Assembly (NCBI GenBank): GCA_035465695.1
Contig: DATIVR010000017.1
Span: forward strand, 71-64,070
DNA length: 64,000 nucleotides
Direction of reading: 5' to 3'
Origin: Gammaproteobacteria bacterium
Lineage (GTDB): Bacteria > Pseudomonadota > Gammaproteobacteria > Natronospirales > REEB76
This document shows, piece after piece, positions 1-64,000 of the stretch. How positions within the stretch are numbered: the first letter of the stretch is position 1; every line of letters begins with the position of its first letter. The notes beneath the pieces were generated by a model. It did no database searches. It saw only the letters and a list, made by a program, of their open reading frames with translations, and had not been told where the DNA came from. The translations under genes were made by a program, and so were the position numbers.

Positions 1-564
1 ATCGAAGTATCTCCGGAACGAGCGCTTGTAGAGCGCACGGAATTGGGCCGGGCTCACCGCCATGCGGCCGCCGAGGTAGAGCATGATCAATCCATGGGAG
101 AGGGCGCCCATCTCGAAGGTGATCTCCCAGGGGTCGTCCTGCCTGAAGGCGCCCTGTCGCATGCCCTCGGCGATGACGTCAGCCATGAGGGTGGCGGTGG
201 GGGACTTGCGGGCCCTGAAGTCCCCGGGGTACTGGCGCGCGCCCTCGCGCTTGGTGAGGAACATGAGCTCGAAGAGCTTTGGATTGACCATGGCGTGGTC
301 GAGATAGAGGTCTGCCATCTTGGCCAGCCGTGTTTCCAGGTCCCCGCTGAAGCGCTTGGCCGTGAGGCTCTCCGCCAGCTCCTGGAAGCCGGTGTCGGCG
401 AGCGCATTCAGCAGCGCCTCCCGGTCCGGATAGTGCCGGTAGATGGCCATGGGCGTGATGCCCACCGCCTTGGCCACGGCACGCATGGTCACCGCCTGCG
501 CACCTTCCTTATCCAGGAGCTTGCGGGCGGCCGCCTGGATCCTCGCAGCCGTAGTAGCGACCAT
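1..564 (-). CDS. TetR/AcrR-family transcriptional regulator; C-terminal end cut by the window edge (188 codons visible, no stop)
   Basis: The reverse-strand frame from ATG (complement 562-564) reads MVATTAARIQAAARKLLDKEGAQAVTMRAVAKAVGITPMAIYRHYPDREALLNALADTGF..., a TetR-type N-terminal HTH. It is absent from the ORF track because it runs off the window. The listed + ORF 43..642 is its antisense shadow. Confidence 0.85.
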   Translation of the reverse strand, partial: MVATTAARIQAAARKLLDKEGAQAVTMRAVAKAVGITPMAIYRHYPDREALLNALADTGFQELAESLTAKRFSGDLETRLAKMADLYLDHAMVNPKLFELMFLTKREGARQYPGDFRARKSPTATLMADVIAEGMRQGAFRQDDPWEITFEMGALSHGLIMLYLGGRMAVSPAQFRALYKRSFRRYFD

Positions 565-579
565 GTATACAGTGTATAC
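565..579. promoter_or_regulatory. Candidate TetR operator: perfect palindrome GTATAC-AGT-GTATAC
   Basis: The 15-mer is a perfect inverted repeat starting 1 nt upstream of the TetR ATG. TetR regulators commonly autoregulate through such palindromes. Function is inferred. Confidence 0.4.
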
Positions 580-635
580 CTATCACGGCGGAAGGCAAGC
601 TGGGAGTACCGTCGTAGGCCGGGAGTCACTGGTCG

Positions 636-1055
636 TCAGTAGTCCGCCGTATCCCCATGCTCGTCTTCGTAGGGGAACTTCAGGTGGCCAAAGCGCACCA
701 CGAACACCGCCAGGGCCAGGATCAGGATGGCGCCCGTGATGAACAGGGCATGCACGTCATGGGCGTCACTGGTGTCGAGGATGAGATAACGGGCCATGGA
801 CACCATGGCGATATAGAGTGGGATGCGCACCGGCAGCTTGCCCAAGCGCCAGTAACTCTCCACCATGGTGATGACCTCCAGCAGGATGAAGATTAGCAAT
901 AGGTCAGCCAGTTCCACCCGCCGGTTGCTGATCATCTCCCAGGCCGCCTGGCCGATGGCCCAGGTGGTGGCCAGCAGGATCAGGACCAGCCCCAGATCCT
1001 CGATGATGGCTATGAGATGGCGGCCGTTCTCGCGGACAGTCTTGCGGTGCAGCAT
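636..1055 (-). CDS. psiE: PsiE-family inner membrane protein (phosphate-starvation-inducible protein E-like)
   Basis: A 139-aa, 4-TM protein. The core ELADLLLIFILLEVITMVESYW..PVRIPLYIAMVSMARYLILD parallels E. coli PsiE. ATG start with a GGGAGGG Shine-Dalgarno-like run upstream. Confidence 0.72.
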   Translation of the reverse strand: MLHRKTVRENGRHLIAIIEDLGLVLILLATTWAIGQAAWEMISNRRVELADLLLIFILLEVITMVESYWRLGKLPVRIPLYIAMVSMARYLILDTSDAHDVHALFITGAILILALAVFVVRFGHLKFPYEDEHGDTADY

Positions 1056-1166
1056 GGCTTGGCCCTCCCTTCCCCCTGATGTGACTTAAGCTTAGCGCAA
1101 GGTTGCATCCTGTCGCCCCCTAGGCGCCCTCATGCGTTTACGCTAGGTAACAGCCCGGAGAATCCC

Positions 1167-2078
1167 ATGCCACGCATCTTCGCCCTGTTGTGCCTCATGC
1201 TCCTGCCGGTATTGGCCCAGGCGGCTGGCGACCCACGGATCGAGATCGAATATGCGGGTCTCGACCGCAGTTACCTGCTGCATATGCCCAGTCCGCTCCC
1301 CAATGACCCGTTACCGTTGGTCGTGGTGTTGCATGGCGGTGGCGGCAGTGCCGAGAGCGCCGCCAAGATGACTGGCTTCGATGCCGAGGCGGATAAAGAA
1401 GGCTTCATCGTCGTTTACCCCAATGGTACCGGCAAGGCACGGCCATTCCTGAATGCCCTGGGCAAACCCGGATTTCTCACCTGGAACGCCGGGAGTTGTT
1501 GCGGTTACGCCTATGAGAAGCAAATCGACGATGTGGGCTTCATCCGCGCCTTGGTGGTGCAGGTCATCAAGGACAACGCCGCGGACCCGAAGCGGGTGTA
1601 TGTCACCGGTATCTCCAACGGCGGCATGATGGCCTACCGTCTGGCCTGCGAGGCCAGCGACTTGTTTGCCGCTATCGCGCCTGTATCAGCGGTGCAAGAG
1701 GTGGCGAGCTGCAAGCCCAGCCAGCCGGTGTCGGTCTTCCACATCCATGGTGCCAAGGACGAGAACGTACCGCTCGATGGCGGCGTAGGCAAGAAGGCCA
1801 TCGAGAAAGAGGACCGCAAGCCGGTGCAGGACAGCATCGATTTCTGGGTGAGACAGGACGGCTGCAGCGTGACCGTGCATTCCCAGGAACCGGACGTGCT
1901 CATGACCAACTACGGCGGTTGCCAAGCCGGCAGCGAAGTGAGCTTCTTCCTCATACAGGACGGCGGACACGCATGGCCTGGTGGTCAGCGTATCGCGCGT
2001 TTCCTGGACCCGCCGAGCCGGGCGCTGGATGCCACGTCGGAGATATGGGACTTCTTCAAGTCCCATTCCAAACCCTGA
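1167..2078 (+). CDS. Exported esterase of the LpqC / PHB-depolymerase family
   Basis: Signal peptide MPRIFALLCLMLLPVLAQA. Motifs RSYLLHMP, PLVVVLHGGGG, DDVGF and GISNGGMMAY (GxSxG nucleophile elbow). GGAG lies 6 nt before the ATG. Confidence 0.75.
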   Translation: MPRIFALLCLMLLPVLAQAAGDPRIEIEYAGLDRSYLLHMPSPLPNDPLPLVVVLHGGGGSAESAAKMTGFDAEADKEGFIVVYPNGTGKARPFLNALGKPGFLTWNAGSCCGYAYEKQIDDVGFIRALVVQVIKDNAADPKRVYVTGISNGGMMAYRLACEASDLFAAIAPVSAVQEVASCKPSQPVSVFHIHGAKDENVPLDGGVGKKAIEKEDRKPVQDSIDFWVRQDGCSVTVHSQEPDVLMTNYGGCQAGSEVSFFLIQDGGHAWPGGQRIARFLDPPSRALDATSEIWDFFKSHSKP

Positions 2079-2081
2079 CTG

Positions 2082-2879
2082 TCAGCGGACGAAGCCGTCG
2101 TAGATGAAGCCGACGAAGAGTGTCGGGCTGCCGGAACGGTCTACGATGGGGCTGTTGTGGATGGCACTGCCGAAGCGTTGATAACTGATGTCTCCCCTGA
2201 ACTGCCAATGCGCGCTCATGGACGTCGCCACGCCGAAGCTCACGTAGGGACTCGCGGCGCTAGCAGGCGAGTAGGCAGGGCGCCCGGGCCGCGCTTCCGC
2301 CGGGTTCACGCCATAGTAATAGTCGGTGAGGTTCGAATCCTGCCAGCGCAGCCCGATGCCAGGACTCAGGGTCCAGTCGCCGGTGCGGAAAGGAAAGCGG
2401 TAATCCAGGTTGGCGCCGGTACCGTTGTTGCGGTCCAGCAGATCGTGGAACAGGCCCAACTTCAAACGTCCCCAGCCACCGAAAGTCTCCAGGCTTGCGC
2501 CGCCCGCGAGCGACCACTGACGGCTCTGGATGCCGGCCAGTTGCGGAGAATCGCTGGATTTCAGGCGGTTCAGGGTTGGCTGCACCACCAGCGCCAGGCG
2601 GTAGTGACCGCCATCGGAGACCAGGTATCCGGCGCTGATGCCGGCAAAGAACAAGCGCCCATAGTGGTAGAAGATCAGCGGCAATGGGGTCACTTGCCGC
2701 GAGAAACCGACGTAGCCGGGATCGGTCACTGCCACGCCGCCGCCCAACAGCCAGCCGGAGCCGGTCTCCGTGGCCGCCGCCTTGGCGAGTTCCTCCTGCG
2801 GATCCTCACCATCCGCCAGTACGGCGTTTGGGATGGACAGGCAGGCGAACAGCAACAGCAGATACAGCAGCCGGATCAT
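2082..2879 (-). CDS. mipA: MipA/OmpV-family outer membrane protein (MltA-interacting scaffold family)
   Basis: Signal peptide, 265 aa, Gly/aromatic-rich beta-barrel pattern (DPGYVGFSRQVTPLPLIFYHYGRLFFAG..., DYRFPF, LTDYYYG). Its ATG overlaps the GNAT stop (ATGA at 2876-2879). Confidence 0.78.
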   Translation of the reverse strand: MIRLLYLLLLFACLSIPNAVLADGEDPQEELAKAAATETGSGWLLGGGVAVTDPGYVGFSRQVTPLPLIFYHYGRLFFAGISAGYLVSDGGHYRLALVVQPTLNRLKSSDSPQLAGIQSRQWSLAGGASLETFGGWGRLKLGLFHDLLDRNNGTGANLDYRFPFRTGDWTLSPGIGLRWQDSNLTDYYYGVNPAEARPGRPAYSPASAASPYVSFGVATSMSAHWQFRGDISYQRFGSAIHNSPIVDRSGSPTLFVGFIYDGFVR

Positions 2880-3424
2880 GCGTTCCCTAAGATAAGCGGG
2901 TTATCGAGTACGTACCGCACCACGTCGACCTCGGGATACCGTTCCACCAGGTCATGGGCATTCACTACCGCATCGTAACGCATGCCGATCTTCTGCATGA
3001 TGCGGATCGAGGCCAGGTTGGGGACATCGGCCACTGCCACGATGCGCTTCAGCTTCATGGTACGGAAGGCATGGTCCTTGAGGGCCGAGGCAATCTCGGT
3101 GGCATAACCCTTGTTCCAATGCTCCTTCCAGATGGACCAAGCCAGTTCATAGTCACCGGAGCGGTCCTGGGGCTGGATGCCCGCGCCGCCCACCACCAGG
3201 CCACTCTCCTTAAGGACCACTGCACCCACGCCGCAACCCAATTCCCCCAGGAAGCGGCGCTGGCGCTCGAAGTAGGCGTCGACCTTGGCATCGTCCCAGG
3301 CCTTGCCATGGTTGATGTAGAGCATCATGTCCGGGTCCTGCACGAACCTCTGCATGAATACCGGCCGGTCGCCGGGCCGCCAGGGGCGGGCGAAGAGGCG
3401 CGGGCTCTCCACTTCGAAGCGCAT
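2876..3424 (-). CDS. GNAT-family N-acetyltransferase (RimJ/RimL-like)
   Basis: 182 aa. The segment ELAWSIWKEHWNKGYATEIASALKDHAF...RIVAVADVPNLASIRIMQKIGM matches the acetyl-CoA-binding core of RimJ/RimL-type GNATs. Confidence 0.8.
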   Translation of the reverse strand: MRFEVESPRLFARPWRPGDRPVFMQRFVQDPDMMLYINHGKAWDDAKVDAYFERQRRFLGELGCGVGAVVLKESGLVVGGAGIQPQDRSGDYELAWSIWKEHWNKGYATEIASALKDHAFRTMKLKRIVAVADVPNLASIRIMQKIGMRYDAVVNAHDLVERYPEVDVVRYVLDNPLILGNA

Positions 3425-3432
3425 GTCGGAGC

Positions 3433-4470
3433 TCAGAGGATCAAGGGTTCAGGTTCGAGTGTCACGCCGAAGCGCTGCGCCACGGCGTCCCGGATGCGCA
3501 CCGCGAGTGCCCACACCTGGGTGCCGGTGGCATGCCCATAGTTCACCAGTACCAGCGAGTGCCTGTCTGAGACACCGGCGTCTCCATCGCGCACGCCCTT
3601 GAAGCCACAGGTCTCGATGAGCCATGCGGCGGAGAGCTTGATGGTGCCTTCTGCTCCGGGCCAATGGGGCAGTGCAGGGTGGGCGGCGATCAGCGCGGCT
3701 GCCCGTCCGGCTGGCAACAGCGGATTCTTGAAGAAACTGCCGGCGTTACCGATGACAAGGGGATCCGGCAACTTGCGCCGCCGCAAGTTCTCCACGGCGG
3801 TGGCTACGTTCACCGGAGTAGGATCCTTCACGCCCATGGCCTCCAGCTCCTGACGCACGCCGGCATAGTCGAGCCGGAGCCCGTGACGGCGCGGCAGCAG
3901 GAAGTCCACGGCGGTGACGATGAAGCGGCCGGGCTCGCGCCTGAACAGCGAATCCCGGTAGCCGAAGGCGCAGGCCGTATTATCGAACTGCACGAATTGG
4001 TCCTGCTGGCGATCGAACGCTTCCACCATGGCGACAAACTCGCGCACCTCGGCCCCGTAGGCGCCGATGTTCTGGATCGGCGCCGCACCCACGGTGCCGG
4101 GGATGAGTGCCAGATTCTCCAGTCCGGCGAATCCGTGCTTGAGTGACCAACGCACGAAACCATGCCAACTCTCGCCCGCGGCCACCCGCACTCTCGCGGT
4201 GGTGCCGTCCTGCAGCACCTCGATCCCGGTGGTAGCCATGTGCAGCACCAGACCCTCATAGTCCTTGGTGAACAGCAGATTGCTGCCGTCGCCTAGCACC
4301 AGCACAGGCAGGCCCTTGAGTTCACGGCGCTGCAGCAGTTCCGGCAGGGAACCGGCGGAGCGAAGTTCGCTGTAGCGGGCTGCCTTGGCGGGGACGTGGA
4401 AGGTATTGCGACCTTCCAGCGGTGCGTCGCGCAGCAGGAAACAGGTGACAGGGGCGCGTTCCGATTCCAT
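3433..4470 (-). CDS. murB: UDP-N-acetylenolpyruvoylglucosamine reductase
   Basis: 345 aa with GDGSNLLF, ENLALIPGTVGAAPIQNIGAYG, NAGSFFKNP and KLSAAWLIETCGFKG, the hallmark MurB FAD and substrate motifs. Confidence 0.93.
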   Translation of the reverse strand: MESERAPVTCFLLRDAPLEGRNTFHVPAKAARYSELRSAGSLPELLQRRELKGLPVLVLGDGSNLLFTKDYEGLVLHMATTGIEVLQDGTTARVRVAAGESWHGFVRWSLKHGFAGLENLALIPGTVGAAPIQNIGAYGAEVREFVAMVEAFDRQQDQFVQFDNTACAFGYRDSLFRREPGRFIVTAVDFLLPRRHGLRLDYAGVRQELEAMGVKDPTPVNVATAVENLRRRKLPDPLVIGNAGSFFKNPLLPAGRAAALIAAHPALPHWPGAEGTIKLSAAWLIETCGFKGVRDGDAGVSDRHSLVLVNYGHATGTQVWALAVRIRDAVAQRFGVTLEPEPLIL

Positions 4471-4571
4471 TCAGTGATCTGTCGATCCAATACCGGCGGG
4501 GCGCGAGGCCGTCGACCGCCGCAGTTGATGCCTTACTTCCTCGGTCGCCCTCATCGCGTCCCCTCTCCTCG

Positions 4572-5054
4572 TCACTGCTGGACCGCCAGGTACGGCTTCA
4601 TCGCGCTGTAGACCTCATCTGCCGAAGCCGCCACCTGGTGCACCTGCTCCTTGATCTCGGCGGTATCCAGCGTCCGCACCGTGACATCGGAGCGGACCGC
4701 GGCGTCGCCATCGTCATCGATCTCCACCTTGATCCGGTCCATCTCGTGGTTCAGCTGCAACATCTTGTACTCGAGTTCCGCGGTACGCGGTATGTCCGCA
4801 TCACGGGCGATGGTAACGAATATCACCAACAGGCCGTCGCCGACCGCAAGGATCTCGCGGAAATCCCCCAGGTTATCGCCATGCTGTTGGATGACCCACA
4901 CGGTATCGCCTTTCTTGGTGAAGGCGTAACCAGATTGCTTCAGCAGCTTGTCGACCCGCGCCGCATCGGAGGTGTCGTCGGCCCGGACCGGCAAAGCAAG
5001 ACCCAGTGAGAGCACGACGGCGACAGACGATAAACAACGTACCAAGCGGTTCAT
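4572..5054 (-). CDS. Hypothetical exported protein (possible YbjN/secretion-chaperone-like fold)
   Basis: 160 aa with signal peptide MNRLVRCLSSVAVVLSLGLALPVRA. Acidic, mixed alpha/beta pattern. The family assignment is a weak by-eye impression only. Confidence 0.5.
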   Translation of the reverse strand: MNRLVRCLSSVAVVLSLGLALPVRADDTSDAARVDKLLKQSGYAFTKKGDTVWVIQQHGDNLGDFREILAVGDGLLVIFVTIARDADIPRTAELEYKMLQLNHEMDRIKVEIDDDGDAAVRSDVTVRTLDTAEIKEQVHQVAASADEVYSAMKPYLAVQQ

Positions 5055-5148
5055 GGTGCACCCCCCAAGTTACAGCCTGTTTCCAGCATACACTCGCAGG
5101 CGACCGATAGAGCGTTCGGATCCGATAGCCGGCCGATAGTGCCGGACC

Positions 5149-7035
5149 TCAATAGAGGACACGGAACCTCAGCGTATGAGGGATGTTGCGGATTTCCTCC
5201 AGCAGCGCGTCGGAATAATCGGCATCGATGTCGGTGATGACGTAGCCCAACCGCTCTTGGGTCTTCAGATACTGCCCGGAGATGTTCGCGCCATGGGCTG
5301 CCAGCGCCTGATTGATGCGCGCCAGGATGCCTGGCACGTTCTCATGCAGATGGATGAGGCGGTGCGCGCGGGCCTGGGGAGGCAGGCGGATGGCGGGGAA
5401 GTTCACGCTGTTCTCGGTGCTGCCGGTATTGATGTAGTCGATGACGCGGTGGCTGACGAAACGTCCGATGTCCTGCTGCGCCTCGAGCGTGCTGCCGCCG
5501 ATATGCGGCGTGAGGATAGCCTCCGGTATCTCGCGCAGCGGGTGCTCGAAGCGTTCCCCGTTGCGTGCCGGCTCCTCTGGGAAGACATCGACGGCCGCGC
5601 CAGCCAGACGCCCGGACATGAGATGGCTGCGCAGGGCATCGAGGTCCACGACATGGCCGCGGGACAGGTTCAGGAACACCGCGCCCTCACGCATGCGCGC
5701 GAACTCGCGGACGCCGATGAGCCCGGCATTCTCCTTGCGGCCGTCCACGTGCACGGTCACGGCATCGCTGTTCTCCAGCAGTTCCTCCATGCTGGCGCAG
5801 CGCTGGGCGGTGCCGAGCGCGAGTTTTTCCGCCACATCGTAGAAGCACACCTGCATGCCCAGTGATTCCGCCAGCACCGACAGCTGCATCCCGATGTTGC
5901 CGTAACCGATGATGCCGAGCCGTTTGCCGCGCACCTCATGGGCACCTTCTGCGGACTTGTCCCAGCGGCCGGCATCCATCAGGCGCATCTTCGCCGGTAT
6001 GCCGCGCAGCAACATGATGAGTTCCGCCAAGGCCAGTTCCACCACGGAACGGGTGTTGCTGAAGGGCGCGTTGAACACGGCCACGCCGCGGGCATCGCAG
6101 GCCGGCAGTTCGATCTGGTTGGTGCCGATGCAGAAGGCGCCGATGACGAGCAGGCGTCGCGCTTCCGCGAGCAATCCCGCGTCGATCTGCGTCTTGGAGC
6201 GTATGCCCAGGATGGCGACGTCAGCCAGGCGTGCCGCCAGCTCCTCGCGGGACGGGCTGCCTTTCAGTGACTCGACCATATAGCCTTCGCGCTCGAAGGC
6301 CGCCACGGCCTCCTCGTGGATGTTCTCCAGCAGCAGCACCTTGAGGCGGTTCTTGGGATACGACACGGCTCCCCGGAAACCGCAGTCGTAGAGCACCTCG
6401 TCGAAATTGGGCGCCGGGTGGATGCCACGCGCCGCGAGCACTTCCGCGCGCTGCACGTTCTCGGTGAAGGCATAGAAGCGCTGGGCCGCGCCGGCGGCGA
6501 AGATCTCGTAGTCGCTCCAGCCATCGCCCACCGCCACGACCTCGCCGGGAAGCTTGAGGCTGCGCACTATCGCGACTTTGCCGCCATCACTGGCCAAGGG
6601 GTTCTGCCAGTCCACGCCATCGATGTAGCCATCGGGGCCGAAGCGCAAGGTATTGGCGAATAAGTTCTCAGGTCTGAGGCCGAGGCTCTTGATAACCGGC
6701 AGCGTCACTTCGCGGAAGCCGCTCGTCACCACGTAGATGTCGGCCGCGTGGGCAGCCAGGAAGGCACGGTTGCGCTTGAAGGAGGGTGTCACTTCCTCTC
6801 GTAGCAATGCTCCCACCTGCTGCAGCTGGTCACGATGCAGGCGCACGATCTTCAGGCGCTCGCGCAACGCGTCCTGGAACAGCATGCGGCCGCCCATGGC
6901 GGCATCGGTCAGCTCACGGATGCGGCCACGTATCTTGGGCGCATCCGGCATGAGGTCCGCCATGAGTTGCAGCGTCTCGGCACGCACCAAGGTGCTGTCG
7001 AAGTCGAGTATGAACTTGATGTTGTCGGCCGCCAT
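5149..7035 (-). CDS. serA: Fusion protein: HAD-IB phosphoserine-phosphatase-like domain + D-3-phosphoglycerate dehydrogenase with ACT domain
   Basis: The N-terminal ~210 aa carry HAD motifs (DFDSTLV, VVTSG, GDGWSD). The rest is a 2-hydroxyacid dehydrogenase (GIIGYGNIG NAD motif, HIGGST) plus a C-terminal ACT domain ending RFRVLY, like E. coli SerA. Start placed at ATG 7033-7035 (MAADNIKF...), because the 47-codon upstream extension in the track overlaps nfi. Confidence 0.85.
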   Translation of the reverse strand: MAADNIKFILDFDSTLVRAETLQLMADLMPDAPKIRGRIRELTDAAMGGRMLFQDALRERLKIVRLHRDQLQQVGALLREEVTPSFKRNRAFLAAHAADIYVVTSGFREVTLPVIKSLGLRPENLFANTLRFGPDGYIDGVDWQNPLASDGGKVAIVRSLKLPGEVVAVGDGWSDYEIFAAGAAQRFYAFTENVQRAEVLAARGIHPAPNFDEVLYDCGFRGAVSYPKNRLKVLLLENIHEEAVAAFEREGYMVESLKGSPSREELAARLADVAILGIRSKTQIDAGLLAEARRLLVIGAFCIGTNQIELPACDARGVAVFNAPFSNTRSVVELALAELIMLLRGIPAKMRLMDAGRWDKSAEGAHEVRGKRLGIIGYGNIGMQLSVLAESLGMQVCFYDVAEKLALGTAQRCASMEELLENSDAVTVHVDGRKENAGLIGVREFARMREGAVFLNLSRGHVVDLDALRSHLMSGRLAGAAVDVFPEEPARNGERFEHPLREIPEAILTPHIGGSTLEAQQDIGRFVSHRVIDYINTGSTENSVNFPAIRLPPQARAHRLIHLHENVPGILARINQALAAHGANISGQYLKTQERLGYVITDIDADYSDALLEEIRNIPHTLRFRVLY

Positions 7036-7067
7036 CGGCTTTCTTCTGAGGGACCCCTGCGAGCATC

Positions 7068-7763
7068 TTACCTCGCGCCAGGGGATTTGATGCGGAATTC
7101 GGGGTCGCCGGCCAGGCCGTCGGCCCAGCGGGTGGTCTCCGGCAGCCGGTAGCCACGGCAGCAACCGAGCACCCATCGCACCGCCGCATCGAGTCCGATC
7201 TTGTGGCCGGACGAGACGAACAGTGGTGCCACCCCATCCCGGGTACGCAACACGGTGCCGATCACCTCCTCCTCATCCATGAGCGGCGCGCGCGAACCCG
7301 CCTTGCGGCCGGGTTCCCGATGGGTGCCGATGAGACGGGACTTGGCTACGCCGATGCTGGGGATACCCGAGGCCAGTCCAAGATGCGAGGCGAAACCCAG
7401 CCGCCGCGGATGGGCATAACCCTGGCCGTCACAGAGAAGGAGGTCGGGACGGGTCTTGAGCCGGCCTAGAGCTTCCAACAGCGTGGGCACCTCGCGGAAC
7501 GACAGCAGGCCGGGTACGTAGGGAAAATCGGTGGGCCGCTCCACCACGGACTTCTCCACCAGTTCCAATTCCGGCCACGCCAGCACCGCCACAGCGCCGC
7601 GGGTGATCAGGCCGTCAGCGGGGAAGGCGCAGTCCACCCCAGCGATGTAGCGCACGCGCTTAGGATCGCCACGACGGATCAGCCTGTGGCGCAACCGTTC
7701 CTGCTCGATGCGGGCAGCGGCGGGAGTGATGTAGTAGGGATAGCGGGCAGGCACAGGCTGCAA
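7068..7763 (-). CDS. nfi: Endonuclease V (deoxyinosine 3' endonuclease)
   Basis: 231 aa with IAGVDCAF, FPYVPGLLSFREVP, DGQGYAHPRRLGFASHLG and IGVAKS motifs. The track start is TTG. A GTG three codons downstream is an alternative. Confidence 0.9.
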   Translation of the reverse strand: MQPVPARYPYYITPAAARIEQERLRHRLIRRGDPKRVRYIAGVDCAFPADGLITRGAVAVLAWPELELVEKSVVERPTDFPYVPGLLSFREVPTLLEALGRLKTRPDLLLCDGQGYAHPRRLGFASHLGLASGIPSIGVAKSRLIGTHREPGRKAGSRAPLMDEEEVIGTVLRTRDGVAPLFVSSGHKIGLDAAVRWVLGCCRGYRLPETTRWADGLAGDPEFRIKSPGAR

Positions 7764-7799
7764 TCTGGACCGTCAACGCCATCCCGTCAAATCACTGGT

Positions 7800-7831
7800 A
7801 CAAAAATAACGGGCCCGCTTAGGCGGGCCCG
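7800..7831 (-). terminator. Rho-independent terminator downstream of the DUF4097 gene
   Basis: On the minus strand, CGGGCCCGC-CTAA-GCGGGCCCG (9-bp GC stem) is followed by TTATTTTTG. It lies 24 nt after the stop at 7855. Confidence 0.75.
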
Positions 7832-7854
7832 CGACCGATGCACTGGTGGGGCGA

Positions 7855-9069
7855 TCAGTCCTTGCTGAAGGTCACATCCCCGGAACCCGCTTCCAGTTGC
7901 GCGGAACCCTTGCCGCCGTTCACGTCGGCCCGGATGGAATGGTGATGCGCCGAGACGTTCTGCATCCCCGGAAGATCCACATCGACATCGCCGGAGTCCG
8001 AGGTGGCGGTGATGTGCAAGGAGGGCACGCGGCTGGTATGTATCACGATGCTGCCGCTGCCACTCTCGGAAGTGAGCCGTACCAGGTCGCCCAAGTCACC
8101 GCTCAGGGTCACGTCGCCGCTGCCGGTGCTGGTCTCGATGACCTTGGTGGCGGTGAGACCGGTGGCTTTGATGTCGCCGGAACCTGCGGAGAGCTTCATG
8201 GAGCCGCTGGCGTCGTCTATGGTGATGCCACCGGAACCGGTGTCCAGCTCGACGCCGTTACCGGTGTACTTGCGCAGTTCCACGTCGCCAGAGCCGGTAC
8301 CGCCGCTGACGGTGCCGGCGATATCCTCCAGCTTCACGTCACCTGAGCCGGTCTTGACCAACACGTCGCCACCCTTCTGGTGGCGCATCTCCAGGTCGCC
8401 GGAACCGCTATGCAGGGTCACTGCACCGGACTGGGTATCGACGGTGACATCGCCGGAACCGGTCTCGGCACTCAGGCTACCGCTGCCGTCCTTGGCCTGG
8501 ATGTCTCCGGAGGCGCTCTTGAGGGCGAGGGACGAATCCACGCCGGAGGCGTCGATCTTGCCGACCTTGTTTTCGATATTCACGGTCAGGCCTTTCGGCG
8601 CATGCACCGTGAGATCGACGTGCAGGTTGGCGCCGGAACCGAAGGTACCGTTGGTGATATGCACACGGGTGTCTTCGTAGGAGGTGCTGGTCTCGCCCAT
8701 ACCGATGACGAATCCACTGCCATGGGCATAGTAGTAGGTCGTGTAGTCATCCAGCGGATAGTGGACGAACATCGTCACCTGGTTGCCGCTCACCTTAGTC
8801 TCGATGTTGATCTTGCCGGCGAGGGCCTGGGCCCCCTGGTCGGAACCGGCCGCCGCCACCACGTGGCTGTCCACCGCCAGGACGCCATCGCCGGCCGCCA
8901 CCACTGTCACGTGTCCCACCAAGTTGGTCAGATCCAGGCTTCCGCCCGCCTTGATGGCCGGGTTACGGTAAGTGGCGCTCTTGGTGAAGCTCTGGGCGGC
9001 GGCTACAGGCCCGGCGGCTAAGCCCGCCATCAGAGCGACGCAGATAAGGGTGGAGGTGCGCAGGGACAT
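7855..9069 (-). CDS. Exported Toastrack/DUF4097 (putative adhesin) repeat protein
   Basis: Signal peptide ...GPVAAAQS. At least 10 copies of [ST/A]GSGD[VI/L] spaced about 17-20 aa apart (TGSGDVTVDT, SGSGDLEMRH, TGSGDVKLED, TGSGDVELRK, AGSGDIKATG, TGSGDVTLSG, AGSGDVTFSK), typical of the DUF4097 beta-helix. AAGGAG SD. Confidence 0.8.
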   Translation of the reverse strand: MSLRTSTLICVALMAGLAAGPVAAAQSFTKSATYRNPAIKAGGSLDLTNLVGHVTVVAAGDGVLAVDSHVVAAAGSDQGAQALAGKINIETKVSGNQVTMFVHYPLDDYTTYYYAHGSGFVIGMGETSTSYEDTRVHITNGTFGSGANLHVDLTVHAPKGLTVNIENKVGKIDASGVDSSLALKSASGDIQAKDGSGSLSAETGSGDVTVDTQSGAVTLHSGSGDLEMRHQKGGDVLVKTGSGDVKLEDIAGTVSGGTGSGDVELRKYTGNGVELDTGSGGITIDDASGSMKLSAGSGDIKATGLTATKVIETSTGSGDVTLSGDLGDLVRLTSESGSGSIVIHTSRVPSLHITATSDSGDVDVDLPGMQNVSAHHHSIRADVNGGKGSAQLEAGSGDVTFSKD

Positions 9070-9114
9070 AGGCGGCTCCTTGGTCTTAGCCCAAGCAGGG
9101 CGTATTAGTGTATT

Positions 9115-9143
9115 ATCTTACTATAACACACCTGGGAGTTCAA
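9115..9143 (-). promoter_or_regulatory. Candidate sigma70 promoter for the DUF4097 gene
   Basis: Minus strand reads TTGAAC (9143-9138), a 17-nt spacer, then TAAGAT (9120-9115), in a locally AT-rich stretch 46 nt upstream of the ATG. Sequence match only. Confidence 0.35.
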
Positions 9144-9226
9144 GCATCCAGAGTGCGGTGGCTGCCCGTCTAAAGGCAGCTACCCTCCTTGGACGTCGCG
9201 GCGGTCCGGAAGGTTTAGTCGGGGGG

Positions 9227-10207
9227 TCAGGGCAGGGTGAACTCGATCCGCCTCGCGCTACCGTGCGCTCCCATCACCAAGAGCGACAAGCTGTGCTTGA
9301 CCTGATCTACCCGCAGGGTGATGGCGGTATCCGCCACCTGGATGCTGCCGGCCGCGGCGTCTACGTGGCTTTGATCCAGCAACTTGTCGAAACCCGCGTG
9401 GTCAGCCACGAAAGGGCTGCTGAGCAGGCTGAAATTGCGCTGATCCAGCCCCACGGCATCGAGTTCTACCGACAAGGCGGTGGTGAGGGCCCGGTCCAGA
9501 GTCTGCATGCCAGGACCATCAGGCAAGGCATCCGCACCGATGAAGGCCGCTTCCGGGCTGCCGCCATGCAGCGCGTACCACTCGCGCACCAGGATGTCGG
9601 TGTAGGGATCCACGTTGGCAGTGCCCGATCCCGCGGCGATGCCATAGAACACACGGCCGTCCGGCGTCTGGGCCTTCAACAGGAAGGGTCCAGTCATCCC
9701 GACCACGGGAATCGAGAAGTTACCGTTGGCATCGGCGCTGGCGGCGGAATATTGCCCTTGCGCGTCCCGCAGACTCACGCTGGCGCCGGCCAGCGGCGCA
9801 CCGGTGGCGGCCGTGCCTTGCACCGCGGCCGTCACGGTCAATGTGGCCCCATTGCTGGAGATGCTCTCCACACCTTGACCTGCCTGCTTCGGGAAACTGG
9901 CCGTAGCGGTGATGGTGGCAACACCTGCTGCCACGCCGAGGAAGTTTCCGCCTCCCACACTGCTGGCAATCTGGGTATTGGACGAATGCCACTGGAAATT
10001 GACGCCCGACACCACGTTGCCGTTGGCATCACGGGCCTGCGCGACGAACTGACGGATACCCCCCACCACCACCGAAGCGGTGCTGGGAATCAGCAGGATG
10101 GTGAAGCTTGCGCCACCCGGGGAGCTGGTCGTGCTGCTGCCGCTTCCTCCGCAGGCAGTTAGGGCGGCAAGCAGGATCAAAGCCGAGGTACGGAGCAGGT
10201 TACGCAT
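9227..10207 (-). CDS. Lipoprotein with Big_2-like Ig domain and carboxypeptidase-regulatory-like domain
   Basis: Lipobox LAALTAC. VVVGGIRQFVAQARDANGNVVSGVNFQWHSSNTQIASS...GVAAGVATITATA resembles bacterial Ig-like group 2. GASVSLRDAQGQYSAASADANGNFSIPV resembles the CarboxypepD_reg fold. Confidence 0.7.
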   Translation of the reverse strand: MRNLLRTSALILLAALTACGGSGSSTTSSPGGASFTILLIPSTASVVVGGIRQFVAQARDANGNVVSGVNFQWHSSNTQIASSVGGGNFLGVAAGVATITATASFPKQAGQGVESISSNGATLTVTAAVQGTAATGAPLAGASVSLRDAQGQYSAASADANGNFSIPVVGMTGPFLLKAQTPDGRVFYGIAAGSGTANVDPYTDILVREWYALHGGSPEAAFIGADALPDGPGMQTLDRALTTALSVELDAVGLDQRNFSLLSSPFVADHAGFDKLLDQSHVDAAAGSIQVADTAITLRVDQVKHSLSLLVMGAHGSARRIEFTLP

Positions 10208-10427
10208 GGCTAGGCCTTGGAAAACGAGGGGATTCCGGCTTGGCCGGGCCCATAGATAATCGCGCGAACGGTGGACCCGTGTACCGCATCGGCAGCGTTT
10301 TATGCCGCGGGGGATGGATACTGCGGTCAGCGTTACAGTACGTCACACCATAATAGGTCCAGGACCCTTCCCCGGCCAGCAGGCCAGGTCACAGAATAGC
10401 CCTCTCGCGATCCGACCGGAGCCCACC

Positions 10428-11825
10428 ATGAAGCCCCATGCCTTGCCAGTTCTGCTGTGTTTCCTCGTATGTGGCGCCGTGGCTGCCGACGTGGCGCCGG
10501 CTCCCCCCGATGAGCATCCCGTGCTGGGTGAGATCGCCCAAGCCATGGATCCCGCCCGGCTCCAGTCGACTCTCACCACGCTGGTCGGGTTCGGCACCCG
10601 TAACACCCTCTCCGATACCAAGTCTGACCGGCGCGGCATCGGGGCGGCGCGGCGTTGGGTGCAGGGACGCTTCGAGCAGATCTCCCAGGATTGCGGCGGC
10701 TGCCTGCAGGTCATCACACCCTCGCAAGTGTTCACTGGCGAGCGGATGCCCAAGCAGGGAGTGGAAGTCATGGATGTGGTGGCGATCCAGAAAGGAGCCA
10801 CCGATCCGGACCGCTATGTGGTGATGACGGCACATCTGGATTCGCGGGCGAGCGACGTGATGGACATCAAGTCTGATGCGCCCGGCGCCGACGACGACGG
10901 CTCCGGTGTGGCTGCGGTGCTGGAGACTGCGCGTGTCCTCAGCAAGTACAAGTTCGCCGCCAGCATCGTGTATTCCGTGGACAGCGGCGAAGAGCAAGGA
11001 CTCTATGGCGGCAAGGTCATCGCGCAGTACGCGCAGGACCATCACTGGCAGGTGGAAGCGGACCTCAACGACGACATCGTCGGCAACAGTCGAGGCCAGA
11101 ACGGCGTGACCGACAACACGCTGGTGCGGGTATTCTCGGAGGGGACACGCGCGCTCGAGACACCCAAGGAGGCTGCTGACCGGCGCTATCACGGCGGCGA
11201 GATCGATTCGCCTTCTCGCAACGTGGCGCGGTACGTGCAGATGTTGGGCGAGCGATATGTCCCTAACTGGCACGTGATGCTGGTATATCGCACCGACCGT
11301 TACGGCCGGGGTGGCGATCATACGGCCTTCAATGCCTTGGGTTATCCGGCGGTACGGATCACCGAGTCCCATGAGGACTTCACGCATCAGCACCAGGATG
11401 TGCGGGTGCAGGATGGGGTGCATTATGGGGATGTGCTTTCGGGCGTGGATTTTCCCTATCTGGCCAAGGTGGCGGCCACCAATGCCATCGCCCTCGCCAG
11501 CATGGCCTGGGCACCGGCGCCGCCGACCGGCGTGAGCATCGCGTCTGATCCCGCTCCGGGGCTGTCCGGCGGCACCGACACCGTCTTCGACTGGAAGGTC
11601 TCGGCTGGCGCCGCTGGATATCGCCTGCATTGGCGCGCCACCACTGATCCACGTTGGAATCAGGGCCGCTACGTCGGACCGGTCCAGCACTACGTCCTAA
11701 AGGATGTGAGCATCGATGACTGGTTCTTCGGTGTGGCGGCCGTCTCGGAGGCTGGCTTCGAAAGCCCGGTGGTGTTCCCTGGGCCGGCCGGTGCCTTCTT
11801 CAGTCCGCCGCCGGCCGGACCCTAG
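10428..11825 (+). CDS. Exported M28-family aminopeptidase with C-terminal fibronectin-III-like domain
   Basis: Start placed at ATG 10428 (MKPHALPVLLCFLVCGAVAA signal peptide), in frame with track ORF 10302. Motifs HLDS, PGADDDGSGVAAVLE, SGEEQGLYGG and GGDHTAF. The tail has an FN3-like pattern (GYRLHWRATTD...). Confidence 0.85.
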   Translation: MKPHALPVLLCFLVCGAVAADVAPAPPDEHPVLGEIAQAMDPARLQSTLTTLVGFGTRNTLSDTKSDRRGIGAARRWVQGRFEQISQDCGGCLQVITPSQVFTGERMPKQGVEVMDVVAIQKGATDPDRYVVMTAHLDSRASDVMDIKSDAPGADDDGSGVAAVLETARVLSKYKFAASIVYSVDSGEEQGLYGGKVIAQYAQDHHWQVEADLNDDIVGNSRGQNGVTDNTLVRVFSEGTRALETPKEAADRRYHGGEIDSPSRNVARYVQMLGERYVPNWHVMLVYRTDRYGRGGDHTAFNALGYPAVRITESHEDFTHQHQDVRVQDGVHYGDVLSGVDFPYLAKVAATNAIALASMAWAPAPPTGVSIASDPAPGLSGGTDTVFDWKVSAGAAGYRLHWRATTDPRWNQGRYVGPVQHYVLKDVSIDDWFFGVAAVSEAGFESPVVFPGPAGAFFSPPPAGP

Positions 11826-11957
11826 GATCACACGGCGCGTCGCCGGCGCGCCGGAAAGGCCCCGGGGATTAATGGGTATAATGGCGCAGGGACAGACGGC
11901 CATATACCCGCTCCGGTCGGACCTTCCTCCAGTTAATGCCTTCTCGTCGAGGAACAC

Positions 11958-14597
11958 ATGCATAGCAGACGATCACTGCCCAGCGTCGTCCTGGGCCTAG
12001 CGGCCCTTGCCTGCTGCGGAGCGGCCGGCGCCAAGGATCTCTTTCCCACCCAGTTCGTCGGCACGCTCAATAGCCCCGGCTCGGTGGTGATGGCCGACCT
12101 GAACCACGACGGTGCCAAGGACTTGGTCGAGATCGGTGCCGACGGCACGGTGGCGGTATTGCTCAACGACGGCAGTGGCACATTCAAGCCGCCGGCCGAA
12201 TATTACGTGACGAGCTCCAATGTGGGCACCACCGCCTTCCCTGATCCCAGGGCAGTCGTAGCGGCCGATGTGAACGGCGACGGCATACCGGATCTGATCG
12301 TGGTGAACAGTGCCGCCAACTCCGTATCCGTTTTGATCGGCAGAGGTGACGGCACCTTCATCGCGCAGACTGCCACCCAAGCAGTCGCCGGTATCGGTAC
12401 GCCGGCGCCGAGCTATCCCGTAGGCCAGGGCGCGACATCAGCGGCCGTGGCGGATCTGAACGGCGACGGCAAACCCGACATCGTGACCGCCGATTTCAGG
12501 GACAACACGGTCAGCGTGCTGCTCAACAAGGGCAATGGCACCTTCGCCGCGCGCAGCACCGTGCTGGTAGGAAATGGGCCGGATTTCGTCACTATCGCCG
12601 ACCTCAATAAGGACGGCAAGCCCGACGTCATCGTCTCCGACAGCAGCGACGACTCGTTCACCGTGCTGCTGGGAAAGGGTGACGGCAATTTCACTCTGGA
12701 ACCGGAAGTACGGGTAGGCCCGTCGCCAGGCCGCCCCACCCTGCAGATGGTGGTGGTCGAGGACTTCGATAACGATGGCAACCCCGATCTCATCAGCACC
12801 AACACCAATCCCAACAGCTCCATCGTGATGTACTACCCGGGCATGGGCGACGGCACCTTTGGCGCGCCCCATGGCATTCTTACGGGTCCTGACACTCTGT
12901 TCCTTCAAGCTACCACCCTGGATGCGAGTGGCAACCTGGGTTTCATCGCGGGCAGCACCGCCGATGGGGCCATCCACGTGATGTTCGGCAAAGGCAACGG
13001 CGGCTTCGCGTCAGGCGCGAAGTATCCAGCGTTCGGTCTCAGCACCAGCCTCGCCAGCCAGGCGTTCGCGGTGGGAGACGTCAATGGCGACGGGAAACCT
13101 GACGTGGCGGTGGTGAACTCCACGGGGTCTTTCGTGCAGATCCTCTATAACGACGGTAATGGCGGATTCCATCAGACCAACTCCTACGATCTGGGTTCCC
13201 AGCCCGCAGACATGCGTGCCTCCGATCTCAACGGTGATGGGCACGATGACGTAGTGGAGGTAAATTCGGCGGACGGAACTGTCGGAGTGCTCTTGGGGCA
13301 CGGTGATGGCACCTTCCAGGCCATGCAGACGTATCCGGTCAGCGGCCATCCAGTGCGCCTGGCGCTGGCGGATGTGAATGGCGATGGCAAACTGGACGTG
13401 GTCACCGCCAACAACGACGGCGTCAACGGCACCATCAGCGTCTTGTTGGGTAACGGTGACGGCACCTTCCAGCCAGCATTGAATCTGCCGGCCGGGGCGA
13501 ATCCCATGGACGTGGCAGTGGCCGATATGGACCACGATGGGAAGATGGACATCGTGGTCGGTAATGCCACTGTAAACACCGTGAGCGTCCTCTACGGCAA
13601 GGGCTCTGCCACCTTCAGTCTGCCAAAGAGCTTCCCGGCAGGCAGCCAGATCAACGCGCTGGCGGTCGGCGACCTGACGCATGACGGCTTCCCGGATGTG
13701 GTCACCGTGGGCGGAAACGTGGCAGTGCTGAGGAATGACGGCCAGGGCGGACTCGTACCGATCGTCCTGAACAAGAACGGCCGCAGCCAGGACACCTACA
13801 GTGCCATAGGTAATCGCATCGTCCTCAAGGACGTCAACGCCGACGGCGATCTCGATATGGTGATCGCCGACTATAGCAACAGCGAATTGACGGTGTTGCT
13901 GGGCAACCGTCTCGGTTATTTCACCCGCGTCCCTCTGGTGTCGCCCACCTGCTCCAATCCCAATAACCTCGCTGCTTCCGACATCAATGGCGATGGCCAC
14001 ATGGACGTGGTCGTGAGTTGCGCTGGCAGCAGTTCGATTGGCGTCATGCTTGGCAATGGCAGAGGCACATTTATTAACGGTACTTATCCCGCGGAGCTGA
14101 ATCCGCGGGGCGTGGCGACGGCCGATTTCAATGAGGACGGAAACCCCGATATCGCGGTGATAAACGGCGACAGTGACAATATGAACGTGCTGTTGCAGAT
14201 ACCTGGCGTAGTAGCCCATGACAACGCGCCGCGTGTCATTAGTGCGCCATTTAGCGTGGTAGGTAGTGTCACCGCCGCCAGCGGCCTCTTCGAGGCGGTC
14301 GACGCTGACGGTGATGGCCTGACATACATCGTTGTCAATCAACCCGCAGAAGGTTCGCTTAGCTATAGCACCACCACCGGCACCTTTTCCTACTTGGCGA
14401 ACCCGGGTTATGTCGGTCCTGACTCGATGACTTTCGAAGTGAGTGACGGTGTGAAGCTTTCCGGGATCGGCACCGTCAATATAGACGTGCGTAGCAGCGG
14501 TGGTAGCAGCAGCAGCAAGCATGGTTTCCTAGGTGGCCTGGGTTTGCCTCTGCTTCCGTTGCTGGGCATCCTGACTCTGCTGCGCCGCCGTCGCTGA
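11958..14597 (+). CDS. Large exported FG-GAP/VCBS (integrin-alpha-like) repeat protein with Ig/cadherin-like domain and C-terminal sorting-signal-like tail
   Basis: Signal peptide. 13-14 repeats of the D[LV]N[GK]DG.[PD]D[ILV]V calcium-loop type (DLNGDGKPDIV, DVNGDGKLDVV, DINGDGHMDVV...). Then DADGDGLTYIVVNQPAEGSLSYS...MTFEVSDG. Tail SSGGSSSSKHGFLGGLGLPLLPLLGILTLLRRRR. GAGGAA SD. Confidence 0.85.
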   Translation: MHSRRSLPSVVLGLAALACCGAAGAKDLFPTQFVGTLNSPGSVVMADLNHDGAKDLVEIGADGTVAVLLNDGSGTFKPPAEYYVTSSNVGTTAFPDPRAVVAADVNGDGIPDLIVVNSAANSVSVLIGRGDGTFIAQTATQAVAGIGTPAPSYPVGQGATSAAVADLNGDGKPDIVTADFRDNTVSVLLNKGNGTFAARSTVLVGNGPDFVTIADLNKDGKPDVIVSDSSDDSFTVLLGKGDGNFTLEPEVRVGPSPGRPTLQMVVVEDFDNDGNPDLISTNTNPNSSIVMYYPGMGDGTFGAPHGILTGPDTLFLQATTLDASGNLGFIAGSTADGAIHVMFGKGNGGFASGAKYPAFGLSTSLASQAFAVGDVNGDGKPDVAVVNSTGSFVQILYNDGNGGFHQTNSYDLGSQPADMRASDLNGDGHDDVVEVNSADGTVGVLLGHGDGTFQAMQTYPVSGHPVRLALADVNGDGKLDVVTANNDGVNGTISVLLGNGDGTFQPALNLPAGANPMDVAVADMDHDGKMDIVVGNATVNTVSVLYGKGSATFSLPKSFPAGSQINALAVGDLTHDGFPDVVTVGGNVAVLRNDGQGGLVPIVLNKNGRSQDTYSAIGNRIVLKDVNADGDLDMVIADYSNSELTVLLGNRLGYFTRVPLVSPTCSNPNNLAASDINGDGHMDVVVSCAGSSSIGVMLGNGRGTFINGTYPAELNPRGVATADFNEDGNPDIAVINGDSDNMNVLLQIPGVVAHDNAPRVISAPFSVVGSVTAASGLFEAVDADGDGLTYIVVNQPAEGSLSYSTTTGTFSYLANPGYVGPDSMTFEVSDGVKLSGIGTVNIDVRSSGGSSSSKHGFLGGLGLPLLPLLGILTLLRRRR

Positions 14598-14612
14598 CCG
14601 GCCGATTTCGAG

Positions 14613-16778
14613 TTATTCGCGGCGCATCTGGAGTGCGCCGCTCGCTTTCAATGCATCGCCCACGAGGCGGGCTAAGATTGCCTGCTTGAGGCCGCGCGGC
14701 CCGCTGAGCCCCATTCGTTCCAGACAAGCGGCAGCCTCGGCCGGCGGCGCTTTCAGCACCGACGATCCCAGTCGCAGTAGTCCAGCAGCGCTGGTGCTCT
14801 TGGCCTGCAGATATTTAAGCGCCTTGCCGAGCTGCAATTCTTCCGGGGTGAAATCGGAGCCGAAGGGCAGATCCGGGAACAGCCCGGCCTTGATCAGCGG
14901 CGCGAGGGAAGCTTTCAATCTTTCCGGCGTGTTGCGGCGGAATGCCTCCGGGATGGCGTGATCCGCCGGCAACTTGCCGGCACGCTTCGCCGTATCCATC
15001 AACGCCGCCTGGAAGCGCGAGTCCGCAATATTCAGCATGGCGGCGATCACTTCGCTGTCCGTCTTGCCGCGCAGGTCAGCGATGCCGTATTCCGTGATAA
15101 CCACGTCGCGCAAGTGCCGTGGGATGGTGGAGTGCGCATATTCCCAGACGATGTTCGATTCGACCTTGCCATGATCCCTGTGGGTGCTGCGCAACAGGAG
15201 GACGGAGCGCGCTTGGCGCAGGGCATGCGCCATGGCCACGAAGTTGTATTGGCCGCCGACACCGCTCACCACGCGTCCGTCGTCCAGGGAATCGGACACC
15301 GCGGAACCTAGCAGGGTCATCTTCATGCAGATGTTGATGAATCGCGCATCGCGATGCTGCAACTTCTCCAAAGCGACGTCGCTGAACAGCTCATTGACTT
15401 TGGAAACGGCCTCCATCGCAAACAGGCGCCGCTCGGCTTCGGGCATGGCATGCAGCGCATCGTAGAACCACTGACTGCCCAGGAAGAATGCGCCATGCAC
15501 CAGCACGCCGCCGTTGAGCCGCGTCCCCAGGGCAGGGATGAGCCTCGCCGCAGTGGCACGGCTTGTCAGGTCCACTTCGACCCAGGCGCCATCCGGCAAT
15601 TTCAGGCGGCCTTCCCGGTACTCAACCTCAGGCTGGAACACACCAAAGTGGGCGAGCTCTTCTACGTCCTGGACCGAGAGGCTCCTCTGCACATATCCGG
15701 CTTCCCGCAACGCCAGCAAGGTATCCACGCTGACGTGTTCCGAGATAGCGCCTCCTTCCAGCAGCGCCTGCAATCCGGCGTGATCATAGACGCGGCGTTT
15801 TAGCACACCGGCCTCATACAGATGTAACAAGCCGTCGCCGAACATCTCGCTGCCCGCATAGAGGCCCTTGGCGAACATGTCCAGCCCGCCCAAAGGCTCG
15901 ATATGCACCCGGCCCTTGGCCAATACACCGGTCGCCTCTATCGCCTCGCGGTACCGTGGGTTGTCCTGGTGGCGCAACCGGATGGCATGGATGCAGGCAT
16001 CGCCGAGCGACCCGATCCCCACCTGCAGGGTGCCGCCGTCTTTGACGAGCGTGCTGGCGTGCAGCCCGATCATGTGCGCTGCGGGGTCGATGGGCATGTT
16101 GGGGACAGCGAAGAGGTGATGGCCCGAGCCGCCATCGTCCACCACGAAGTCGAAGAATTCCGGCGCCACTTCAGCGGCGCCGAACATGAACGGCAGCTTT
16201 CGATTCACCATGGCGCATACCGCCACCGCGCGTCCGGCCCGCTCGGCTTCACGCAGGCCGGGGTAGATATCCAGCGTCACATCTGGATTGGAGGACAGGC
16301 TGTAGCGCGGCCCAGGCAAGGCCGCTACCGCCTGCAACACCACGTTGGCTCCGGCCGCCAACATGTCGCGGGCCACATGGGTATAGTTGCTGCAGATGTA
16401 ATGCTGCTGGGCCGCTGGCACACCCAGCATGCTGCCGGACTTGAAGTAGAACTCCGAGAGTTCCACGTTGGACGCGAGCCTGCCGGCGCGCAGCGCCTGC
16501 ATGTATTCGAGTTCCGGATAGTCGCCGAACACCCGCGCGGCGAAAGGATCGAGGAAGCGTCTCTCGAGATCACTCCTGCCGCGTGGCCGTTCCAGCGACA
16601 GAGCGGTCACCAGTCGCAGGTGCAACGTGGAGTCCGCCGCGACGCGGCGGTAGAGGGCGTTCAACAGCAGGTTGGGCTTGCCGACGCCGAGCGGAGTGCC
16701 CACCACCAGATGCCGGCCCACCCTGGCGATGATGGCCTCGACGCAATCTTCGGGACTGATGAAATTCCTGGACGCCAT
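14613..16778 (-). CDS. Acetyl-CoA hydrolase/transferase-family protein
   Basis: About 721 aa with the VVSGVGGQYNFVAMAH (GxGGQxxF) motif and the overall family pattern. Start placed at ATG 16776-16778 (MASRNF...), because the TTG extension to 16808 runs through an 11-bp terminator-like hairpin. Confidence 0.8.
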   Translation of the reverse strand: MASRNFISPEDCVEAIIARVGRHLVVGTPLGVGKPNLLLNALYRRVAADSTLHLRLVTALSLERPRGRSDLERRFLDPFAARVFGDYPELEYMQALRAGRLASNVELSEFYFKSGSMLGVPAAQQHYICSNYTHVARDMLAAGANVVLQAVAALPGPRYSLSSNPDVTLDIYPGLREAERAGRAVAVCAMVNRKLPFMFGAAEVAPEFFDFVVDDGGSGHHLFAVPNMPIDPAAHMIGLHASTLVKDGGTLQVGIGSLGDACIHAIRLRHQDNPRYREAIEATGVLAKGRVHIEPLGGLDMFAKGLYAGSEMFGDGLLHLYEAGVLKRRVYDHAGLQALLEGGAISEHVSVDTLLALREAGYVQRSLSVQDVEELAHFGVFQPEVEYREGRLKLPDGAWVEVDLTSRATAARLIPALGTRLNGGVLVHGAFFLGSQWFYDALHAMPEAERRLFAMEAVSKVNELFSDVALEKLQHRDARFINICMKMTLLGSAVSDSLDDGRVVSGVGGQYNFVAMAHALRQARSVLLLRSTHRDHGKVESNIVWEYAHSTIPRHLRDVVITEYGIADLRGKTDSEVIAAMLNIADSRFQAALMDTAKRAGKLPADHAIPEAFRRNTPERLKASLAPLIKAGLFPDLPFGSDFTPEELQLGKALKYLQAKSTSAAGLLRLGSSVLKAPPAEAAACLERMGLSGPRGLKQAILARLVGDALKASGALQMRRE

Positions 16779-16782
16779 GAGA

Positions 16783-16809
16783 ATTGACCCCGCTTTCGGC
16801 GGGGTCAAT
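16783..16809 (-). terminator. Terminator-like hairpin after the S9 peptidase gene
   Basis: Minus strand ATTGACCCCGC-CGAAA-GCGGGGTCAAT (11-bp stem) followed by TCTC and the next ATG. It sits 24 nt after the S9 stop. The U-tract is poor. Confidence 0.45.
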
Positions 16810-16832
16810 CTTATCAGCCTTAGGCTGTGATC

Positions 16833-19289
16833 TTATTGCGGATCCACGTAAGTATCGAACTGCCGCCAGATGCGGCGGTACTCGTCGAGCCAGCTCGCCG
16901 CATCGTGAAAGTCGTGGTGTTCGGTGGGATAGAACATCACATCGAAGTTGGGATTGCGCAGCTCGATGAGCTTCTGGGTCATGTGCACGGTGTCGATGAA
17001 GAAGACGTTGTCGTCCTCGATACCCTGCATGATCAGCAGGTGGCCCTTCAACTGGCCTGCGTAGTTGATGGGCGAGCTGTCGTAATACGCCTGCGGGTCG
17101 ACGTTGGGACGATTGAGGATGGCGGCGGTGTAGCCGTCGTTGTAATCGGCCCAGTCACCCACCGGGCGCAACGCGGCACCGGCCTGGAACAGGTCAGGGG
17201 CACGGAACATCATCATGTAAGTCATGAAGCCGCCATAGGACCCGCCCCACACACCCAGCCGTTTCGGGTCGGCGCCATAATTGTGCTCGAGCCAGTGCAC
17301 CCCATCGGTGACGTCCTCCACTTCCGGGTGCCCCATCTGGCGATAGATGGCGGTGCGCCAGTCGCGGCCATAGCCCGCCGAGCCGCGGTAGTCCATGTCC
17401 ATAACTATGTAGCCGTGCTCGGTGAGGAAGGTGTCGAACATGAACTCGTGGTAGTAGTAGGACCACCCTGAGTGCGCGTCCTGCAGATAACCCGCGCCAT
17501 GGATGAACACGATGGCGGGGTAACTCTTGCTGGGCACATAGGTCTTCGGAAGATATAGGCGGGCGTAAATACCATGTGCCGCACCATGGGTCGAAGGTAC
17601 CTGCACTATCTGCGGCTTCACCCAGTCGATGCCGGCGAAGGCGCTGGACACGGTGTAGGTGAGGCGCACCGCCTTGCCATTGGGCTGCGCATCCACGGCA
17701 TAGATCTCCGGCGGCCGATCTGTCATGGAGTGGTAGACCATGAGCTTGCTCTCGTCCGGCGATAGCGTGAAGCTCTCGTTGGCGTGCAACGCCGGCTGGA
17801 TGCCATTGATGCCGCCAAGATCGGTGACTGCCTGCATGTCGCCGCGGGCGACGTCCACCCGATAGATCTCCCAGGTGCCCGGCGCAGTCTTATTGGCGCT
17901 GACGAAGAAATACTTGTCGTCGTGGGTCAAGAACACCCCTGGATCGATCTCAAAGCTGCCTTTGGTGAGCAGCCTGGCAGTTTTGGTCGACGTGTCTTTC
18001 ACATACAGGTGCGACCAGCCGTCAGCCTCCGACAGGTACCAGAGGCTATGGTTGTCATGCATCCAGCCGAAATCGTTGAAGGTCCAGTTGATCCAGGCGT
18101 CGTTGTGCAGGCGTTCCTGGGTGACCAGCGACTTTCTGGCGAAGTCTACGGTGGCGAGCCAGCGGTCCTTGAAGTCGTTGGCGATGAACTGCATGGCCAT
18201 GCCCGAACCGTCATCGCTGAACTCCAGGTCGTTGACCGAGACCTCACGCACCGCCGGCGCCTTCACCGAATCCTCCGCGGTGCTCTTGGCGATGCCATGC
18301 TGCATGTCCCACTCCACTGCGCTCTTGCGCAGGGCTGCGAGCGGATCGGTTTTGATGCCAGGGAGCTGTGTCAGGTCCAGGTCGAAACTGGAATGGTTCA
18401 GCAGATCCAGCACCTTCACCTGCTGCGCGGGCGGCGGGTTCAGCCCAACATAAGTGTGTTGCTTGCTGGTCTCGACGTAGCCGCTGTCGGTGATGTAGTT
18501 GGGCATGATGCCCGGCTCGCCTTCCTGGTAGTCCTTGGGCTGCGTCACCACTGCCAGCCAGCGGCCATTGGGCGAGAGCGCCGTAGCGGCGATGTCCACA
18601 CCCTTGCCGAGATAGTACGGGGCAGGTGCCCGGGTGGGATCGGCACCCTGCTGTGTCGCCTGCTGTTCGACATAGGCCTGTTTGTTGGCGGCGCGGGTGG
18701 AGAGGAAATCGAACAGCCGCGGCTGTTCCGCCTGCAGGTAGTTCTGGGGAGGCTTGTGCTTGTCCGGGTCATCGGAGGTACGCAAGTCTGCCGCCTCGGC
18801 GGTCACGCCGTTGTCCAGGTCATAGACATAGATATCGTTGCCCTCATGCCACTGCACATGCCTGCCGTCTGCCAGGAAGGCGGGTGCATCCTTCTTGCCC
18901 TTATAGCGGGTGAGCTGGCGCAACCGGCCGGTAAGCACGCTGCGCACGAACACGTTCTCGTCGCGCACGAACACTTGTTCGGTGTGGTCACGATTGAAAC
19001 TGCCGTTGCGGCCCGGCGCGTCGGCAAGTTCCGCGTCGCTGAGCTTCTTCGGATCTCCCCCACCCACGCTCACCTGGTAGAGGTCCTCGAGCTGGCTGCC
19101 GTCGCGTTTCTGGTAATAGAGGATGCTCTTGCTGTCCTGGCTCCAGTACCCCTCCACCGGAGGATTACCGATCCAGTCCCGGTCAGCCATGATCTGTTCC
19201 AGAGTCACACCGGTGGTGGCAGCCGGGGCTGCCAGGACGGGGAGTGCGGCGACGGCGCCGGCGAGGAAGGCAAGGATACGGCGATGCAT
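16833..19289 (-). CDS. Exported S9-family serine peptidase (dipeptidyl-peptidase IV / prolyl oligopeptidase type)
   Basis: 818 aa with signal peptide MHRRILAFLAGAVAALPVLAAPA. N-terminal beta-propeller region. C-terminal alpha/beta hydrolase with WGGSYGGFM (GxSxG) and later DDNV/EHH elements. Confidence 0.88.
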   Translation of the reverse strand: MHRRILAFLAGAVAALPVLAAPAATTGVTLEQIMADRDWIGNPPVEGYWSQDSKSILYYQKRDGSQLEDLYQVSVGGGDPKKLSDAELADAPGRNGSFNRDHTEQVFVRDENVFVRSVLTGRLRQLTRYKGKKDAPAFLADGRHVQWHEGNDIYVYDLDNGVTAEAADLRTSDDPDKHKPPQNYLQAEQPRLFDFLSTRAANKQAYVEQQATQQGADPTRAPAPYYLGKGVDIAATALSPNGRWLAVVTQPKDYQEGEPGIMPNYITDSGYVETSKQHTYVGLNPPPAQQVKVLDLLNHSSFDLDLTQLPGIKTDPLAALRKSAVEWDMQHGIAKSTAEDSVKAPAVREVSVNDLEFSDDGSGMAMQFIANDFKDRWLATVDFARKSLVTQERLHNDAWINWTFNDFGWMHDNHSLWYLSEADGWSHLYVKDTSTKTARLLTKGSFEIDPGVFLTHDDKYFFVSANKTAPGTWEIYRVDVARGDMQAVTDLGGINGIQPALHANESFTLSPDESKLMVYHSMTDRPPEIYAVDAQPNGKAVRLTYTVSSAFAGIDWVKPQIVQVPSTHGAAHGIYARLYLPKTYVPSKSYPAIVFIHGAGYLQDAHSGWSYYYHEFMFDTFLTEHGYIVMDMDYRGSAGYGRDWRTAIYRQMGHPEVEDVTDGVHWLEHNYGADPKRLGVWGGSYGGFMTYMMMFRAPDLFQAGAALRPVGDWADYNDGYTAAILNRPNVDPQAYYDSSPINYAGQLKGHLLIMQGIEDDNVFFIDTVHMTQKLIELRNPNFDVMFYPTEHHDFHDAASWLDEYRRIWRQFDTYVDPQ

Positions 19290-19321
19290 GGCGGGTCCTT
19301 AAGGTTGGTTCATCCGGATGG

Positions 19322-20452
19322 TCAAGAGAGAGCCTGGGCAAGGTCGGCGATGAGGTCGTCGGGATGCTCCAAGCCCGCGGAGATGCGCAGGAGGTTCTTC
19401 GGAGTCGGGCTCTCGGGTCCCTCCACCGAGGCGCGATGTTCGATCAGGCTCTCCACCCCCCCTAGACTGGTCGCGCGGGTGAAAAGTCTCACCTGGGCCG
19501 CGCAGCGCAAGGCCGCTTCGGCCCCGCCGCGCACGCAGAAAGACAGCATGGCGCCCGATCCGCGCATCTGGCGCTTCGCCAGTGCGAACTGCGGATGTGA
19601 CTCGAGACCCGGATGGAAGACTCGCTCCACTTTAGGATGCTTCTCCAGCCAGCGGGCGATGGCCAGCGCGTGCTCAGACTGGGCGCGCACCCGCACATCC
19701 AGCGTGGCCGTGCCGCGTAGCAGTAGCCAGCAGTCGAAGGGCGAGGGCACCGCGCCGCCGGCACCTTGCAGGAAGCGCAAGCGCTCCGCCAAGGGACCCG
19801 CCTCGCGGGCCACCAGCACGCCGCCTACCACGTCGCTGTGACCGCCCAGATACTTGGTGGCGCTATGCATCACCAGGTCCATCCCCAAGGCCAGTGGATG
19901 TTGCAGCGCGGGCGTGGCGAAAGTGCTGTCACACACGGAATAGGCGCCGGCAGCGCGGGCGATCTGCGCCACCGCTGCGATGTCGGTGAGCTTGAGCAGC
20001 GGATTGGAGGGCGTCTCGATCCAGATGAGGCGTGTGTCGCGGGTCACCGCGGCCTGGAGGGCATCCAGGTCGCTGGCATCGATATAGCTCACCTTCAGGT
20101 TCCAGCCGCTCATGATCTCGCGCAGGATACGTAACACACCGTGATATGCGTCGCGGGTGCAGACCACATGGTCGCCGGGCTTCAAGGCCTGGAACACCGC
20201 GCTGGCAGCAGCGCTGCCGGAACCGAAGGCGAAGGCCTCAGCGCCGCCTTCCAGCGCGGTGAGGCAGGTCTCGAGTTGCTCGCGATTAGGGTTGGTGCTG
20301 CGGCTATAGATATAGCCTTCCGCGCCGTAGTCCGGCTTGCGCTCGAAGGTGGTGGAGAGATGGATGGGCGGGGCGACGGCACCGGTGACAGGGTCGACAC
20401 GGCGTCCTGCATGCACGCACGTGGTCTCGAAGTGAGCGGGTTTCTCGGACAT
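19322..20452 (-). CDS. Cys/Met-metabolism PLP enzyme (cystathionine beta-lyase / gamma-synthase family)
   Basis: 376 aa with [15 protein letters not shown] and [11 protein letters not shown] (PLP lysine motif). The exact activity cannot be told from the sequence alone. Confidence 0.85.
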
Positions 20453-20484
20453 GGGGACTCCGTGGCGGATGGACTACGACCGCG

Positions 20485-21765
20485 TCAGGAATACGACATC
20501 GCGACGACGCGGTTCCGTCCCTGGTTCTTGGCTTCATAGACTGCGCGATCCGCGACCTTGAAAAGGTCGTCGAAGCTCACGTTCTTGCCCAACGGACGCG
20601 CCGTCAGGCCGATGCTGGTGGTGACCGGGATGCCGTCCGGCCTCAGCTTCTCGACATACTTACGCAACTTCTCGGCATGGCGGCCGGCTTCCTCGGCGCT
20701 GCACTGGTTGAGGATCAACACGAACTCCTCGCCGCCCACACGCGCGGCGAAGTCACCCTCGCGGCAGGCTTGCTTGATGAGCATGCCCACCTTAGCCAGC
20801 ACCTTGTCGCCGGCCACGTGGCCGTGGTTGTCGTTGATCGCCTTGAAGTGGTCCAGGTCGATGATCAGCAGGCTGAGCTGGGTATCGTATTCGGTGGCTT
20901 CGCTGAAATACCGCGGCGCGAACTCATTGAGACCGGTACGGTTGTAGAGGCCGGTGAGCGGATCCTGCATGGCGAGCTGGTAGAGCTGCCGGGATTGCTC
21001 CTGCACACGGTCAAAGAGCTGCTTGCTGATGATGAGGTTACGCACGCGCGCGCGGACCTCCTCTTCCACCGGCGGCTTGGCGATGTAGTCGTTGACTCCC
21101 AGGCGGAAGAGCTCGATGCGCCGGGATGTCTCGTCCATGCCGGACAGGGCCAGGATAGGCACGCGGCGCTTGTCCGACAGGTAGCTGCGCACCCGGTTCA
21201 CCAGCCCCACCCCGCTCATCACGCCTTCCAGCAGGATGTCGCTGACGATCAGGTCGTAGTCGTGTTTCTCGAAGGCTGCCAGCGCCTCGTCAGCACTGCG
21301 GAAATGGTCCACTTGCAGGTTCATGTGACGCAGGATCTTGATCATGATGTGGGCGGCCACCATGCTGTCCTCGATGTACAGCACGCGGCCGGACAGTTCC
21401 TGCTGTTCCTCGGACAGGTACTGCTTGAGGCGCGCCTCCAGCTGCTCCTTGTCCATCTTCTCCTGGATCTCGGTGACGCCGGCCTCGAATGCCTGCTGGC
21501 GCAACGTCTTGTCCTGCGTCGAGGTGAGCAGGATGAAAGGTGTCTTGTGATGTTTGGGTAGCGCACGGACCTGGCGGCAGAAGCCGATGCCGCCTTCGCC
21601 GGGCAGCGACAGGGAGGCACAGATGAACTCCACTTCCTGGTCCTTGAGTACATCCATCGCCTCCTCGGCGCTGGAGACCGTGAGGCTCTGATGCCCGAGG
21701 TCAGCCACCATCTTGTTCCAGACGGTGCGCACGACCTTCGAGTGATCGACGATGAGGATGTGCAT
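20485..21765 (-). CDS. Response regulator with two receiver domains and a GGDEF diguanylate cyclase domain (PleD-like architecture)
   Basis: REC1 reads ILIVDHS...EFICASLSLPGEGG, with Ser at the expected phospho-Asp position. REC2 reads YIEDS...YDLIVSDILLEG...DYIAKP and is canonical. The GGDEF domain has RVGGEEF. Confidence 0.88.
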   Translation of the reverse strand: MHILIVDHSKVVRTVWNKMVADLGHQSLTVSSAEEAMDVLKDQEVEFICASLSLPGEGGIGFCRQVRALPKHHKTPFILLTSTQDKTLRQQAFEAGVTEIQEKMDKEQLEARLKQYLSEEQQELSGRVLYIEDSMVAAHIMIKILRHMNLQVDHFRSADEALAAFEKHDYDLIVSDILLEGVMSGVGLVNRVRSYLSDKRRVPILALSGMDETSRRIELFRLGVNDYIAKPPVEEEVRARVRNLIISKQLFDRVQEQSRQLYQLAMQDPLTGLYNRTGLNEFAPRYFSEATEYDTQLSLLIIDLDHFKAINDNHGHVAGDKVLAKVGMLIKQACREGDFAARVGGEEFVLILNQCSAEEAGRHAEKLRKYVEKLRPDGIPVTTSIGLTARPLGKNVSFDDLFKVADRAVYEAKNQGRNRVVAMSYS

Positions 21766-21785
21766 GGCTTGTTATAGGAATAATC

Positions 21786-21860
21786 CCGGCGGTGGACCCG
21801 ACCGCCGGTGCCATTTGATTCTACCCGCCATGGGCGGACGGGGGTAGGCGAACCCCCGTC
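21786..21860 (-). terminator. Two GC-rich hairpins downstream of the M28 peptidase gene (terminator-like)
   Basis: Hairpin 1: GACGGGGG-N8-CCCCCGTC (21837-21860). Hairpin 2: CCGGCGGT-N7-ACCGCCGG (21786-21808). On the minus strand the second is followed by GATTATTCC. There is no strong U-tract. Confidence 0.3.
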
Positions 21861-21888
21861 TGTGCGGATATTTCTGCTTGTTTAGGCT

Positions 21889-23502
21889 TTATTTCGGATG
21901 CTGAGCATCGCGCTCGGCCTTGAACGGCGACCCGGGCTTCCAGTCCGGCCATTGGCGCGAATCTGCCAAGACTTGCCCGGTGTCGTACATGAGCGTCAGT
22001 TGTTGCAGCATGCCGCTCAGGTCCCAGGACGGGTCGTATACGTCAGCGGGCTTGTGGTAGCGGTGAGCGGTGTAGTCCTGCTGTTGTTGCAGGCCCCAGC
22101 CCGCGGGATGGCCCACATAGTCCGTACCCAGTGCGATGCTTAGGGCCGGGACCCCGGCCTTGGCGAATTCGAAATGATCGGCACGGAAGTAATAGCCCTT
22201 CTCGGGCTGCGAATCCTGCGCGAGTGTCATCCCCTGGGCCTTGGCTTGGGCCGCTAACACGTCGTCCACGCCGGACATGAAACGGCCACGCACGGTGATG
22301 TCGCGGGTCTTGCCGAAGGTGTCCAGCACGTCCATGTTCAGGTCCGCCACGGTATGGGAGAGCGGGAACAGCGGGTGCGCCACGTAGTAAGCCGCGCCCA
22401 GCAGGTCCTGCTCCTCTGAGGTGGTGGCGAGAAACAGCACGCTGCGTTCCGGTTTGGATCGCGCTGTGACGCGCGCGATCTCCAACAGGCCTGCGATGCC
22501 TGAGCCGTTATCGATGGCGCCGTGGAATATTTGTGGCTTGCCATCCTGAGTCTCACGTTGTCCCAGGTGATCCCAGTGGGCCGAATAGACCACCACGTCC
22601 TCCGGCTGTTTGATGCCTTTCACCAGGCCCACGACGTTGTGGGAGACGATGTCCTTGACGGTGTCGTGCAAGGTGATATTGGCGGCGAGCTTGAGGGGTA
22701 CCCCTTTGAAGCCGGGCCGGTCGGCCTGCTTCTGCAGTTCGTCGAACTTGAGTCCGGCCGCGCTGAAGAGCTTCTCCGCGGCTTCATGGCTGAGCCAGCC
22801 CTGGATGGCTGATTCGTAGCCGCTGCCGGGCGTCAGCTCTTCGAGGGGACCGGTCCAGCTGCCTTGCACCACTTCCCAGGGATAACCTGCGGGTTCGGTG
22901 TCGTGGACGATGAGCACGCCGGCCGCACCCTGGCGCGCCGCTTCTTCATATTTATATGTCCAGCGCCCGTAATAGGTCATGGCACGGCCCTGGAAGAGTG
23001 ACGGGTCGGCGTGCCCGGGATCATTGACCAGCACCACGACCGTCTTGCCCTTCACGTCGAGGCCTGCATAGTCGTTCCATTTATATTCCGGTGCCACCAC
23101 GCCGTAACCCACGAACACCAGCGGACTGTCCTTGAGGGCCACGGTGGCGTCAGTCCGCGGTGAACTCACCACCATGTCGGTGCCGTAGGCGAACTTGAGG
23201 GGGGCCGCGCTGCCGCCGGTGACGGTGAGCTCCGTATTCGGGTCCGCGGTGATCTGCTTCATGGGCACCGCCTGGAGCCAGGAACCGCCGTTGGCCGGTG
23301 TCAGGCCGTACTGCTTGAACTTGCTGCTGATGTAATCGGTGGTGAGCTGCTCGCCTTTGCTGCCAGGCGCGCGACCACCGAAGGCATCAGAGGACAGGGT
23401 CTTGATGGTGTCGCGCAGGTTGGCCTCGTTGAAAGCGGGAGCTGCCATCGCCAGCAACGGCAAGGTCAATGCCAGGACAGAGATGACGACGCGCTTACGC
23501 AT
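21889..23502 (-). CDS. Exported M28-family aminopeptidase with PA (protease-associated) domain
   Basis: 537 aa with signal peptide MRKRVVISVLALTLPLLAMA. Motifs FGGRAPGSKGE, AHWDHLG, GAIDNGSGIAGLLE, TSEEQDLLGAAYY and ADHFEF. Confidence 0.85.
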   Translation of the reverse strand: MRKRVVISVLALTLPLLAMAAPAFNEANLRDTIKTLSSDAFGGRAPGSKGEQLTTDYISSKFKQYGLTPANGGSWLQAVPMKQITADPNTELTVTGGSAAPLKFAYGTDMVVSSPRTDATVALKDSPLVFVGYGVVAPEYKWNDYAGLDVKGKTVVVLVNDPGHADPSLFQGRAMTYYGRWTYKYEEAARQGAAGVLIVHDTEPAGYPWEVVQGSWTGPLEELTPGSGYESAIQGWLSHEAAEKLFSAAGLKFDELQKQADRPGFKGVPLKLAANITLHDTVKDIVSHNVVGLVKGIKQPEDVVVYSAHWDHLGQRETQDGKPQIFHGAIDNGSGIAGLLEIARVTARSKPERSVLFLATTSEEQDLLGAAYYVAHPLFPLSHTVADLNMDVLDTFGKTRDITVRGRFMSGVDDVLAAQAKAQGMTLAQDSQPEKGYYFRADHFEFAKAGVPALSIALGTDYVGHPAGWGLQQQQDYTAHRYHKPADVYDPSWDLSGMLQQLTLMYDTGQVLADSRQWPDWKPGSPFKAERDAQHPK

Positions 23503-23537
23503 GTTGCTTCCCTTTATGTGCGGTCATGGATCAGGGT

Positions 23538-24176
23538 TCAAGGCGGTAGCAGGAACGTGACGCCATGGAACTCCAGCACTGCGCCTTGCGGGACGATGTC
23601 CCTGAGCACAGGTCCCTCGGCGAGAGTGTCCCCGATACGGTATGTCTTGAGATTGATCACCACGAAGCGGTCAGCCGGCTTCGCGGCATATCCGTGCACG
23701 TCCATGTGCAGCGCCGGCAAGGCTTGCCGTATCTCCGGCGGCAGTTCGTCGATGCTCTGCAAGGCGCCCAAACCGGCCGCAACCGGAGCGCTCTGCGCTG
23801 CCTGCGGTCCGATCGTCGATGGATTTCCCGGCGGCGCCAGATGGGAGACGGGTGCCGGCACTGGGATAGGGCGCGCGGGTGAGGCAGGCGCCTCGTCGGG
23901 ACTGATGGCCTCCGAGGCGAGCGAGCGGACGGTGGGACGATAAGGGCTGCTCGCAGGCAAGGGCGTGGCAGCCGGAGCCTGCATGAGCGGCGCGGTATGG
24001 GGCCATAGGAAATAAAGGACCAGTGCGTTGACGGCGAGGATCGCGGCGATCAGCGGCAGCCACGGCACGGGCAGGCGGCTCGGTCCGGCAGGCATGTCAC
24101 CGCTGCCGAGCTGGCCGGTGAGGCTCTGCTGGCGGGTGCGTTCGGATTTGCGCAGGGCATCGAGTATGAGAGACAT
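23538..24176 (-). CDS. GspB/ExeB-like general secretion pathway accessory protein
   Basis: N-terminus MSLILDALRKSE followed by one TM helix and a Pro/Ala-rich linker. Its ATG overlaps the ExeA stop by 1 nt (TGATG at 24174-24178). Confidence 0.65.
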   Translation of the reverse strand: MSLILDALRKSERTRQQSLTGQLGSGDMPAGPSRLPVPWLPLIAAILAVNALVLYFLWPHTAPLMQAPAATPLPASSPYRPTVRSLASEAISPDEAPASPARPIPVPAPVSHLAPPGNPSTIGPQAAQSAPVAAGLGALQSIDELPPEIRQALPALHMDVHGYAAKPADRFVVINLKTYRIGDTLAEGPVLRDIVPQGAVLEFHGVTFLLPP

Positions 24177-25765
24177 CAGTGTCCTCCCACGGCCAACAGC
24201 GGCGTACCGGGGGTGCCGAGCGCAGTGGAGAGGCGCACCAAGGTCTCCTCGCCGGCGATGCCATCGGCCTGCATGTGCTGTTCCGTCTGGAAACGTTTCA
24301 CCGCCGCGGTGAGCGCAGCATCATAACGGGTGTCGCCCGAATTCTCGGTATGTTGCAAGGTCGCAAGCTGGCTGCGCAACCAAGCGACGTTGCTGCCGTT
24401 CATGCCCGGGGCCAGCGGGCGTGTCGCGTGGGCGTCGGGCCGCCACAGGAGGAGGTACTCGCCATACCAAAGCGGTTCGACTTCGCCCAACGGGAAACGC
24501 GCGCTGGCGGAGCCCGCCCGTAGGACAACGCTGCTATCGTCGATCTGGGTCATGACGAGCTGATGAGCGGCACCGTCGCTCGCGGTGAGGGTGACGATGG
24601 CCGGCAGGTTGAAGCCGCGCAAGTTGTTCCAGGTGCCGCGTCTATACAGGCAGCGCAGGCCCGAGGCTTCGGCCTCCCGGCAGGCACTGGCGCTGCCGTC
24701 GGGGGTATAGCTGGCGCCCCACAGGGAGAACAAGGTGCCGAATGCGGCATCGGTGTCGCTAGGGTGGGCAGGATCGGCGAGCCAGGTTGCGAGGTTTGGC
24801 GCGACCGGCTTGGGCGGCGCTGCGGCGGCTTGTGCCGTGGATCCCAGGCTCCCCTCGCTGCCGGCGCCGGTCCAGAACAGGCCCGTGGCAGCGGCCGCCA
24901 CCACCAGCAGCAGACTGGCCACCAGCAGCGCAGGGCGCAACGAAGGTCTGCCGCCCAGGCGTTCGCCGAGCACTTCGCGAGCTGCGCGTCGCACCATGGC
25001 CGCATCCACCTGGCGCAGCTCATGGGTGTAGGCGCCGAGCAGGGCGCGGTCGCAGATGATGTTGATGAGACGCGGGATGCCGCCGCTGATGCGCTGCAAG
25101 CTGCGCATCGCAGCGGCCGTGAAGATGGGCGCCATGGCACCGGAGATGGTGAGGCGGTGGTTCACGTAGGCGCGGGCCTCGCTACCGGAGAGCGGTGTCA
25201 GGTGATAGCGGCCGGTGATGCGTTGCGCCAGCTGGCGCAGCTCGGTCCGTCCCAGCAGTTCCCGGAGCTCCGGCTGGCCCACCAGTATGATCTGCAATAG
25301 CTTCTGCTGACGGGTCTCCAAGTTGGTGAGCAGGCGCACCTGCTCCAGCACTTCCGCCGAGAGCCCCTGCGCCTCGTCCACGATCAGCACCACACGCCGG
25401 CCCTTCTCGTGGGCTTTCAAGAGGTGCGCGTTGAGCGCATCAATCAGGTCCTGGGACGTCTGCGCGGGCTTCCAGTCGATGTCCAGTTCCCGGCAGATGC
25501 TGCGCAGGAACTCCAGTACCGACACCCGCGGGTTGATGATGAGCGCCGCGTCCACGTTGTCCGGCAGTTTTTCCAGGAGCGTGCGCACCAGTGTGGTCTT
25601 GCCGGTGCCCACCTCGCCGGTGAGCTGTATGAAGCCACCGCTCTCGGTGACGCCATAGAGCAGATGTGCCAGCGCTTCCGTGTGCCGCGCCGAGAGGAAC
25701 AGGAAGCGCGGGTCCGGGGTGATGGCGAACGGGTTGTCGCTGAGGCCGAAATAGCTCGCGTACAT
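24176..25765 (-). CDS. exeA: ExeA/GspA-like AAA ATPase with C-terminal peptidoglycan-binding domain
   Basis: MYASYFGLSDNPFAITPDPRFLFLS.., Walker A GEVGTGKTT, Walker B LIVDEAQ, one TM helix, and a C-terminal PG_binding_1-like YDAALTAAVKRFQTEQHMQADGIAGEETL. Confidence 0.85.
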   Translation of the reverse strand: MYASYFGLSDNPFAITPDPRFLFLSARHTEALAHLLYGVTESGGFIQLTGEVGTGKTTLVRTLLEKLPDNVDAALIINPRVSVLEFLRSICRELDIDWKPAQTSQDLIDALNAHLLKAHEKGRRVVLIVDEAQGLSAEVLEQVRLLTNLETRQQKLLQIILVGQPELRELLGRTELRQLAQRITGRYHLTPLSGSEARAYVNHRLTISGAMAPIFTAAAMRSLQRISGGIPRLINIICDRALLGAYTHELRQVDAAMVRRAAREVLGERLGGRPSLRPALLVASLLLVVAAAATGLFWTGAGSEGSLGSTAQAAAAPPKPVAPNLATWLADPAHPSDTDAAFGTLFSLWGASYTPDGSASACREAEASGLRCLYRRGTWNNLRGFNLPAIVTLTASDGAAHQLVMTQIDDSSVVLRAGSASARFPLGEVEPLWYGEYLLLWRPDAHATRPLAPGMNGSNVAWLRSQLATLQHTENSGDTRYDAALTAAVKRFQTEQHMQADGIAGEETLVRLSTALGTPGTPLLAVGGH

Positions 25766-25770
25766 GAGGC

Positions 25771-26949
25771 TTAGGCCAGGTCCGGGTCGTCGTCAAAGGA
25801 TACGCCTCGGCGCAGCATGTTGTCGCCGAACCGGTCGCGCACCGCATCGGCGGTGGATTCCAGGCGCTGACGCTTCGCCCGGCTTTCGTCAAATAGCTCC
25901 TGCTGCTCGTCGCCGGCGAAGTCGCGGGCTCCCACGCCCAGGAGCCGTAGCGGACGTAGCGGATGTTCCGCAAGCCAACGGGCCAGCAGCGCGCGGGCGA
26001 TAGGGTAGAGCGCGTCGAAGCTGGCATCCGCCGGCGTGAAGCGGCGCTGGCGGGTATGGCGGCTGAAGTCCGCTTCCCGCAACTTCACCACCACGGTTTG
26101 GGGCTTGAGGTCATTCTTGCGCAGGATCCGACACAGGTCCTCCGTGAGGGACCGCAGGATCGGATCCAGCTCGCGCAGGTCCGTCAGATCCCGTTCGAAG
26201 GTGGTCTCCTGGCTCACCGAACGTTCTCCACCAGAGCCGTCCACCGGCCGGTCATCGCGGCCTTCGGCCAGCGACTTGAAGCGCAGCGCCTGGGAGCCGA
26301 ACAGCGCCTTTAGCTTGGCTTCCGGCGCCAGCCGCAACTCGCGGATGGTGGCGATCTTGGCCCGCGCCAGGGATTCACCGGTGCGCGGGCCGATCCCCCA
26401 CATGGCAGTGACCGGTAAGGGATCCAAGGTGGCTTGCACCTCTTCCTGCTTCACATGCTGTAGCCCATCGGGTTTGCAACGCTGGGAGACGATCTTCGCG
26501 ACGAGCTTGTTGGGCGCAAGACCCACGGATGCGGTCAGGCCAGTGGCGGTACGGATGGTGTGCTTGATATGCCGGCCAAGCGTCAGTGGGTCATCACTGC
26601 CGACAGCGCCGGTGAGGTCCAAGAAGGCTTCGTCGAGAGACAGGCCCTGGATGACGGGCGTGAAGGACTCGAACACCTGAAATACCTGTTGCGACATCTC
26701 CCGATAGCGGGACATGCGTCCCTGGATGTATATGCCCTGCGGGCAACGGCGGCGTGCCTCGTACATCGGCATGGCTGAATGCACGCCGAACACGCGGGCT
26801 TCGTAGCTCGCGGCCGTCACCACGCCGCGGCTGCCGATGCCACCGACGATCACGGGTCTGCCGATGAGCTGAGGATTATCGAGTTGTTCCACGGACGCGT
26901 AGAAAGCGTCCATGTCCACGTGCGCGATGAGGCGCGGTAGTGCGGTCAC
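25771..26949 (-). CDS. dinB: DNA polymerase IV
   Basis: 392 aa with IAHVDMDAFYASVEQ, RPVIVGG, SLDEAFLDLTG and the little-finger region. Longer than the E. coli protein, with a C-terminal extension. Confidence 0.92.
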   Translation of the reverse strand: MTALPRLIAHVDMDAFYASVEQLDNPQLIGRPVIVGGIGSRGVVTAASYEARVFGVHSAMPMYEARRRCPQGIYIQGRMSRYREMSQQVFQVFESFTPVIQGLSLDEAFLDLTGAVGSDDPLTLGRHIKHTIRTATGLTASVGLAPNKLVAKIVSQRCKPDGLQHVKQEEVQATLDPLPVTAMWGIGPRTGESLARAKIATIRELRLAPEAKLKALFGSQALRFKSLAEGRDDRPVDGSGGERSVSQETTFERDLTDLRELDPILRSLTEDLCRILRKNDLKPQTVVVKLREADFSRHTRQRRFTPADASFDALYPIARALLARWLAEHPLRPLRLLGVGARDFAGDEQQELFDESRAKRQRLESTADAVRDRFGDNMLRRGVSFDDDPDLA

Positions 26950-26968
26950 AGCACACCGGGGCTATGGG

Positions 26969-27547
26969 TCAGGGCTGTGCGGGGAACTTGTCGAAGATGT
27001 CCTTGACCGCTTCCTGCACGGACTGGTCGCTGTAGTTGTCCTGGTTGAGCAGCTCGGTGGTCCAGCCGCGCCACACCAGCCGCTTGCTCCGGCCATCCAA
27101 CACGTCGAGCATCAAGGTGCCCTCGCTGCGGGTCCGCACATCCGGGCCTACGGGGAATCCCACGGCGCCGAACCCATGCGGGAAGGCGTCGACGAAGCCG
27201 AAGCTGAAGGAGGGCCCCGTGCTCTCCAGCGTCTGCTTGGCGCTGGTGTGATAAGTCACCAGGAAGTCCGGGTTCGCGTCTGGCGCCACCTCGTCGTAGC
27301 CCCGGGCGCGCAAGTCGTCGCTCACGGCCTTATGCACCCGGGACTCGAGGATCTGGCTGTCCAGGATGGGATCGCGCACCGGTCCGGCGGGCGGGCTCAG
27401 CCAGGCGAAGTGGTGGTATCCCGAGAGCTTGGCGTCCTGATCCTGCTCGGTATAGATGCGGGGGGCACAGGCGGCCAGGAGCAAGCTGAGGCCAATCAGG
27501 CCCAGACCGAGGATGCGGGTAAAAAAGCCTTTGAAATCAATGTTCAT
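26969..27547 (-). CDS. DUF4136-like lipoprotein
   Basis: 192 aa with lipobox LLLAACA. The pattern F.W...P......D..I...V...L...GY, then LMLDVLD....RLVWRGW, is typical of DUF4136. Confidence 0.68.
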   Translation of the reverse strand: MNIDFKGFFTRILGLGLIGLSLLLAACAPRIYTEQDQDAKLSGYHHFAWLSPPAGPVRDPILDSQILESRVHKAVSDDLRARGYDEVAPDANPDFLVTYHTSAKQTLESTGPSFSFGFVDAFPHGFGAVGFPVGPDVRTRSEGTLMLDVLDGRSKRLVWRGWTTELLNQDNYSDQSVQEAVKDIFDKFPAQP

Positions 27548-27605
27548 GACGGAAACCTCGCGGGGTCACTGGAGTCTAGCATGGGCAGTTGCGACACTCT
27601 TACGA

Positions 27606-27635
27606 CAAGATATTTTGTATACAAACAATATCTTG
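27606..27635. promoter_or_regulatory. Nested palindrome in the divergent intergenic region (candidate operator)
   Basis: The sequence is CAAGATATT-TTGTATACAA-AC-AATATCTTG. The 9-bp outer arms are perfectly complementary. Inside sits a perfect 12-bp palindrome TTTGTATACAAA (27614-27625). It lies 59 nt upstream of the GTG of the GAF-GGDEF gene. Confidence 0.45.
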
Positions 27636-27693
27636 CGCGGTATAGAAGGGCTAGGTAATAAGGGACTACAGGGGCCAGGACTTAATATCTCAC

Positions 27694-29559
27694 GTGAAGA
27701 ACGCCCGCCAACTCTCGGTGGTCTACGCAGCACTGCTCGCCCTGGCGGGCTTCATCCTGCTCATCTATCTCTCGGTGCATACCCAACTCGAGATCACCAA
27801 TGTCGCGGCGGTGGTGGGTTTCACGCTGTTCGGCATCGTGGTGGTGCTGTTCGGTTTCCCGGCACCCCACGTCGGTCATGTCTCGCTGGACCGTGTGGTG
27901 CAGATCTCCAGCATCTTGATCTTCGGCACGCTCCCGGCGGCATGGATCGCCGGCATATCGTCGGTGATCTGGCCGTTTCTGCCTTGGGGCGCGAACCGCA
28001 ACCAGGACCTGCGCCTCACCATACTGCGCGCCGGCCACAACTCCGGGATGATCATCTTCCTGATCCTGGCCATCGGCGGCGTCTATCAGCTGCTGGGCGG
28101 CCACGTGCCCCTGCTCGAACTCGATCTCCACGACGGCGTGCTGATGCTGTTCCTGGCCATCGGCATGCAGCTCCTGAACATGTGCTTCGTAGCGGTGATC
28201 GCGTGGCTGGAAGGCTTCGATTGGAGGAAAGCCTTCGGTTTCTTCAGCTTCGCGGTGGACATCGCCGCGGTGCCACTCGCAGTGTTCACCGCCATCGTCT
28301 ACAACCGGCTGGAGGCGCCGGTCTTCTGGCTGTTCCTGATGGTGCTGTTCCTCATCATCTGGATCGTGAAGCATATCGCCGACACCCAGACCACGCTCGC
28401 GGTCAAGAAGGACGAACTGGAGGCGCTGAACCGTGTGGGCCGCGCCGTGTCCGGAGCGCTGGTGCTGGATGACCTCATCGAGTTGATCTTCCGGGAGAGC
28501 AAGAACCTCTTGGAATCCGACTCCTTCATGCTCGCGCTGTACGACGAATCCACCCGTGAACTGGATATCCGGTTGCATCACAACCGCGCCGGGCGCCAGG
28601 CTACGCGCCGCCGCCGCTTGGGCGAGGGCATCTTGGGCTGGGTGGTCGCCAGCAACAAGCCGGTGTTCATCAGCGACTGGAACTCGGACGAGAGTGAATT
28701 CAAGAACATGATGATCCACATCGGTGACACGCCGCAGACGCAGTCGTTCATCGCCGTGCCTATCACCTATCGCGAGAGGGTATTGGGCGTGCTCTCGGTG
28801 CAGGGGTATACACCCTACATGTTCAGCGATTCGCAGTTCGAGTTGGTGGTCACGTTCGCGGGCCAGGTAGCGGTAGCCATCGCCAACGCGCGGCTGTTCG
28901 AGGAACTGGAGAAGGGCCGCAATGAACTGGAGCGTCGGGTGGTGGAACGCACCCACGATCTGGCGCTGCAGAAGGACGAGCTGCATGCCCTCACCGAGTC
29001 CCTGCGCAGCGCCAACCGCGAGAAGGAGGAACTGCTGGGGCGCCTGCAGCAACAAGCCTCGGAGCTGGAACGCCAGAGCCGCGAGGACGGGTTGACCGGA
29101 CTCTACAACCGCCGGTACCTCGACAGCCGGCTGGATTTCGAAGTGAAGCGCGCCGAGCGCTACAACCGTCAGATCGCCCTGGCCATGGCCGATGTCGACC
29201 GCTTCAAAGGCGTCAACGACCAGCACTCGCACATGGTCGGTGATGACGTGTTGCGTGCCATCGCCAACATCCTGCGCACCCAGTGCCGTTCCATCGACAT
29301 CATCGCCCGCTATGGCGGCGAGGAATTCCTGCTCTGCTTCCCGGAGACGGCCAAGGACAATGCCGTGAATGTCTGCGAGAAGATCCGCAGGCACGTGGAG
29401 GAATATGACTGGTCACGCCTGCAGCCGGGGCTGCATGTCACCCTGAGTGTGGGAGTGGCGGCGGCGCCCCCGGCGTACGATGTCGATGCCTTGATCGCAG
29501 CGGCAGACGAGAAGCTGTACGACGCTAAACGCGGCGGAAGAAATCGCGTGTGCGCTTGA
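27694..29559 (+). CDS. Polytopic membrane sensor - GAF - GGDEF diguanylate cyclase
   Basis: GTG start. An N-terminal region of about 250 aa with about 8 hydrophobic helices. GAF region (GILGWVVASNKPVFISD...). Coiled-coil linker. GGDEF domain with RYGGEEF and GLYNRRY. Confidence 0.88.
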   Translation: MKNARQLSVVYAALLALAGFILLIYLSVHTQLEITNVAAVVGFTLFGIVVVLFGFPAPHVGHVSLDRVVQISSILIFGTLPAAWIAGISSVIWPFLPWGANRNQDLRLTILRAGHNSGMIIFLILAIGGVYQLLGGHVPLLELDLHDGVLMLFLAIGMQLLNMCFVAVIAWLEGFDWRKAFGFFSFAVDIAAVPLAVFTAIVYNRLEAPVFWLFLMVLFLIIWIVKHIADTQTTLAVKKDELEALNRVGRAVSGALVLDDLIELIFRESKNLLESDSFMLALYDESTRELDIRLHHNRAGRQATRRRRLGEGILGWVVASNKPVFISDWNSDESEFKNMMIHIGDTPQTQSFIAVPITYRERVLGVLSVQGYTPYMFSDSQFELVVTFAGQVAVAIANARLFEELEKGRNELERRVVERTHDLALQKDELHALTESLRSANREKEELLGRLQQQASELERQSREDGLTGLYNRRYLDSRLDFEVKRAERYNRQIALAMADVDRFKGVNDQHSHMVGDDVLRAIANILRTQCRSIDIIARYGGEEFLLCFPETAKDNAVNVCEKIRRHVEEYDWSRLQPGLHVTLSVGVAAAPPAYDVDALIAAADEKLYDAKRGGRNRVCA

Positions 29560-32500
29560 GCAGACCCGGGCTCAGTGCCCCCAGCTCATCCCCCGGCATG
29601 AGGTTCAGGTTCTCGCGCTGAAACAGCGCATCGGCTTTCTGTGCGTCCAGGGCCGACGAGAACAGTTTGCCCTGAGCCGCCCGGCAACCGAGGCTATCCA
29701 GGATATGCAGTTGTTGGCGGGTCTCCACCCCCTCCGCGACGGTGTTCATCCCGAGCTCGCGCGCGAGGTCGATGATGGTGCGCACGATCGCGGCGTGCTT
29801 CGCATTCTGTTCCATGTCCATGACGAAGCTGCGGTCGATCTTGAGGGTATCCAACGGTAGTGCCGCGAGATAGCTCAAGGACGAGAACCCGGTCCCGAAG
29901 TCGTCCAGATGCAGCGCCACACCTAGGTTCCTCAGGCGTCGCAGGCTATGCTCGGCGGCCTTGGGGTTCTCGAGGAATACGGTCTCGGTGATCTCGAGAT
30001 GCAGGCCCGAGGCAGGCAGGCCGCTCTCCAGCAGCGCGCTATTCACCCGCTGCGGCAGTCCGGCGTACATGAACTGCTTGTGGGCAAGGTTGACCGCCAC
30101 TGTGAGCTCGCGGGCCTGCGGGTGACGGGTGCGCCAGGAATACAGCTGGCGGCAGGCCTCTTCCAGCAGCCACCAGCCCATGGGCAAGATCAGGCCGGTC
30201 TCTTCCGCCACGCCCAGGAACTCGTCCGGTCCCAACAGGCCTCGGACCGGGTGCTGCCAGCGCATCAGCGCCTCGAATCCCAGCAGCCGTCCGTGGGTGA
30301 CGGACACCAGCGGCTGGTAGTGCACGCGCAGTTCGCGGTTGTCCAGCGCTTGGCGCAACTCGGTCTCCACCCGTAGCCGCGCGCGCGCGCGTGCGTACAT
30401 GTCGTGATCGAAGACCACATAGCTCGCCTTGCCTGCCGCCTTGGCCCGGTACATGGCGGTATCGGCGTCGCGCAGCAGCTCCTCGGTGGTGGCGTAATCC
30501 GCGTGACCCGGTGCGATGCCGATGCTCGCGTTGGTGTAGATCTCGTTGTCGCCAAGGCGCACCGGATGCACCAGCTCCGTGAGGATCTGCTCCGCCACCT
30601 GCACCGCGTCCTCTGCATCACTGGTCTGGCCGACCAGCACCGTGAACTCGTCGCCGCCGTGGCGTGCCAGGATATCCCAAGGTCCCAGGCACTTCTTGAG
30701 GCGCTGCGCCACCTGCACCAGCAACTCATCGCCCGCGGCGTGGCCCAAGCTGTCATTCACCACCTTGAAGCTGTCCAAATCGATGAACAGGACCGCGTAG
30801 CCCGGCGCGCCCTTGGGGCGGCTGCGCTCCATGGCCTTGGCCAGCCGCTCGATGAACAGGGTGCGGTTGGGAAGCCCGGTGAGCGGGTCGTGAGTGGCGT
30901 TGTGACGCAGCTGGTTCTCGAAGCGGCGCTGTTCGGTGACGTCACGCACGGTACCGATCATCAGGCGCCGGTCGTCCTGGTCGATGATGCCTATGCTGTG
31001 GGTGACGTTGATGCGGGTCTTGCGGTCCTTCTGTATCAGTTCGGACTCGTAGTCGTTGGCCACTTCCTCGCCGCGCTGGCGCCGCTGAAAGCGATCGTCG
31101 GCGGCAGCCAGCTCCTCCGGCGGGAAGATGTCGCGGTAACTCATGCCGATGAGTTCGGCCTCGGTGTAGCCGAGCATGTCGGCGAAGGCACGATTCACGT
31201 AGGTGTAGTAACCGTTCTCGTTGATGAACACGCCGACCTGGGCGTGCCCCACCAGCAGGCGATAACGTTGCTCGGAGCGCTGCAGGGCGGTCTCGGCGCG
31301 TTTGCGTGCCGTGATATCCTGCAGCGAGCCTTCGTAATACGCGACGCTGCCATCCGGGTTGCGGACTACGCGCGCGCTCAAACTCACCCAGATGTCATTG
31401 CCATCGCGGCGGCGCAGCTCGACCTCGCGACCGGTGACGCGGCCGGTCCGCTCCAGGTCGGCATTGATGCGGCGGCGTTCGTCCGGGTCGCGATAGAGTT
31501 CGCCAATGTTCTTGATGCTGGTGAGCAAAGCGGCCGGATTTGGATAGCCGAAGATGTCCGCCAATGCCTGGTTGGCGCGCAGATACTGGCCGGTCGGCGT
31601 GCTCTGGTACATGCCGATCACGGCGTTCTCGAAGATGGCGCGGAACTTCTGCTCCGCCGCCAGGAGCGCCTCTTGGGTACGGCGTTCTTCGGTGATGTCG
31701 CGGATGGTGCCGGTGCTGGCGAGCTGGCCGTTCAAGGTGATGGGACCGGAGCGCACCGAGGCCAGAATGCGGGTCACCCCATCCTTCTTCAGCAGGTGCA
31801 CCTCATAGGCGCTCTTCTCCCATTGGCCGGCGCGGCGCTTGCGCCATAGGTCCTCCAGGAAGTCACGGTCTTCCGGCGCTATGAACTTCATGTACGGCGT
31901 GCCGGTCATCTCGGTGACGCCATATCCCAGCATATCGGCATAGGCCTGGTTCACGTACGTGTAGTTGCCTTCCTGGGTGACGAACACGCCGTCCTGGCTG
32001 TAATCGACCAGGGTGCGGTACTTCTCTTCCGACACCGAGAGCGCCAACTCCGCGGCATGGCGGGCGCTGATGTCGACGAAGCTGCCCTCGTAATACAGCA
32101 CTTCCCCAGACTCGCCCTTGACGGCGTGTGCACTCTCCGAGACCCACAGGTGGCTCCCGTCGCGGCGCAGCACTTCCAGGTGACAGCCCTCGAAGTAACC
32201 CTCCTTCCTCAGGAGCTCGGCGAGTTCGGCACGGGCTTCGGGATCCACATAGAGATCGCGTCCGAGGTCCTGAACCGACCGCATGAGATCCTGGGACGAG
32301 GCATATCCCAGGAGGCGCGCCATGGCGGGATTGACGTCGAGGAAGCGGCCATCCGGGCTGCTCTGGTAGATGGCTTCCACCGCGTGATCGAAGATCGCGC
32401 GGTAGCGGGTCTCGGCGCGACGCTGCGCGGCACGATCGGCCTCGCGTTGCCGGACGTCCTCGAGGATGCCGAGCACGTAGTGCTCGCCATCCACCGTCAC

Positions 32501-32791
32501 GACCGCGGCGATGAGCAGGCATTCGAACTCGCTGCCGTCGCGGCGGCGGTAGGTCATGGGTCGCGTCGTGATGTTGCGCTGCTCGATGAGTTCCTGCGCG
32601 AACTGCTCGCGCTTCGCGGCATCCCAGATGCCGAGTTCCACCGAGGTCTTGCCGATCAGGTGTTCGCGCGAGTAACCGAGCGCGCGCTCGAAGCTGTCGT
32701 TCACATCCACGAAGCGGCCATCGGCCAAGCGCGTGAGTGCGACCAGACTGGATGAGCCATTGAATGCACTGGCGAGTTTCACGCCTGGCAC
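29525..32791 (-). CDS. Multi-PAS - GGDEF - EAL c-di-GMP turnover protein
   Basis: 1088 aa with at least four PAS/PAC repeats (repeated ...Y.GS..DIT.R/E.R...). GGDEF domain with RHGGDEF. EAL domain with FEALMRW, DDFGTG and QG.LFS. Confidence 0.9.
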   Translation of the reverse strand: MPGVKLASAFNGSSSLVALTRLADGRFVDVNDSFERALGYSREHLIGKTSVELGIWDAAKREQFAQELIEQRNITTRPMTYRRRDGSEFECLLIAAVVTVDGEHYVLGILEDVRQREADRAAQRRAETRYRAIFDHAVEAIYQSSPDGRFLDVNPAMARLLGYASSQDLMRSVQDLGRDLYVDPEARAELAELLRKEGYFEGCHLEVLRRDGSHLWVSESAHAVKGESGEVLYYEGSFVDISARHAAELALSVSEEKYRTLVDYSQDGVFVTQEGNYTYVNQAYADMLGYGVTEMTGTPYMKFIAPEDRDFLEDLWRKRRAGQWEKSAYEVHLLKKDGVTRILASVRSGPITLNGQLASTGTIRDITEERRTQEALLAAEQKFRAIFENAVIGMYQSTPTGQYLRANQALADIFGYPNPAALLTSIKNIGELYRDPDERRRINADLERTGRVTGREVELRRRDGNDIWVSLSARVVRNPDGSVAYYEGSLQDITARKRAETALQRSEQRYRLLVGHAQVGVFINENGYYTYVNRAFADMLGYTEAELIGMSYRDIFPPEELAAADDRFQRRQRGEEVANDYESELIQKDRKTRINVTHSIGIIDQDDRRLMIGTVRDVTEQRRFENQLRHNATHDPLTGLPNRTLFIERLAKAMERSRPKGAPGYAVLFIDLDSFKVVNDSLGHAAGDELLVQVAQRLKKCLGPWDILARHGGDEFTVLVGQTSDAEDAVQVAEQILTELVHPVRLGDNEIYTNASIGIAPGHADYATTEELLRDADTAMYRAKAAGKASYVVFDHDMYARARARLRVETELRQALDNRELRVHYQPLVSVTHGRLLGFEALMRWQHPVRGLLGPDEFLGVAEETGLILPMGWWLLEEACRQLYSWRTRHPQARELTVAVNLAHKQFMYAGLPQRVNSALLESGLPASGLHLEITETVFLENPKAAEHSLRRLRNLGVALHLDDFGTGFSSLSYLAALPLDTLKIDRSFVMDMEQNAKHAAIVRTIIDLARELGMNTVAEGVETRQQLHILDSLGCRAAQGKLFSSALDAQKADALFQRENLNLMPGDELGALSPGLLKRTRDFFRRV

Positions 32792-33007
32792 CTACCCGTT
32801 GCAGCCGTCGTTAAGTCCCGCTTCCGGTGCGGCGCCACTGCCCCGCGCCGGCCGGGGAGGGACTATCCTGCATTAAGTTAATTTAGGCCAAAATTTCCCA
32901 GCCGCCTACCTCGGCATCATGTCGGGCATCCGAGATAACAGAAAAAGCCTGTCAAGTGAGGCGCTTAGGGGGTGATGCTCGAAATAGGCTGATGATGCGG
33001 ACGAGAG

Positions 33008-34504
33008 TCAGAGCTCCACGGCCGTCAGCACCACCCCCGCCGCGAAGGTGAGGCCGAATGCGATGCTGTAGCTGATGAACAACATGAAGAATTTCAAGGC
33101 GGTCATGAACCAGCCTTGCCGGTAGAAGAAGCGCAGCGCCAGGAACAGGTAGATGGCGATATACCACCAGGCCAGGGTCCCCAGCTTGTGCCCCAAGGGT
33201 TCCAGCCATAGCACATGATGGCTCAGCGACCCGAGCAACATCACCAGCAGCATCACCATGAAAGCCATGGAGTGGAAATGCAGGGTGAACACGAAGTGTT
33301 CAGTGAGATAGCGCTTCGAGCCGATGTAGAAGAGCTTGAGGAAGATGGCGATGAGCGGCATCAGCACGAACATCATCTTCGGCAGGTTCTGGCCCAGTTT
33401 CTTCTTGAACTCGTCCTGATGAGCGGGATCCCTCAGGTTCTCGAGCGCCTTGGTAAGGCGGTTCTCGTCGGCGTCATCTTTCTTGCCCTTAAGGTCGCCT
33501 GGGTCGATCTGCACCAAGCCATCGGCCATGGAGAGTGAACCGGAAACCGGACTGGGCGCCGGTGATTTCGCGCCCGGACCGTATGTATAGCGCCGCACCT
33601 TCGACGGGACGCTTGCTGCGGCCTTGGCCGCGGTCGTGGCGGCTGCCGGCGACTTGTCCAACGCCGCGAGCTCTTCCTCGAGGATCGACCTCGCGAAGCT
33701 CTTGGCGCCCGCGTCGCCGGGCTCGGAATTCAGCTGCTGCAAGGCGCTCTGGATCTGGTCGCGGGTCTCTTCCTTGGTCTGTTTCGGCACGCTGCCTTCG
33801 GTCACCGCCACGGGTTTGCCGTTCACCATCACATTGTTGCCGCCGCTCAGGGCGGTGAGCTGTGGCCAGAAGATGGCAGCCAGGAAGAAGAACACGATGC
33901 TGGTGAACAGGTACAGGCGAAACGGTTTTACGTAGCGCTCTTCGTGGCCGAGGCAATATTCGGTGGTGAGATAACCCGGACGGAACATCAGCGGCACGAT
34001 GCTATGGAAGAACTTGGTATCGAAGCCGAAGTGGGTCGCGGCGAAGTCCTGCAGCACGTTCCACAGCGGGGCCACGTAGGTGTGGTTCTTCTGTCCGCAC
34101 TCCATGCAGAACTTGCCGGTGAGCGGTGTACCGCAGTTGCGGCAGCGCGGGCCTTCCGGCGGCAGCACCAATCCCGGCAGCGCGAGAGTGCCGGCCACTG
34201 GCGCGTCCAGGTCGAAGACGCGGCGACTGGTCTTCATCTTGTCGCCGAATCGCCTCACCCCGTCCTCGCGCATGCGAGGCGCATGTTCAGCAAGGTACTG
34301 GTCCAGCTCAGCGCGGCTGCCTAACGTGTACTGCACGACGCGGCGCTCGGTGCCCGCCGCGGGACCCTCGGGTTTCAGGATGCGGGCATCATGGAACCCG
34401 GGCAGGGCGAGCATGTGGCGCACATGGTCCTTCAGCCATGCGTCGAACTCCGCGGCGGCGTCAGCCTGGATGTCCAGGGTGACCTCGTAGACCAGTGCGC
34501 TCAT
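33008..34504 (-). CDS. Fusion of a DUF4286-like domain and a DUF3667-like zinc-ribbon membrane protein
   Basis: The N-terminal ~100 aa (YEVTLDIQ...FDAWLKDHVRHML..GF..ARIL...VVQYTL.SRAELDQYL.EHAPRMREDGVRRFGDK) resemble DUF4286. Then CRNCGTPLTGKFCMECGQ plus PGYLTTEY..G.E.RYVKPFRLY and multiple TM helices resemble DUF3667. Its ATG overlaps the fadE stop (ATGA, 34501-34504). Confidence 0.65.
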   Translation of the reverse strand: MSALVYEVTLDIQADAAAEFDAWLKDHVRHMLALPGFHDARILKPEGPAAGTERRVVQYTLGSRAELDQYLAEHAPRMREDGVRRFGDKMKTSRRVFDLDAPVAGTLALPGLVLPPEGPRCRNCGTPLTGKFCMECGQKNHTYVAPLWNVLQDFAATHFGFDTKFFHSIVPLMFRPGYLTTEYCLGHEERYVKPFRLYLFTSIVFFFLAAIFWPQLTALSGGNNVMVNGKPVAVTEGSVPKQTKEETRDQIQSALQQLNSEPGDAGAKSFARSILEEELAALDKSPAAATTAAKAAASVPSKVRRYTYGPGAKSPAPSPVSGSLSMADGLVQIDPGDLKGKKDDADENRLTKALENLRDPAHQDEFKKKLGQNLPKMMFVLMPLIAIFLKLFYIGSKRYLTEHFVFTLHFHSMAFMVMLLVMLLGSLSHHVLWLEPLGHKLGTLAWWYIAIYLFLALRFFYRQGWFMTALKFFMLFISYSIAFGLTFAAGVVLTAVEL

Positions 34505-36960
34505 GCCTTGGCTGCGGCCTTGGAGGGGAAAGGATGCGTGCCAAGGTCCATCGGATCGAAGTCATCCACCGCCACGATCTCGGCGGTGAGCTCGTCGAGC
34601 CGGGCCATATCCGCGGCTTCCTTCGCGTCGATGACGCCGGCCCGTTGGGCCGCGGCGGCCACGGTCGCGCCGCGCGCCACCTCTAGCGTGCCCTTCTTCT
34701 CCGCCTCGCGGATGCGCCGCTCCACCGGCTCGAGCCTGGTGGCGAGATCGAGGGCTTCCTTGAACATCCCCACCGGCGTGGTGTGATCCCCGGTATAGGT
34801 GTTGCGGGTCAGCCGCTCACGGGACGGCCCCGGCATGGAGATGAGTTCGGCGATCTCGTGACCCAACAGGTCGGAAGGAGCCGAATACATGCGACCGCGC
34901 GGGAATATGAGGAAGCGCAGCACCGCTGCGACGAAGCGATTGGGGAAGTTGCGCAGGAAGGAATGCATCGATTCCTGCAGCCGATAGAGGGCGTCACGGC
35001 AGGCGTATTCCACGAGCGGCAGGTCCTCGGGCGGCCGGCCCTGGTCCTCGTAGCGTTTCAGCACCGACGAGGCTATGTACATGTAGCTCAGCATGTCGCC
35101 GAGGCGCGCCGAGAGCTTCTCCTTCTTCTTGAGCGAACCGCCGAGTGTCAGCATGGCGGCATCCGAGGCCAGTACGAACGCCGCGCTGAAGCGATTGATG
35201 TGCTGGTAGTAGCGCTCGGTGGGCGTGGCGATGTGCACGCGGGTGAGCTTGGCGCTGGTGAGCGCCATCCACAGCGAGCGGGCCGCATTGCTGAAGGCCA
35301 GCCCCATGTGTCCGAACAGCGCCGCATCGAACTCCAGTAACGCGCGGTGATGATCCTCATCGGCCGCCGCACGCATCTCTTTAAGCACATAAGGATGGCA
35401 GCGGATCGCGCCCTGGCCGTAGACCATCAGGTTACGGGTCAGGATGTTGGCGCCTTCCACCGTGATGGCGATGGGGATGGACTGATAGCCGCGGCCCAGG
35501 TAGTTCTTGGGGCCGAGCTGGATGCCCTTGCCGCCATGCATGTCCATGGCGTCGTTCCCCACCTGGCGTGCCATCTCGGTCACGTGCAGCTTGGAGATGG
35601 CGGCGCACACCGCGGGGGCTTCGCCCTGGTCGATGGCACCGGCGGTCATGGTGCGCACCGCCTCCATGGCATAGAGCGTACCGCCCATCCGGCCCAGCAC
35701 CTCGTCGATACCGTCGAAGCGCGCGATGGGCAGATGGAACTGCTTGCGCACACGCGCGTAGGCGCCGGTGGTGTAGACGCCGAGACGCGCGGCGCCGGTG
35801 GTGTTGGAAGGCAGCGAGATGGCGCGGCCGGCCCCCAGGCACTCCATCAGCATGCGCCAGCCGTGACCGGCGCGCGGCAGTCCGCCGATGATGAAATCCA
35901 GCGGGACGAAGACGTCCTTGCCCTGGGTCGGGCCGTTCTGGAATGGCAGGTTGAGCGGGAAGTGGCGGCGTCCGATGCTGATGCCCGGCAGGTGTGGCGG
36001 GATGAGCGCGCAGGTGATGCCGTAATCCTCTTTATCGCCGATGAGGTGGTCCGGGTCATAGAGCTTGAAGGCGAGACCGAGCACCGTCGCGACGGGCGCC
36101 AGCGTGATGTAGCGCTTGTTCCAATTCAAGCGCATCCCCACGATCTCCTTGCCCTCCCATGTGCCTTTGCACACTACGCCTGAGTCCTTGATGGCGGCGG
36201 CATCGGAGCCCGCGTCCGGCGCGGTAAGCGCGAAGCACGGCACATCCTCGCCCGAGGCGAGTCGCGGCAGGTAATGGTTCTTCTGCTCCTCGGTGCCGTA
36301 GCGCAGCAGGAGCTCGGCGGGTCCCAGCGAGTTCGGCACCGCCACGATGGAAGCGCAGGTGGCGCTGCGGGTGGCGATCTTGGCCAGTATCTCCGAGTTC
36401 GCCAGCGCCGAGAACTCGCGGCCGCCGTAGCGCTTGGGGATGATCATGGCGAAGAAGCCGTTCTTCTTCAGATAGTCCCAGGCTTGGGGGGGCAGGTCGC
36501 ACCATTCATGGGTGATCCGCCATTCATCCAGCATGGCGCAGAGCTCTTCCACTTCGTTGTCGAGGAAAGCCTGTTCCTCGCTGCTGATCCTCGGTGCCGG
36601 CGTGTTCAGCAGGCGCTTCCAGTTGGGACGGCCGCTGAAGAGTTCGCCGTCCCACCACACGGTGCCGGACTCGAGGGCGTCTGCCTCGGTCTGGGACATC
36701 TCCGGCATGATCTTGCGGAACACGTCCAACAGTGGCCTGGAGATGAGTGCCTGGCGGATGGTGGGGATGTTGAGCGGCAGGGCCAGGAGCAGGAACACCA
36801 GCCAGAACAGGAACTTCAGCCAATCCGGTCCGGTGCCCGCCACTTGATAGATGGCGAGAAACACCAGATAGGTGCCGCTGGCGATGAGCAGGGGCACCCG
36901 CTGGTAGGTGAGGACCAAGGTGCCGCCGATGAAGATGACGAGCCAAAGCAGGGTAAGCAT
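34501..36960 (-). CDS. fadE: Long-type acyl-CoA dehydrogenase
   Basis: 819 aa. An N-terminal membrane-associated segment, then ...SQTEADALESGTVWWDGELFSGRPNW... and the ACAD fold, co-linear with E. coli FadE (about 814 aa). Confidence 0.9.
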   Translation of the reverse strand: MLTLLWLVIFIGGTLVLTYQRVPLLIASGTYLVFLAIYQVAGTGPDWLKFLFWLVFLLLALPLNIPTIRQALISRPLLDVFRKIMPEMSQTEADALESGTVWWDGELFSGRPNWKRLLNTPAPRISSEEQAFLDNEVEELCAMLDEWRITHEWCDLPPQAWDYLKKNGFFAMIIPKRYGGREFSALANSEILAKIATRSATCASIVAVPNSLGPAELLLRYGTEEQKNHYLPRLASGEDVPCFALTAPDAGSDAAAIKDSGVVCKGTWEGKEIVGMRLNWNKRYITLAPVATVLGLAFKLYDPDHLIGDKEDYGITCALIPPHLPGISIGRRHFPLNLPFQNGPTQGKDVFVPLDFIIGGLPRAGHGWRMLMECLGAGRAISLPSNTTGAARLGVYTTGAYARVRKQFHLPIARFDGIDEVLGRMGGTLYAMEAVRTMTAGAIDQGEAPAVCAAISKLHVTEMARQVGNDAMDMHGGKGIQLGPKNYLGRGYQSIPIAITVEGANILTRNLMVYGQGAIRCHPYVLKEMRAAADEDHHRALLEFDAALFGHMGLAFSNAARSLWMALTSAKLTRVHIATPTERYYQHINRFSAAFVLASDAAMLTLGGSLKKKEKLSARLGDMLSYMYIASSVLKRYEDQGRPPEDLPLVEYACRDALYRLQESMHSFLRNFPNRFVAAVLRFLIFPRGRMYSAPSDLLGHEIAELISMPGPSRERLTRNTYTGDHTTPVGMFKEALDLATRLEPVERRIREAEKKGTLEVARGATVAAAAQRAGVIDAKEAADMARLDELTAEIVAVDDFDPMDLGTHPFPSKAAAKA

Positions 36961-36988
36961 GGGATCCCCATATATGCGCCGGCTGGAA

Positions 36989-37007
36989 CGGGTTAAATAT
37001 TAACCCG
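36989..37007. other. Perfect hairpin/palindrome CGGGTTAA-ATA-TTAACCCG between the thioesterase and fadE genes
   Basis: An 8-bp perfect arm pair flanked by self-complementary GCCGGC boxes at 36978-36983 and 37008-37013. It sits in the 55-nt gap directly upstream of the fadE ATG. It could be an operator, attenuator or processing site. Confidence 0.35.
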
Positions 37008-37015
37008 GCCGGCCC

Positions 37016-37438
37016 TTAGCCGCCCTTGAGTTTCTGCAGCAGTGCCGGCGGAAAGGCCACCGCCTTCTGCGCCTTGAAATCGAAGCAAACCACCCCGGTG
37101 CGGGCTTCCGCCACCACAGCCTGCGCTTTGCTCACTCTATAGAAGAATGTGCAGCTGCGGCTCTGGAACTCATCGCTTGCCACCTCGATGGTGAGGATGT
37201 CGCCGTAGAAGGCCTGGGAACGATAGACCACCGCAGCATCGGCGATCACGAAACCGACCCCGTCAGCGCCGATCTCATCGGCCCCCAGGGACCGGATATA
37301 CCGGCGGCGCGCCTCGTGGATCAGTCCCAGCACTTGGTCGTTACCGACGTGGTTGCCGTAGTTGAGGTCGCCGACCCGCACTTCCAGCGTGGTGCTGAAA
37401 GGGAAACGGGCGGGTAATTCGATCTCAACACGGACCAT
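37016..37438 (-). CDS. Hot-dog fold acyl-CoA thioesterase (4HBT/YbgC-like)
   Basis: 140 aa. ...VRVGDLNYGNHVGNDQVLGLIHEARRRYI... and a C-terminal beta-sheet pattern typical of 4HBT-type thioesterases. Confidence 0.8.
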   Translation of the reverse strand: MVRVEIELPARFPFSTTLEVRVGDLNYGNHVGNDQVLGLIHEARRRYIRSLGADEIGADGVGFVIADAAVVYRSQAFYGDILTIEVASDEFQSRSCTFFYRVSKAQAVVAEARTGVVCFDFKAQKAVAFPPALLQKLKGG

Positions 37439-37455
37439 GGCATACCTTATATAGA

Positions 37456-37481
37456 GAAAGGCCGCCTGGTGGCGGCCTTTC
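37456..37481 (-). terminator. Rho-independent terminator after mdh
   Basis: Minus strand GAAAGGCCGCC-ACCA-GGCGGCCTTTC (11-bp stem) followed by TCTATATAA. It starts 9 nt after the mdh stop. Confidence 0.72.
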
Positions 37482-37489
37482 GATTCGGC

Positions 37490-38479
37490 TCAGTTCGGGA
37501 GCAGGTCCTTCACGCCCTCGCGCTCCTCGCGCAGCTCCTGTTCGGTAGCCTGCATGCGCTGTCTGGAGAAGTCGTCGATCTTCAGGTTCTTGACGATCTT
37601 CCACTGGCCCTTGCTACAGGTGACGGGATAGCCGTAGATGATGCCCTTCTTGATGCCGTAGCTGCCGTCGGCCGGCACCGCCATGCTCACCCAGTCGCCC
37701 TTCGGCGTGCCCAGCGCCCAATCGCGCATGTGGTCTATGGCGGCGGAGGCGGCGGAGGCCGCCGAGGAGGCGCCACGGGCCTTGATGATGGCCGCGCCGC
37801 GCTGCTGCACCGTGGGGATGAAGTCGCTCTCGATCCAGATCTGATCCACCAGTTTGGCGGCGAGTTTGCCCTTCACCGTCGCCGAACGGATGTCCGGATA
37901 CTGGGTGGAGGAGTGGTTGCCCCAGATCGTCATGCGCTTGATGTCAGTGACGTGCTTGCCGGTCTTGGCGGCAAGCTGCGACATGGCGCGATTGTGGTCC
38001 AGACGCATCATGGCGCTGAAGTTCTTGGCGGGGATGCGCGGCGCGTTGGAGGACGCGATCAAGGCGTTGGTATTGGCGGGATTGCCCACCACCAGCACCT
38101 TCACGTTCTTCTTCGCCGCGGCATTCAATGCCTTGCCCTGGGCGGAGAAGATCTTGGCATTCTCCAGGAGCAGGTCCTTGCGCTCCATGCCGGGGCCGCG
38201 CGGGCGCGCGCCCACCAACAGGGCATAGTCGGCATCTTTGAACGCCACTTCAGCATTATCGGAGGCCACCACCCCCGCCAGCAGCGGGTAAGCGCCGTCG
38301 TTCAGTTCCATCACCACGCCGTTCAGGGCGGGCAGGGCGGGGGTCACTTCCAGGAGTTGCAAGATCACGGGTTGCTTGGGGCCCAGCATGTCGCCGGCGG
38401 CGATGCGGAAGATGAGCTGGTAGCCGATCTGACCGGCGGCGCCGGTGACGGCGACCCGGACGGGTTTCTTGTTAGCCAT
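37490..38479 (-). CDS. mdh: Malate dehydrogenase (LDH-like type 2, NAD-dependent)
   Basis: 329 aa with [29 protein letters not shown] and IWGNHS, near co-linear with proteobacterial type-2 Mdh. Confidence 0.95.
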
Positions 38480-38728
38480 GCGGTGAGACTCCGTGAATGC
38501 TGTGCGAGGGATTGCGCCAGGCGCGAAAGGGACGCGATTTTAGCACCCGCCTCGCGGCTGACTTCATCGGGATCTTCGCGGCCGCCCGTGGGCAGGACGG
38601 GACGGCGGGTGTCATATGGGTGTTATGGCCGAACCGCGCGAACACCTGTTCTCGCGCACATAATCAGGCTGTCGTGGCGGCCGTCAGATCAATCTAACCC
38701 TTTGTTTTACAAGACTAAATTAAACAAT

Positions 38729-38743
38729 GGAGAAATTTTCTCC
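38729..38743. promoter_or_regulatory. Inverted repeat GGAGAA-ATT-TTCTCC just upstream of the candidate -35
   Basis: A 6-bp perfect arm pair in a 33% G+C line (hand count of 38701-38760), 8 nt upstream of TTGCTT. Possible regulator site. Confidence 0.3.
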
Positions 38744-38750
38744 AGGACAC

Positions 38751-38778
38751 TTGCTTTCCCTGTGTTTGGTGTTATAGT
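38751..38778 (+). promoter_or_regulatory. Candidate sigma70 promoter with extended -10 for the repeat-protein/GntR cluster
   Basis: TTGCTT (38751-38756), a 16-nt spacer ending in TGT, then TATAGT (38773-38778), giving TGnTATAGT. About 70 nt upstream of the ATG at 38847. Confidence 0.45.
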
Positions 38779-38846
38779 TAGCTACAACACCACTACGGAA
38801 CGGCCCCGCTATCGGGACCGCAGGACAGAGAGAGAAGGAGAGTGCC

Positions 38847-39398
38847 ATGAACATGAATCGCATCGCCAAAGTGAGCGCCGCCGTTGCCTTAGGACTGGGT
38901 CTCCTGGGGGCGAGCCTGGCTGCCGACGCCGCCAGCGCCCGCAGCACCGCTGCCCGGTCCCAGAGTGGCGGCGTCGGCTATTCGTCTGCCTCCAGCAAGG
39001 TGATCCACTTAAACACCATCCTGGTGACCCGCGCCGACGTGGCAGGGATCGCCGAGCCGAAGGCTCAAGCGGCTTATGGCCGCACGGCCTACCTCGGCAG
39101 CATCCAGGTCACTGCCAGCGACAGCGCCGAAGCACGGGCTGCGGCTGCCAGCGTCAAGCCGGGTACGGTGTTCCTGGGAGCGGTGGTGGTCACCGCCAAG
39201 GACAGCGAAGAAGCTCGTTATGCCGTGGCCCAGGCCGCTGCTCAGCCGGGCACCGCCTTCCTCGGCACCGTGGAAGTCACCGCCCGGGACACCAAGCCGG
39301 CTTTCGTAGGCAAGACCGTCGTCGCCCTGCGCCGCATCGGCCGCAACGCCATGGTCTCCATGATCAGCGCGCTGGCCTTCGTGCGGGTAGGCGGCTAA
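38847..39398 (+). CDS. Small exported protein with four tandem TonB-box-like repeats and a hydrophobic C-terminal tail
   Basis: Strong SD AAGGAG 6 nt before the ATG. Signal peptide MNMNRIAKVSAAVALGLGLLGASLAA. Repeats: VIHLNTILVTRAD.., AYLGSIQVTASDSAEAR.., VFLGAVVVTAKDSEEAR.., AFLGTVEVTARD... Tail: AMVSMISALAFVRVGG. Confidence 0.75.
   Translation: MNMNRIAKVSAAVALGLGLLGASLAADAASARSTAARSQSGGVGYSSASSKVIHLNTILVTRADVAGIAEPKAQAAYGRTAYLGSIQVTASDSAEARAAAASVKPGTVFLGAVVVTAKDSEEARYAVAQAAAQPGTAFLGTVEVTARDTKPAFVGKTVVALRRIGRNAMVSMISALAFVRVGG
39000..39290 (+). repeat. Four in-frame tandem coding repeats of 27-29 aa (core [FYH]L[GN]x[IV]xVT[AR]xD)
   Basis: Residues 52-148 of the 183-aa protein. The repeats are clear at protein level but diverged at DNA level, so the duplication is not recent. 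Confidence 0.8.
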
Positions 39399-39418
39399 GG
39401 TAGCGGCGGGCTACTCAA

Positions 39419-39432
39419 CTATAGAGCTATAG
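39419..39432. promoter_or_regulatory. CTATAG-AG-CTATAG repeat of a self-complementary hexamer upstream of the GntR gene (candidate operator)
   Basis: It lies in the 44-nt gap between the repeat-protein stop and the GntR ATG, preceded by a small GTAGC-GGCGG-GCTAC hairpin. Function is inferred. Confidence 0.3.
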
Positions 39433-39442
39433 CAGCGAGGCT

Positions 39443-39817
39443 ATGGACATGGAACCGAACTGGAGCGACAACCAACCGATATACCGCCAACTGCGGGATC
39501 GGGTGGTGGCCATGATCCTCGAGGACGCCCTTAAGGAGGGCGACCCGCTGCCCTCCGTGCGCTCGGTAGCGGCCGAATATCAGATCAATCCACTCACGGT
39601 GCTGAAAGGCTACCAGTCGCTGGTGGATGAAGGCCTGGTGGAGAAGCGCCGCGGCCTGGGCATGTTCGTGAAGGAAGGCGCCCGCAAGAGCCTGATGAAG
39701 AACGAGCGTGAGCAGTTCCTGAAGGCGGAATGGCCGCAGATCCTGCAGCGTATACAGAGATTGGGGCTGGACCTGATGGAACTGGCCCGCGAAGCGGAAA
39801 AAGGAAGCAAGTCATGA
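39443..39817 (+). CDS. GntR-family transcriptional regulator, short YtrA-type
   Basis: 124 aa. PIYRQLRDRVVAMILEDALKEGDPLPSVRSVAAEYQINPLTVLKGYQSLVDEGLVEKRRGLGMFV is a winged HTH, followed by a short C-terminal helical tail (YtrA subfamily size). An alternative ATG lies at 39449. Confidence 0.88.
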   Translation: MDMEPNWSDNQPIYRQLRDRVVAMILEDALKEGDPLPSVRSVAAEYQINPLTVLKGYQSLVDEGLVEKRRGLGMFVKEGARKSLMKNEREQFLKAEWPQILQRIQRLGLDLMELAREAEKGSKS

Positions 39818-40671
39818 GCATGCTAGTCAAGGCCAGCGGCCTCACCAAGCGCTACGGCACCACCACCGCGCTGGACCACGTGGATTTCCAGATCGAAGAA
39901 GGTCGCATCGTGGGCCTGATCGGCCCCAATGGCGCGGGCAAGACCACGGCACTCAAGGCCATCCTCGGCCTCACCGAATTCGAGGGCGAGCTGGACGTGT
40001 TGGGCCATGACCCGCGCCAGGCCCGGCACAACCTGATGCGCGACGTCTGCTTCATCGCCGACGTGGCGGTGCTGCCGCGCTGGCTCAAGGTCAGCAATGC
40101 CATCGATTACGTGGAAGCAGTGCATCCCGGCTTCAGCCGCGAACGCGCCATGCACTTCCTCGATCGCACCAAGATCAAGCAGAAGTCCAAGGTAGGCGAA
40201 CTCTCCAAGGGCATGGTCACGCAGCTGCATCTGGCGCTGATCATGGCCATCGACGTGAAGCTCCTGGTGCTGGATGAACCGACCCTGGGTCTCGACATCC
40301 TGTACCGCAAGGAGTTCTACACCAGCCTGCTCAATGATTATTTCGACGGCCATCGCACCATCCTGGTCACCACCCACCAGGTGGAAGAGATCGAGAAGAT
40401 CCTGACTCATCTGATGTTCATCGACGGCGGCCGCGTCACCTTGGACCGCTCCATGGACGAGGTGGCGGAGGAATACACCGAGGTGCTGGTGGCCCAGGAC
40501 AAGGCCGCCGCCGCCCAGGCCATGAAACCACTCTACGAGCGCGAGGTGTTCGGCAAGAAGCTGTTCCTGTTCGAGGGTGTCTCGCGGGAGGAACTGGCCA
40601 AGCTCGGTGAGATCCACACCCCGAGTGTCGCCGACATCTTCGTGGCGAAGGTCAAAGGAGGCATGCAATGA
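39814..40671 (+). CDS. ABC transporter ATP-binding protein
   Basis: Start at ATG 39814 overlaps the GntR stop (ATGA). Walker A GPNGAGKTT, signature-like LSKGM, Walker B LLVLDEP and H-loop TTHQ. Confidence 0.92.
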   Translation: MSMLVKASGLTKRYGTTTALDHVDFQIEEGRIVGLIGPNGAGKTTALKAILGLTEFEGELDVLGHDPRQARHNLMRDVCFIADVAVLPRWLKVSNAIDYVEAVHPGFSRERAMHFLDRTKIKQKSKVGELSKGMVTQLHLALIMAIDVKLLVLDEPTLGLDILYRKEFYTSLLNDYFDGHRTILVTTHQVEEIEKILTHLMFIDGGRVTLDRSMDEVAEEYTEVLVAQDKAAAAQAMKPLYEREVFGKKLFLFEGVSREELAKLGEIHTPSVADIFVAKVKGGMQ

Positions 40672-41627
40672 AAGCCGGTGCCATGCAGGTCAACAAGATG
40701 CTCATCCGCCGGGAGTTCTGGGAGAACCGCTCGCTGTGGATCGTGTCGGTGGCGGTGGCAGGCATCCTCACCTTGCTCTCCGTCTACATGCTGGTGGCCA
40801 TACTCATCGGCCACAACCAGACCGTAAACAATGTGGATTTCGCCAACGGCGCGCACTTCCAGATAGACCAGCTGCCGGACTTTCGCGATGCCGACTCCGA
40901 TGCGGCCAACGCCTTCATGCGTATCGGTACCCTGACGCTGGGAGCGATGTTCAGCTTCATCATGCAGATCGTGGTGTTCTTCTACCTGCTGGACAGTCTG
41001 TACGCGGACCGCCGCGACCGCAGCATCCTCTTCTGGCGCTCCATGCCGGTGTCGGACGCCCGCACCGTGCTGGCCAAGCTCGCCACCGCCCTGCTCAGCG
41101 TCACCGCCATCACCTTCGTGGTGACCATCGCCTTCGAGTTGGTGCTGGTGGTGTTGGGGCTGATCCTGGGGTCGGTGATGGGCACGCATCCCTTCGCGCT
41201 GTTGGCCCATCCCTGGGCCTTCATCAGCGCCTGGTTGTTGCTGGCCTATGGGCTGATCGTCGCGGCCATCTGGTACCTGCCGTTCTACGGGTGGTACATG
41301 CTGGCCTCTAGCTGGGCCAAGAAGGCTCCGTTCCTGTGGGCGGTGCTGGTGCCGGTGGGCATCATGGGCGCCGAGGGCTGGGTGTTCCATACCGCCAACT
41401 TCGCCCGGATGATCTGGGGCTACAAGCAGCGCTGGCTCACCCTGGCTTTCAACGTCGACCCGCTACACATGAAACACAGCCTGGACGACGTGACCCTGGG
41501 CTCCGTGTTCACCATCGGTAACCTGGGAGAGCTGTTCGCGAGCCCCAGCCTGTGGGTCGGTCTCGCGGTGGCAGCGGCATTCATCTACGGCGCCATCTGG
41601 CTGCGCCGCAAGCGCAACGAGATCTGA
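40668..41627 (+). CDS. Polytopic membrane protein, probable permease partner of the ABC ATPase (ABC-2-like)
   Basis: Its ATG overlaps the ABC stop (ATGA, 40668-40671). About 6 hydrophobic helices. The LYADRRDRSILFWRSMPVS segment resembles the conserved loop of ABC-2 permeases. The family call is tentative. Confidence 0.68.
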   Translation: MKAGAMQVNKMLIRREFWENRSLWIVSVAVAGILTLLSVYMLVAILIGHNQTVNNVDFANGAHFQIDQLPDFRDADSDAANAFMRIGTLTLGAMFSFIMQIVVFFYLLDSLYADRRDRSILFWRSMPVSDARTVLAKLATALLSVTAITFVVTIAFELVLVVLGLILGSVMGTHPFALLAHPWAFISAWLLLAYGLIVAAIWYLPFYGWYMLASSWAKKAPFLWAVLVPVGIMGAEGWVFHTANFARMIWGYKQRWLTLAFNVDPLHMKHSLDDVTLGSVFTIGNLGELFASPSLWVGLAVAAAFIYGAIWLRRKRNEI

Positions 41628-41658
41628 TCTCTCAATATATAGATAACGGAGCCCATAC

Positions 41659-41985
41659 ATGCGACGCATCCTCGTGACCCTGACTCTCTGTGCGGCCGTG
41701 GCCAACCTGGGCGGCTGTGTGCTGGCCCTCGGCAACGGCGGCGGCGACGATTCCAACTGGAGTTCCTCGGAACATCGGGACACCAGCCTGGCCCGCGCCA
41801 TCCGCTCCGGCCTGGACGCTGACCCGGCGACGCACGAAGCGGACCTCAGCGTCTCGACCGACGGCGGCCGCGTGTATCTGCACGGCACGGTGCATGCGCC
41901 TGAGACGCTGGAGAAAGCGGTACAGATCGCGCTGGCCAACCCGGATACCACCAGCGTGCGTTGTCATATCGATGTGATCCGCTGA
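41659..41985 (+). CDS. BON-domain lipoprotein
   Basis: 108 aa with lipobox NLGGC. LARAIRSGLDADPATHEADLSVSTDGGRVYLHGTVHAPETLEKAVQIA is a BON-domain pattern. GGAG SD 7 nt upstream. Confidence 0.8.
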   Translation: MRRILVTLTLCAAVANLGGCVLALGNGGGDDSNWSSSEHRDTSLARAIRSGLDADPATHEADLSVSTDGGRVYLHGTVHAPETLEKAVQIALANPDTTSVRCHIDVIR

Positions 41986-42010
41986 CGACCTCGGCTCGGG
42001 AGTTGCGCCC

Positions 42011-42760
42011 ATGAAGCACATCGCCGCTTTGTTGTTGCTATCGGCCCTGCCCCTGGCCGCCCATGCAGAGCCGACGTCCTCCATGCCGCGGATCCTGAAG
42101 TCGGAACTGGCTGCCACCGGCATCAACGGCGTGGCCTTGGAAGTGGGGGTGGGTGAACTGCACGTCACCACGTCCAATGACGACAAGGTGCATGTGCAAG
42201 TGACCTTGCGCCACAAGGAACGTCAGTTCCTGTGGTTCTTCCACTGGATGGACGGTGGCAGCGCGAGCCAGATCGCCGCGGCCACGATCCAACAGAAGCG
42301 CGGCGGTGACCGCCTGACGTTGTCGCTCAGCTATCCCCACAGCGGCGATGACGACATGAAGCAGGAATGGGATGTACAGATACCACCACGCCTGAGGCTC
42401 GACGCCACCATGGAGGTGGGCGACCTCGGGGTGGATGGCGTGAGCGGTGGCGTGACTGCCAGGCTCAATGTGGGTGAGGTGAGCATCGATGTGCCGCAGG
42501 GCAGCATCGACGCCAGCGTGGATGTGGGCGAGATCCGCGCCAAGACCGCCACCGCCAAACGTGGGAAGATCCAGCTCATCACTAACATCGGCGACGCGAT
42601 GCTGGTGATACAGGGTTCCGAGAGCGGCTATCATGACCACGGCGGTCTTGGCACCCGGGTGTCCTTGGACGGTTCCGGTCCCGACGCAGTGCAACTCAAG
42701 GTCAACATCGGCGACGTGTCCTTGCACGTGACGCCGGCGGATAAGGAAATAACCAGATGA
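42011..42760 (+). CDS. Exported Toastrack/DUF4097-like protein (paralog A)
   Basis: Signal peptide ...LPLAAHA. Repeated G[DE][VIL].[VI] rungs (VGELHVTT, VGDLGVDG, VGEVSIDV, VGEIRAKT, IGDAMLVI, IGDVSLHV). Confidence 0.7.
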   Translation: MKHIAALLLLSALPLAAHAEPTSSMPRILKSELAATGINGVALEVGVGELHVTTSNDDKVHVQVTLRHKERQFLWFFHWMDGGSASQIAAATIQQKRGGDRLTLSLSYPHSGDDDMKQEWDVQIPPRLRLDATMEVGDLGVDGVSGGVTARLNVGEVSIDVPQGSIDASVDVGEIRAKTATAKRGKIQLITNIGDAMLVIQGSESGYHDHGGLGTRVSLDGSGPDAVQLKVNIGDVSLHVTPADKEITR

Positions 42761-43572
42761 GACAGGTCGTCCTCGCATGTGGTGCAGTGGCGTTGGCGTT
42801 CGGGATGGCGGGATGCAGCACGCGCGACGCGCCTAGCGAGCCCGTGACCGTCACCGCCGATATCCCGGCCGCCGGTCTCCAGCATCTCAAATTCGACGGC
42901 ACTTCCGGCGACACCAAGATCGGCATATCCCCCGATGATGCCGTGCATGTGAAACTCGTGCTCCAACAGCAGGAGCGACGCATCCTGGGCATGCCCGTGG
43001 CCAGTGATGCCACCCTCAGGGACGTGGAGCGCGCGAAGATAGCCCAGGACAGGAAAGGTGATCTGCTCACCGTGACCGCCAGCTATCCCTCGGGAAGCAG
43101 CCACGATAGTGACGTGAAGACGCAGTGGACCATACAGGTCCCGGCCCGCTTCGGTGTGGACAGCACCATGAAGGCGGGGCGCATGATCATCGAGGGCATG
43201 ACGGGCGGCGTGAAGGCGCAGCTCGCGGCCGGCGAAGTGGTGATCCACGTGCCATCCGGACCCATCTATGGCCACCTCAGCGCCGGCAGGTTGCATGTGA
43301 TCTCGGATGCCTTGGAGCCGCGCAACGTGAAGGTGAAGAGCACCTTCGGCCTGGCGGTCCTCAGTCTGCATGGGGAGTATTACGGCCCGCCGCCGGAGAA
43401 GGATGACGGCTTCTGGAGTCATCTGCATATGTTCGGCAACACCCTGAACGAGCATGCAGGCGGCAAGGACGACGCCGACCTGGAAGTCACTGCCGGTCTC
43501 GCCGACCTGCGCTTCGGGCCGCTGGGCGACAAGGAAATACGCCGCGACATGTTCACGGAAGATATGGACTGA
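42757..43572 (+). CDS. Toastrack/DUF4097-like lipoprotein (paralog B)
   Basis: Its ATG overlaps the paralog A stop (ATGA, 42757-42760). Lipobox GMAGC. Co-linear with paralog A (DDAVHVKLVLQQQERRIL vs DDKVHVQVTLRHKERQFL; GDLLTVTASYPSG..WTIQVPARF vs GDRLTLSLSYPHSG..WDVQIPPRL). Confidence 0.7.
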   Translation: MRQVVLACGAVALAFGMAGCSTRDAPSEPVTVTADIPAAGLQHLKFDGTSGDTKIGISPDDAVHVKLVLQQQERRILGMPVASDATLRDVERAKIAQDRKGDLLTVTASYPSGSSHDSDVKTQWTIQVPARFGVDSTMKAGRMIIEGMTGGVKAQLAAGEVVIHVPSGPIYGHLSAGRLHVISDALEPRNVKVKSTFGLAVLSLHGEYYGPPPEKDDGFWSHLHMFGNTLNEHAGGKDDADLEVTAGLADLRFGPLGDKEIRRDMFTEDMD

Positions 43573-43578
43573 TCCCGC

Positions 43579-43598
43579 GCAGCCGCGCCCGCGGCTGC
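43579..43598 (+). other. GC-rich hairpin GCAGCCGC-GCCC-GCGGCTGC between paralog B and the serine hydrolase gene
   Basis: An 8-bp perfect stem in the 48-nt gap, followed by CATTCATT (weak U-tract). Possible partial terminator or RNA processing element inside the cluster. Confidence 0.3.
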
Positions 43599-43620
43599 CA
43601 TTCATTGGGGAGACCGGGAG

Positions 43621-45504
43621 ATGATGCGCCGATTCGGCACCCTGCTGCTGTGCTGTGTGTTGCCGTCGGCGGTGCTGGCTGCGGCGCCCACCCCGCCGCC
43701 ACAGGACATCCCGTCCTTGCAGAGACAACTGGATAAGTTCCGGGCGGACGCCGGCGTCCCGGGGGTGGGCGTGGCGCTGTTCGACCGTAATGGCGTCACT
43801 TGGGCGGGCGGCCTGGGTTATGCCGATGTGGCGAAGCAGCAGCCGGTCACCGTCGATACGTTGTTCCGCGCCGGTTCCATCACCAAGGGTTTCGTGGCGG
43901 TGGCGCTGCTGCAACTGGTGGACCAAGGCAAGGTGCGCCTCGACGCGCGCCTGAAGGACATCGCGCCGGAGATCCCGGTGGATAACCCCTGGGAGGACAC
44001 CGACCCCGTCACCCTGGCAGAGGTGCTGGAGCACACCGCCGGTTTCGACGACATGCATTTCCCGCGGCTCTACAACTTCCACGAGCCGGCCGACATCCCG
44101 CTGCTCACGGTGATCCAACGCAGCAAGTCCGAACTCAGGGTGCGCTGGCGCCCCGGCACGCGCACCTCATATTCCAATCCCGACTATCTCATCGCCGGCT
44201 ACCTCATCGAGAAATTCACCGGCGAGCGCTACGAACAGTACGTCACCGACCATGTGCTGCGACCACTGGGGATGGCGCAGGCCAGTCTGGCGCCCGATCC
44301 CGCGTCGGTACCGGGGCTCGCGCAAGGTTACGAAGGCCAGCCGCAACAGCCCATCAGACCGGTGCCGATCTACCTGAGACCCGCCGGAGCGCTGGATGTC
44401 TCGCCCACTGAACTCGCGCACTTCGGCATCATGCTGCTGGATCGCGGCGAATGGCAGAACCAGCCGTTCCTCTCCGCTGCCAGCGTCACGCGCATGGAGA
44501 CTCCGGAGACCGGCGGTGGCGCACGTCACGGCCTCGACTATGGCTACGGCCTCGCCAACTACACGAGCTATATCGGCGCCGACGAGTTCCATGGCCATGA
44601 CGGCGGTATCGACGGGTTCATATCCCGCTATGCCTACGCCCCGGATCAGGGTCTCGGGTTCGTACTGATGGTGAACACCGGCAGCCCCGGCAAGTTCATG
44701 CGTGAGGCCTCCGGGCTCTTGGCGGGCTATCTCATGCGCGGCCAGCCCACGCCGGTGATGCCCACCCCGGTGCCGGCCTCCGCCACCACCCTGGCGCAGA
44801 TGAGTGGTTATTATCGCGAGCGAAATCCACGCAACCAGGTGCTGGCAGTGGGCGATTACCTGTTCGGCGTGGCACACGTCTTTCCGGACGGAAAAGGCGC
44901 CCTCCGGGTCAAAGGCCTGTTCGAGGATTCGGTCACGTTGCTGCCGGCGGGCGAAGGCCTGTGGCGCGCCGAGAGACACAGCGGCGCCGACACCGTCAGT
45001 TACGTGGATAAGGACGGCGACGAGGTGCTGGATCGCGAGCCCAATGCCAGCGGCGAATATCTGGTGAAGACCAGCTGGGTCTCAGCTTACCTGCCGACGT
45101 CGCTGGTCTTCGCCGCGCTGCTGCTCATGCTCTCCAGCGTGCTGTTCGCGCCGGTATGGGGCTTCCGCAAGCTCATCGGACACATGCGCGGGGCAACCCA
45201 CTGGAGCGTGCGGGTGCTGCCGCTCCTGGCCAGTCTCGCGCTAGCCTGCATGCTGGGCGGCGTCATCAGCATCGCGCCCATCGAACTCGGTGTGGCCAAT
45301 GCCAGGACCGTGTCGTTCTTCGTCTTCTCGCTGCTGTTCGCGGCCTTGAGCGTCGCTGCCGTGGTGCAAGCGGTGCGTTCCTATCGGTGGGACCTGAACC
45401 GCTGGATGCGCTGGCATTCGACGGCTGTAGCGGCGAGCTGCTTCGGTGTCACGCTGTTCCTGGCCTATTGGGGGATGATCGGCCTTCGGCTTTGGGCTTT
45501 CTAA
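43621..45504 (+). CDS. Serine hydrolase of the beta-lactamase/PBP (class C-like) family with a C-terminal 4-helix membrane anchor
   Basis: Signal peptide. SxxK = SITK in FRAGSITKGF. YxN = YSN. GHDGGIDGF takes the place of the third motif. The last ~160 aa contain four hydrophobic helices. Confidence 0.85.
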   Translation: MMRRFGTLLLCCVLPSAVLAAAPTPPPQDIPSLQRQLDKFRADAGVPGVGVALFDRNGVTWAGGLGYADVAKQQPVTVDTLFRAGSITKGFVAVALLQLVDQGKVRLDARLKDIAPEIPVDNPWEDTDPVTLAEVLEHTAGFDDMHFPRLYNFHEPADIPLLTVIQRSKSELRVRWRPGTRTSYSNPDYLIAGYLIEKFTGERYEQYVTDHVLRPLGMAQASLAPDPASVPGLAQGYEGQPQQPIRPVPIYLRPAGALDVSPTELAHFGIMLLDRGEWQNQPFLSAASVTRMETPETGGGARHGLDYGYGLANYTSYIGADEFHGHDGGIDGFISRYAYAPDQGLGFVLMVNTGSPGKFMREASGLLAGYLMRGQPTPVMPTPVPASATTLAQMSGYYRERNPRNQVLAVGDYLFGVAHVFPDGKGALRVKGLFEDSVTLLPAGEGLWRAERHSGADTVSYVDKDGDEVLDREPNASGEYLVKTSWVSAYLPTSLVFAALLLMLSSVLFAPVWGFRKLIGHMRGATHWSVRVLPLLASLALACMLGGVISIAPIELGVANARTVSFFVFSLLFAALSVAAVVQAVRSYRWDLNRWMRWHSTAVAASCFGVTLFLAYWGMIGLRLWAF

Positions 45505-45515
45505 GGAGATTATTG

Positions 45516-46397
45516 ATGCAAGCTGTCATCCCCATGGTGAATCGGCGACCCGGGCTGCTTTGGGCCATCCTGCAGTTCCCACTGACCCGCATCGTGATCG
45601 GCTTCCTGGCTATCGGTGTATGGGTCGCTGCGATCCAGATCGGCACCAAGCTGGCACACGTAGCACCGCGTACTCCACTGCATGCGCTCCTGGGCCTGCT
45701 CATACCCGTCGGCGTGCTGGTGATCTACGTGGTGTTCGTTCGTCTCCTGGAGAACCGGGCCGTGGCAGAGCTCGCACCCCACGGCGCGCAGCGGTTCGCG
45801 GCCCGCGGCATCCTCGTAGGGGCCGGGCTTTTCTGCCTGAGCATGCTGGTGATGAAGCTGTATGGGGCCTGGACCTATCTGGGTGTCGCACCCATCTCCA
45901 ACCTGGCCTATCCGTTCATCTCGGCATTCATCGCGGGCATCATGGAGGAGGCAGTGACACGGGGCATCCTGTTCCGCATCATCGAGGAGAGCCTGGGGAG
46001 CTGGATCGCCCTGGTCATCTCGGCGGCGATCTTCGGGTTGCTGCATGTCTTCAATCCCGGCGCCAGCGTGATCAGTACCGCAGCCATCGCCCTGGAAGCA
46101 GGCGTGTTGCTGGCCGCCGCCTACATGTATACCCGCAGCCTGTGGTTCGTCATGGGCCTGCACTTCGCCTGGAACTTCACCGAGGGCGGCATCTTCGCGA
46201 CGTCCGTGTCCGGCGGCCCTACCGAGGGCGTGATCCGGGTGGGCTTCGTCAGCGGCAAGGACTGGCTCACCGGCGGCCAATTCGGCCCCGAGGCCTCGCT
46301 GCCGGCAGTGCTGATTTGTCTCGCGGCGGGTATAGCGTTCATCATATTGAGCGTGCGTCGCGGCCGGATCGTCAGGCCCTTCTGGAACCGAAAGTAA
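45516..46397 (+). CDS. CPBP-family intramembrane glutamic endopeptidase (CAAX protease/Abi family)
   Basis: Start placed at ATG 45516 with AAGGAG 7 nt upstream. The track ORF 45156 extension overlaps the hydrolase gene. Motifs EEAVTR (EExxxR), FGLLH (FxxxH) and HFAWN (HxxxN). Confidence 0.85.
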   Translation: MQAVIPMVNRRPGLLWAILQFPLTRIVIGFLAIGVWVAAIQIGTKLAHVAPRTPLHALLGLLIPVGVLVIYVVFVRLLENRAVAELAPHGAQRFAARGILVGAGLFCLSMLVMKLYGAWTYLGVAPISNLAYPFISAFIAGIMEEAVTRGILFRIIEESLGSWIALVISAAIFGLLHVFNPGASVISTAAIALEAGVLLAAAYMYTRSLWFVMGLHFAWNFTEGGIFATSVSGGPTEGVIRVGFVSGKDWLTGGQFGPEASLPAVLICLAAGIAFIILSVRRGRIVRPFWNRK

Positions 46398-46410
46398 GCT
46401 GGAGCTTCCC

Positions 46411-46896
46411 ATGCCCTCCTTCGATGCCGTCTCCAAGGTCGACGTCGCCGAGCTGACTAATGCAGTCGACCAGGCCAGCCGGGAGATCTCCCAACGTTAC
46501 GATTTCAAGGGTTCGTCCGCCGCCATCGAGCGCGCCGAAGACATGCTCACGGTGTTCGCGGACAGTGAGTTCCAGCTCAAGCAGGTGACGGACATCCTCT
46601 ACGCCAAGGCCGCCAAGCGCGGTATCGACGTGGCCAGCTTCGACCCGCAGAAGATCGAAGCCATCAGCGGCGACAAGGCCAAGCAGGTGGTCAAGGTGAA
46701 GCAGGGTATCGAGAAAGAGCTGGCCAAGAAGATGGTCAAGCTGGTGAAGGACAGCGGCCTAAAGGTGCAGGCCGCCATCCAGGGCGATGAGCTGCGGGTT
46801 ACCGGCAAGAAGAAGGATGACCTGCAGGCCTGCATGGCGCTGTTCCGCCAGTCGAAGCTGGAACAGCCGATCCAATACACCAACTTCCGCGACTAG
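46411..46896 (+). CDS. yajQ: YajQ-family nucleotide-binding protein (UPF0234)
   Basis: 161 aa. MPSFDAVSKVDVAELTNAVDQASREISQRYDFKGS...QYTNFRD is near full-length co-linear with YajQ. GGAG SD. It starts 13 nt after the CPBP stop. Confidence 0.92.
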   Translation: MPSFDAVSKVDVAELTNAVDQASREISQRYDFKGSSAAIERAEDMLTVFADSEFQLKQVTDILYAKAAKRGIDVASFDPQKIEAISGDKAKQVVKVKQGIEKELAKKMVKLVKDSGLKVQAAIQGDELRVTGKKKDDLQACMALFRQSKLEQPIQYTNFRD

Positions 46897-46897
46897 C

Positions 46898-48079
46898 TCA
46901 GAACCGCACCTCGACCGCAGCGGCGGCACGTAGCGCCTTCGCCACCGCGGCTGCGATGCTCGTGTCGCGGGCCAGCGCCACGCCCATGCGGCGGTGACCC
47001 CGGATCTCCGGCTTGCCGAAGAGCCGCAGCATGGTATCCGGTTCCTGGAGTGCCGTATCCACATTCCTATATAGAGGGCCATCGGAATCGCCATGAGGCA
47101 GGATCACCGCCGAGGCGGAGGGTCCCAGCTGGCGGATCACCGGGATGGGCAGTCCCAGGATCGCGCGGGCATGCAGCGCGAACTCCGAGAGATCCTGCGA
47201 GATGAGCGTGACGAGACCGGTGTCGTGAGGCCGCGGTGAGACCTCGCTGAACCACACCGCATCGCCTTTCACGAAGAACTCCATGCCGAAGATACCGCGG
47301 CCCCCCAGGTCATCGGAGATCAGCTTGGCCATGCGTTGCGCTTCCGCCAGTGCTTTCTCGCTCATGGGCTGGGGCTGCCAAGACTCCCGGTAGTCGCCAT
47401 CCTCCTGGCGATGACCGATGGGCGCACAGAAACTGGTGCCGCCGGAATGACGCACCGTGAGCAGGGTGATCTCGTAATCGAAATCGATGAAGCCCTCCAC
47501 GATCATGCGGCCCTTGCCGGTGCGGCCGCCCTGCTGGCCGTAGTCCCAGGCATGCTGGATGTCCGCATCGGTCTTCACCACGCTCTGGCCCTTGCCGGAG
47601 GAGCTCATCACCGGCTTCACCACGCAAGGCATGCCGATCTCATGCACTGCGGCGCGGAAGCCCTCGAAGCTGTCGGCGAACCTGTAAGGCGAAGTGGGGA
47701 CCTCGAGTGTCTCAGAGGCAAGACGGCGGATGCCCTCCCGATCCATGGTGAGTCGCGCGGTGCGGGCGGTGGGGATCACGGTCCAGCCTTCGGCCTCAAG
47801 TTTCAGCAACTCCGGCGTGGCGATGGCCTCGATCTCGGGGACGATGTAGTGGGGCTTCTCCAGCTCCACCAGGCGCCGCACCTCAGCGCCATCCAGCATG
47901 TTGATGACGTGGCTGCGATGCGCCACCTGCATGGCCGGCGCGCGCGCATAGCGGTCCACGGCGATCACTTCCACGCCGAAACGCTGCAGCTCGAGCGTCA
48001 CCTCCTTGCCGAGCTCACCCGAGCCCAGCAGCATCACACGAGTGGCATTCGGGGTCAGCGGCGTACCAATCTCAACCAT
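46898..48079 (-). CDS. purT: Formate-dependent phosphoribosylglycinamide formyltransferase (GAR transformylase 2)
   Basis: 393 aa with [16 protein letters not shown], an ATP-grasp region and the PurT-typical C-terminus. Confidence 0.93.
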
Positions 48080-50102
48080 CGGCGGCTCCAGTCGCGGTCT
48101 TCAGGTTCTTCTTGCGGCTTTCACCGCGCAGCAGACGTTCTTCGGCATCCTGCAGCCTCTCGGGGGTGCCCCACAGCACCACCACGTCGCCTTCCTTGAG
48201 CACGGTGACCCCCGGCGGTTGGCGGCCCACCACGCCCTCGCGGCGCAGCGCCGTCACCACCACACCGAGTGATTTCAGATCCATCTCCGCGAGCGTGCGC
48301 CGCACGCCGTGGGCGCCCCGGTCCAGGGTCACCGTGTGCAACTGCTCGCGGAACGCATGGGTGGTGTCGATGGGCACCGCGTCCTGGCCGCGGAACACGC
48401 TGCGGAGCAGGCTGTAGCGGTGTGTGCGCACTTCCTGGATCTTGCGCAGGATGTGCGACATGGGCACGTCCAGCACATGCAACAGATGGCTGGCGAGCAT
48501 CAGGCTGGATTCGAGAGTCTCCGGGATGATCTCGGTGGCGCCGGCCGCCTGCAGCTTGTCCAGCTCGGCGTCATCACGGGTGCGCACCAAGACCGGCAGG
48601 TCGGGCCTGAGCTTCTTCACGTGCTCCAGGATCTTCAGCGCCGTGGAGACCTTGAAGTAGCTGATGACCAGCACCCGTGCGCGCTCGATGCCAGCGGCGC
48701 GCAGCACGTCCAGGTTGGTGCCATCGCCGTAATAGACCGGGTCGCCTGCTTCGCGGGCGTGGCGCACGCGCACCGGGTCCAGATCCAGCGCCACGAACTC
48801 GAATCCTTCCGGTTCCAGCAGCCGCGCCACGTTCTGGCCAACGCGCCCGTACCCTACGATCACCACGTGCTTGTCCAGGTGCACCTGGTGGCGGCCGATG
48901 TCGTGCTGCAACCGATCATGGTCCTCGAGGTCGCTCTCGGGGAAGATGCGGTCCGCCAGCGTGCGGTTATAACGGATGAGGAGCGGTCCCATGAGCATGC
49001 TCACCACGATCACCGCCAGGCCGAACTCCGCGAGCTGGGGCCGCATGATGCCTTCGGCCAGGCCCAGGGAGAGCAGCGCGAAGCCGAACTCGCCGCCCTG
49101 CGCGAGCACGAGACCGGTGCGCAGGGCGGCGTTGTTGTCCGAGCCCAAGCGCCGGCTCAATACCGCCACCAGCGCGATCTTGAAAAGCGAGATACCGAGG
49201 ACCGCGACGATGAGCAGCAACCAATGCCGCTCGACGACGCGAGGATTGAGCAGCATCCCCACGGTGATGAAGAACAGTCCGAGCAGCACGTCGCGGAACG
49301 GCCGGATGTCGGCCTCCACCTGGTGCCGGTATTCGGTCTCCGCCAGCATCATCCCGGCCAGGAAGCCGCCGAGGGCTAGCGACAGACCGAGGTAAGCGGT
49401 GCTGAAGGCGGCCGCCATGGTCACGAGCAGCGCCGTGAGCGTGAACAGCTCCGCGGAACGCGCGGTGGCGATCTGATGCAGCAGCGGACGCAACAGCCAG
49501 CGGCCCGCGGCCAGGATCACCACCACCGCCAGCGCGCCCTTGCCGAAGGCCCACAGCATGTCGTTGGCGATGGCGCCGCCACCGGCGCCACGGGTCATGG
49601 CCGGGATCAGGATCAGGAAAGGGATGACCGCCAGGTCCTGGAACAGCAGCACCGCCACCGCGGAGCGGCCATGCTGCAGGCCGATCTCGTTCTGCTCGGT
49701 GAGCTGCTTCACCGAGATGGCGGTGGAGGACATGGCGAAAGCGCCGCCCAACACGATGGCCACTTCCGTGCTGGTGCCCATGAGCCTGGCCATGCTCACC
49801 GTTGCCAGCGTGGTGAACAACACCTGTGCCCCCCCCAGCACGAACACCGACTTGCGCATCACCCAGAAGCGGGGCACCGAGAACTCCAGCCCCAAGGTGA
49901 AGAGCAGGAACACCACGCCGAACTCGGCGAGCTCGCGGGTATCCGTGCTGTCGGTGACCAGGCCGATGCCGTGGGGACCGACCAGATAACCGGTGAGCAG
50001 GTAAGCGAGGACGGCAGGCAGGTGCAGGCGACGCATGGCCGCCACCACGAACACGGCGACGCTCATGAGGATCAAGATGGAACGCAGCGTGTTGTGTTCC
50101 AT
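48072..50102 (-). CDS. CPA2-family monovalent cation:proton antiporter with TrkA-N and TrkA-C domains (KefB/KefC/YbaL-like)
   Basis: 676 aa. About 12 TM helices in an Na_H_Exchanger-type core, then [12 protein letters not shown] (Rossmann TrkA-N) and a C-terminal TrkA-C-like segment. Its stop overlaps the purT start by 8 nt. Confidence 0.88.
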
Positions 50103-50171
50103 GACCCCAGGTACACCCCAAGCAAATCAGTGACTTGCATGATAGCTAAAAAAGTTCCGCCTGCCCTCGAT

Positions 50172-50196
50172 GCCGGCAAATTTGCCGGCCTTTTTG
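50172..50196 (+). terminator. Orphan intrinsic-terminator-like element in a divergent intergenic region
   Basis: Perfect 18-bp palindrome GCCGGCAAATTTGCCGGC followed by CTTTTTG on the + strand. No + strand gene lies upstream. It sits 106 nt before the amidohydrolase ATG. Confidence 0.5.
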
Positions 50197-50301
50197 CGGC
50201 TTATCACCGAACCAATCGGCGGCGCGCCGCTCCAAAGGGCAACACAGGCACTATGCTGTGGCTCCGGTCCCAGGCTGCCATTTCAATAAAGAGGTACGCC
50301 C

Positions 50302-51729
50302 ATGTCCCCACGCCAGTTCCTGCCGGCCGCCTTCTCGGCGGCGGTGCTCCTGCTCGCGGCGCCAGCCCTCGCCAATTCCCCCGCGGATGCCCCGGCCGGC
50401 GGCCCGCCGGATTATTCCTCCGCCACGGAGTTCCCGCCGGACCCGTTCCCCTCCACTTACCAGCCGCTGCCCTCGGTGCCGACCCTGATCCAGCACGTCA
50501 CCCTCTACACCGGTGACGGCGCCGAGATCGACGACGCCGACATCCTCCTCAAGGATGGCAAGGTGGCCGCGGTGGGCAAGCATCTGAGCCCGGGCGCCGG
50601 CGTCACGGTGATCGACGGCACCGGCAAGTTCGTGACCCCCGGCATCATCGACGTGCACTCGCATCTGGGCGTGTATCCCTCGCCGCAGGTGGATGCGTTG
50701 TCCGATGGCAACGAGCTCACCAATCCGGATACCGCCAACGTCCGCGCCGAGAACTCGGTGTGGCCCCAGGATCCGGGCTTCAATACCGCCCGCGCCGGCG
50801 GCGTCACCACCCTCGAGATCCTGCCAGGCTCCGGCAACCTGTTCGGCGGCCGCTCGGTGGTGCTGAAGAACGTTCCGTCCGTCACCACCGAGGGGATGAA
50901 GTTTCCGGGCGCGCCCTTCGGCCTCAAGATGGCCTGCGGCGAGAATCCCAAGCGCGTCTATGGCAGCCATGGCCAGTTCCCTTCCACCCTCATGGGTGAC
51001 GTGGCGGGTTACCGTCAGGCTTGGGCGGATGCGCAGGCCTATGACAACCAGTGGAAGGCCTGGGAGAAGGACAAGAAAGGTCCGCCGCCGGCCCGCGACC
51101 TGAAGATGGAGACCCTCGCCGAGGTGCTGAACGGCCGCGTGCGGGTGCAGATGCATTGCTATCGCGCCAACGAGATGGCCGACATGCTGGATGTGGCCAA
51201 GGAATTCCACTACCACATCGCCGCCTTCCACCACGCGGTGGAGGCCTACAAGATCCCGAAGTTGCTGGCCGCCAACGGCACCTGTGCGGTGATGTGGGCC
51301 GACTGGTGGGGCTTCAAGATGGAAGCCTGGGATGGCATCCGCGAGAACATCCCGATGGTCGATGCCGGCGGTGCCTGCGCCATGATCCACTCCGACGACG
51401 AGAACGGCATACAACGCCTGAACCAGGAGACCGCCAAGGCCTGGGCTGCGGGTAACCGGGTCGGACTCAACATCAGCGAGGCCCATGCCATCATGTGGAT
51501 GACGCTGAACCCGGCCAAGGCGCTCGGCATCGACGACGTCACGGGTTCACTCGCGCAGGGCAAGGATGCGGACGTGGTGCTGTGGACCGGCAATCCCTTC
51601 AGCGTCTACAGCCACGCCGAGAAGGTATTCGTCGACGGTGCGCTGGTCTACGACCGTGATGATCCCAAGCGGCAACCCAAGTCCGACTTCGAGCTCGGCA
51701 AATTCGGCCAGATGGGAGGTGCCCTGTGA
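50302..51729 (+). CDS. Exported metal-dependent amidohydrolase (imidazolonepropionase/prolidase-like superfamily)
   Basis: Signal peptide ...LLLAAPALA. GIIDVHSHLG (HxH metal motif), VQMHCYRA, AAFHHAVEA and MIHSDD. Confidence 0.85.
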   Translation: MSPRQFLPAAFSAAVLLLAAPALANSPADAPAGGPPDYSSATEFPPDPFPSTYQPLPSVPTLIQHVTLYTGDGAEIDDADILLKDGKVAAVGKHLSPGAGVTVIDGTGKFVTPGIIDVHSHLGVYPSPQVDALSDGNELTNPDTANVRAENSVWPQDPGFNTARAGGVTTLEILPGSGNLFGGRSVVLKNVPSVTTEGMKFPGAPFGLKMACGENPKRVYGSHGQFPSTLMGDVAGYRQAWADAQAYDNQWKAWEKDKKGPPPARDLKMETLAEVLNGRVRVQMHCYRANEMADMLDVAKEFHYHIAAFHHAVEAYKIPKLLAANGTCAVMWADWWGFKMEAWDGIRENIPMVDAGGACAMIHSDDENGIQRLNQETAKAWAAGNRVGLNISEAHAIMWMTLNPAKALGIDDVTGSLAQGKDADVVLWTGNPFSVYSHAEKVFVDGALVYDRDDPKRQPKSDFELGKFGQMGGAL

Positions 51730-53018
51730 AGCGTAACCACTTGTATCTCGCGCTGGCGCTGACGGGCCTGTTCGTTGCTCCGGCCCTTGCCGACACCTAC
51801 GCCATCACCGGCGGCACGGTGTACACCCTCGGTGCCGCGGGCAAGATCGAGCACGGCACCGTGGTCATCAAGGACGGCAAGATTACGGCAGTCGGTGCCG
51901 GCGTGGCCATCCCCGCGGACGCCAAGCGCATCGATGCCACCGGCAAGATGGTCACGCCGGGGATCATCGATCCCGAAAGCGTGTTCGGCCTGGACGAAGT
52001 GGATGCGGTCAATCAGACCCAGGACTCGGCCATCACCAGCACCCACTTCACGGCATCCTTCGATCCGACCGCAGGCATCAACCCGCGTTCCATGGTGATC
52101 CCCGTGAACCGCGTGGAAGGCGTGACCCGTGCGGTGATCGCGCCGGGCAACAACAGCAGCGTGCTGCAGGGCCGCGGCAGCGTGATCTCACTGGATGGGC
52201 TCACGGGCTATGTGCTGAAGGATCCGGTGGCGATGTTCGTGACGCTGGGCGAAGCCGGGCAGAAGACCGCCGGCGGTGCTCGCGCTGGCGCGCTCATGGC
52301 TCTGCGCGAAGCCTTCCAGGACGCCAAGGACTATGCCGCCAACCGCGTGGCCTATGACAAGGCCGCGCGCCGCGGCTACAGCCTGTCGCGGGAAGATCTG
52401 GAAGCACTGCAGCCCGTCCTCAAGGGCAAGATGCCGCTGGTGGTGCAGGTGGACCGGGCCAGCGACATCGAAGCCGCCTTGGCGCTGGCTTCCGAGTTCA
52501 GACTCAAGTTGGTGGTGTCCGGCGGTGCCGAAGCCTGGATGGTGGCGGACGAGCTGGCCAAGGCCAAGGTGCCGGTGATCCTCAATCCCACCCGCGATTT
52601 GCCGGAGGCCTTCGAGTCGCTGGGCGCGGACTTCCAGGATGCGGTGCGCCTGCAGAAGGCCGGCGTACTCATCGCCTTCGAAGTGGGCGATACCCACAAG
52701 TCGTGGAACGTGCGCCAGTACGGCGGCATCGCGGTCTCCAATGGGCTACCTTGGCTGGAAGCGGTGAAGGCCATGACCCTGAACCCGGCCCGCATCTACG
52801 GCCTGGATAAAGGTGTGGGCACCCTGGAGGTGGGCAAGGACGCGGACTTGGTGGTGTGGAGCGGCGATCCATTGGAGGTCACGAGCTTCGCCGATCAGGT
52901 GTTCATCCGTGGCAAGGCCATCCCGATGACCGACCGCCAGCGTGAACTGCGCGACCGTTATCTGCCTTACGTCAAACCGGATGCCCCGGTTTTGCCGCCA
53001 GCGTATTCCTCGCCCTGA
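51726..53018 (+). CDS. Exported amidohydrolase-fold paralog lacking the canonical metal-binding histidines
   Basis: The GTG start overlaps the upstream stop (GTGA, 51726-51729). Signal peptide ...FVAPALA. By-eye alignment gives GIIDPESVFG in place of GIIDVHSHLG, VVQVDRAS in place of VQMHCYRA, and VVSGGAEA in place of AAFHHAVEA. Confidence 0.82.
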   Translation: MKRNHLYLALALTGLFVAPALADTYAITGGTVYTLGAAGKIEHGTVVIKDGKITAVGAGVAIPADAKRIDATGKMVTPGIIDPESVFGLDEVDAVNQTQDSAITSTHFTASFDPTAGINPRSMVIPVNRVEGVTRAVIAPGNNSSVLQGRGSVISLDGLTGYVLKDPVAMFVTLGEAGQKTAGGARAGALMALREAFQDAKDYAANRVAYDKAARRGYSLSREDLEALQPVLKGKMPLVVQVDRASDIEAALALASEFRLKLVVSGGAEAWMVADELAKAKVPVILNPTRDLPEAFESLGADFQDAVRLQKAGVLIAFEVGDTHKSWNVRQYGGIAVSNGLPWLEAVKAMTLNPARIYGLDKGVGTLEVGKDADLVVWSGDPLEVTSFADQVFIRGKAIPMTDRQRELRDRYLPYVKPDAPVLPPAYSSP

Positions 53019-53102
53019 TGTGACAGTCCTGCCCGCGGCGAGGTCAACCTCGCCGCGGCCCTGGCGCTATACTTCCCGGACTCTTCCTCCGTGAGGCCGG
53101 GC

Positions 53103-53759
53103 ATGCGCGTCGTGATCCGTACAGTGCTGGGACTCTCCGCTGTCGCGCTGCTGCTCGGTGCCTCCAACTGCACCAAGAACAACGCTTCGGATGCCCCCCA
53201 GTTCGTCACCACCCTCACGGTGGAGGACATCAGCGGCCAGACCAGTACCGCCTTCGCCCGGGGCCAGACCATCCAGTTCGTACTCACTATCCGCAGCCGC
53301 TCCGTCCAGTCGCAATCGCTGTTCTTCAACAGCAGCGAGCTGTTGAACCTGGCGGTGGTGGACTTGGGCACCGCCAGCGTGGTGTGGACCTGCGACGGCG
53401 ATGCCAGCAGCGTCACCACCCCCAGTTGCACCATCAATGACAACGGTCTGGGCAAGCCCGCCAGCGGCGGCTCCGGCTTCAACGAGATGGACTTCGCCCC
53501 CTTCGAGACCAAGACCGTGACCGTCACCTGGAATCAGGCCAACAACGCCGGCAACCAAGTGGCCGGCAACGATGGCGGCACCGCCATCACCGATACCACC
53601 GGCAAGTACGAGGTGATGGGCGGGTTCACCGTCTACAACACCAAGGGTCCTGGCAATGCCGCCGACAACGGCAGCTCCATGGCGGAAGGGGCCCCCACTG
53701 CCGGCCAACTCTTCCCCAGCGTGTACCGCTCCACACTGAGCCCCTTCACCATCCACTGA
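53103..53759 (+). CDS. Hypothetical lipoprotein (Ig-like, possibly BsuPI-type inhibitor fold)
   Basis: Start placed at ATG 53103 (MRVVIRTVLGLSAVALLLGASNC lipobox, GAGG 6 nt upstream). The track start is GTG 53091. The beta-rich FVLTIRSRS...LNLAVVD...TVTVTWNQ pattern is only suggestive. Confidence 0.62.
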   Translation: MRVVIRTVLGLSAVALLLGASNCTKNNASDAPQFVTTLTVEDISGQTSTAFARGQTIQFVLTIRSRSVQSQSLFFNSSELLNLAVVDLGTASVVWTCDGDASSVTTPSCTINDNGLGKPASGGSGFNEMDFAPFETKTVTVTWNQANNAGNQVAGNDGGTAITDTTGKYEVMGGFTVYNTKGPGNAADNGSSMAEGAPTAGQLFPSVYRSTLSPFTIH

Positions 53760-53768
53760 CGTAAGACC

Positions 53769-55019
53769 ATGGGCCGCCTGCCGTTCCTGTTGCTAGCCCT
53801 CTTCGTGTTGGGGGTTCGCAGCGCAGGCGCTGCGGCTGCCTGCGACAAGGACACCGGCATCACCCTGCCACGCGGGTTCTGCGCCACGGTGTTCGCCGAC
53901 GATCTCGGTACGGCGCGCCATATGGTCGTCGGGACAGACGGCACCTTGTATGTGGCTCTGCAATCGGTGGAGAAGGGAGGCGCCTTGGTGGCCTTGCGTG
54001 ACAGTAATGGTGACGGCCATGCGGACCAGGTGCGCCGCGTAGGTGATCAGGGCGGCAGCGGCGTGGCGCTCTACGGGGGCTACGTCTATTTCGCCACGCC
54101 GACCTCGGTGCTCCGTTATCGCATCGGCAAGGATGGGATACCGGATGCCGCTGCCCAGACCGTCGTGGATGGTTTTCCGGAGCAGGGCGAGCATGCGGCC
54201 AAGAGCATCGCCATCAGTGATGACGGCGAGCTTTACGTGAACGTGGGCGCGCCGTCCAATGCCTGCCAGAAGCAGGATCGGGCCGCTGGCTCCTGGGGCG
54301 AGGCACCTTGCCCGCTCCTGTCGGAGCACGGCGGCATCTGGCGCTTCGCGGCAGGCAAGACCGGCCAGCATTTCCCACGGGACGGCGAACGGTATGCCAC
54401 CGGCATCCGCAATGCGGTCGCCATCACCTGGACGTCTGACGGTCTCTACGCGGCGCAGATGGGCCGTGACCAGTTGTCCGACAATTGGCCCAAGCTTTAC
54501 AGCGATGCCCAGAGCGCGGAATTGCCGGGCGAGGAGTTGTTCGCCGTGCACCCGGGCGAGGATTTCGGCTGGCCATACTGCTACTACGACCAGATCCAGA
54601 AGAAGAAAGTGCAGGCGCCGGAATACGGTGGCGATGGGAAGAAGGTGGGCGACTGCGAAAAGTACGGCCAGCCACTCATCGCCTTTCCTGGGCACTGGGC
54701 GCCGGAAGCGTTGTTGTTCTATAGCGGGAAGCAGTTTCCCGCCGCGTACCGCAGCGGGGCGTTCGTGAGCTTCCATGGTTCCTGGAATCGGGCACCGCTT
54801 CCCCAGGCCGGATTCCGCGTGGTGTTCCTGCCCTTCAAGGATGGCAAGCCCGGTGCATACCAGACTTTCGCGGATGGCTTCGCGGCCAGACGCAGGATCG
54901 AGTCCTCCAGCGATGCCCGTTATCGGCCCATGGGATTGGCCGAGGGTCCGCGTGGGTCGCTATATATAGGTGATACGCAGCATGGCCGGATCTGGAAGGT
55001 CATCTATACCGGGCGCTAA
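53769..55019 (+). CDS. Exported PQQ-dependent sugar (glucose/sorbosone) dehydrogenase-family beta-propeller protein
   Basis: Signal peptide. GFCATVFADDLG, LYVNVGAPSNAC, GGIWRF, GIRNAV, DFGWPYCYYD and GSLYIGD motifs. Confidence 0.8.
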   Translation: MGRLPFLLLALFVLGVRSAGAAAACDKDTGITLPRGFCATVFADDLGTARHMVVGTDGTLYVALQSVEKGGALVALRDSNGDGHADQVRRVGDQGGSGVALYGGYVYFATPTSVLRYRIGKDGIPDAAAQTVVDGFPEQGEHAAKSIAISDDGELYVNVGAPSNACQKQDRAAGSWGEAPCPLLSEHGGIWRFAAGKTGQHFPRDGERYATGIRNAVAITWTSDGLYAAQMGRDQLSDNWPKLYSDAQSAELPGEELFAVHPGEDFGWPYCYYDQIQKKKVQAPEYGGDGKKVGDCEKYGQPLIAFPGHWAPEALLFYSGKQFPAAYRSGAFVSFHGSWNRAPLPQAGFRVVFLPFKDGKPGAYQTFADGFAARRRIESSSDARYRPMGLAEGPRGSLYIGDTQHGRIWKVIYTGR

Positions 55020-55081
55020 GACATCAGTCTGAACGCTGCGCTACGCATCCAGCTCCGCTTTGCGGCCCAGCCCGCACATCC

Positions 55082-55498
55082 ATGTCCTCCCGCTCGCCGC
55101 ACGGCGAACCCGGTATGATGGCCGCCATCCTGGATGGCGGCGCTTCCATGCTCACGGTCCTGTCGTTCCTGTTCCTGGTGGTGATGCTGGCGGGGAGCGC
55201 GCTCGCGGTGCTGGAACGGCGCGGCCGGGCACTGCCTCTCAAGGTCAGCGCCACCCACGGTGTGTTGGGCATACTCGCCATCGTGTTGCTGGTGATGCAA
55301 GCCATGGCGCATCCGGCCAATCATCCGGCCAATCTCGCCATCTTGATATTCATGCTGGCCGCCTTGGGCGGACTCCTGTTGTTTGCCTTCCGCGCCGCCA
55401 AACAGGCTCTGCCGCTCGGTGTGGTGTTGTTGCACGGGCTGTTCGCGGTGGTGGGACTCCTGTTCCTGGTGGTGGGTTGCCTGAGGGCGGGCGGCTGA
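55082..55498 (+). CDS. Small 4-TM membrane protein, unknown function
   Basis: 138 aa of hydrophobic helices. The competing frame (track ORF 55060..) is Arg/Gly-rich junk over this span. The start is uncertain (ATGs also at 55115 and 55118). Confidence 0.55.
   Translation: MSSRSPHGEPGMMAAILDGGASMLTVLSFLFLVVMLAGSALAVLERRGRALPLKVSATHGVLGILAIVLLVMQAMAHPANHPANLAILIFMLAALGGLLLFAFRAAKQALPLGVVLLHGLFAVVGLLFLVVGCLRAGG
55311..55334 (+). repeat. Perfect 12-bp tandem duplication ATCCGGCCAATC x2 (encodes HPAN-HPAN)
   Basis: Read directly: atccggccaatc atccggccaatc. In frame within the small membrane protein gene. Confidence 0.95.
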
Positions 55499-55890
55499 TG
55501 GAGACGCGTCCCATGCGGCTCACGCGACTGCACGCGTCCGGCGCGGCGCTGGACGTGGCAGCATTGGCGCTGTTGTTCATGGAGATCCTGCTCTGGGTGC
55601 CTGCCAGCCAGGCAGACCGCGATGTGTTGGTGCTGGTGGGCTGCGTAGTTCCCATCTCATTCGCCGTGTTTCTGCTGGTACCGCGCCGCGCCGGACTCCT
55701 GCGGGAGACCGCGGTCCCCGCCCGCTCGCTCATGGTCTACGCCACGCTTGGCGCGCCCATCGTGGTGGGGTTGCTCACGCTGCTACTGGTGGGCATGAGC
55801 CGGAGTTTCGACAGTTTTGCCGGTTTCGCCCTGGTGCTTGCGGCGGATGCCGGCCGCAATCTTTGCGAGTGGCTGCGCAACCGCCACTAA
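55498..55890 (+). CDS. Small membrane protein, unknown function
   Basis: 130 aa. METRPMRLTRLHASGAALDVAALALLFMEILLWVP... with 4 hydrophobic helices. Its ATG overlaps the upstream TGA by 1 nt (TGATG at 55496-55500). Confidence 0.55.
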   Translation: METRPMRLTRLHASGAALDVAALALLFMEILLWVPASQADRDVLVLVGCVVPISFAVFLLVPRRAGLLRETAVPARSLMVYATLGAPIVVGLLTLLLVGMSRSFDSFAGFALVLAADAGRNLCEWLRNRH

Positions 55891-56073
55891 GCGGAATCCG
55901 CCACACGATGCCAAGGTCCTGCGTGGCGCGTCGATTGAAGCTCAAAGCGGCATGCCAGGACCGGAAATCCGGCCGAGAAGACCGTAAGACCGGTGATTCC
56001 CGTAGTGTGGGATTTGGGAATTTAGGCTACTCTTGGGTCAAGTCTGGTTATGGAAAACCCGCGATAAGGGTCC

Positions 56074-58527
56074 ATGCCGGACCCGAAAAGGCGATTTTTC
56101 TGGGGTCCCATCACGCTCATGCCCGGCTTCCTCAAAAGCAAAACCGTCTGGAGCAGCGTCGTCATCTTCGCGCTGACCCTGCTGGCCCTGTTCCAGGGCG
56201 GCATGAGCGTGGAATGGGCGGGCTACGGCTTCGGCCATGCGCTCGCGCCCAAGCGCGCCGTCAATCCGCAGGTGGCGGTGGTGGCCATCGATGCCGCCGC
56301 CCTCAAGCAATACGGGCCATGGCCCTGGCCACGCAGCACGCTGGCCAAGCTGGTGGACATACTGGGCGACGACAAGGCCGGCGTGGTGGCGATCACCGAG
56401 GACCTCTCGGCCCCGCAGAACGCCGTAGCGCTCGACTATCTCAACCAACTGCAGCCGCTCGCGACCGCTGCCAACGACACGGCCGTCACCGCCAAACTGG
56501 GGGAGGCCCAGGCCGCTCTCGACACCGATGGCGCACTCATGACCAGCATGGTGAAGTCCGGGCATGTGTTGATAGCGGCGCGGGGTTCCCGCACCAGCGC
56601 CGCCAAACCTGATTCCGACGGCAGCCCCGCCTTCACTCTCCCCATCGACGCGCCCAATGCCCCTACGGTGTCCTTCGACACGCCGTTGCCGAAGTTCGTC
56701 AATGCCGCCCGTGGCGTGGGATTCGTTGATGAGGCCCCGGGGGCCGCGCAAGTGGCGCCACTGCTGGTGCAATACCAGGGCCACACGGTGGCGACCTTGG
56801 CGTTGTTGGCGGCCGCGCGTGAACAGGACATCGAGATCAGCCGCATCGGCGTGCAGACCTTCGGCGGACTCACCCTGGGCGATGATGTCATCCGTACCAA
56901 TCGCAGCATGGAAGTCCTGTCGCAGGATCGGGCTGGCGATATCCCGCGTTATGGTATCGGCGAAGTGCTGGCCGGCTCCGTCCCGGCGGAGAAGCTGGCA
57001 GGCAAAGTGGTGCTGGTGGGACGAGTGGAGACCGGGCGCGAGCCGGTGCTGGCTGCCGCGGTGCTGGTGTCGGGCATCCTCAATGGCGATCTGATATCAA
57101 CGCCGTTCTGGGCCTGGGGCTTGCGTGGCTTGCTGGTGGTGGCCGTGGGTCTCTATCTGGTCTTGCTGCTGCCGCGCCTCGGCCGCATCGCTGGGATCGC
57201 GCTCACCGCAGTAGTGGCGGTGAGCCTGTTGCTCGGTGAATTCCTGCCACTGCTCTCCCAGTCTTTATGGTTGCCGTTGATGTTGCCGTTGTGGTTCCTG
57301 GTGGTGGGTCATCTCGCTCTCGGCGCCATGAATTTCGTGCGCGAGCGTGGCGGCGTCTCCCGCGGCGCCATGTCGGAGCTCAACCGCGAGTACGCGATGG
57401 CATTGCAGGCACTCAACCGCTTCGACCACAGCTTCCAGCGCTTCAAGCTGTGTCTGCCCTCGCGCATGCTCTGCGATAACCTCATGAACCTCGGCCAGGA
57501 GCATGAGCGCGGTCGCCGTTACGCCCAGGCGCTGGAGGTCTATGCTTACATCCAGAAGATCGCACCGACCTACGAAGGACTCGGCGAACGGCTGGAACGG
57601 CTGCGGCAACTGGAGAGCACCCCGTCTCTCACCCGCACCGGTGCCGCCTCCACGCTCTCTCGCGCACTCAATAGCGGCGGCGTGCAGAAGCCCATGTTGG
57701 GCCGCTATGAGCTGGTGCAGGAACTGGGACGCGGCGCCATGGGCATCGTGTACCTCGGCAAGGACGCCAAGATCGGCCGGCAGGTGGCCATCAAGACACT
57801 GGCTTTGTCCGACGAGTTCGACGGCGATGCATTGAAGGACGTGCATGACCGTTTCTTCCGCGAGGCGGAGACCGCCGGGCGTCTCAACCACAGCAACATC
57901 GTCACCATCTATGACGTAGGCGAGGACCAGGGCCTGGCCTACATCGCCATGGACTACCTGCAGGGCGAGTCGCTCGGAAAGTACACCGATTCCAAGAACC
58001 TGTTGCCCATGGGCGAGGCGCTCGCGGTGGCCGTCAAAGTGGCAGAGGGATTGGATTACGCACACAAGCACCACGTGGTACACCGGGACATCAAGCCCGC
58101 CAACATCATGTACGACCGCGGCACCGGCCGGGTGAAGATCACCGACTTCGGCATCGCCGCACTCACCGACATGAGCAAGACCAAGACCGGCACCATCCTT
58201 GGCAGCCCGCTGTACATGTCGCCGGAACAGGTGTCGGGCAACAAGCTGGACGGGCGTAGCGACCTGTATTCGTTGGGTGTCACGCTCTACCAGCTGCTGC
58301 GTGGCGAGCTGCCGTTCGAGGCTCCCTCACTCACCGGTCTCATGTTCAAGATCGCCAACGAGCCGCATCCGGACGTGACCTTCCTGCGTCCCGACATCCC
58401 GCCTACAGTGAAGGTGGTGATAGACAAGGCGCTGCAGAAGGATCCCGATGCGCGCTTCCAGACCGGGATGGAATTTGCCAACGCCTTGCGCCTCGCACTT
58501 GGCGTGCGCAAGCGTGCGCCCGCCTGA
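56074..58527 (+). CDS. CHASE2 sensor domain - transmembrane - Hanks-type Ser/Thr protein kinase
   Basis: N-terminal TM helix, then a CHASE2-like periplasmic region (VAVVAIDAAALKQYGPWPWPRS..), 3 TM helices and a TPR-like linker. The kinase domain has GRGAMGIVYLG, VAIK, HRDIKPANI, DFGIA and SPEQ. An alternative ATG lies at 56119. Confidence 0.88.
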   Translation: MPDPKRRFFWGPITLMPGFLKSKTVWSSVVIFALTLLALFQGGMSVEWAGYGFGHALAPKRAVNPQVAVVAIDAAALKQYGPWPWPRSTLAKLVDILGDDKAGVVAITEDLSAPQNAVALDYLNQLQPLATAANDTAVTAKLGEAQAALDTDGALMTSMVKSGHVLIAARGSRTSAAKPDSDGSPAFTLPIDAPNAPTVSFDTPLPKFVNAARGVGFVDEAPGAAQVAPLLVQYQGHTVATLALLAAAREQDIEISRIGVQTFGGLTLGDDVIRTNRSMEVLSQDRAGDIPRYGIGEVLAGSVPAEKLAGKVVLVGRVETGREPVLAAAVLVSGILNGDLISTPFWAWGLRGLLVVAVGLYLVLLLPRLGRIAGIALTAVVAVSLLLGEFLPLLSQSLWLPLMLPLWFLVVGHLALGAMNFVRERGGVSRGAMSELNREYAMALQALNRFDHSFQRFKLCLPSRMLCDNLMNLGQEHERGRRYAQALEVYAYIQKIAPTYEGLGERLERLRQLESTPSLTRTGAASTLSRALNSGGVQKPMLGRYELVQELGRGAMGIVYLGKDAKIGRQVAIKTLALSDEFDGDALKDVHDRFFREAETAGRLNHSNIVTIYDVGEDQGLAYIAMDYLQGESLGKYTDSKNLLPMGEALAVAVKVAEGLDYAHKHHVVHRDIKPANIMYDRGTGRVKITDFGIAALTDMSKTKTGTILGSPLYMSPEQVSGNKLDGRSDLYSLGVTLYQLLRGELPFEAPSLTGLMFKIANEPHPDVTFLRPDIPPTVKVVIDKALQKDPDARFQTGMEFANALRLALGVRKRAPA

Positions 58528-58575
58528 CATAACTCAGTCAGAAAACAACTGCACCTGATAACTGTTTCACAAATC

Positions 58576-58602
58576 CGTTACAAAGCACCGACTTATGTAA
58601 CG
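58576..58602. promoter_or_regulatory. Inverted repeat CGTTACA-N13-TGTAACG in the AT-rich leader of the OMP gene
   Basis: A 7-bp perfect arm pair about 90 nt upstream of the ATG at 58688. Candidate regulator site. Sequence observation only. Confidence 0.3.
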
Positions 58603-58687
58603 AATGCCTTCGGCACGCCGATGCCGACGGCTAGAGTGCGGTTGCGTGGCTGCATATGCGCCGCATCCCTGACGGAGAAGAACAAAG

Positions 58688-59242
58688 ATGATCATGCGTA
58701 TCCTCACCGCATCGCTGCTGCTGGCGGCGGCGCTGCCAATCGGCGCCCAGGCGGATAACTTCGATTACACCTATGCCGAGGGCTCGGTCATCAGCGTGAA
58801 TCCCAGCAACAGCAGCGGCAGTCCTTCCGGTCCTGGCGTGGACGGTTCCCTGGCGCTGGCTCCCAATGCCCATGTGTTCGCCGGCTACAGCCACGTGTCA
58901 TGCTGCAACATCAGCCGGAACACCTTCGACATCGGCGCGGGATGGAATACGCCTCTCGCCCAGCAACTGGACCTGTTCGTGGACGGCGAATTCCTGAGCG
59001 TCAACAGCAGCGGCAATGGCACCGATAGCGGTTGGGGCGCCACCGGCGGCCTGCGTTGGTGGCTGGTGGATCGCCTGGAGTTCGACGGCACTGTGAGCCA
59101 CACCGATATCAGCGGCAACACCGAGAACACCCTGGGGGCCCGCGTGCTGTGGACCTTCGATCCGCACTGGCGCGTGTTCGCCGGTGCCAGCAATAACTCG
59201 GACGAGAACGTCTACATGATCGGCGCGCGCTACGACTTCTGA
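58688..59242 (+). CDS. Small outer-membrane beta-barrel protein (OmpW/OmpA-like 8-strand class)
   Basis: Signal peptide ...LPIGAQA. Alternating amphipathic strands. C-terminal ...MIGARYDF with terminal Phe, typical of OMPs. GGAGAAG SD. Confidence 0.75.
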   Translation: MIMRILTASLLLAAALPIGAQADNFDYTYAEGSVISVNPSNSSGSPSGPGVDGSLALAPNAHVFAGYSHVSCCNISRNTFDIGAGWNTPLAQQLDLFVDGEFLSVNSSGNGTDSGWGATGGLRWWLVDRLEFDGTVSHTDISGNTENTLGARVLWTFDPHWRVFAGASNNSDENVYMIGARYDF

Positions 59243-59265
59243 CGTCGCGCGCAGCCTGAGCGAGA

Positions 59266-59292
59266 AGCCCTCCGCGCGAGGGCTGCTTTTTT
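59266..59292 (+). terminator. Rho-independent terminator after the OMP gene
   Basis: AGCCCTC-CGCGC-GAGGGCT stem-loop, then GC and TTTTTT. It begins 24 nt after the stop. Confidence 0.8.
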
Positions 59293-59339
59293 GCCCGGAA
59301 AGAATGTGCGAGAATGCCGCATCTTCCGGGAGTTCCGCC

Positions 59340-60332
59340 ATGGACAAGACCTTCACCGCTTTCCGCATCCACGAGATCGAGAAGAGGATCTCGGCCCGCT
59401 TCGAGCAGTTGACGCTCGACGACCTCTCGCCGGGTGAGGTGGTGGTGAAGGTGAGCCACTCCAGCGTCAACTATAAGGACGCGCTGACCGCCACCGGCAA
59501 AGGCAAGATCCTGCGACGCTTCCCCTTGGTCGGAGGCATCGACCTCGCAGGTACCGTGGCCAGCTCCAGCGACAAGCGCTACAAGAAGGGCCAGAAGATC
59601 CTGGTCACCGGCTGCGGCCTGGGCGAGGACCATGACGGCGGATACGCCGAATATGCGAGGGTGAAGGGCGAGTGGGTGATCCCCATGCCGAAGGGCTTCA
59701 CGCCCGAGACCGCCATGATGGTAGGTACCGCCGGCTTCACCGCCGCGCTCGCCATCGAGAAGCTGGAACACAATGGGCTGAATCCGAAAGGCAAACCCGT
59801 GATCGTCACCGGCGCCACCGGCGGCGTGGGTAGCATCGCGGTGAACATGTTGGCCAAGAGGGGCTATGAGGTGGTGGCCGTCACCGGCAAGAAGGAGTCC
59901 CAGGACTATCTCAAGCAGCTCGGCGCTTCCAGCATCCTGCTGCGTAGCGAGATCGATTATGGCAGCAGGCCCTTGGAACGCATCCAGTGGCAGGGCGCCG
60001 TGGACAACGTCGGTGGCGAGATGCTCACATGGCTTACCCGCACCACAGACTGGTGGGGCAGCATCGCTTCCATCGGGCTGGCTGGCGGCCACGAACTGCA
60101 CACGACGGTGATGCCCTTCATCCTGCGCGGCGTGAACCTGCTCGGCATCAACTCCATGGCCACGCCGCGCAAGACCCGACTCAAGGTCTGGAACCGTATC
60201 GCCGGCGACCTCAGACCCAGCAAGCTCAAGCTCATCGGTCACCAAATGGTGGTATTCGACCAATTGCCCCAGGTCTTTCCCAAGATCCTGGACGGCCGAC
60301 ACCTGGGTCGCATCTTCGTAAAAATCTCATGA
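59340..60332 (+). CDS. acuI: YhdH/AcuI-type NADPH-dependent acrylyl-CoA reductase (MDR quinone oxidoreductase family)
   Basis: Start placed at ATG 59340 (MDKTFTAFRIHE...). SSVNYKDALTATGKGKILRRFPLVGGIDLAG and VTGATGGVGSIAV are characteristic of the YhdH subgroup. Confidence 0.85.
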   Translation: MDKTFTAFRIHEIEKRISARFEQLTLDDLSPGEVVVKVSHSSVNYKDALTATGKGKILRRFPLVGGIDLAGTVASSSDKRYKKGQKILVTGCGLGEDHDGGYAEYARVKGEWVIPMPKGFTPETAMMVGTAGFTAALAIEKLEHNGLNPKGKPVIVTGATGGVGSIAVNMLAKRGYEVVAVTGKKESQDYLKQLGASSILLRSEIDYGSRPLERIQWQGAVDNVGGEMLTWLTRTTDWWGSIASIGLAGGHELHTTVMPFILRGVNLLGINSMATPRKTRLKVWNRIAGDLRPSKLKLIGHQMVVFDQLPQVFPKILDGRHLGRIFVKIS

Positions 60333-60946
60333 CTAATTTGCAAAGCTACGCTTCAATATTGGATCGTCGGTTGCAGTTACTGACAGCGACAGACCGCATA
60401 CGTAGCGTGACAGAAGAATTCGGGCACGATGTGATTCTCACGACCAGTTTTGGACCCACCGCTGGCGTCATGCTCAAGCTGGTGACCGATGTCATGCCAA
60501 ATATGCGCGTGATTACCGTGACTCATGGCCATGAAACCGAACGAACCCGTGAGCTCATGGGGATCTATAGCCGGATGCTCAAACTCAATTTAAAAGTGTA
60601 TCAGGCGCCACAACTGCCAATACCTGCTGCGGATAGCGCAGAATTCGTACACTTTACGCGGGTCGTGAAGTTTGAGCCTCTTCAAGCGGCTCTCAAATTG
60701 GAGGCGCCCAAAGTGTGGCTTTCAGGCGTGATGCGCGAAGAAAGCTCCGATCGCCGATTTTTTCCTTACGCACGTACGCGCGGCCGCATACTAGCAGTCT
60801 ACCCGGTGCTCGACTGGACCCCAATGCAAGCTATCGACTTCTGCTTAAGTCACAAGTTGCCCATGAACGAAGATTATTACGACCCCAGCAAGGGTCCGAA
60901 GCAAGACCAGGAATGCGGTATCCACACCCGAGCCTTTGAAGACTGA
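60329..60946 (+). CDS. Short CysH-type phosphoadenosine phosphosulfate (PAPS) reductase-family protein in a low-G+C islet
   Basis: Its ATG overlaps the acuI stop (ATGA, 60329-60332). LNLKVYQAP, VKFEPLQAALK...WLSGVMREESSDRR, VLDWT and C-terminal QECGIH parallel E. coli CysH (LNLKVYRAT, NKVEPMNRALK, GLRREQSGSR, IIDW, ECGLH). It has only 2 Cys, so no Fe-S motif. Confidence 0.8.
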   Translation: MTNLQSYASILDRRLQLLTATDRIRSVTEEFGHDVILTTSFGPTAGVMLKLVTDVMPNMRVITVTHGHETERTRELMGIYSRMLKLNLKVYQAPQLPIPAADSAEFVHFTRVVKFEPLQAALKLEAPKVWLSGVMREESSDRRFFPYARTRGRILAVYPVLDWTPMQAIDFCLSHKLPMNEDYYDPSKGPKQDQECGIHTRAFED

Positions 60947-61221
60947 GAACATCTGTTCCTTCAGGTAAATCTGCTTCACTCAACCAGAGGAGTGTCGCGG
61001 CGAAACAATGTCTGACGCCACCAACCTGAGCTCCAGCTTGGCACACAATATTGGGCTATCCAGGGCGTCGCCGATGGCATATACCCAGCGACGCAAGGGT
61101 ACGAAAGTCCATTCAAGGGCCTAGAACACAGCGTCCTGGGCAACGGACGTGAGGCCAATAAACACGGTAAGATTGGCGGCTCTTGACCCGGTCACCCGGG
61201 ACTTTCCTGAAGAGGTCCGCC

Positions 61222-62112
61222 ATGGTTCAAGCCTCCGCCGGCGCGCGGCTCTGGTCCGCGCTCGAAACTGAACGTCCCTTGCAGGTGGCGGGCGCCATCA
61301 ATGCCTATGCCTCCTTGTTGGCGGAACGGGCCGGCTTCAAGGCGCTCTATCTTTCCGGTGCCGGCGTCGCCAACGCGTCCTTCGGCCTGCCGGATCTCGG
61401 CATGACCTCCCTCAACGACGTCTGCGAAGACATCCGCCGCATCACGGGCGCCACCGAGTTGCCGCTGCTGGTGGATGCGGACACCGGTTGGGGTACCGCC
61501 TTCAACATCTCCCGCACCGCCGCCGAGATGACCCGCGCCGGCGCCGCCGGCATGCATATCGAGGACCAGGTCGCCGCCAAGCGCTGCGGACACCGTCCCG
61601 GCAAGGAGTTGGTGGACGCCGCGGAGATGTGCGATCGCATCAAGTCCGCCGTGGATGGCCGCCCGGATCCGAAGTTCGTGGTCATGGCGCGCACCGATGC
61701 CCACGCCAGCGAAGGCCAACAGGCGGCCCTGGACCGTGCCGCGAAGTACGTGGAGGCGGGCGCCGACATGATCTTCGCCGAAGCCCTCACCACGCTCGAT
61801 GAGTACCGGCAGTTCACCAAGAACGCGAAGGCGCCGGTGCTGGCCAACATCACTGAGTTCGGCAAGACGCCCATGTTCACCACCCGGGAGCTGGGTGACG
61901 CGGGTGTGCGGCTGGTGCTGTACCCGTTGTCCGCCTTCCGCGCCATGAGTAAGGCCGCGGAGCGGGTTTATGCGGAGCTGCGCAAACAAGGCACCCAGAA
62001 GGGCGTGCTGGACACCATGCAGACCCGCGCCGAGCTCTACGACGTACTCGGCTACATGGATTACGAGAAGAAGCTCGACGAATTGTTCAAGCAGGACGCC
62101 AAGAAGAAGTAA
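61222..62112 (+). CDS. prpB: 2-methylisocitrate lyase
   Basis: Start placed at ATG 61222 (GAAGAGG SD). [38 protein letters not shown] and ARTDA motifs of PrpB/ICL-family enzymes. Confidence 0.93.
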
Positions 62113-62127
62113 CGGAGGAGCAGGAAC

Positions 62128-63291
62128 ATGGCTGATACAACCCCGGCCCCGGCCGCCGCCCCCAAGGCCAAGAAATCCGTAGCCCTGTCTGGCGTGGTCG
62201 CCGGCAATACCGCGCTTTGCACCGTGGGCCGCAGCGGCAACGACCTGCATTACCGCGGTTACGACATCCTCGATATCGCCGAGAAGTGCGATTTCGAAGA
62301 GGTGGCCTATCTCTTGATTCATGGCAAGCTGCCGAACCGCGCCGAATGCAAGGCCTACAAGGCCAAGCTCAAGGGCTTGCGCGGATTGCCCCAGGTGGTG
62401 CGTACCGCCCTGGAGGCCTTGCCCGCCGCCAGCCACCCGATGGACGTGATGCGCACCGGCGTCTCCGCCCTGGGTTGCGCCACGCCCGAGAAGGATGACC
62501 ACAACGCCGCCGGTGCCCGCGACATCGCCGACAAGCTGGTGGCCTCCCTGGGCTCCATGCTCTGCTACTGGTATCACTGGAGCCATAACGGCCGGCGCAT
62601 CGAGGTGGAGACCGACGACGACTCGGTGGGCGGCCATTTCCTGCACCTGCTGCACGGTACGGAGCCCTCGGATGCCTGGGTGCGTGCCATGCACACCTCG
62701 CTCATCCTCTACGCCGAGCACGAGTTCAATGCCTCCACCTTCACTTGCCGCGTGATCGCCGGCACCGGTTCCGACATGTATTCGGCGATCGCCGGCGGCA
62801 TCGGCGCGTTGCGCGGGCCCAAGCACGGCGGTGCCAACGAGGTGGCTTACGAGATCCAGAGCCGCTATGCGGATCCGGACCAGGCGGAAGCTGATATCCG
62901 CCGCCGCGTGGAGGCGAAGGAAGTCATCATCGGCTTCGGCCATCCGGTCTATACCGTCAGCGATCCGCGCAACGTGGTGATCAAGAAGGTGGCTCAGCAG
63001 CTCTCCAAGGGCGCGGGCGACATGAAGCTCTACGACGTGGCCGAGCGCCTCGAGACGGTGATGAAGAAGACCAAGAACATGTTCCCCAATCTGGACTGGT
63101 TCTCGGCAGTGTCCTATCACGTCATGGGCGTGCCCACCGCCATGTTCACACCGCTGTTCGTGATTGCGCGCACCACCGGCTGGAGCGCCCACGTCATCGA
63201 GCAGCGTGCCGACGGCAAGATCATCCGTCCCAGCGCGAACTACGTCGGCCCAGAAGACCAGAAGTTCGTGCCGATCGAGAAGCGCAAGTAA
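62128..63291 (+). CDS. prpC: 2-methylcitrate synthase
   Basis: 387 aa with [34 protein letters not shown] and GFGHPVY citrate-synthase-family motifs, positioned between prpB and prpD. Confidence 0.93.
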
Positions 63292-63316
63292 GAGACAACA
63301 ATAGGAATATCAGAAG

Positions 63317-64000
63317 ATGAGCTCCCACGACATCCGTTCCGCCAAGCGCCCCAAGCCGGATCAGGTCATCCAGGACATCGCCGATTACGTCTGCGACTAC
63401 AAGGTGAAGAGCGCCGAGGCCTACAAGACCGCGCGCTACATCCTCATGGATACCTTGGGTTGCGGGATGTTGGCGCTCAACTATCCGGCCTGCACCAAGC
63501 TCCTGGGACCGGTGGTGCCGGGTGCGACGATGCCGGGTGGCGCGCGTGTGCCGGGCACCAGCTTCGAGCTGGATCCCGTGCAAGCGGCCTTCAACATCGG
63601 CGCCATGGTGCGCTGGCTGGACTTCAACGACACCTGGCTGGCGGCGGAGTGGGGCCATCCTTCCGACAATCTGGGCGGTATCCTGGCAGTGGCGGACTAC
63701 GTGTCGCGCCGCAATGTCGCCGAGGGCAAGAAGCCGCTCACGATCAAAGACGTGCTCACAGCCATGATCAAGGCCCATGAGATCCAGGGCGTGCTGGCTC
63801 TCGAGAACAGCTACAACCGCGTTGGCCTGGATCACGTGCTCCTGGTGCGCGTGGCTTCCACGGCGGTGGTCACCCATATGCTGGGCGGCAGCCGCCAGGA
63901 CGTGGTGAACGCCGTGTCCAACGCCTGGATCGACGGCGGCGCACTGCGCACCTATCGCCATGCCCCCAACACCGGCTCCCGCAAGAGCTGGGCCGCGGGT
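63317..64000 (+). CDS. prpD: 2-methylcitrate dehydratase, N-terminal 228 codons (runs off the window)
   Basis: The frame from ATG 63317 reads [30 protein letters not shown]...[38 protein letters not shown]..., typical MmgE/PrpD. Absent from the ORF track because no stop lies in the window. Confidence 0.9.

Follow-up and report, generated by a model that had tools for sequence, protein, structure and literature searches.

The window examined here, by which is meant the whole stretch of 64,000 nucleotides, harbors a small gene for an exported repeat protein of 183 residues, present as a preliminary description of this DNA had stated. An AAGGAG Shine-Dalgarno sequence lies ahead of its open reading frame at 38835-38840. 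The gene and the elements encoded within it are the following.

38847..39398, plus strand: coding sequence of the exported repeat protein P0001, 183 aa
38847..38939, plus strand: Sec-type signal peptide, residues 1 to ~28-31, with AxA sites A26-D27-A28 and A29-S30-A31, read from sequence
39003..39038, plus strand: repeat 1 core, residues 53-64, IHLNTILVTRAD, repeat-HMM score 15.3
39087..39122, plus strand: repeat 2 core, residues 81-92, AYLGSIQVTASD, found with the repeat HMM, followed by a weakly predicted helix, SAEARAAAA
39168..39203, plus strand: repeat 3 core, residues 108-119, VFLGAVVVTAKD, found with the repeat HMM, followed by a weakly predicted helix, SEEARYAVAQAAA
39255..39290, plus strand: repeat 4 core, residues 137-148, AFLGTVEVTARD, repeat-HMM score 19.1
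39294..39395, plus strand: C-terminal tail, residues 150-183, a conserved amphipathic/hydrophobic end (...ISALAFVRVGG), from homolog alignments

The N-terminus reads as a typical Sec signal, in agreement with the earlier claim. By eye, MNMNRIAK is followed by a hydrophobic core and then by AADA/ASA; cleavage is likely to take place after residue 28 or 31, and in the alignment of homologs the ADAAS at the end of the signal is nearly invariant within the genus. The protein is rich in alanine and contains neither cysteine nor tryptophan. The hydrophobic tail that had been described is real and conserved, terminating in F-x-R-x-G-G, with L176, F178, R180, and G183 invariant or nearly so in alignments of 30 and 77 sequences. 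Homologs from two divergent genera, g2 and g3, carry a tail of like kind.

Between signal and tail lie four repeats, whose cores read LNTILVTRAD (residues 55-64), LGSIQVTASD (83-92), LGAVVVTAKD (110-119), and LGTVEVTARD (139-148), at spacings of 28, 27, and 29 residues. Both this count and the SAEAR/SEEAR and PGT segments that had been seen to follow repeats 2 and 3 are borne out; in both AlphaFold2 runs, a weak helix is placed after repeat 2 (94-101/102) and another helix after repeat 3 (121-132). A fifth, degenerate copy that had been proposed at FVGKTVVAL is dropped, as the repeat HMM finds no match there and distant homologs read P-V-I-G-x-L-x-A-A. The word L[GN].[IV].VT..D occurs four times in the mature protein, but among 200,000 shuffles of that protein it was absent from 199,997, occurred once in three, and never occurred more often. 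No tandem repeat is found at the DNA level within the gene, which rules out a recent DNA duplication as the origin of the repeats and indicates that the duplication is old and has been maintained at the level of the protein.

Approximately 85 homologs of the repeat protein were collected, all without a name, and the core of the repeat is their most conserved part, so that the lack of conservation which the preliminary description had named as a refutation is not seen. The family core can be written [YFH]-L-G-x-[IV]-x-V-T-[APR]-x-D. Among 305 unique copies of the repeat, L is found in 97%, G in 99%, [IV] in 99%, V in 100%, and T in 89%; the preliminary description had asked for a conserved VTA core, of which V and T stand, as part of an L-G-x-[IV]-x-V-T stretch kept at 89-100%, whereas the following A is present in only 38% and is often replaced by P or R. 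In the alignments of 30 and 77 homologs, L55, G56, I58, V60, T61, D64, L110, G111, V115, T116, D119, L139, G140, and V144 are columns with no variation or almost none. Relatives have two to four repeats, with unit boundaries that conform to G-T-x-[YF]-L-G.

The family had not been recognized when first described, and no relative was found in Pfam or NCBIfam at E up to 1, nor anything relevant among PDB sequences in a profile search at E up to 10. One 1866-aa match (P0049) was dismissed as a homolog, being a low-complexity, repetitive translation. The repeat-protein family is thus undescribed, and it occurs only in a single clade, of family rank, of Gammaproteobacteria with small genomes. AlphaFold2 predicts no fold (mean pLDDT 40.7 and 47.6 in runs on 30 and then 77 sequences, both shallow alignments), which may in part be an effect of that shallowness. 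The absence of a predicted fold suggests a disordered carrier of linear motifs, and in this it can be likened to the TonB-box regions of colicins, which are disordered.

The repeat gene invariably heads an operon, in which genes for a YtrA-type GntR repressor, an ABC-2 ATPase, and a permease come after it. Downstream of it in the window lie these genes.

39443..39817, plus strand: short YtrA-type GntR repressor, 124 aa, with PF00392 (8.3e-13) as its sole Pfam domain
39814..40671, plus strand: ABC ATPase, 285 aa, PF00005 (2.2e-21), in ATGA overlap with the GntR gene
40668..41627, plus strand: ABC-2-like permease, 319 aa, fast-evolving, with weak ABC2_membrane matches
41659-41985, plus strand: BON-domain protein (BON 3.7e-10)
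42011-42760 and 42757-43572, plus strand: two paralogous exported beta-rich proteins, with a weak Toast_rack_N match (E=0.046) only
43621-45504, plus strand: beta-lactamase-fold hydrolase, PF00144 (5.3e-65)
45516-46397, plus strand: CPBP/Rce1-like protease, PF02517 (1.7e-18), with motifs EEAVTR, FGLLH, and HFAWN

The GntR protein aligns over its full length with the NCBIfam models of PmtR and Rv1152, and the ATPase finds PmtA and DrrA as its best NCBIfam models, in each case below the cut-offs of those models. GntR orthologs are present in 13 of the 13 genera of the order and in 58 of its 66 genomes, many of which are incomplete, at 67-96% identity, and the GntR/ABC/permease layout of YtrA type is kept across the order. 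Between genera, the permease is 34-38% identical, as compared to 76-83% for the ATPase. In sister families the operon is likewise retained, with its lead position taken by unrelated small exported proteins that lack the motif, or, in one family, by none. These lead proteins also end in short hydrophobic/amphipathic tails. Homology between them and the repeat protein was considered, but hhalign probabilities of 0.1-0.2% mean that none is detectable.

Upstream of the repeat gene and at a second place in the window are elements that appear to govern expression of the operon and of genes elsewhere.

38751..38778, plus strand: promoter-like site (−35 TTGCTT at 38751-38756, 16-nt spacer, −10 TATAGT at 38773-38778), read from sequence
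38769..38790, no strand assigned: operator-like palindrome GTGTTATAGTTAGCTACAACAC, overlapping the −10 and near-identical in all 14 loci
7855-9069, minus strand: DUF4097 Toastrack gene, 404 aa (DUF4097 1.7e-24)
9108..9129, no strand assigned: second operator-like site, ~40 nt upstream of the start codon at 9069, with 4 mismatches to the main operator

A generic promoter scan did not list the promoter-like site, but ahead of the repeat gene 14 of 14 loci from three genera share a conserved block, CTTGC-N17-TAGTGTTATAGT. The palindrome is the presumed site of the YtrA-type repressor. Its pattern, TGTTATA-N6-TAYAACA, was found at ~3-4 sites per genome, among the matches listed, in 7 genomes of the order, whereas the reversed pattern, taken as a control, gave 2 matches, both in a single one of the seven. 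Other sites of this pattern immediately precede adaptor, TolC-like, and Toastrack genes, among them the ortholog of the DUF4097 Toastrack gene in genome G065, and a DUF2884 protein (8.6e-13) stands behind an operator-like site along with the HlyD-type adaptor. The presence of the operator-like pattern before HlyD-type adaptor, TolC-like channel, and Toastrack genes points to a regulon for efflux and envelope defence that is probably inducible and whose pump has three parts, and not to an iron regulon. No TonB, ExbBD, or receptor gene was found in the operon or beside the other operator sites.

What, then, do the repeats resemble? The preliminary description had proposed that they mimic TonB boxes, which in E. 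coli read DTLVVTA (BtuB) and DTIVVTA (FepA), and all four fit the short strand consensus [DEG]-T-[ILVM]-x-V-T-A. The likeness is specific to this lineage, as seen from the genome's own receptors, which read LGGVDVTA, LGKIEVTG, IGAVEVTA, and LGTVTVTD (TAQLGKIEVTGTRIKR being an example of their TonB-box peptides); the same genome has 8 TonB_C matches. A comparison with these boxes had been put forward earlier and, run as profile searches in both directions, it links the repeats to them. Against a TonB-box profile built solely from the boxes of receptors of the same bacterial family, repeats 4, 2, and 3 rank 5, 11, and 14 among 21,916 six-frame ORFs, making the repeat protein the best non-receptor match, and repeat 4 scores level with real receptors. 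In the reverse search, the repeat HMM retrieves receptor TonB boxes among its top non-self matches. Repeats and receptor boxes agree at T(−3), L0, G1, [TSK]2, [IV]3, V5, and T6, and the G that both share in this lineage stands where E. coli has D.

The likeness does not extend to the flanks. At position −1 the repeats have an aromatic residue where the receptors have Q or E, and at position +9, three residues after VT, they have D (75%) where the receptors have R or K (68%). The conserved motif of the repeats is also longer than a TonB box, which, together with the different flanks, hints that the repeats are tuned to some partner instead of or besides TonB. Co-variation of repeats and receptor boxes across genera was sought and none was seen: in g2 and g3 the repeats read LGTIVVTP.DAD while the receptors there keep LGKIEVTG, so that VTP appears in the repeats but not in the receptors and the two do not co-vary. 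The L/G/I/V/T motif may also reflect no more than a general preference for beta-strands. Searches of Pfam, NCBIfam, and PDB found no plug or barrel, no bacteriocin receptor-binding domain, and no toxic domain in the repeat protein. The notion of TonB-box mimicry is partly supported, by a lineage-specific match that is seen with profiles both ways, and is complicated by the divergent flanks, by a regulon without Ton genes, and by sister families that keep the operon without the motif.

The principal gated route across the Gram-negative outer membrane is TonB-dependent transport, which takes in iron chelates, vitamin B12, and sugars and is exploited by colicins, pyocins, microcins, sideromycins, and phages. 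The Ton system can be inhibited with synthetic TonB-box peptides or by overproducing fragments of TonB. As the first gene of a repressor-controlled efflux/defence operon that carries the motif of the cell's own receptors, the repeat gene may encode a natural TonB competitor. Release of the repressor would let the repeat protein enter the periplasm, where its repeated strands could dock on the C-terminal domain of TonB by beta-strand augmentation and compete with the TonB boxes of receptors. TonB-dependent import, and with it the entry of bacteriocins, sideromycin-like antibiotics, and phage, would be throttled while the pump is induced, thus combining a shut gate with outward pumping; the tail may keep the repeat protein close to the inner membrane or to the pump. 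That the repeat protein docks on TonB and throttles import during efflux in this manner is put forward tentatively, as plausible but less likely than not. A more elaborate version, in which the repressor senses the load on the ABC pump and a four-box protein floods the periplasm on demand as a soluble competitor, closing all TonB-dependent entry, must be considered doubtful.

A soluble TonB-box protein of natural origin is not known to us, and literature searches found neither such a protein nor a TonB-box decoy. If the repeat protein does compete for TonB, it would add a further, novel level of control to the Ton system and amount to an undescribed defence logic. An exported family of tandem, lineage-matched TonB boxes that is wired to an efflux regulon is a directly testable candidate.

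The main rivals to TonB binding make the repeat protein either an accessory, in the periplasm, to proteins of its own operon or cargo of the pump. As an accessory, it would dock through its repeats on the Toastrack-like proteins, the BON protein, the HlyD-type adaptor, or the permease, with the tail anchoring it to the pump and the TonB-box likeness being coincidental. The linkage of the repeat gene to GntR-ABC-permease outlasts its synteny with mdh, and both the repeat protein (~25-50% identity) and the permease (34-65%) evolve fast as compared to the ATPase and repressor (75-96%), which fits contact between the two. The motif flanks, conserved differently from those of the receptors, and the short hydrophobic/amphipathic tails of the sister-family lead proteins are also consistent with an accessory, and it has been suggested that the sheets of Toastrack proteins serve as surfaces on which proteins dock (PMC11237479). 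One specific lead failed, however. The C-terminus of the 42011-42760 protein, NIGDVSLHVTPADKEITR, resembles the repeats, raising the idea that these mimic the end strand of a Toastrack, but orthologs of that protein read NVGEVSLHL/RI... without VTPAD; its HVTPAD strand is not conserved, and the resemblance is a coincidence. Moreover, the BON/Toastrack-like genes of the operon track the repeats imperfectly, as family f6 has such a gene and lacks repeats, and docking within the operon gives no reason for three of the repeats to score as real TonB boxes do. An accessory role is no better than a doubtful prospect.

As pump cargo, the disordered protein would, after Sec export, be expelled by the ABC-2/HlyD-adaptor/TolC-like machinery, to act outside the cell as a surface coat or as a TonB-dependent bacteriocin or microcin whose boxes drive import through a competitor's receptors and whose tail is the active part; for a toxin, the ABC pump and CPBP protease would give self-protection. 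The putative regulon does encode all three parts of an envelope-spanning exporter, a small gene heads the operon, and the predicted unfolded state suits threading through a channel. The lead position varies greatly from one sister family to the next, and among the pump subunits it is the permease, which faces the substrate, that evolves fast. Bacteriocin loci are brought to mind by a layout of small exported protein, regulator, ABC transporter, and CPBP protease; CaaX proteases are known to cooperate with ABC pumps in bacteriocin resistance (bioRxiv 10.64898/2026.02.18.706565), and the best NCBIfam models of the repressor and ATPase, though below cut-offs, are PmtR and PmtA of PSM export. Set against this, the locus is a core one that keeps its syntenic place next to mdh throughout the order and is not patchy like bacteriocin loci. 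Neither a cytotoxic domain (Pfam, NCBIfam) nor a double-glycine leader was found, there being a Sec signal instead; the signals of the g2 and g3 members may be uncleaved anchors, and no bacteriocin is known with four TonB boxes. Export as cargo is judged unlikely.

Two further explanations fare much worse. Tandem strand-forming repeats in a Sec-exported protein could self-assemble into a functional amyloid or beta-solenoid, but this is very improbable given that AlphaFold2 shows neither a solenoid nor any fold, that Ala-rich helical spacers alternate with the repeats, that the composition is not Q/N/G-rich, and that the operon has no curli- or Fap-like secretion gene. Hardly more credible is a multi-copy precursor cut into four ~28-aa peptides, for instance by the CPBP protease or the serine hydrolase of the operon; the 27-29-aa units are regular, their boundaries are conserved, and a protease and a hydrolase are encoded nearby, but the repeat number varies, the units are unlike in length and content, there is little conservation in the spacers, a modifying enzyme is absent, and we know of no precedent for Sec-exported multi-peptide precursors of such a kind.

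The possible TonB competitor can be placed beside several known systems. It resembles the TonB box of transporters and bacteriocins in that its family reads G-T-I-x-V-T-A, as compared to D-T-[IL]-V-V-T-A in E. coli, in that its repeats match the word L-G-x-[IV]-x-V-T in the boxes of the receptors of its lineage, and in that these lie in a region without predicted fold and, judging by a Sec signal read by eye, presumably in the compartment of the TonB C-terminal domain. It differs in that two to four copies stand in tandem in an independent protein of 15 kDa, which has neither plug nor barrel and no receptor-binding or toxic domain, and in the flanks of its repeats. Unlike a TonB-dependent bacteriocin or class II microcin, it has no toxic domain, has a Sec signal, and is encoded at a core syntenic locus. 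Unlike CsgA and FapC, it shows no solenoid in AlphaFold2, nor does its operon supply a dedicated outer-membrane secretion partner. Dispersin Aap and CexE leave the cell through Aat, and the enterotoxin STII through MacAB-TolC; like them, the repeat protein is a small protein with a putative Sec signal that appears to share its regulation with an ABC transporter, an adaptor, and a TolC-like channel, but there is no sequence similarity, and the transporter is of ABC-2 type, not MacB or AatP.

The operon for its part resembles YtrA-type modules (ytrGABCDEF, MbrR-MbrAB), with a short GntR protein followed by an ABC ATPase and permease, with palindromic operator-like sites at several promoters, and with a putative regulon that adds further components for export, a CaaX/CPBP protease, and proteins of the Toastrack and DUF2884 kinds. 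In B. subtilis, the first gene of ytrGABCDEF encodes the small transmembrane protein YtrG, whose role is unknown (PMC12772383), and here the likeness is one of position only, as the lead gene of the present operon encodes an exported repeat protein. In S. salivarius, MbrR-MbrAB is a defence regulon of a YtrA-type repressor, ABC transporter, and CaaX protease in which the repressor MbrR is captured by the ATPase MbrA (bioRxiv 10.64898/2026.02.18.706565). Operons of GNTR-HTH, ABC, permease, Toastrack, and DUF2884 genes have also been described (PMC11237479), and the Toastrack and DUF2884 partners of that type occur here as the DUF4097 and DUF2884 genes behind operator-like sites. What sets the present system apart is that it is a Gram-negative version, adding an HlyD-type adaptor and a TolC-like channel. 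Whatever the repeat protein does, this defines a conserved putative YtrA-type regulon of ABC-2 pump, HlyD-type adaptor, TolC-like channel, Toastrack, DUF2884, and CPBP protease in an uncultured gammaproteobacterial order, and it extends to Gram-negatives a transporter-plus-repressor defence module that has hitherto been Gram-positive in its descriptions.

The open frame at 38847-39398 (+) is the sole long frame at that place with a sensible context. Its 183-aa product has, by sequence, a typical Sec signal, running from MNMNRIAK through a hydrophobic core to AADA/ASA. The mature protein is 23% Ala, lacks Cys and Trp, and carries four cores resembling the TonB box, the receptor motif that contacts TonB.

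Features of the target gene and its product
6 bases upstream of the open frame, plus strand: AAGGAG, Shine-Dalgarno type, read from the sequence
From residue 55: repeat 1, core LNTILVTRAD
From residue 83: repeat 2, core LGSIQVTASD
From residue 110: repeat 3, core LGAVVVTAKD
From residue 139: repeat 4, core LGTVEVTARD

Four matches to L[GN].[IV].VT..D lie in the mature protein, against at most one in each of 200,000 shuffles of it; a DNA-level repeat was sought in the gene and none was found. It is settled that the gene is real and that its repeat motif is under strong selection, and export, as predicted from the signal, is likewise regarded as settled. The open frame, the Sec signal and the cores at 55, 83, 110 and 139 confirm the 183-aa exported protein with four repeats of the preliminary description, while the fifth, degenerate copy that it placed before the hydrophobic tail drew no match from the repeat HMM.

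Relatives number 35 by word-indexed search, 20 clusters when 1.84 billion representatives were searched exhaustively and 85 proteins by profile; they are without exception unnamed or hypothetical, and the handful with a label come from Gammaproteobacteria MAGs. The organisms carrying the family are uncultured. The earlier remark that the family was not recognised agrees with searches of Pfam, NCBIfam and PDB sequences, which returned no match. Invariant alignment columns fall in the L-G-x-[IV]-x-V-T-x-x-D cores and at the very C-terminus (F-x-R-x-G-G), while the spacers and the repeat number (3-4) vary, placing the VT core in the most conserved part of the homologs. Across 66 genomes of the order Natronospirales, profile matches are confined to one family: they are strong in the window's genus, and two sister genera have divergent forms with 2-3 repeats reading LGTIVVTP.DAD and the same tail at the end. 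AlphaFold2, on shallow alignments, gave mean pLDDT values of 40.7 (30 sequences) and 47.6 (77 sequences), with two weakly predicted helices only (residues 94-102 and 121-132), and the lack of a predicted fold is settled. The low pLDDT suggests a disordered protein that carries short linear motifs, as far as such shallow alignments indicate.

The same genome encodes seven Plug-domain receptors and has eight TonB_C matches. The TonB-box region reads ARLGGVDVTATR, ADIGAVEVTATP and TELGTVTVTDTR upstream of the plug in one receptor each, and AQLGKIEVTGSR or AQLGKIEVTGTR in three; six of the seven receptors fit a common word, from which the seventh, ELANLPVTSVSK, deviates. Receptors of relatives have regions like those of the six. 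A position table of 305 unique repeat copies against 15 distinct receptor boxes, counted from the core L as 0, shows agreement at T(-3), L0, G1, [TSK]2, [IV]3, V5 and T6, including the G where E. coli has D. The flanks differ, with Y/F/H in the repeats versus Q/E in the receptors at -1, A versus T at +8, and D (75%) versus R/K (68%) at +9. When the repeats were compared by HMM with the genome's own receptor boxes, as had been proposed, the matches were mutual. Searched with the repeat HMM, the genome's complete set of six-frame ORF segments (21,916) gave three receptor boxes in the top 32 domain hits, and a profile from receptor boxes only placed repeat 4 at rank 5 (score 12.0, equal to three real receptors) and repeats 2 and 3 at ranks 11 and 14. 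Position agreement and reciprocal matches together indicate a genuine likeness that matches the lineage and far exceeds chance; it is a likeness of sequence and not proof of binding.

Outside the window, two paralogous exported proteins of ~190-200 aa (contig C71, minus strand) carry RFDDP..TLQLGE[IV]xVTGQKQ directly after the signal peptide, so that one TonB-box-like word stands at the start of the mature protein, the arrangement of TonB-dependent bacteriocins. Against the receptor-box profile they take ranks 12 and 13, and a Pfam search gave no match.

In every locus examined (metagenome contigs and MAGs, three genera), a gap of 44-60 nt separates the target gene from a downstream YtrA-type GntR gene (122-124 aa), to which an ABC ATPase gene is ATGA-coupled, followed by an ABC-2-like permease gene. 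This linkage is kept where the neighbour mdh sits 2-5 kb away.

Main operon, further genes downstream in the clade
BON protein
Two paralogous exported beta-rich proteins
Membrane-anchored beta-lactamase-fold hydrolase
CPBP/Rce1-like protease

Between genera, repressor, ATPase and mdh share 75-83% identity (ATPase 76-83%) and the permease (40668-41627) only 34-38%, and the target gave no match by tblastn at E<=1e-5. Within the genus, the values are 96 and 90% (repressor/ATPase), 65% (permease) and 50% (target). The permease and its ATPase partner thus diverge at unusually uneven rates for one transporter.

The repressor is present in 13/13 genera of the order, and repressor, ATPase and permease occur together in 14/14 loci from eight other families. 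In seven of these, the stretch from operator to repressor gene encodes a small protein (100-185 aa) that starts with a signal and ends in a short hydrophobic or amphipathic segment; these proteins have no detectable homology to the target, and LGxIxVT repeats were sought in them without success. One family has no gene there. The gene position is thus conserved but what fills it is hypervariable, and the TonB-box-like repeats arose as an innovation within a single family.

The upstream regions share CTTGC-N17-TAGTGTTATAGTTA[GT]CTA[CT]AACAC in 14/14 cases. The pattern TGTTATA-N6-TAYAACA (<=1 mismatch) has ~3-4 matches in each of seven genomes from the order, and a reversed control matched in one of the seven (2 matches).

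Operator-like sites and an associated gene
38769-38790: palindrome over the -10, upstream of the target, conserved in 14/14 upstream regions
9108-9129: palindrome GTGTATTATCTTACTATAACAC (plus strand), ~40 nt upstream of start codon 9069 of the DUF4097 gene
7855-9069, minus strand: exported DUF4097 Toastrack protein, 404 aa, behind the preceding site
Contig C24, 3262-3281 (outside the window): 0 mismatches, directly upstream of an HlyD-type adaptor lipoprotein, then a DUF2884 protein
Contig C57, 63214-63233 (outside the window): 0 mismatches, directly upstream of a TolC-like outer-membrane efflux protein

In other genera and families of the order, the orthologs of the adaptor and of the TolC-like protein have kept their upstream sites, and the Toastrack ortholog of a sister genus also has a site; the Toastrack gene is probably a regulon member. 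From these sites, the predicted regulon holds the ABC-2 pump, adaptor, outer-membrane channel, Toastrack, DUF2884 and CPBP proteins, and no Ton genes were found among the main operon and operator-site genes. Together with the window's pump, the C24 and C57 sites predict that a single YtrA-type repressor governs a three-part efflux system. That the target leads this putative efflux and envelope regulon, under presumed YtrA-type control, is regarded as settled.

A weaker half-site pair with a longer spacer, GTGTTATAG / CTATAACAC-like (38620-38650), lies nearer the divergent mdh, is present also upstream in the relatives' loci L016, L041, L042 and L043, and may be a second operator. An inverted repeat, TGGAGAAATTTTCTCCA (38728-38744), within AT-rich sequence preceding the -35, is only partly conserved in relatives.

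The first-ranked reading, more specific and easier to test than the others, is that the target competes for TonB, so that import would be closed while efflux is induced. We hold it tentatively, at well under an even chance, because the motif flanks differ, Ton genes are missing from the regulon and the sister-family occupants are unrelated. That the target is an accessory of the operon-encoded envelope proteins is conceivable, at low probability, and that it is cargo of the three-part pump, possibly active outside the cell, is unlikely. An amyloid-like assembly and a multi-peptide precursor are both highly improbable.

The predicted regulon (pump, adaptor, channel, Toastrack, DUF2884, CPBP) matches operon types known from comparative genomics (PMC11237479), and also Gram-positive modules that have been studied by experiment. 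Of these, the ytrGABCDEF operon likewise has a small protein, of unknown function, in first place (PMC12772383), as in the main operon here. In the Gram-positive MbrR-MbrAB system, the ATPase sequesters MbrR upon loading of the pump with bacteriocins, and additional ABC pumps and a CaaX protease belong to the MbrR regulon (bioRxiv 10.64898/2026.02.18.706565); the predicted regulon here likewise appears to join pump parts with a CPBP protease.

Follow-up and report, generated by a model that had tools for sequence, protein, structure and literature searches.

The first seven of ten consecutive plus-strand genes, together with the operator in front of them (38768-43572), probably form a self-repressed operon of the class that pairs an HpaR1/YtrA-type repressor with an ABC-2-type exporter. 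They lie in a 64-kb stretch of gammaproteobacterial DNA (64,000 bp), referred to here as the window. The seven genes encode a secreted repeat protein (gene 1), a GntR regulator, an ABC ATPase, a permease, a BON-domain lipoprotein and two Toastrack-like proteins (TR1 and TR2). The conserved transporter operon is confined to these genes. The last three, which encode a serine hydrolase (gene 8), a CPBP protease and YajQ, are neighbors that either vary or were inverted recently. The putative operon boundaries were drawn from gene spacing and conservation.

All ten ORFs are co-directional and were found at 38847-46896, as given in a preliminary description of this DNA made from the sequence. Other parts of that description were also reproduced. 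Three ATGA overlaps (39814-39817, 40668-40671, and 42757-42760) were seen by direct reading, and the ORF ends leave gaps of 44, 31, 25, 48, 11, and 13 nt between the remaining genes. The leader is AT-rich, with a G+C content of 36.9% at 38690-38800 compared to 63.6% for the window. A convergent purT gene on the minus strand (46898-48079) faces YajQ and closes the array. Signal peptides, lipoboxes and TM helices of the products were recognized by sequence reading and a hydropathy scan. The family labels GntR, ABC_tran, BON, Beta-lactamase, Rce1-like/CPBP, and DUF520/YajQ were all matched by Pfam. Outside these six families gene 1 had no match in Pfam or NCBIfam, and the Toastracks and the permease stayed below the Pfam threshold. 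Comparison was made to 92 related loci, with a degenerate operator pattern run on 88, and to 80 GTDB species loci; the base was 72 or 69 for some counts.

The YtrA-type GntR, ABC ATPase and permease genes are the invariant unit of the 92 related loci. This triad is contiguous in 71-74 of the 80 species loci. The ATPase lies beside the permease in 71 of the 80, and several of the others are truncated contigs. Triad loci span Gamma- and Alphaproteobacteria, Acidobacteriota, Verrucomicrobiota, and Gemmatimonadota. The ATPase (39814-40671, plus strand, 285 aa, Pfam ABC_tran) has an ATGA overlap with the GntR gene. Its best NCBIfam similarities are to PmtA, DrrA, and NodI, all below cut-off. The permease (40668-41627, plus strand, 319 aa) was classed as ABC-2-type from a TM scan, which gave six TM helices, and from weak ABC2_membrane matches; no Pfam match reached threshold. 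Its cytoplasmic motif YADRRDRSxLFWxSxP is invariant in the alignment columns. There were 1785 permease homologs, and at least 587 loci were present in GTDB species genomes from several phyla.

The regulator (39443-39817, plus strand, 124 aa) was identified as a GntR repressor of the YtrA subfamily from its Pfam GntR and PDB matches. The winged helix-turn-helix (residues 14-76) scored 48.2 bits against Pfam GntR, for which the cut-off is 27. Full-length PDB matches were to short YtrA-type proteins: 3tqn (E=9e-40), 6sbs, 2du9/2ek5, 4r1h, 3ic7, 3neu, and 4ham. The C-terminal dimerization module is short (~50 aa) and there is no ligand-binding domain; the matched YtrA-type structures are 113-134 aa. 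A third trait of the subfamily was also found, namely ABC genes co-encoded with the regulator (by the ATGA overlap with the ATPase) and a long palindromic operator upstream. The window GntR shares 62% identity with its counterpart in the module of a Stenotrophomonas locus (L064), and the N-terminus of that protein, MTDIQWS, is the same as the residues encoded by the HpaR1 cloning primer. These seven primer-encoded N-terminal residues of HpaR1, together with the shared recognition motif, suggest that the window GntR is probably the ortholog of Xanthomonas HpaR1/YtrA. In Xanthomonas HpaR1 is reported to repress its own expression, and it is a global activator and repressor modulated by ppGpp. 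Between gene 1 and the GntR gene there is a conserved element (39399-39442, plus strand), TAAGGTA...ACTA...GCTATAGCAGCGAGG, which includes the GntR ribosome-binding site and was aligned by eye in 12 relatives. At this position a stem of 6-7 bp with a tetraloop is found in the sister clade.

The operator is a 24 bp palindrome, GGTGTTATAGTTAGCTACAACACC (GGTG-N16-CACC; 38768-38791, no strand assigned), which is conserved across loci. The consensus of its inner 22-mer is GTGTTATAGTTAACTATAACAC. Judged by sequence match, it fits the HpaR1/YtrA recognition motif. GGTG-N16-CACC is the form cited in PMC6746942 for X. citri YtrA from ChIP-exo, and the recognition motif is also given as GTGT-N-ACAC in PMC6746942 and PMC6430473. 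A candidate -10 (TATAGT, 38773-38778) and a weak -35 (TTGCTT, 38751-38756), separated by a 16 nt spacer, were picked by eye; these hexamers were not called by a consensus scan. The palindrome occurs once in the 64-kb window, where chance expectation is 0 matches. With the degenerate pattern 55 of the 88 loci had a single site each and, wherever positions were compared, this site is 5' of the GntR operon. When 69 GTDB species loci were scored, 61 reached at least 17/22, with a background maximum of 14/22. The palindrome is kept across at least four phyla, and this spread is new. In 43 of the 61 loci 270 nt or more separate it from GntR, enough for a further gene in between; in those that were inspected, this place is taken by gene 1 or by the gene of another small secreted protein.

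The BON-domain lipoprotein (41659-41985, plus strand, 108 aa) has the lipobox LGGC and scored 40.4 bits against Pfam BON (cut-off 27). TR1 (42011-42760, plus strand, 249 aa) has an SPase I signal peptide and was assigned through an iterated Toastrack HMM family. TR2 (42757-43572, plus strand, 271 aa), the last core gene, is a lipoprotein with the lipobox MAGC and was assigned by AF2 and Foldseek. The Toastrack labels of the preliminary description are borne out by fold, transitive homology and the paralogy of the two proteins, and not by direct Pfam support. No Toastrack Pfam model matched at E<=0.01 (TR1 reached only E=0.046 with Toast_rack_N and TR2 gave nothing), and a Toastrack profile search against PDB sequences found nothing. 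The AF2 model of TR2 (pLDDT 84) is predicted to consist of all-beta repeats, in keeping with the single-stranded beta-helical toast-rack fold. Its best Foldseek match was 4qrk (E=2.6e-10, TM(target) 0.64), followed by 3pet, 3jx8, 3lyc, 4opw, and 4ygu, and these are DUF4097/putative-adhesin and DUF2807-type folds. Starting from the window family, the iterated HMM reached proteins in L064 (E=1e-25) and L059 (E=3e-38), which match Pfam DUF4097 with 37.5 and 45 bits, respectively (cut-off 22.9). TR1 and TR2 are 31% identical and are thus paralogs.

Toastrack and BON are lineage-restricted and dispensable accessories of the triad. A Toastrack accompanies it in 16 of 72 species loci and a BON lipoprotein follows the permease in 10 of 72. 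Either gene follows the permease directly in several gammaproteobacterial lineages, including Stenotrophomonas with different flanks; other gammaproteobacterial lineages have Toastrack (with or without DUF2884) or BON plus Toastrack in this place. Triad loci lacking both carry unrelated genes instead, encoding DUF4386, DUF2306, DUF3187 and Dps, or DUF2884. Such replacement argues against one fixed structural pathway, in which the ABC pair, BON and Toastracks would serve envelope biogenesis or lipid handling in place of toxic-compound export. BON domains have been described as phospholipid-binding, and the BON lipoprotein and the beta-helical pair in the periplasm might act as membrane bridges or shields. 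No drug-efflux family scored above the NCBIfam cut-off; even so, we regard a lipid-handling role as very unlikely given that most triad loci are without BON or Toastrack.

The full set from gene 1 to TR2 is kept in L001, L003, L006, L007, L009-L012, and L091, and the content 3' of it varies. Since most loci with Toastrack or BON share a mdh...yajQ-purT-kefB synteny block, their co-occurrence with the triad may be partly inherited gene order and not an effect of selection. Taken to its end, this would make BON, the Toastracks and gene 1 mere neighbors kept by descent in one clade and functionally uncoupled from the transporter. That is highly improbable in view of the ATGA overlap of TR1 and TR2, the core gaps of 25-44 nt and the position of the operator, which is 5' of gene 1 and not of GntR. 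A Toastrack also stands right after the permease in the differently flanked Stenotrophomonas loci and, according to the literature, in Xanthomonas.

Gene 1 (38847-39398, plus strand, 183 aa) is the first ORF 3' of the operator and encodes a secreted protein. It contains four repeats of the form G[ST]x[FY]LGxhxVT[AP]xDxx[DE]A[RK], with cores at nt 39009-39029, 39093-39113, 39174-39194, and 39261-39281, and a conserved C-terminal tail, ALxFxRxGG. The textbook form of the TonB box is DTxVVTA, and the likeness in gene 1 is GAVVVTA. The preliminary description named the repeats after the TonB box. The four-fold motif is real (LNTILVT, LGSIQVT, LGAVVVT, and LGTVEVT) and is kept in homologs, while the TonB box is a resemblance only; no TonB-dependent receptor for comparison is encoded within the 64-kb window. 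Gene 1 had no match in Pfam, NCBIfam or PADLOC. Its 35 homologs, all on uncultured gammaproteobacterial metagenome contigs, have 2-4 repeats each. The AF2 mean pLDDT of 40.7 suggests that the protein is disordered on its own. Such a first gene, whose secreted product is predicted to be disordered and has 2-4 TonB-box-like repeats, is new.

The system had been put forward as undescribed, a claim that was to fall if an already characterized operon matched it. The core does have a counterpart known from comparative genomics. The order GNTR-HTH->ABC-ATPase->TM->Toastrack->DUF2884 has been cataloged from Xanthomonas (XAC1545) and "various Proteobacteria and Bacteroidetes" (Ravi et al. 2024), and HpaR1/YtrA and its GGTG-N16-CACC motif have been studied experimentally in Xanthomonas. 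The window shares the order of regulator, ATPase, permease and Toastrack with that operon, with BON intercalated before the Toastracks. It also shares the operator form and the YtrA-type regulator, whose gene overlaps that of the ATPase by ATGA, with the Xanthomonas HpaR1/YtrA operon (Zhou et al. 2017). The Xanthomonas-type operon ends in a DUF2884 lipoprotein, whereas the window has BON instead; no window protein matched DUF2884 in Pfam, and DUF2884 is present in Rhodanobacter and Stenotrophomonas loci. The window further differs in the added repeat-protein first gene and in its two divergent Toastrack paralogs, which have a signal peptide or lipobox and are not annotated as TM-anchored. Because the triad is invariant and BON, the Toastracks and gene 1 are lineage-specific accessories, the window operon is a variant of the Xanthomonas type. 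The combination of BON with two secreted Toastracks makes it a new variant.

The MbrRAB "ABC extruder-repressor" of Streptococcus salivarius consists of a YtrA-family repressor with its own ATPase and permease and is autoregulated, as the window architecture also suggests. The likeness is one of genetic architecture. The MbrRAB promoter has a palindrome of the 22-nt type whose critical G3/C20 match the GTG...CAC of the window. The regulon of MbrRAB, whose substrates are bacteriocins, also takes in additional ABC pumps, a flotillin and a CaaX protease, which are expressed from separate promoters, and the system is without periplasmic accessories. In Bacillus subtilis ytrABCDEF and Staphylococcus aureus pmtR-pmtABCD a YtrA-type repressor is also encoded 5' of ABC-2-type exporter genes. 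Those operons have two ATPases and at least two permeases, unlike the window, which has one of each and secreted accessories. The window proteins are not pmt orthologs, as their best NCBIfam similarities reached only 53.6 bits for PmtR (cut-off 200) and 126 for PmtA (cut-off 350). The Psp/Lia systems (LiaF, LiaG, PspC-Toastrack) have in common with the window a DUF4097-type Toastrack beside a membrane-stress-related regulator. In contrast to them the window Toastracks are periplasmic and the cluster has no PspA, PspC, LiaI/LiaF-TM, two-component system or sigma factor; Pfam and NCBIfam found no PspA/LiaH, PspC, LiaF-TM or two-component system either in the ten proteins or in the flanking genes. 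Of the nine non-ATPase proteins, seven had no match to anti-phage defense models (PADLOC), with gene 1, the permease, BON and the two Toastracks being five of them. The ATPase gave generic P-loop matches only and GntR a weak Csa3 match (E=0.0026).

In the proposed mechanism the 124-aa GntR dimer would bind GGTG-N16-CACC over the -10 of the gene 1 promoter and keep seven genes off, i.e., gene 1, GntR, ATPase, permease, BON and the two Toastracks. GntR, ATPase and permease would be the engine, and BON, the Toastracks and gene 1 periplasmic accessories of this gammaproteobacterial lineage. We infer that the transporter may expel or sense a membrane-active compound or an envelope perturbation. The operon might be derepressed when the working ATPase captures the repressor, by analogy to the sequestration of MbrR by its ABC ATPase described for the Gram-positive S. 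salivarius only (preprint; Damoczi et al., bioRxiv 2026). On these comparisons a stress- or substrate-derepressed exporter is the likely mechanism. A bolder extension, which we think quite unlikely, is that HpaR1/YtrA-type regulators across Gram-negative phyla are captured at their own transporter as MbrR is. BON, the Toastracks and gene 1 would then give periplasmic input, coupling the state of the outer envelope to transcription. The 2-4 TonB-box-like beta-strand motifs of gene 1 could dock onto a partner, either TonB or the Toastracks at their open beta-sheet edges.

It is also conceivable, if unlikely, that the ABC pair with the Toastracks, BON and gene 1 acts chiefly as a sensor that reports envelope state to an HpaR1-like global regulator. 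Control may bypass the transporter, as Xanthomonas HpaR1 is global and ppGpp-modulated, governing EPS, T3SS, motility and stress tolerance. Toastrack has been proposed as a scaffold for membrane-proximal signaling (Ravi et al. 2024), and the absence of a ligand-binding domain from the regulator would suit such a role. Against a global role, the scan, which covered the 64-kb window and the 20-kb loci, gave a single operator copy in each of these regions. This sensor overlaps the derepressed exporter, because in MbrRAB sensing and export are one act.

The preliminary description had extended GntR control to all ten genes as one envelope module. Triad adjacency and the operator 5' of gene 1 uphold this for the core; it does not extend to the last three genes. 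Just 3' of TR2 is a G+C-rich hairpin, GCAGCCGC-GCCC-GCGGCTGC (43579-43598, plus strand, 8 G-C-rich pairs), with a centroid of -17.1 kcal/mol, which is not unusual compared to shuffles (z=-0.8). No U tract follows it. Its sequence is not conserved, and other GC hairpins are found 3' of TR2 in L007 and L009. The suggestion that it divides the array fits the data, as it sits exactly where the conserved core meets the variable part. Nearly every related locus keeps GntR, ATPase and permease side by side, whereas the S12 hydrolase, CPBP and YajQ vary, and the scan of the window and the 20-kb loci gave these three no operator copy of their own.

The hydrolase (gene 8; 43621-45504, plus strand) belongs to the S12/beta-lactamase family (Pfam Beta-lactamase, E=5e-65), with SITK and YSN motifs and four C-terminal TM helices. 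Its PDB relatives, for the catalytic domain only, are 2qmi, alkaline D-peptidase, R61, and ClbP. ClbP-type S12 peptidases likewise have a periplasmic S12 domain followed by C-terminal TM helices. The similarity to ClbP is low and limited to the catalytic domain (E~1e-18), and gene 8 has four TM helices rather than three, an extra domain of ~80 aa and, unlike ClbP, no biosynthetic cluster nearby. The hydrolase is present in L001/L002, L007, L011, and L089-L092 and absent from L003, L005, L006, L009, L010, and L012; elsewhere a retropepsin-like protein, a GST or DUF6632 holds its slot. It is variable cargo inserted past the operon end.

The CPBP intramembrane protease (45516-46397, plus strand) was identified by Pfam and has EExxxR, FxxxH, and HxxxN motifs. 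YajQ (46411-46896, plus strand) matched Pfam DUF520 and its NCBIfam model above cut-off. The two genes are on the plus strand only in L089 and L090, the two closest contigs. In L001, L005, L006, L007, L009, and L092 they are on the minus strand, co-directional with purT-kefB, and this holds even in a relative with 70% TR2 identity. All nine YajQ genes and the one CPBP gene found among the 80 species loci are also on the minus strand with purT. The ten-gene array is therefore the product of a recent inversion; gene order indicates that CPBP and YajQ were ancestrally on the purT-kefB side and were realigned in this sub-clade by a putative inversion of ~1.4 kb. One co-transcribed envelope-damage or toxin-immunity module of all ten genes under GntR, with the hydrolase, CPBP and YajQ as integral parts, is accordingly hard to credit. 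Its appeal lies in the ten co-directional genes, the gaps of 11-48 nt and the good ribosome-binding sites in the window, L089 and L090, and in the S. salivarius YtrA regulon, which includes a CaaX/CPBP protease. Opposed to it are the orientation of CPBP-YajQ behind purT in all relatives beyond those two contigs, the lack of the hydrolase in many close relatives, the single operator per locus and the GC hairpin 3' of TR2. In Xanthomonas YajQ interacted with HpaR1 in a yeast two-hybrid screen, which also speaks for a wider module. In the bolder extension set out above YajQ, which adjoins the operon in this clade, might add a c-di-GMP input.

Ten plus strand ORFs, claimed in a preliminary description as one undescribed envelope module, were all found in the window, part of an uncultured gammaproteobacterial MAG, between 38847 and 46896. 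They encode a secreted repeat protein (gene 1, 38847-39398), a YtrA-type GntR regulator (39443-39817), an ABC ATPase (39814-40671), an ABC-2-type permease (40668-41627), a BON protein (41659-41985), two Toastrack-like proteins, TR1 (42011-42760) and TR2 (42757-43572), an S12 hydrolase (43621-45504), a CPBP protein (45516-46397) and YajQ (46411-46896). The GntR, ABC_tran, BON, Beta-lactamase (S12 hydrolase), Rce1-like/CPBP and YajQ identities are backed by Pfam and NCBIfam. Three ATGA overlaps were seen on direct reading and the six gaps fit the ORF coordinates. The leader is AT-rich, with 36.9% G+C at 38690-38800 compared to 63.6% in the window. The array is flanked upstream by mdh and downstream by purT and a kefB-like gene, all on the minus strand. 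A PADLOC scan of all ten proteins gave generic ATPase matches and nothing specific, ruling out a catalogued defence system. A Psp/Lia system was rejected as the Psp and Lia components are absent. No Rfam match was obtained at E≤1 in 38300-47200.

Neighbourhoods of TR2 homologs, neighbourhoods of permease homologs and 80 GTDB species-genome loci obtained via permease alignment were compared. Locus genes were labelled by phmmer, iterated HMM and clustering. The regulator, a GGTG-N16-CACC operator and the ABC pair are one conserved unit from Gammaproteobacteria to Acidobacteriota and Verrucomicrobiota, and the envelope proteins attached to it differ by lineage. The GntR, ATPase and permease genes (the triad) are adjacent almost everywhere (74/80 and 71/80 GTDB species loci), and truncated contigs account for at least part of the remainder. 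The triad is found in Gamma- and Alphaproteobacteria, Acidobacteriota, Verrucomicrobiota and Gemmatimonadota. Accessory genes were counted in loci with enough downstream sequence (n = 72). A Toastrack lies 3' of the permease in 16 of these and a BON lipoprotein in 10; seven loci have both and four have two Toastracks. DUF2884 is attached to the triad in Rhodanobacter and Stenotrophomonas, and DUF3187 with Dps in Steroidobacteraceae. DUF4386 and DUF2306 membrane proteins are attached downstream in Acidobacteriota and Verrucomicrobiota, and partners under the same operator in these phyla include those at 7847-8416 in locus L074, 10871-12327 in L050 and 11877-12641 in L081.

The block from gene 1 through the triad and BON to TR1 and TR2 is kept in the window's own clade (loci L001, L003, L006, L007, L009-L012 and L091). 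The slot after TR2 is variable among relatives, holding the S12 hydrolase, a secreted retropepsin-like protein, both or neither. The retropepsin-like protein, about 298 aa long and weakly matched by Pfam Asp_protease_2, occupies the slot after TR2 or after the hydrolase in several relatives (L001 12824-13720; L006 13069-13965; L012 about 13052-13984; L092 4568-5461). In a single-Toastrack sister clade (e.g. L008) the slot after the Toastrack holds GST and DUF6632. The hydrolase of the window is an S12-family serine hydrolase that carries SITK and YSN motifs and has four TM helices at its C-terminus. Among solved structures it is nearest to 2qmi, alkaline D-peptidase, R61 and ClbP, which match the catalytic domain only. 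The GC hairpin at 43579-43598, between TR2 and the hydrolase gene, was rejected as a terminator, since it lacks a U tract and its folding energy is unremarkable against shuffles (z = -0.8), and it serves as a boundary marker only. GC hairpins also occur 3' of TR2 in relatives, and together with that of the window they fit TR2 as the ancestral operon end.

Every relative except L089 and L090 has the CPBP and YajQ genes on the minus strand, in the same direction as kefB-purT. L089 and L090, in which CPBP-YajQ is on the plus strand, are independent assemblies with 85% TR2 identity. L092 (70% TR2 identity) has the ancestral orientation, and the pair is likewise on the minus strand in L001 and L007. 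A recent inversion of about 1.4 kb therefore produced the ten-gene array, which is genuine and no assembly artefact, yet no conserved operon. A tight co-directional array can stem from a recent inversion and does not imply a conserved operon. Neighbourhood comparison across relatives upheld the conserved core of the single module first proposed, and its ten-gene extent was given up. A bacteriocin-immunity locus centred on CPBP was also discarded, the CPBP gene being unlinked in relatives. The inversion (45516-46896) coincides with loss of the retropepsin-like gene. No convincing inverted repeats flank it. On the minus strand, purT and the kefB-like gene share 8 nt (48072-48079), as they do in L001 and L092, and kefB-purT-CPBP-YajQ looks like a co-directional unit in most relatives.

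A 22-bp palindrome, GTGTTATAGTTAGCTACAACAC, is located at 38769-38790, 56 nt upstream of gene 1, and reads GGTG-N16-CACC with its flanks (38768-38791). It occurs once in the window, where none is expected by chance. Of 88 loci, 55 have a single site each for a degenerate form of the palindrome, and in all cases with a comparison of positions this site lies 5' of the GntR operon. The consensus GTGTTATAGTTAACTATAACAC was matched at 17 or more of 22 positions in 61 of the 69 scored loci; the best consensus score among 104 control windows was 14. The operator contains TATAGT, from its sequence a plausible -10 element. A consensus promoter and terminator scan gave counts near the shuffled expectation and called neither this operator-embedded promoter nor the 43579 hairpin. 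The operator lies at most 174 nt from GntR in 18 loci and at least 270 nt away in 43, far enough for a gene to fit in between. Among the loci inspected, this gene is gene 1 in the window's clade. In those of other Gammaproteobacteria the small proteins in this place are related and carry LxxIVVTP repeats or an MPYYSF tail, and in those of Acidobacteriota the place is taken by a secreted protein of about 190 aa that is unrelated and lacks a Pfam match. Since the operator is 5' of gene 1 or its equivalent, gene 1 belongs to the regulated unit.

Between gene 1 and GntR the intergenic region 39399-39442 (TAAGGTA...ACTA...GCTATAGCAGCGAGG) is strongly conserved. The same junction in a sister clade (L008, L013, L014 and L019) forms a stem of 6-7 bp capped by a UUCG/UACG-type tetraloop. 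The element may serve as an internal promoter, for processing or for translation coupling. A second palindrome in the mdh/gene 1 intergenic region, TGGAGAA-ATT-TTCTCCA (38728-38744), has a 7-bp stem and, on the minus strand, resembles a terminator. No copy turned up in the 92 related loci.

HpaR1 (XC_2736; YtrA in X. citri) is a YtrA-type repressor long studied as a virulence regulator in Xanthomonas. It is autorepressing and acts globally on EPS, T3SS, motility and stress tolerance. Its ChIP-exo motif is quoted as GGTG-N16-CACC in a citing paper (PMC6746942) and is also given as GTGT-N15-20-ACAC (PMC6430473); the motif has the same form as the window operator. Two Stenotrophomonas loci, L027 and L064, have exactly the operon order that Ravi et al. 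list for Xanthomonas XAC1545, GNTR-HTH→ABC→TM→Toastrack→DUF2884, with Pfam-confirmed DUF4097 and DUF2884. Their GntR N-terminus, MTDIQWS, is that encoded by the published HpaR1 cloning primer, and the reverse primer contains a CCATGA stop/start overlap. The window GntR shares 62% identity with the Stenotrophomonas GntR and aligns over its full length to short YtrA-type structures. Taken with the motif form, this places the regulator and operator in a known, experimentally studied family, whereas the attached transporter is catalogued only. The HpaR1 studies examined say nothing of the ABC transporter whose genes adjoin that of the regulator, and a literature search found no papers on locus tags XAC1542-1545. 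The most useful outcome is a testable link between HpaR1-type regulators, a cross-phylum operator and their own ABC transporter. Over its full length the window regulator is matched by 3tqn, a solved 113-aa GntR-family protein (E = 9e-40), so this regulator clade already has a close template of known structure.

The core is not undescribed as first proposed, being a variant of an operon type already described computationally (Ravi et al. 2024). It differs from that operon by BON in place of DUF2884, by duplicated secreted Toastracks and by a novel repeat protein as first gene. Its architecture matches that of MbrRAB, a Gram-positive circuit in which the transporter captures the repressor. Capture of MbrR by MbrA has been demonstrated in S. 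salivarius, and the operator there is a palindrome with essential G3/C20 (Damoczi et al., bioRxiv 2026). Computation established where the operator lies in the window and how the genes are ordered, as well as the export signals and folds. The repressor would block the gene 1 promoter, and the ABC-2 pair would export or sense a membrane-active compound. Purely by analogy with MbrR-MbrA, the ATP-bound ATPase would capture the repressor and so cause derepression. The regulator-operator-ABC unit, its lineage partners and the MbrRAB match give a concrete hypothesis for Gram-negative envelope sensing by this regulator class.

The Toastrack labels held by fold and transitive homology and failed by direct Pfam match, where TR1 and TR2 gave only Toast_rack_N for TR1 (E = 0.046) even at E≤10. 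A TR family profile returned nothing useful from PDB sequences. TR1 and TR2 are 31% identical (E = 9e-32) and on this similarity are considered paralogs. The AF2 model of TR2 (42 homologs) is all-beta with pLDDT 84. Its best PDB match is 4qrk (E = 2.6e-10), followed by 'putative adhesin' DUF4097/DUF2807-type structures. An iterated TR HMM run on ORFs of the related loci found members immediately 3' of the permease in other Gammaproteobacteria, two of them matching Pfam DUF4097 'Toastrack' above the gathering score. Given the fold matches and this link the label is right. TR1 has a signal peptide and TR2 and the BON protein each have a lipobox, so all three are predicted to be exported. A role for the BON and Toastrack proteins as periplasmic scaffolds or sensors is speculative.

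Gene 1 represents a new family of secreted repeat proteins and is the first gene of the regulated unit. Direct Pfam assignment gave essentially no match even at E≤10. The AF2 model has pLDDT 40.7, and the protein alone is predicted to be disordered. The family has two to four conserved beta-strand-like motifs. The textbook TonB box is DTxVVTA, which the gene 1 motif GAVVVTA resembles; no TonB-dependent receptor for comparison was found among window ORFs of at least 550 aa. Any role for gene 1 is speculative.

YajQ belongs to a c-di-GMP-binding family (NCBIfam). Xanthomonas YajQ (XC_3703) and HpaR1 interacted in a yeast two-hybrid screen (PMC4199771, discussion), and in the window's clade yajQ lies directly beside the HpaR1-type operon or close to it. 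The interaction and the persistent adjacency are noted as a lead; the adjacency could equally be inherited synteny. About 10 kb upstream of the array are genes for a GAF-GGDEF protein (27694-29559, plus strand) and a PAS-GGDEF-EAL protein (29525-32791, minus strand), a c-di-GMP turnover context which may be relevant to YajQ.
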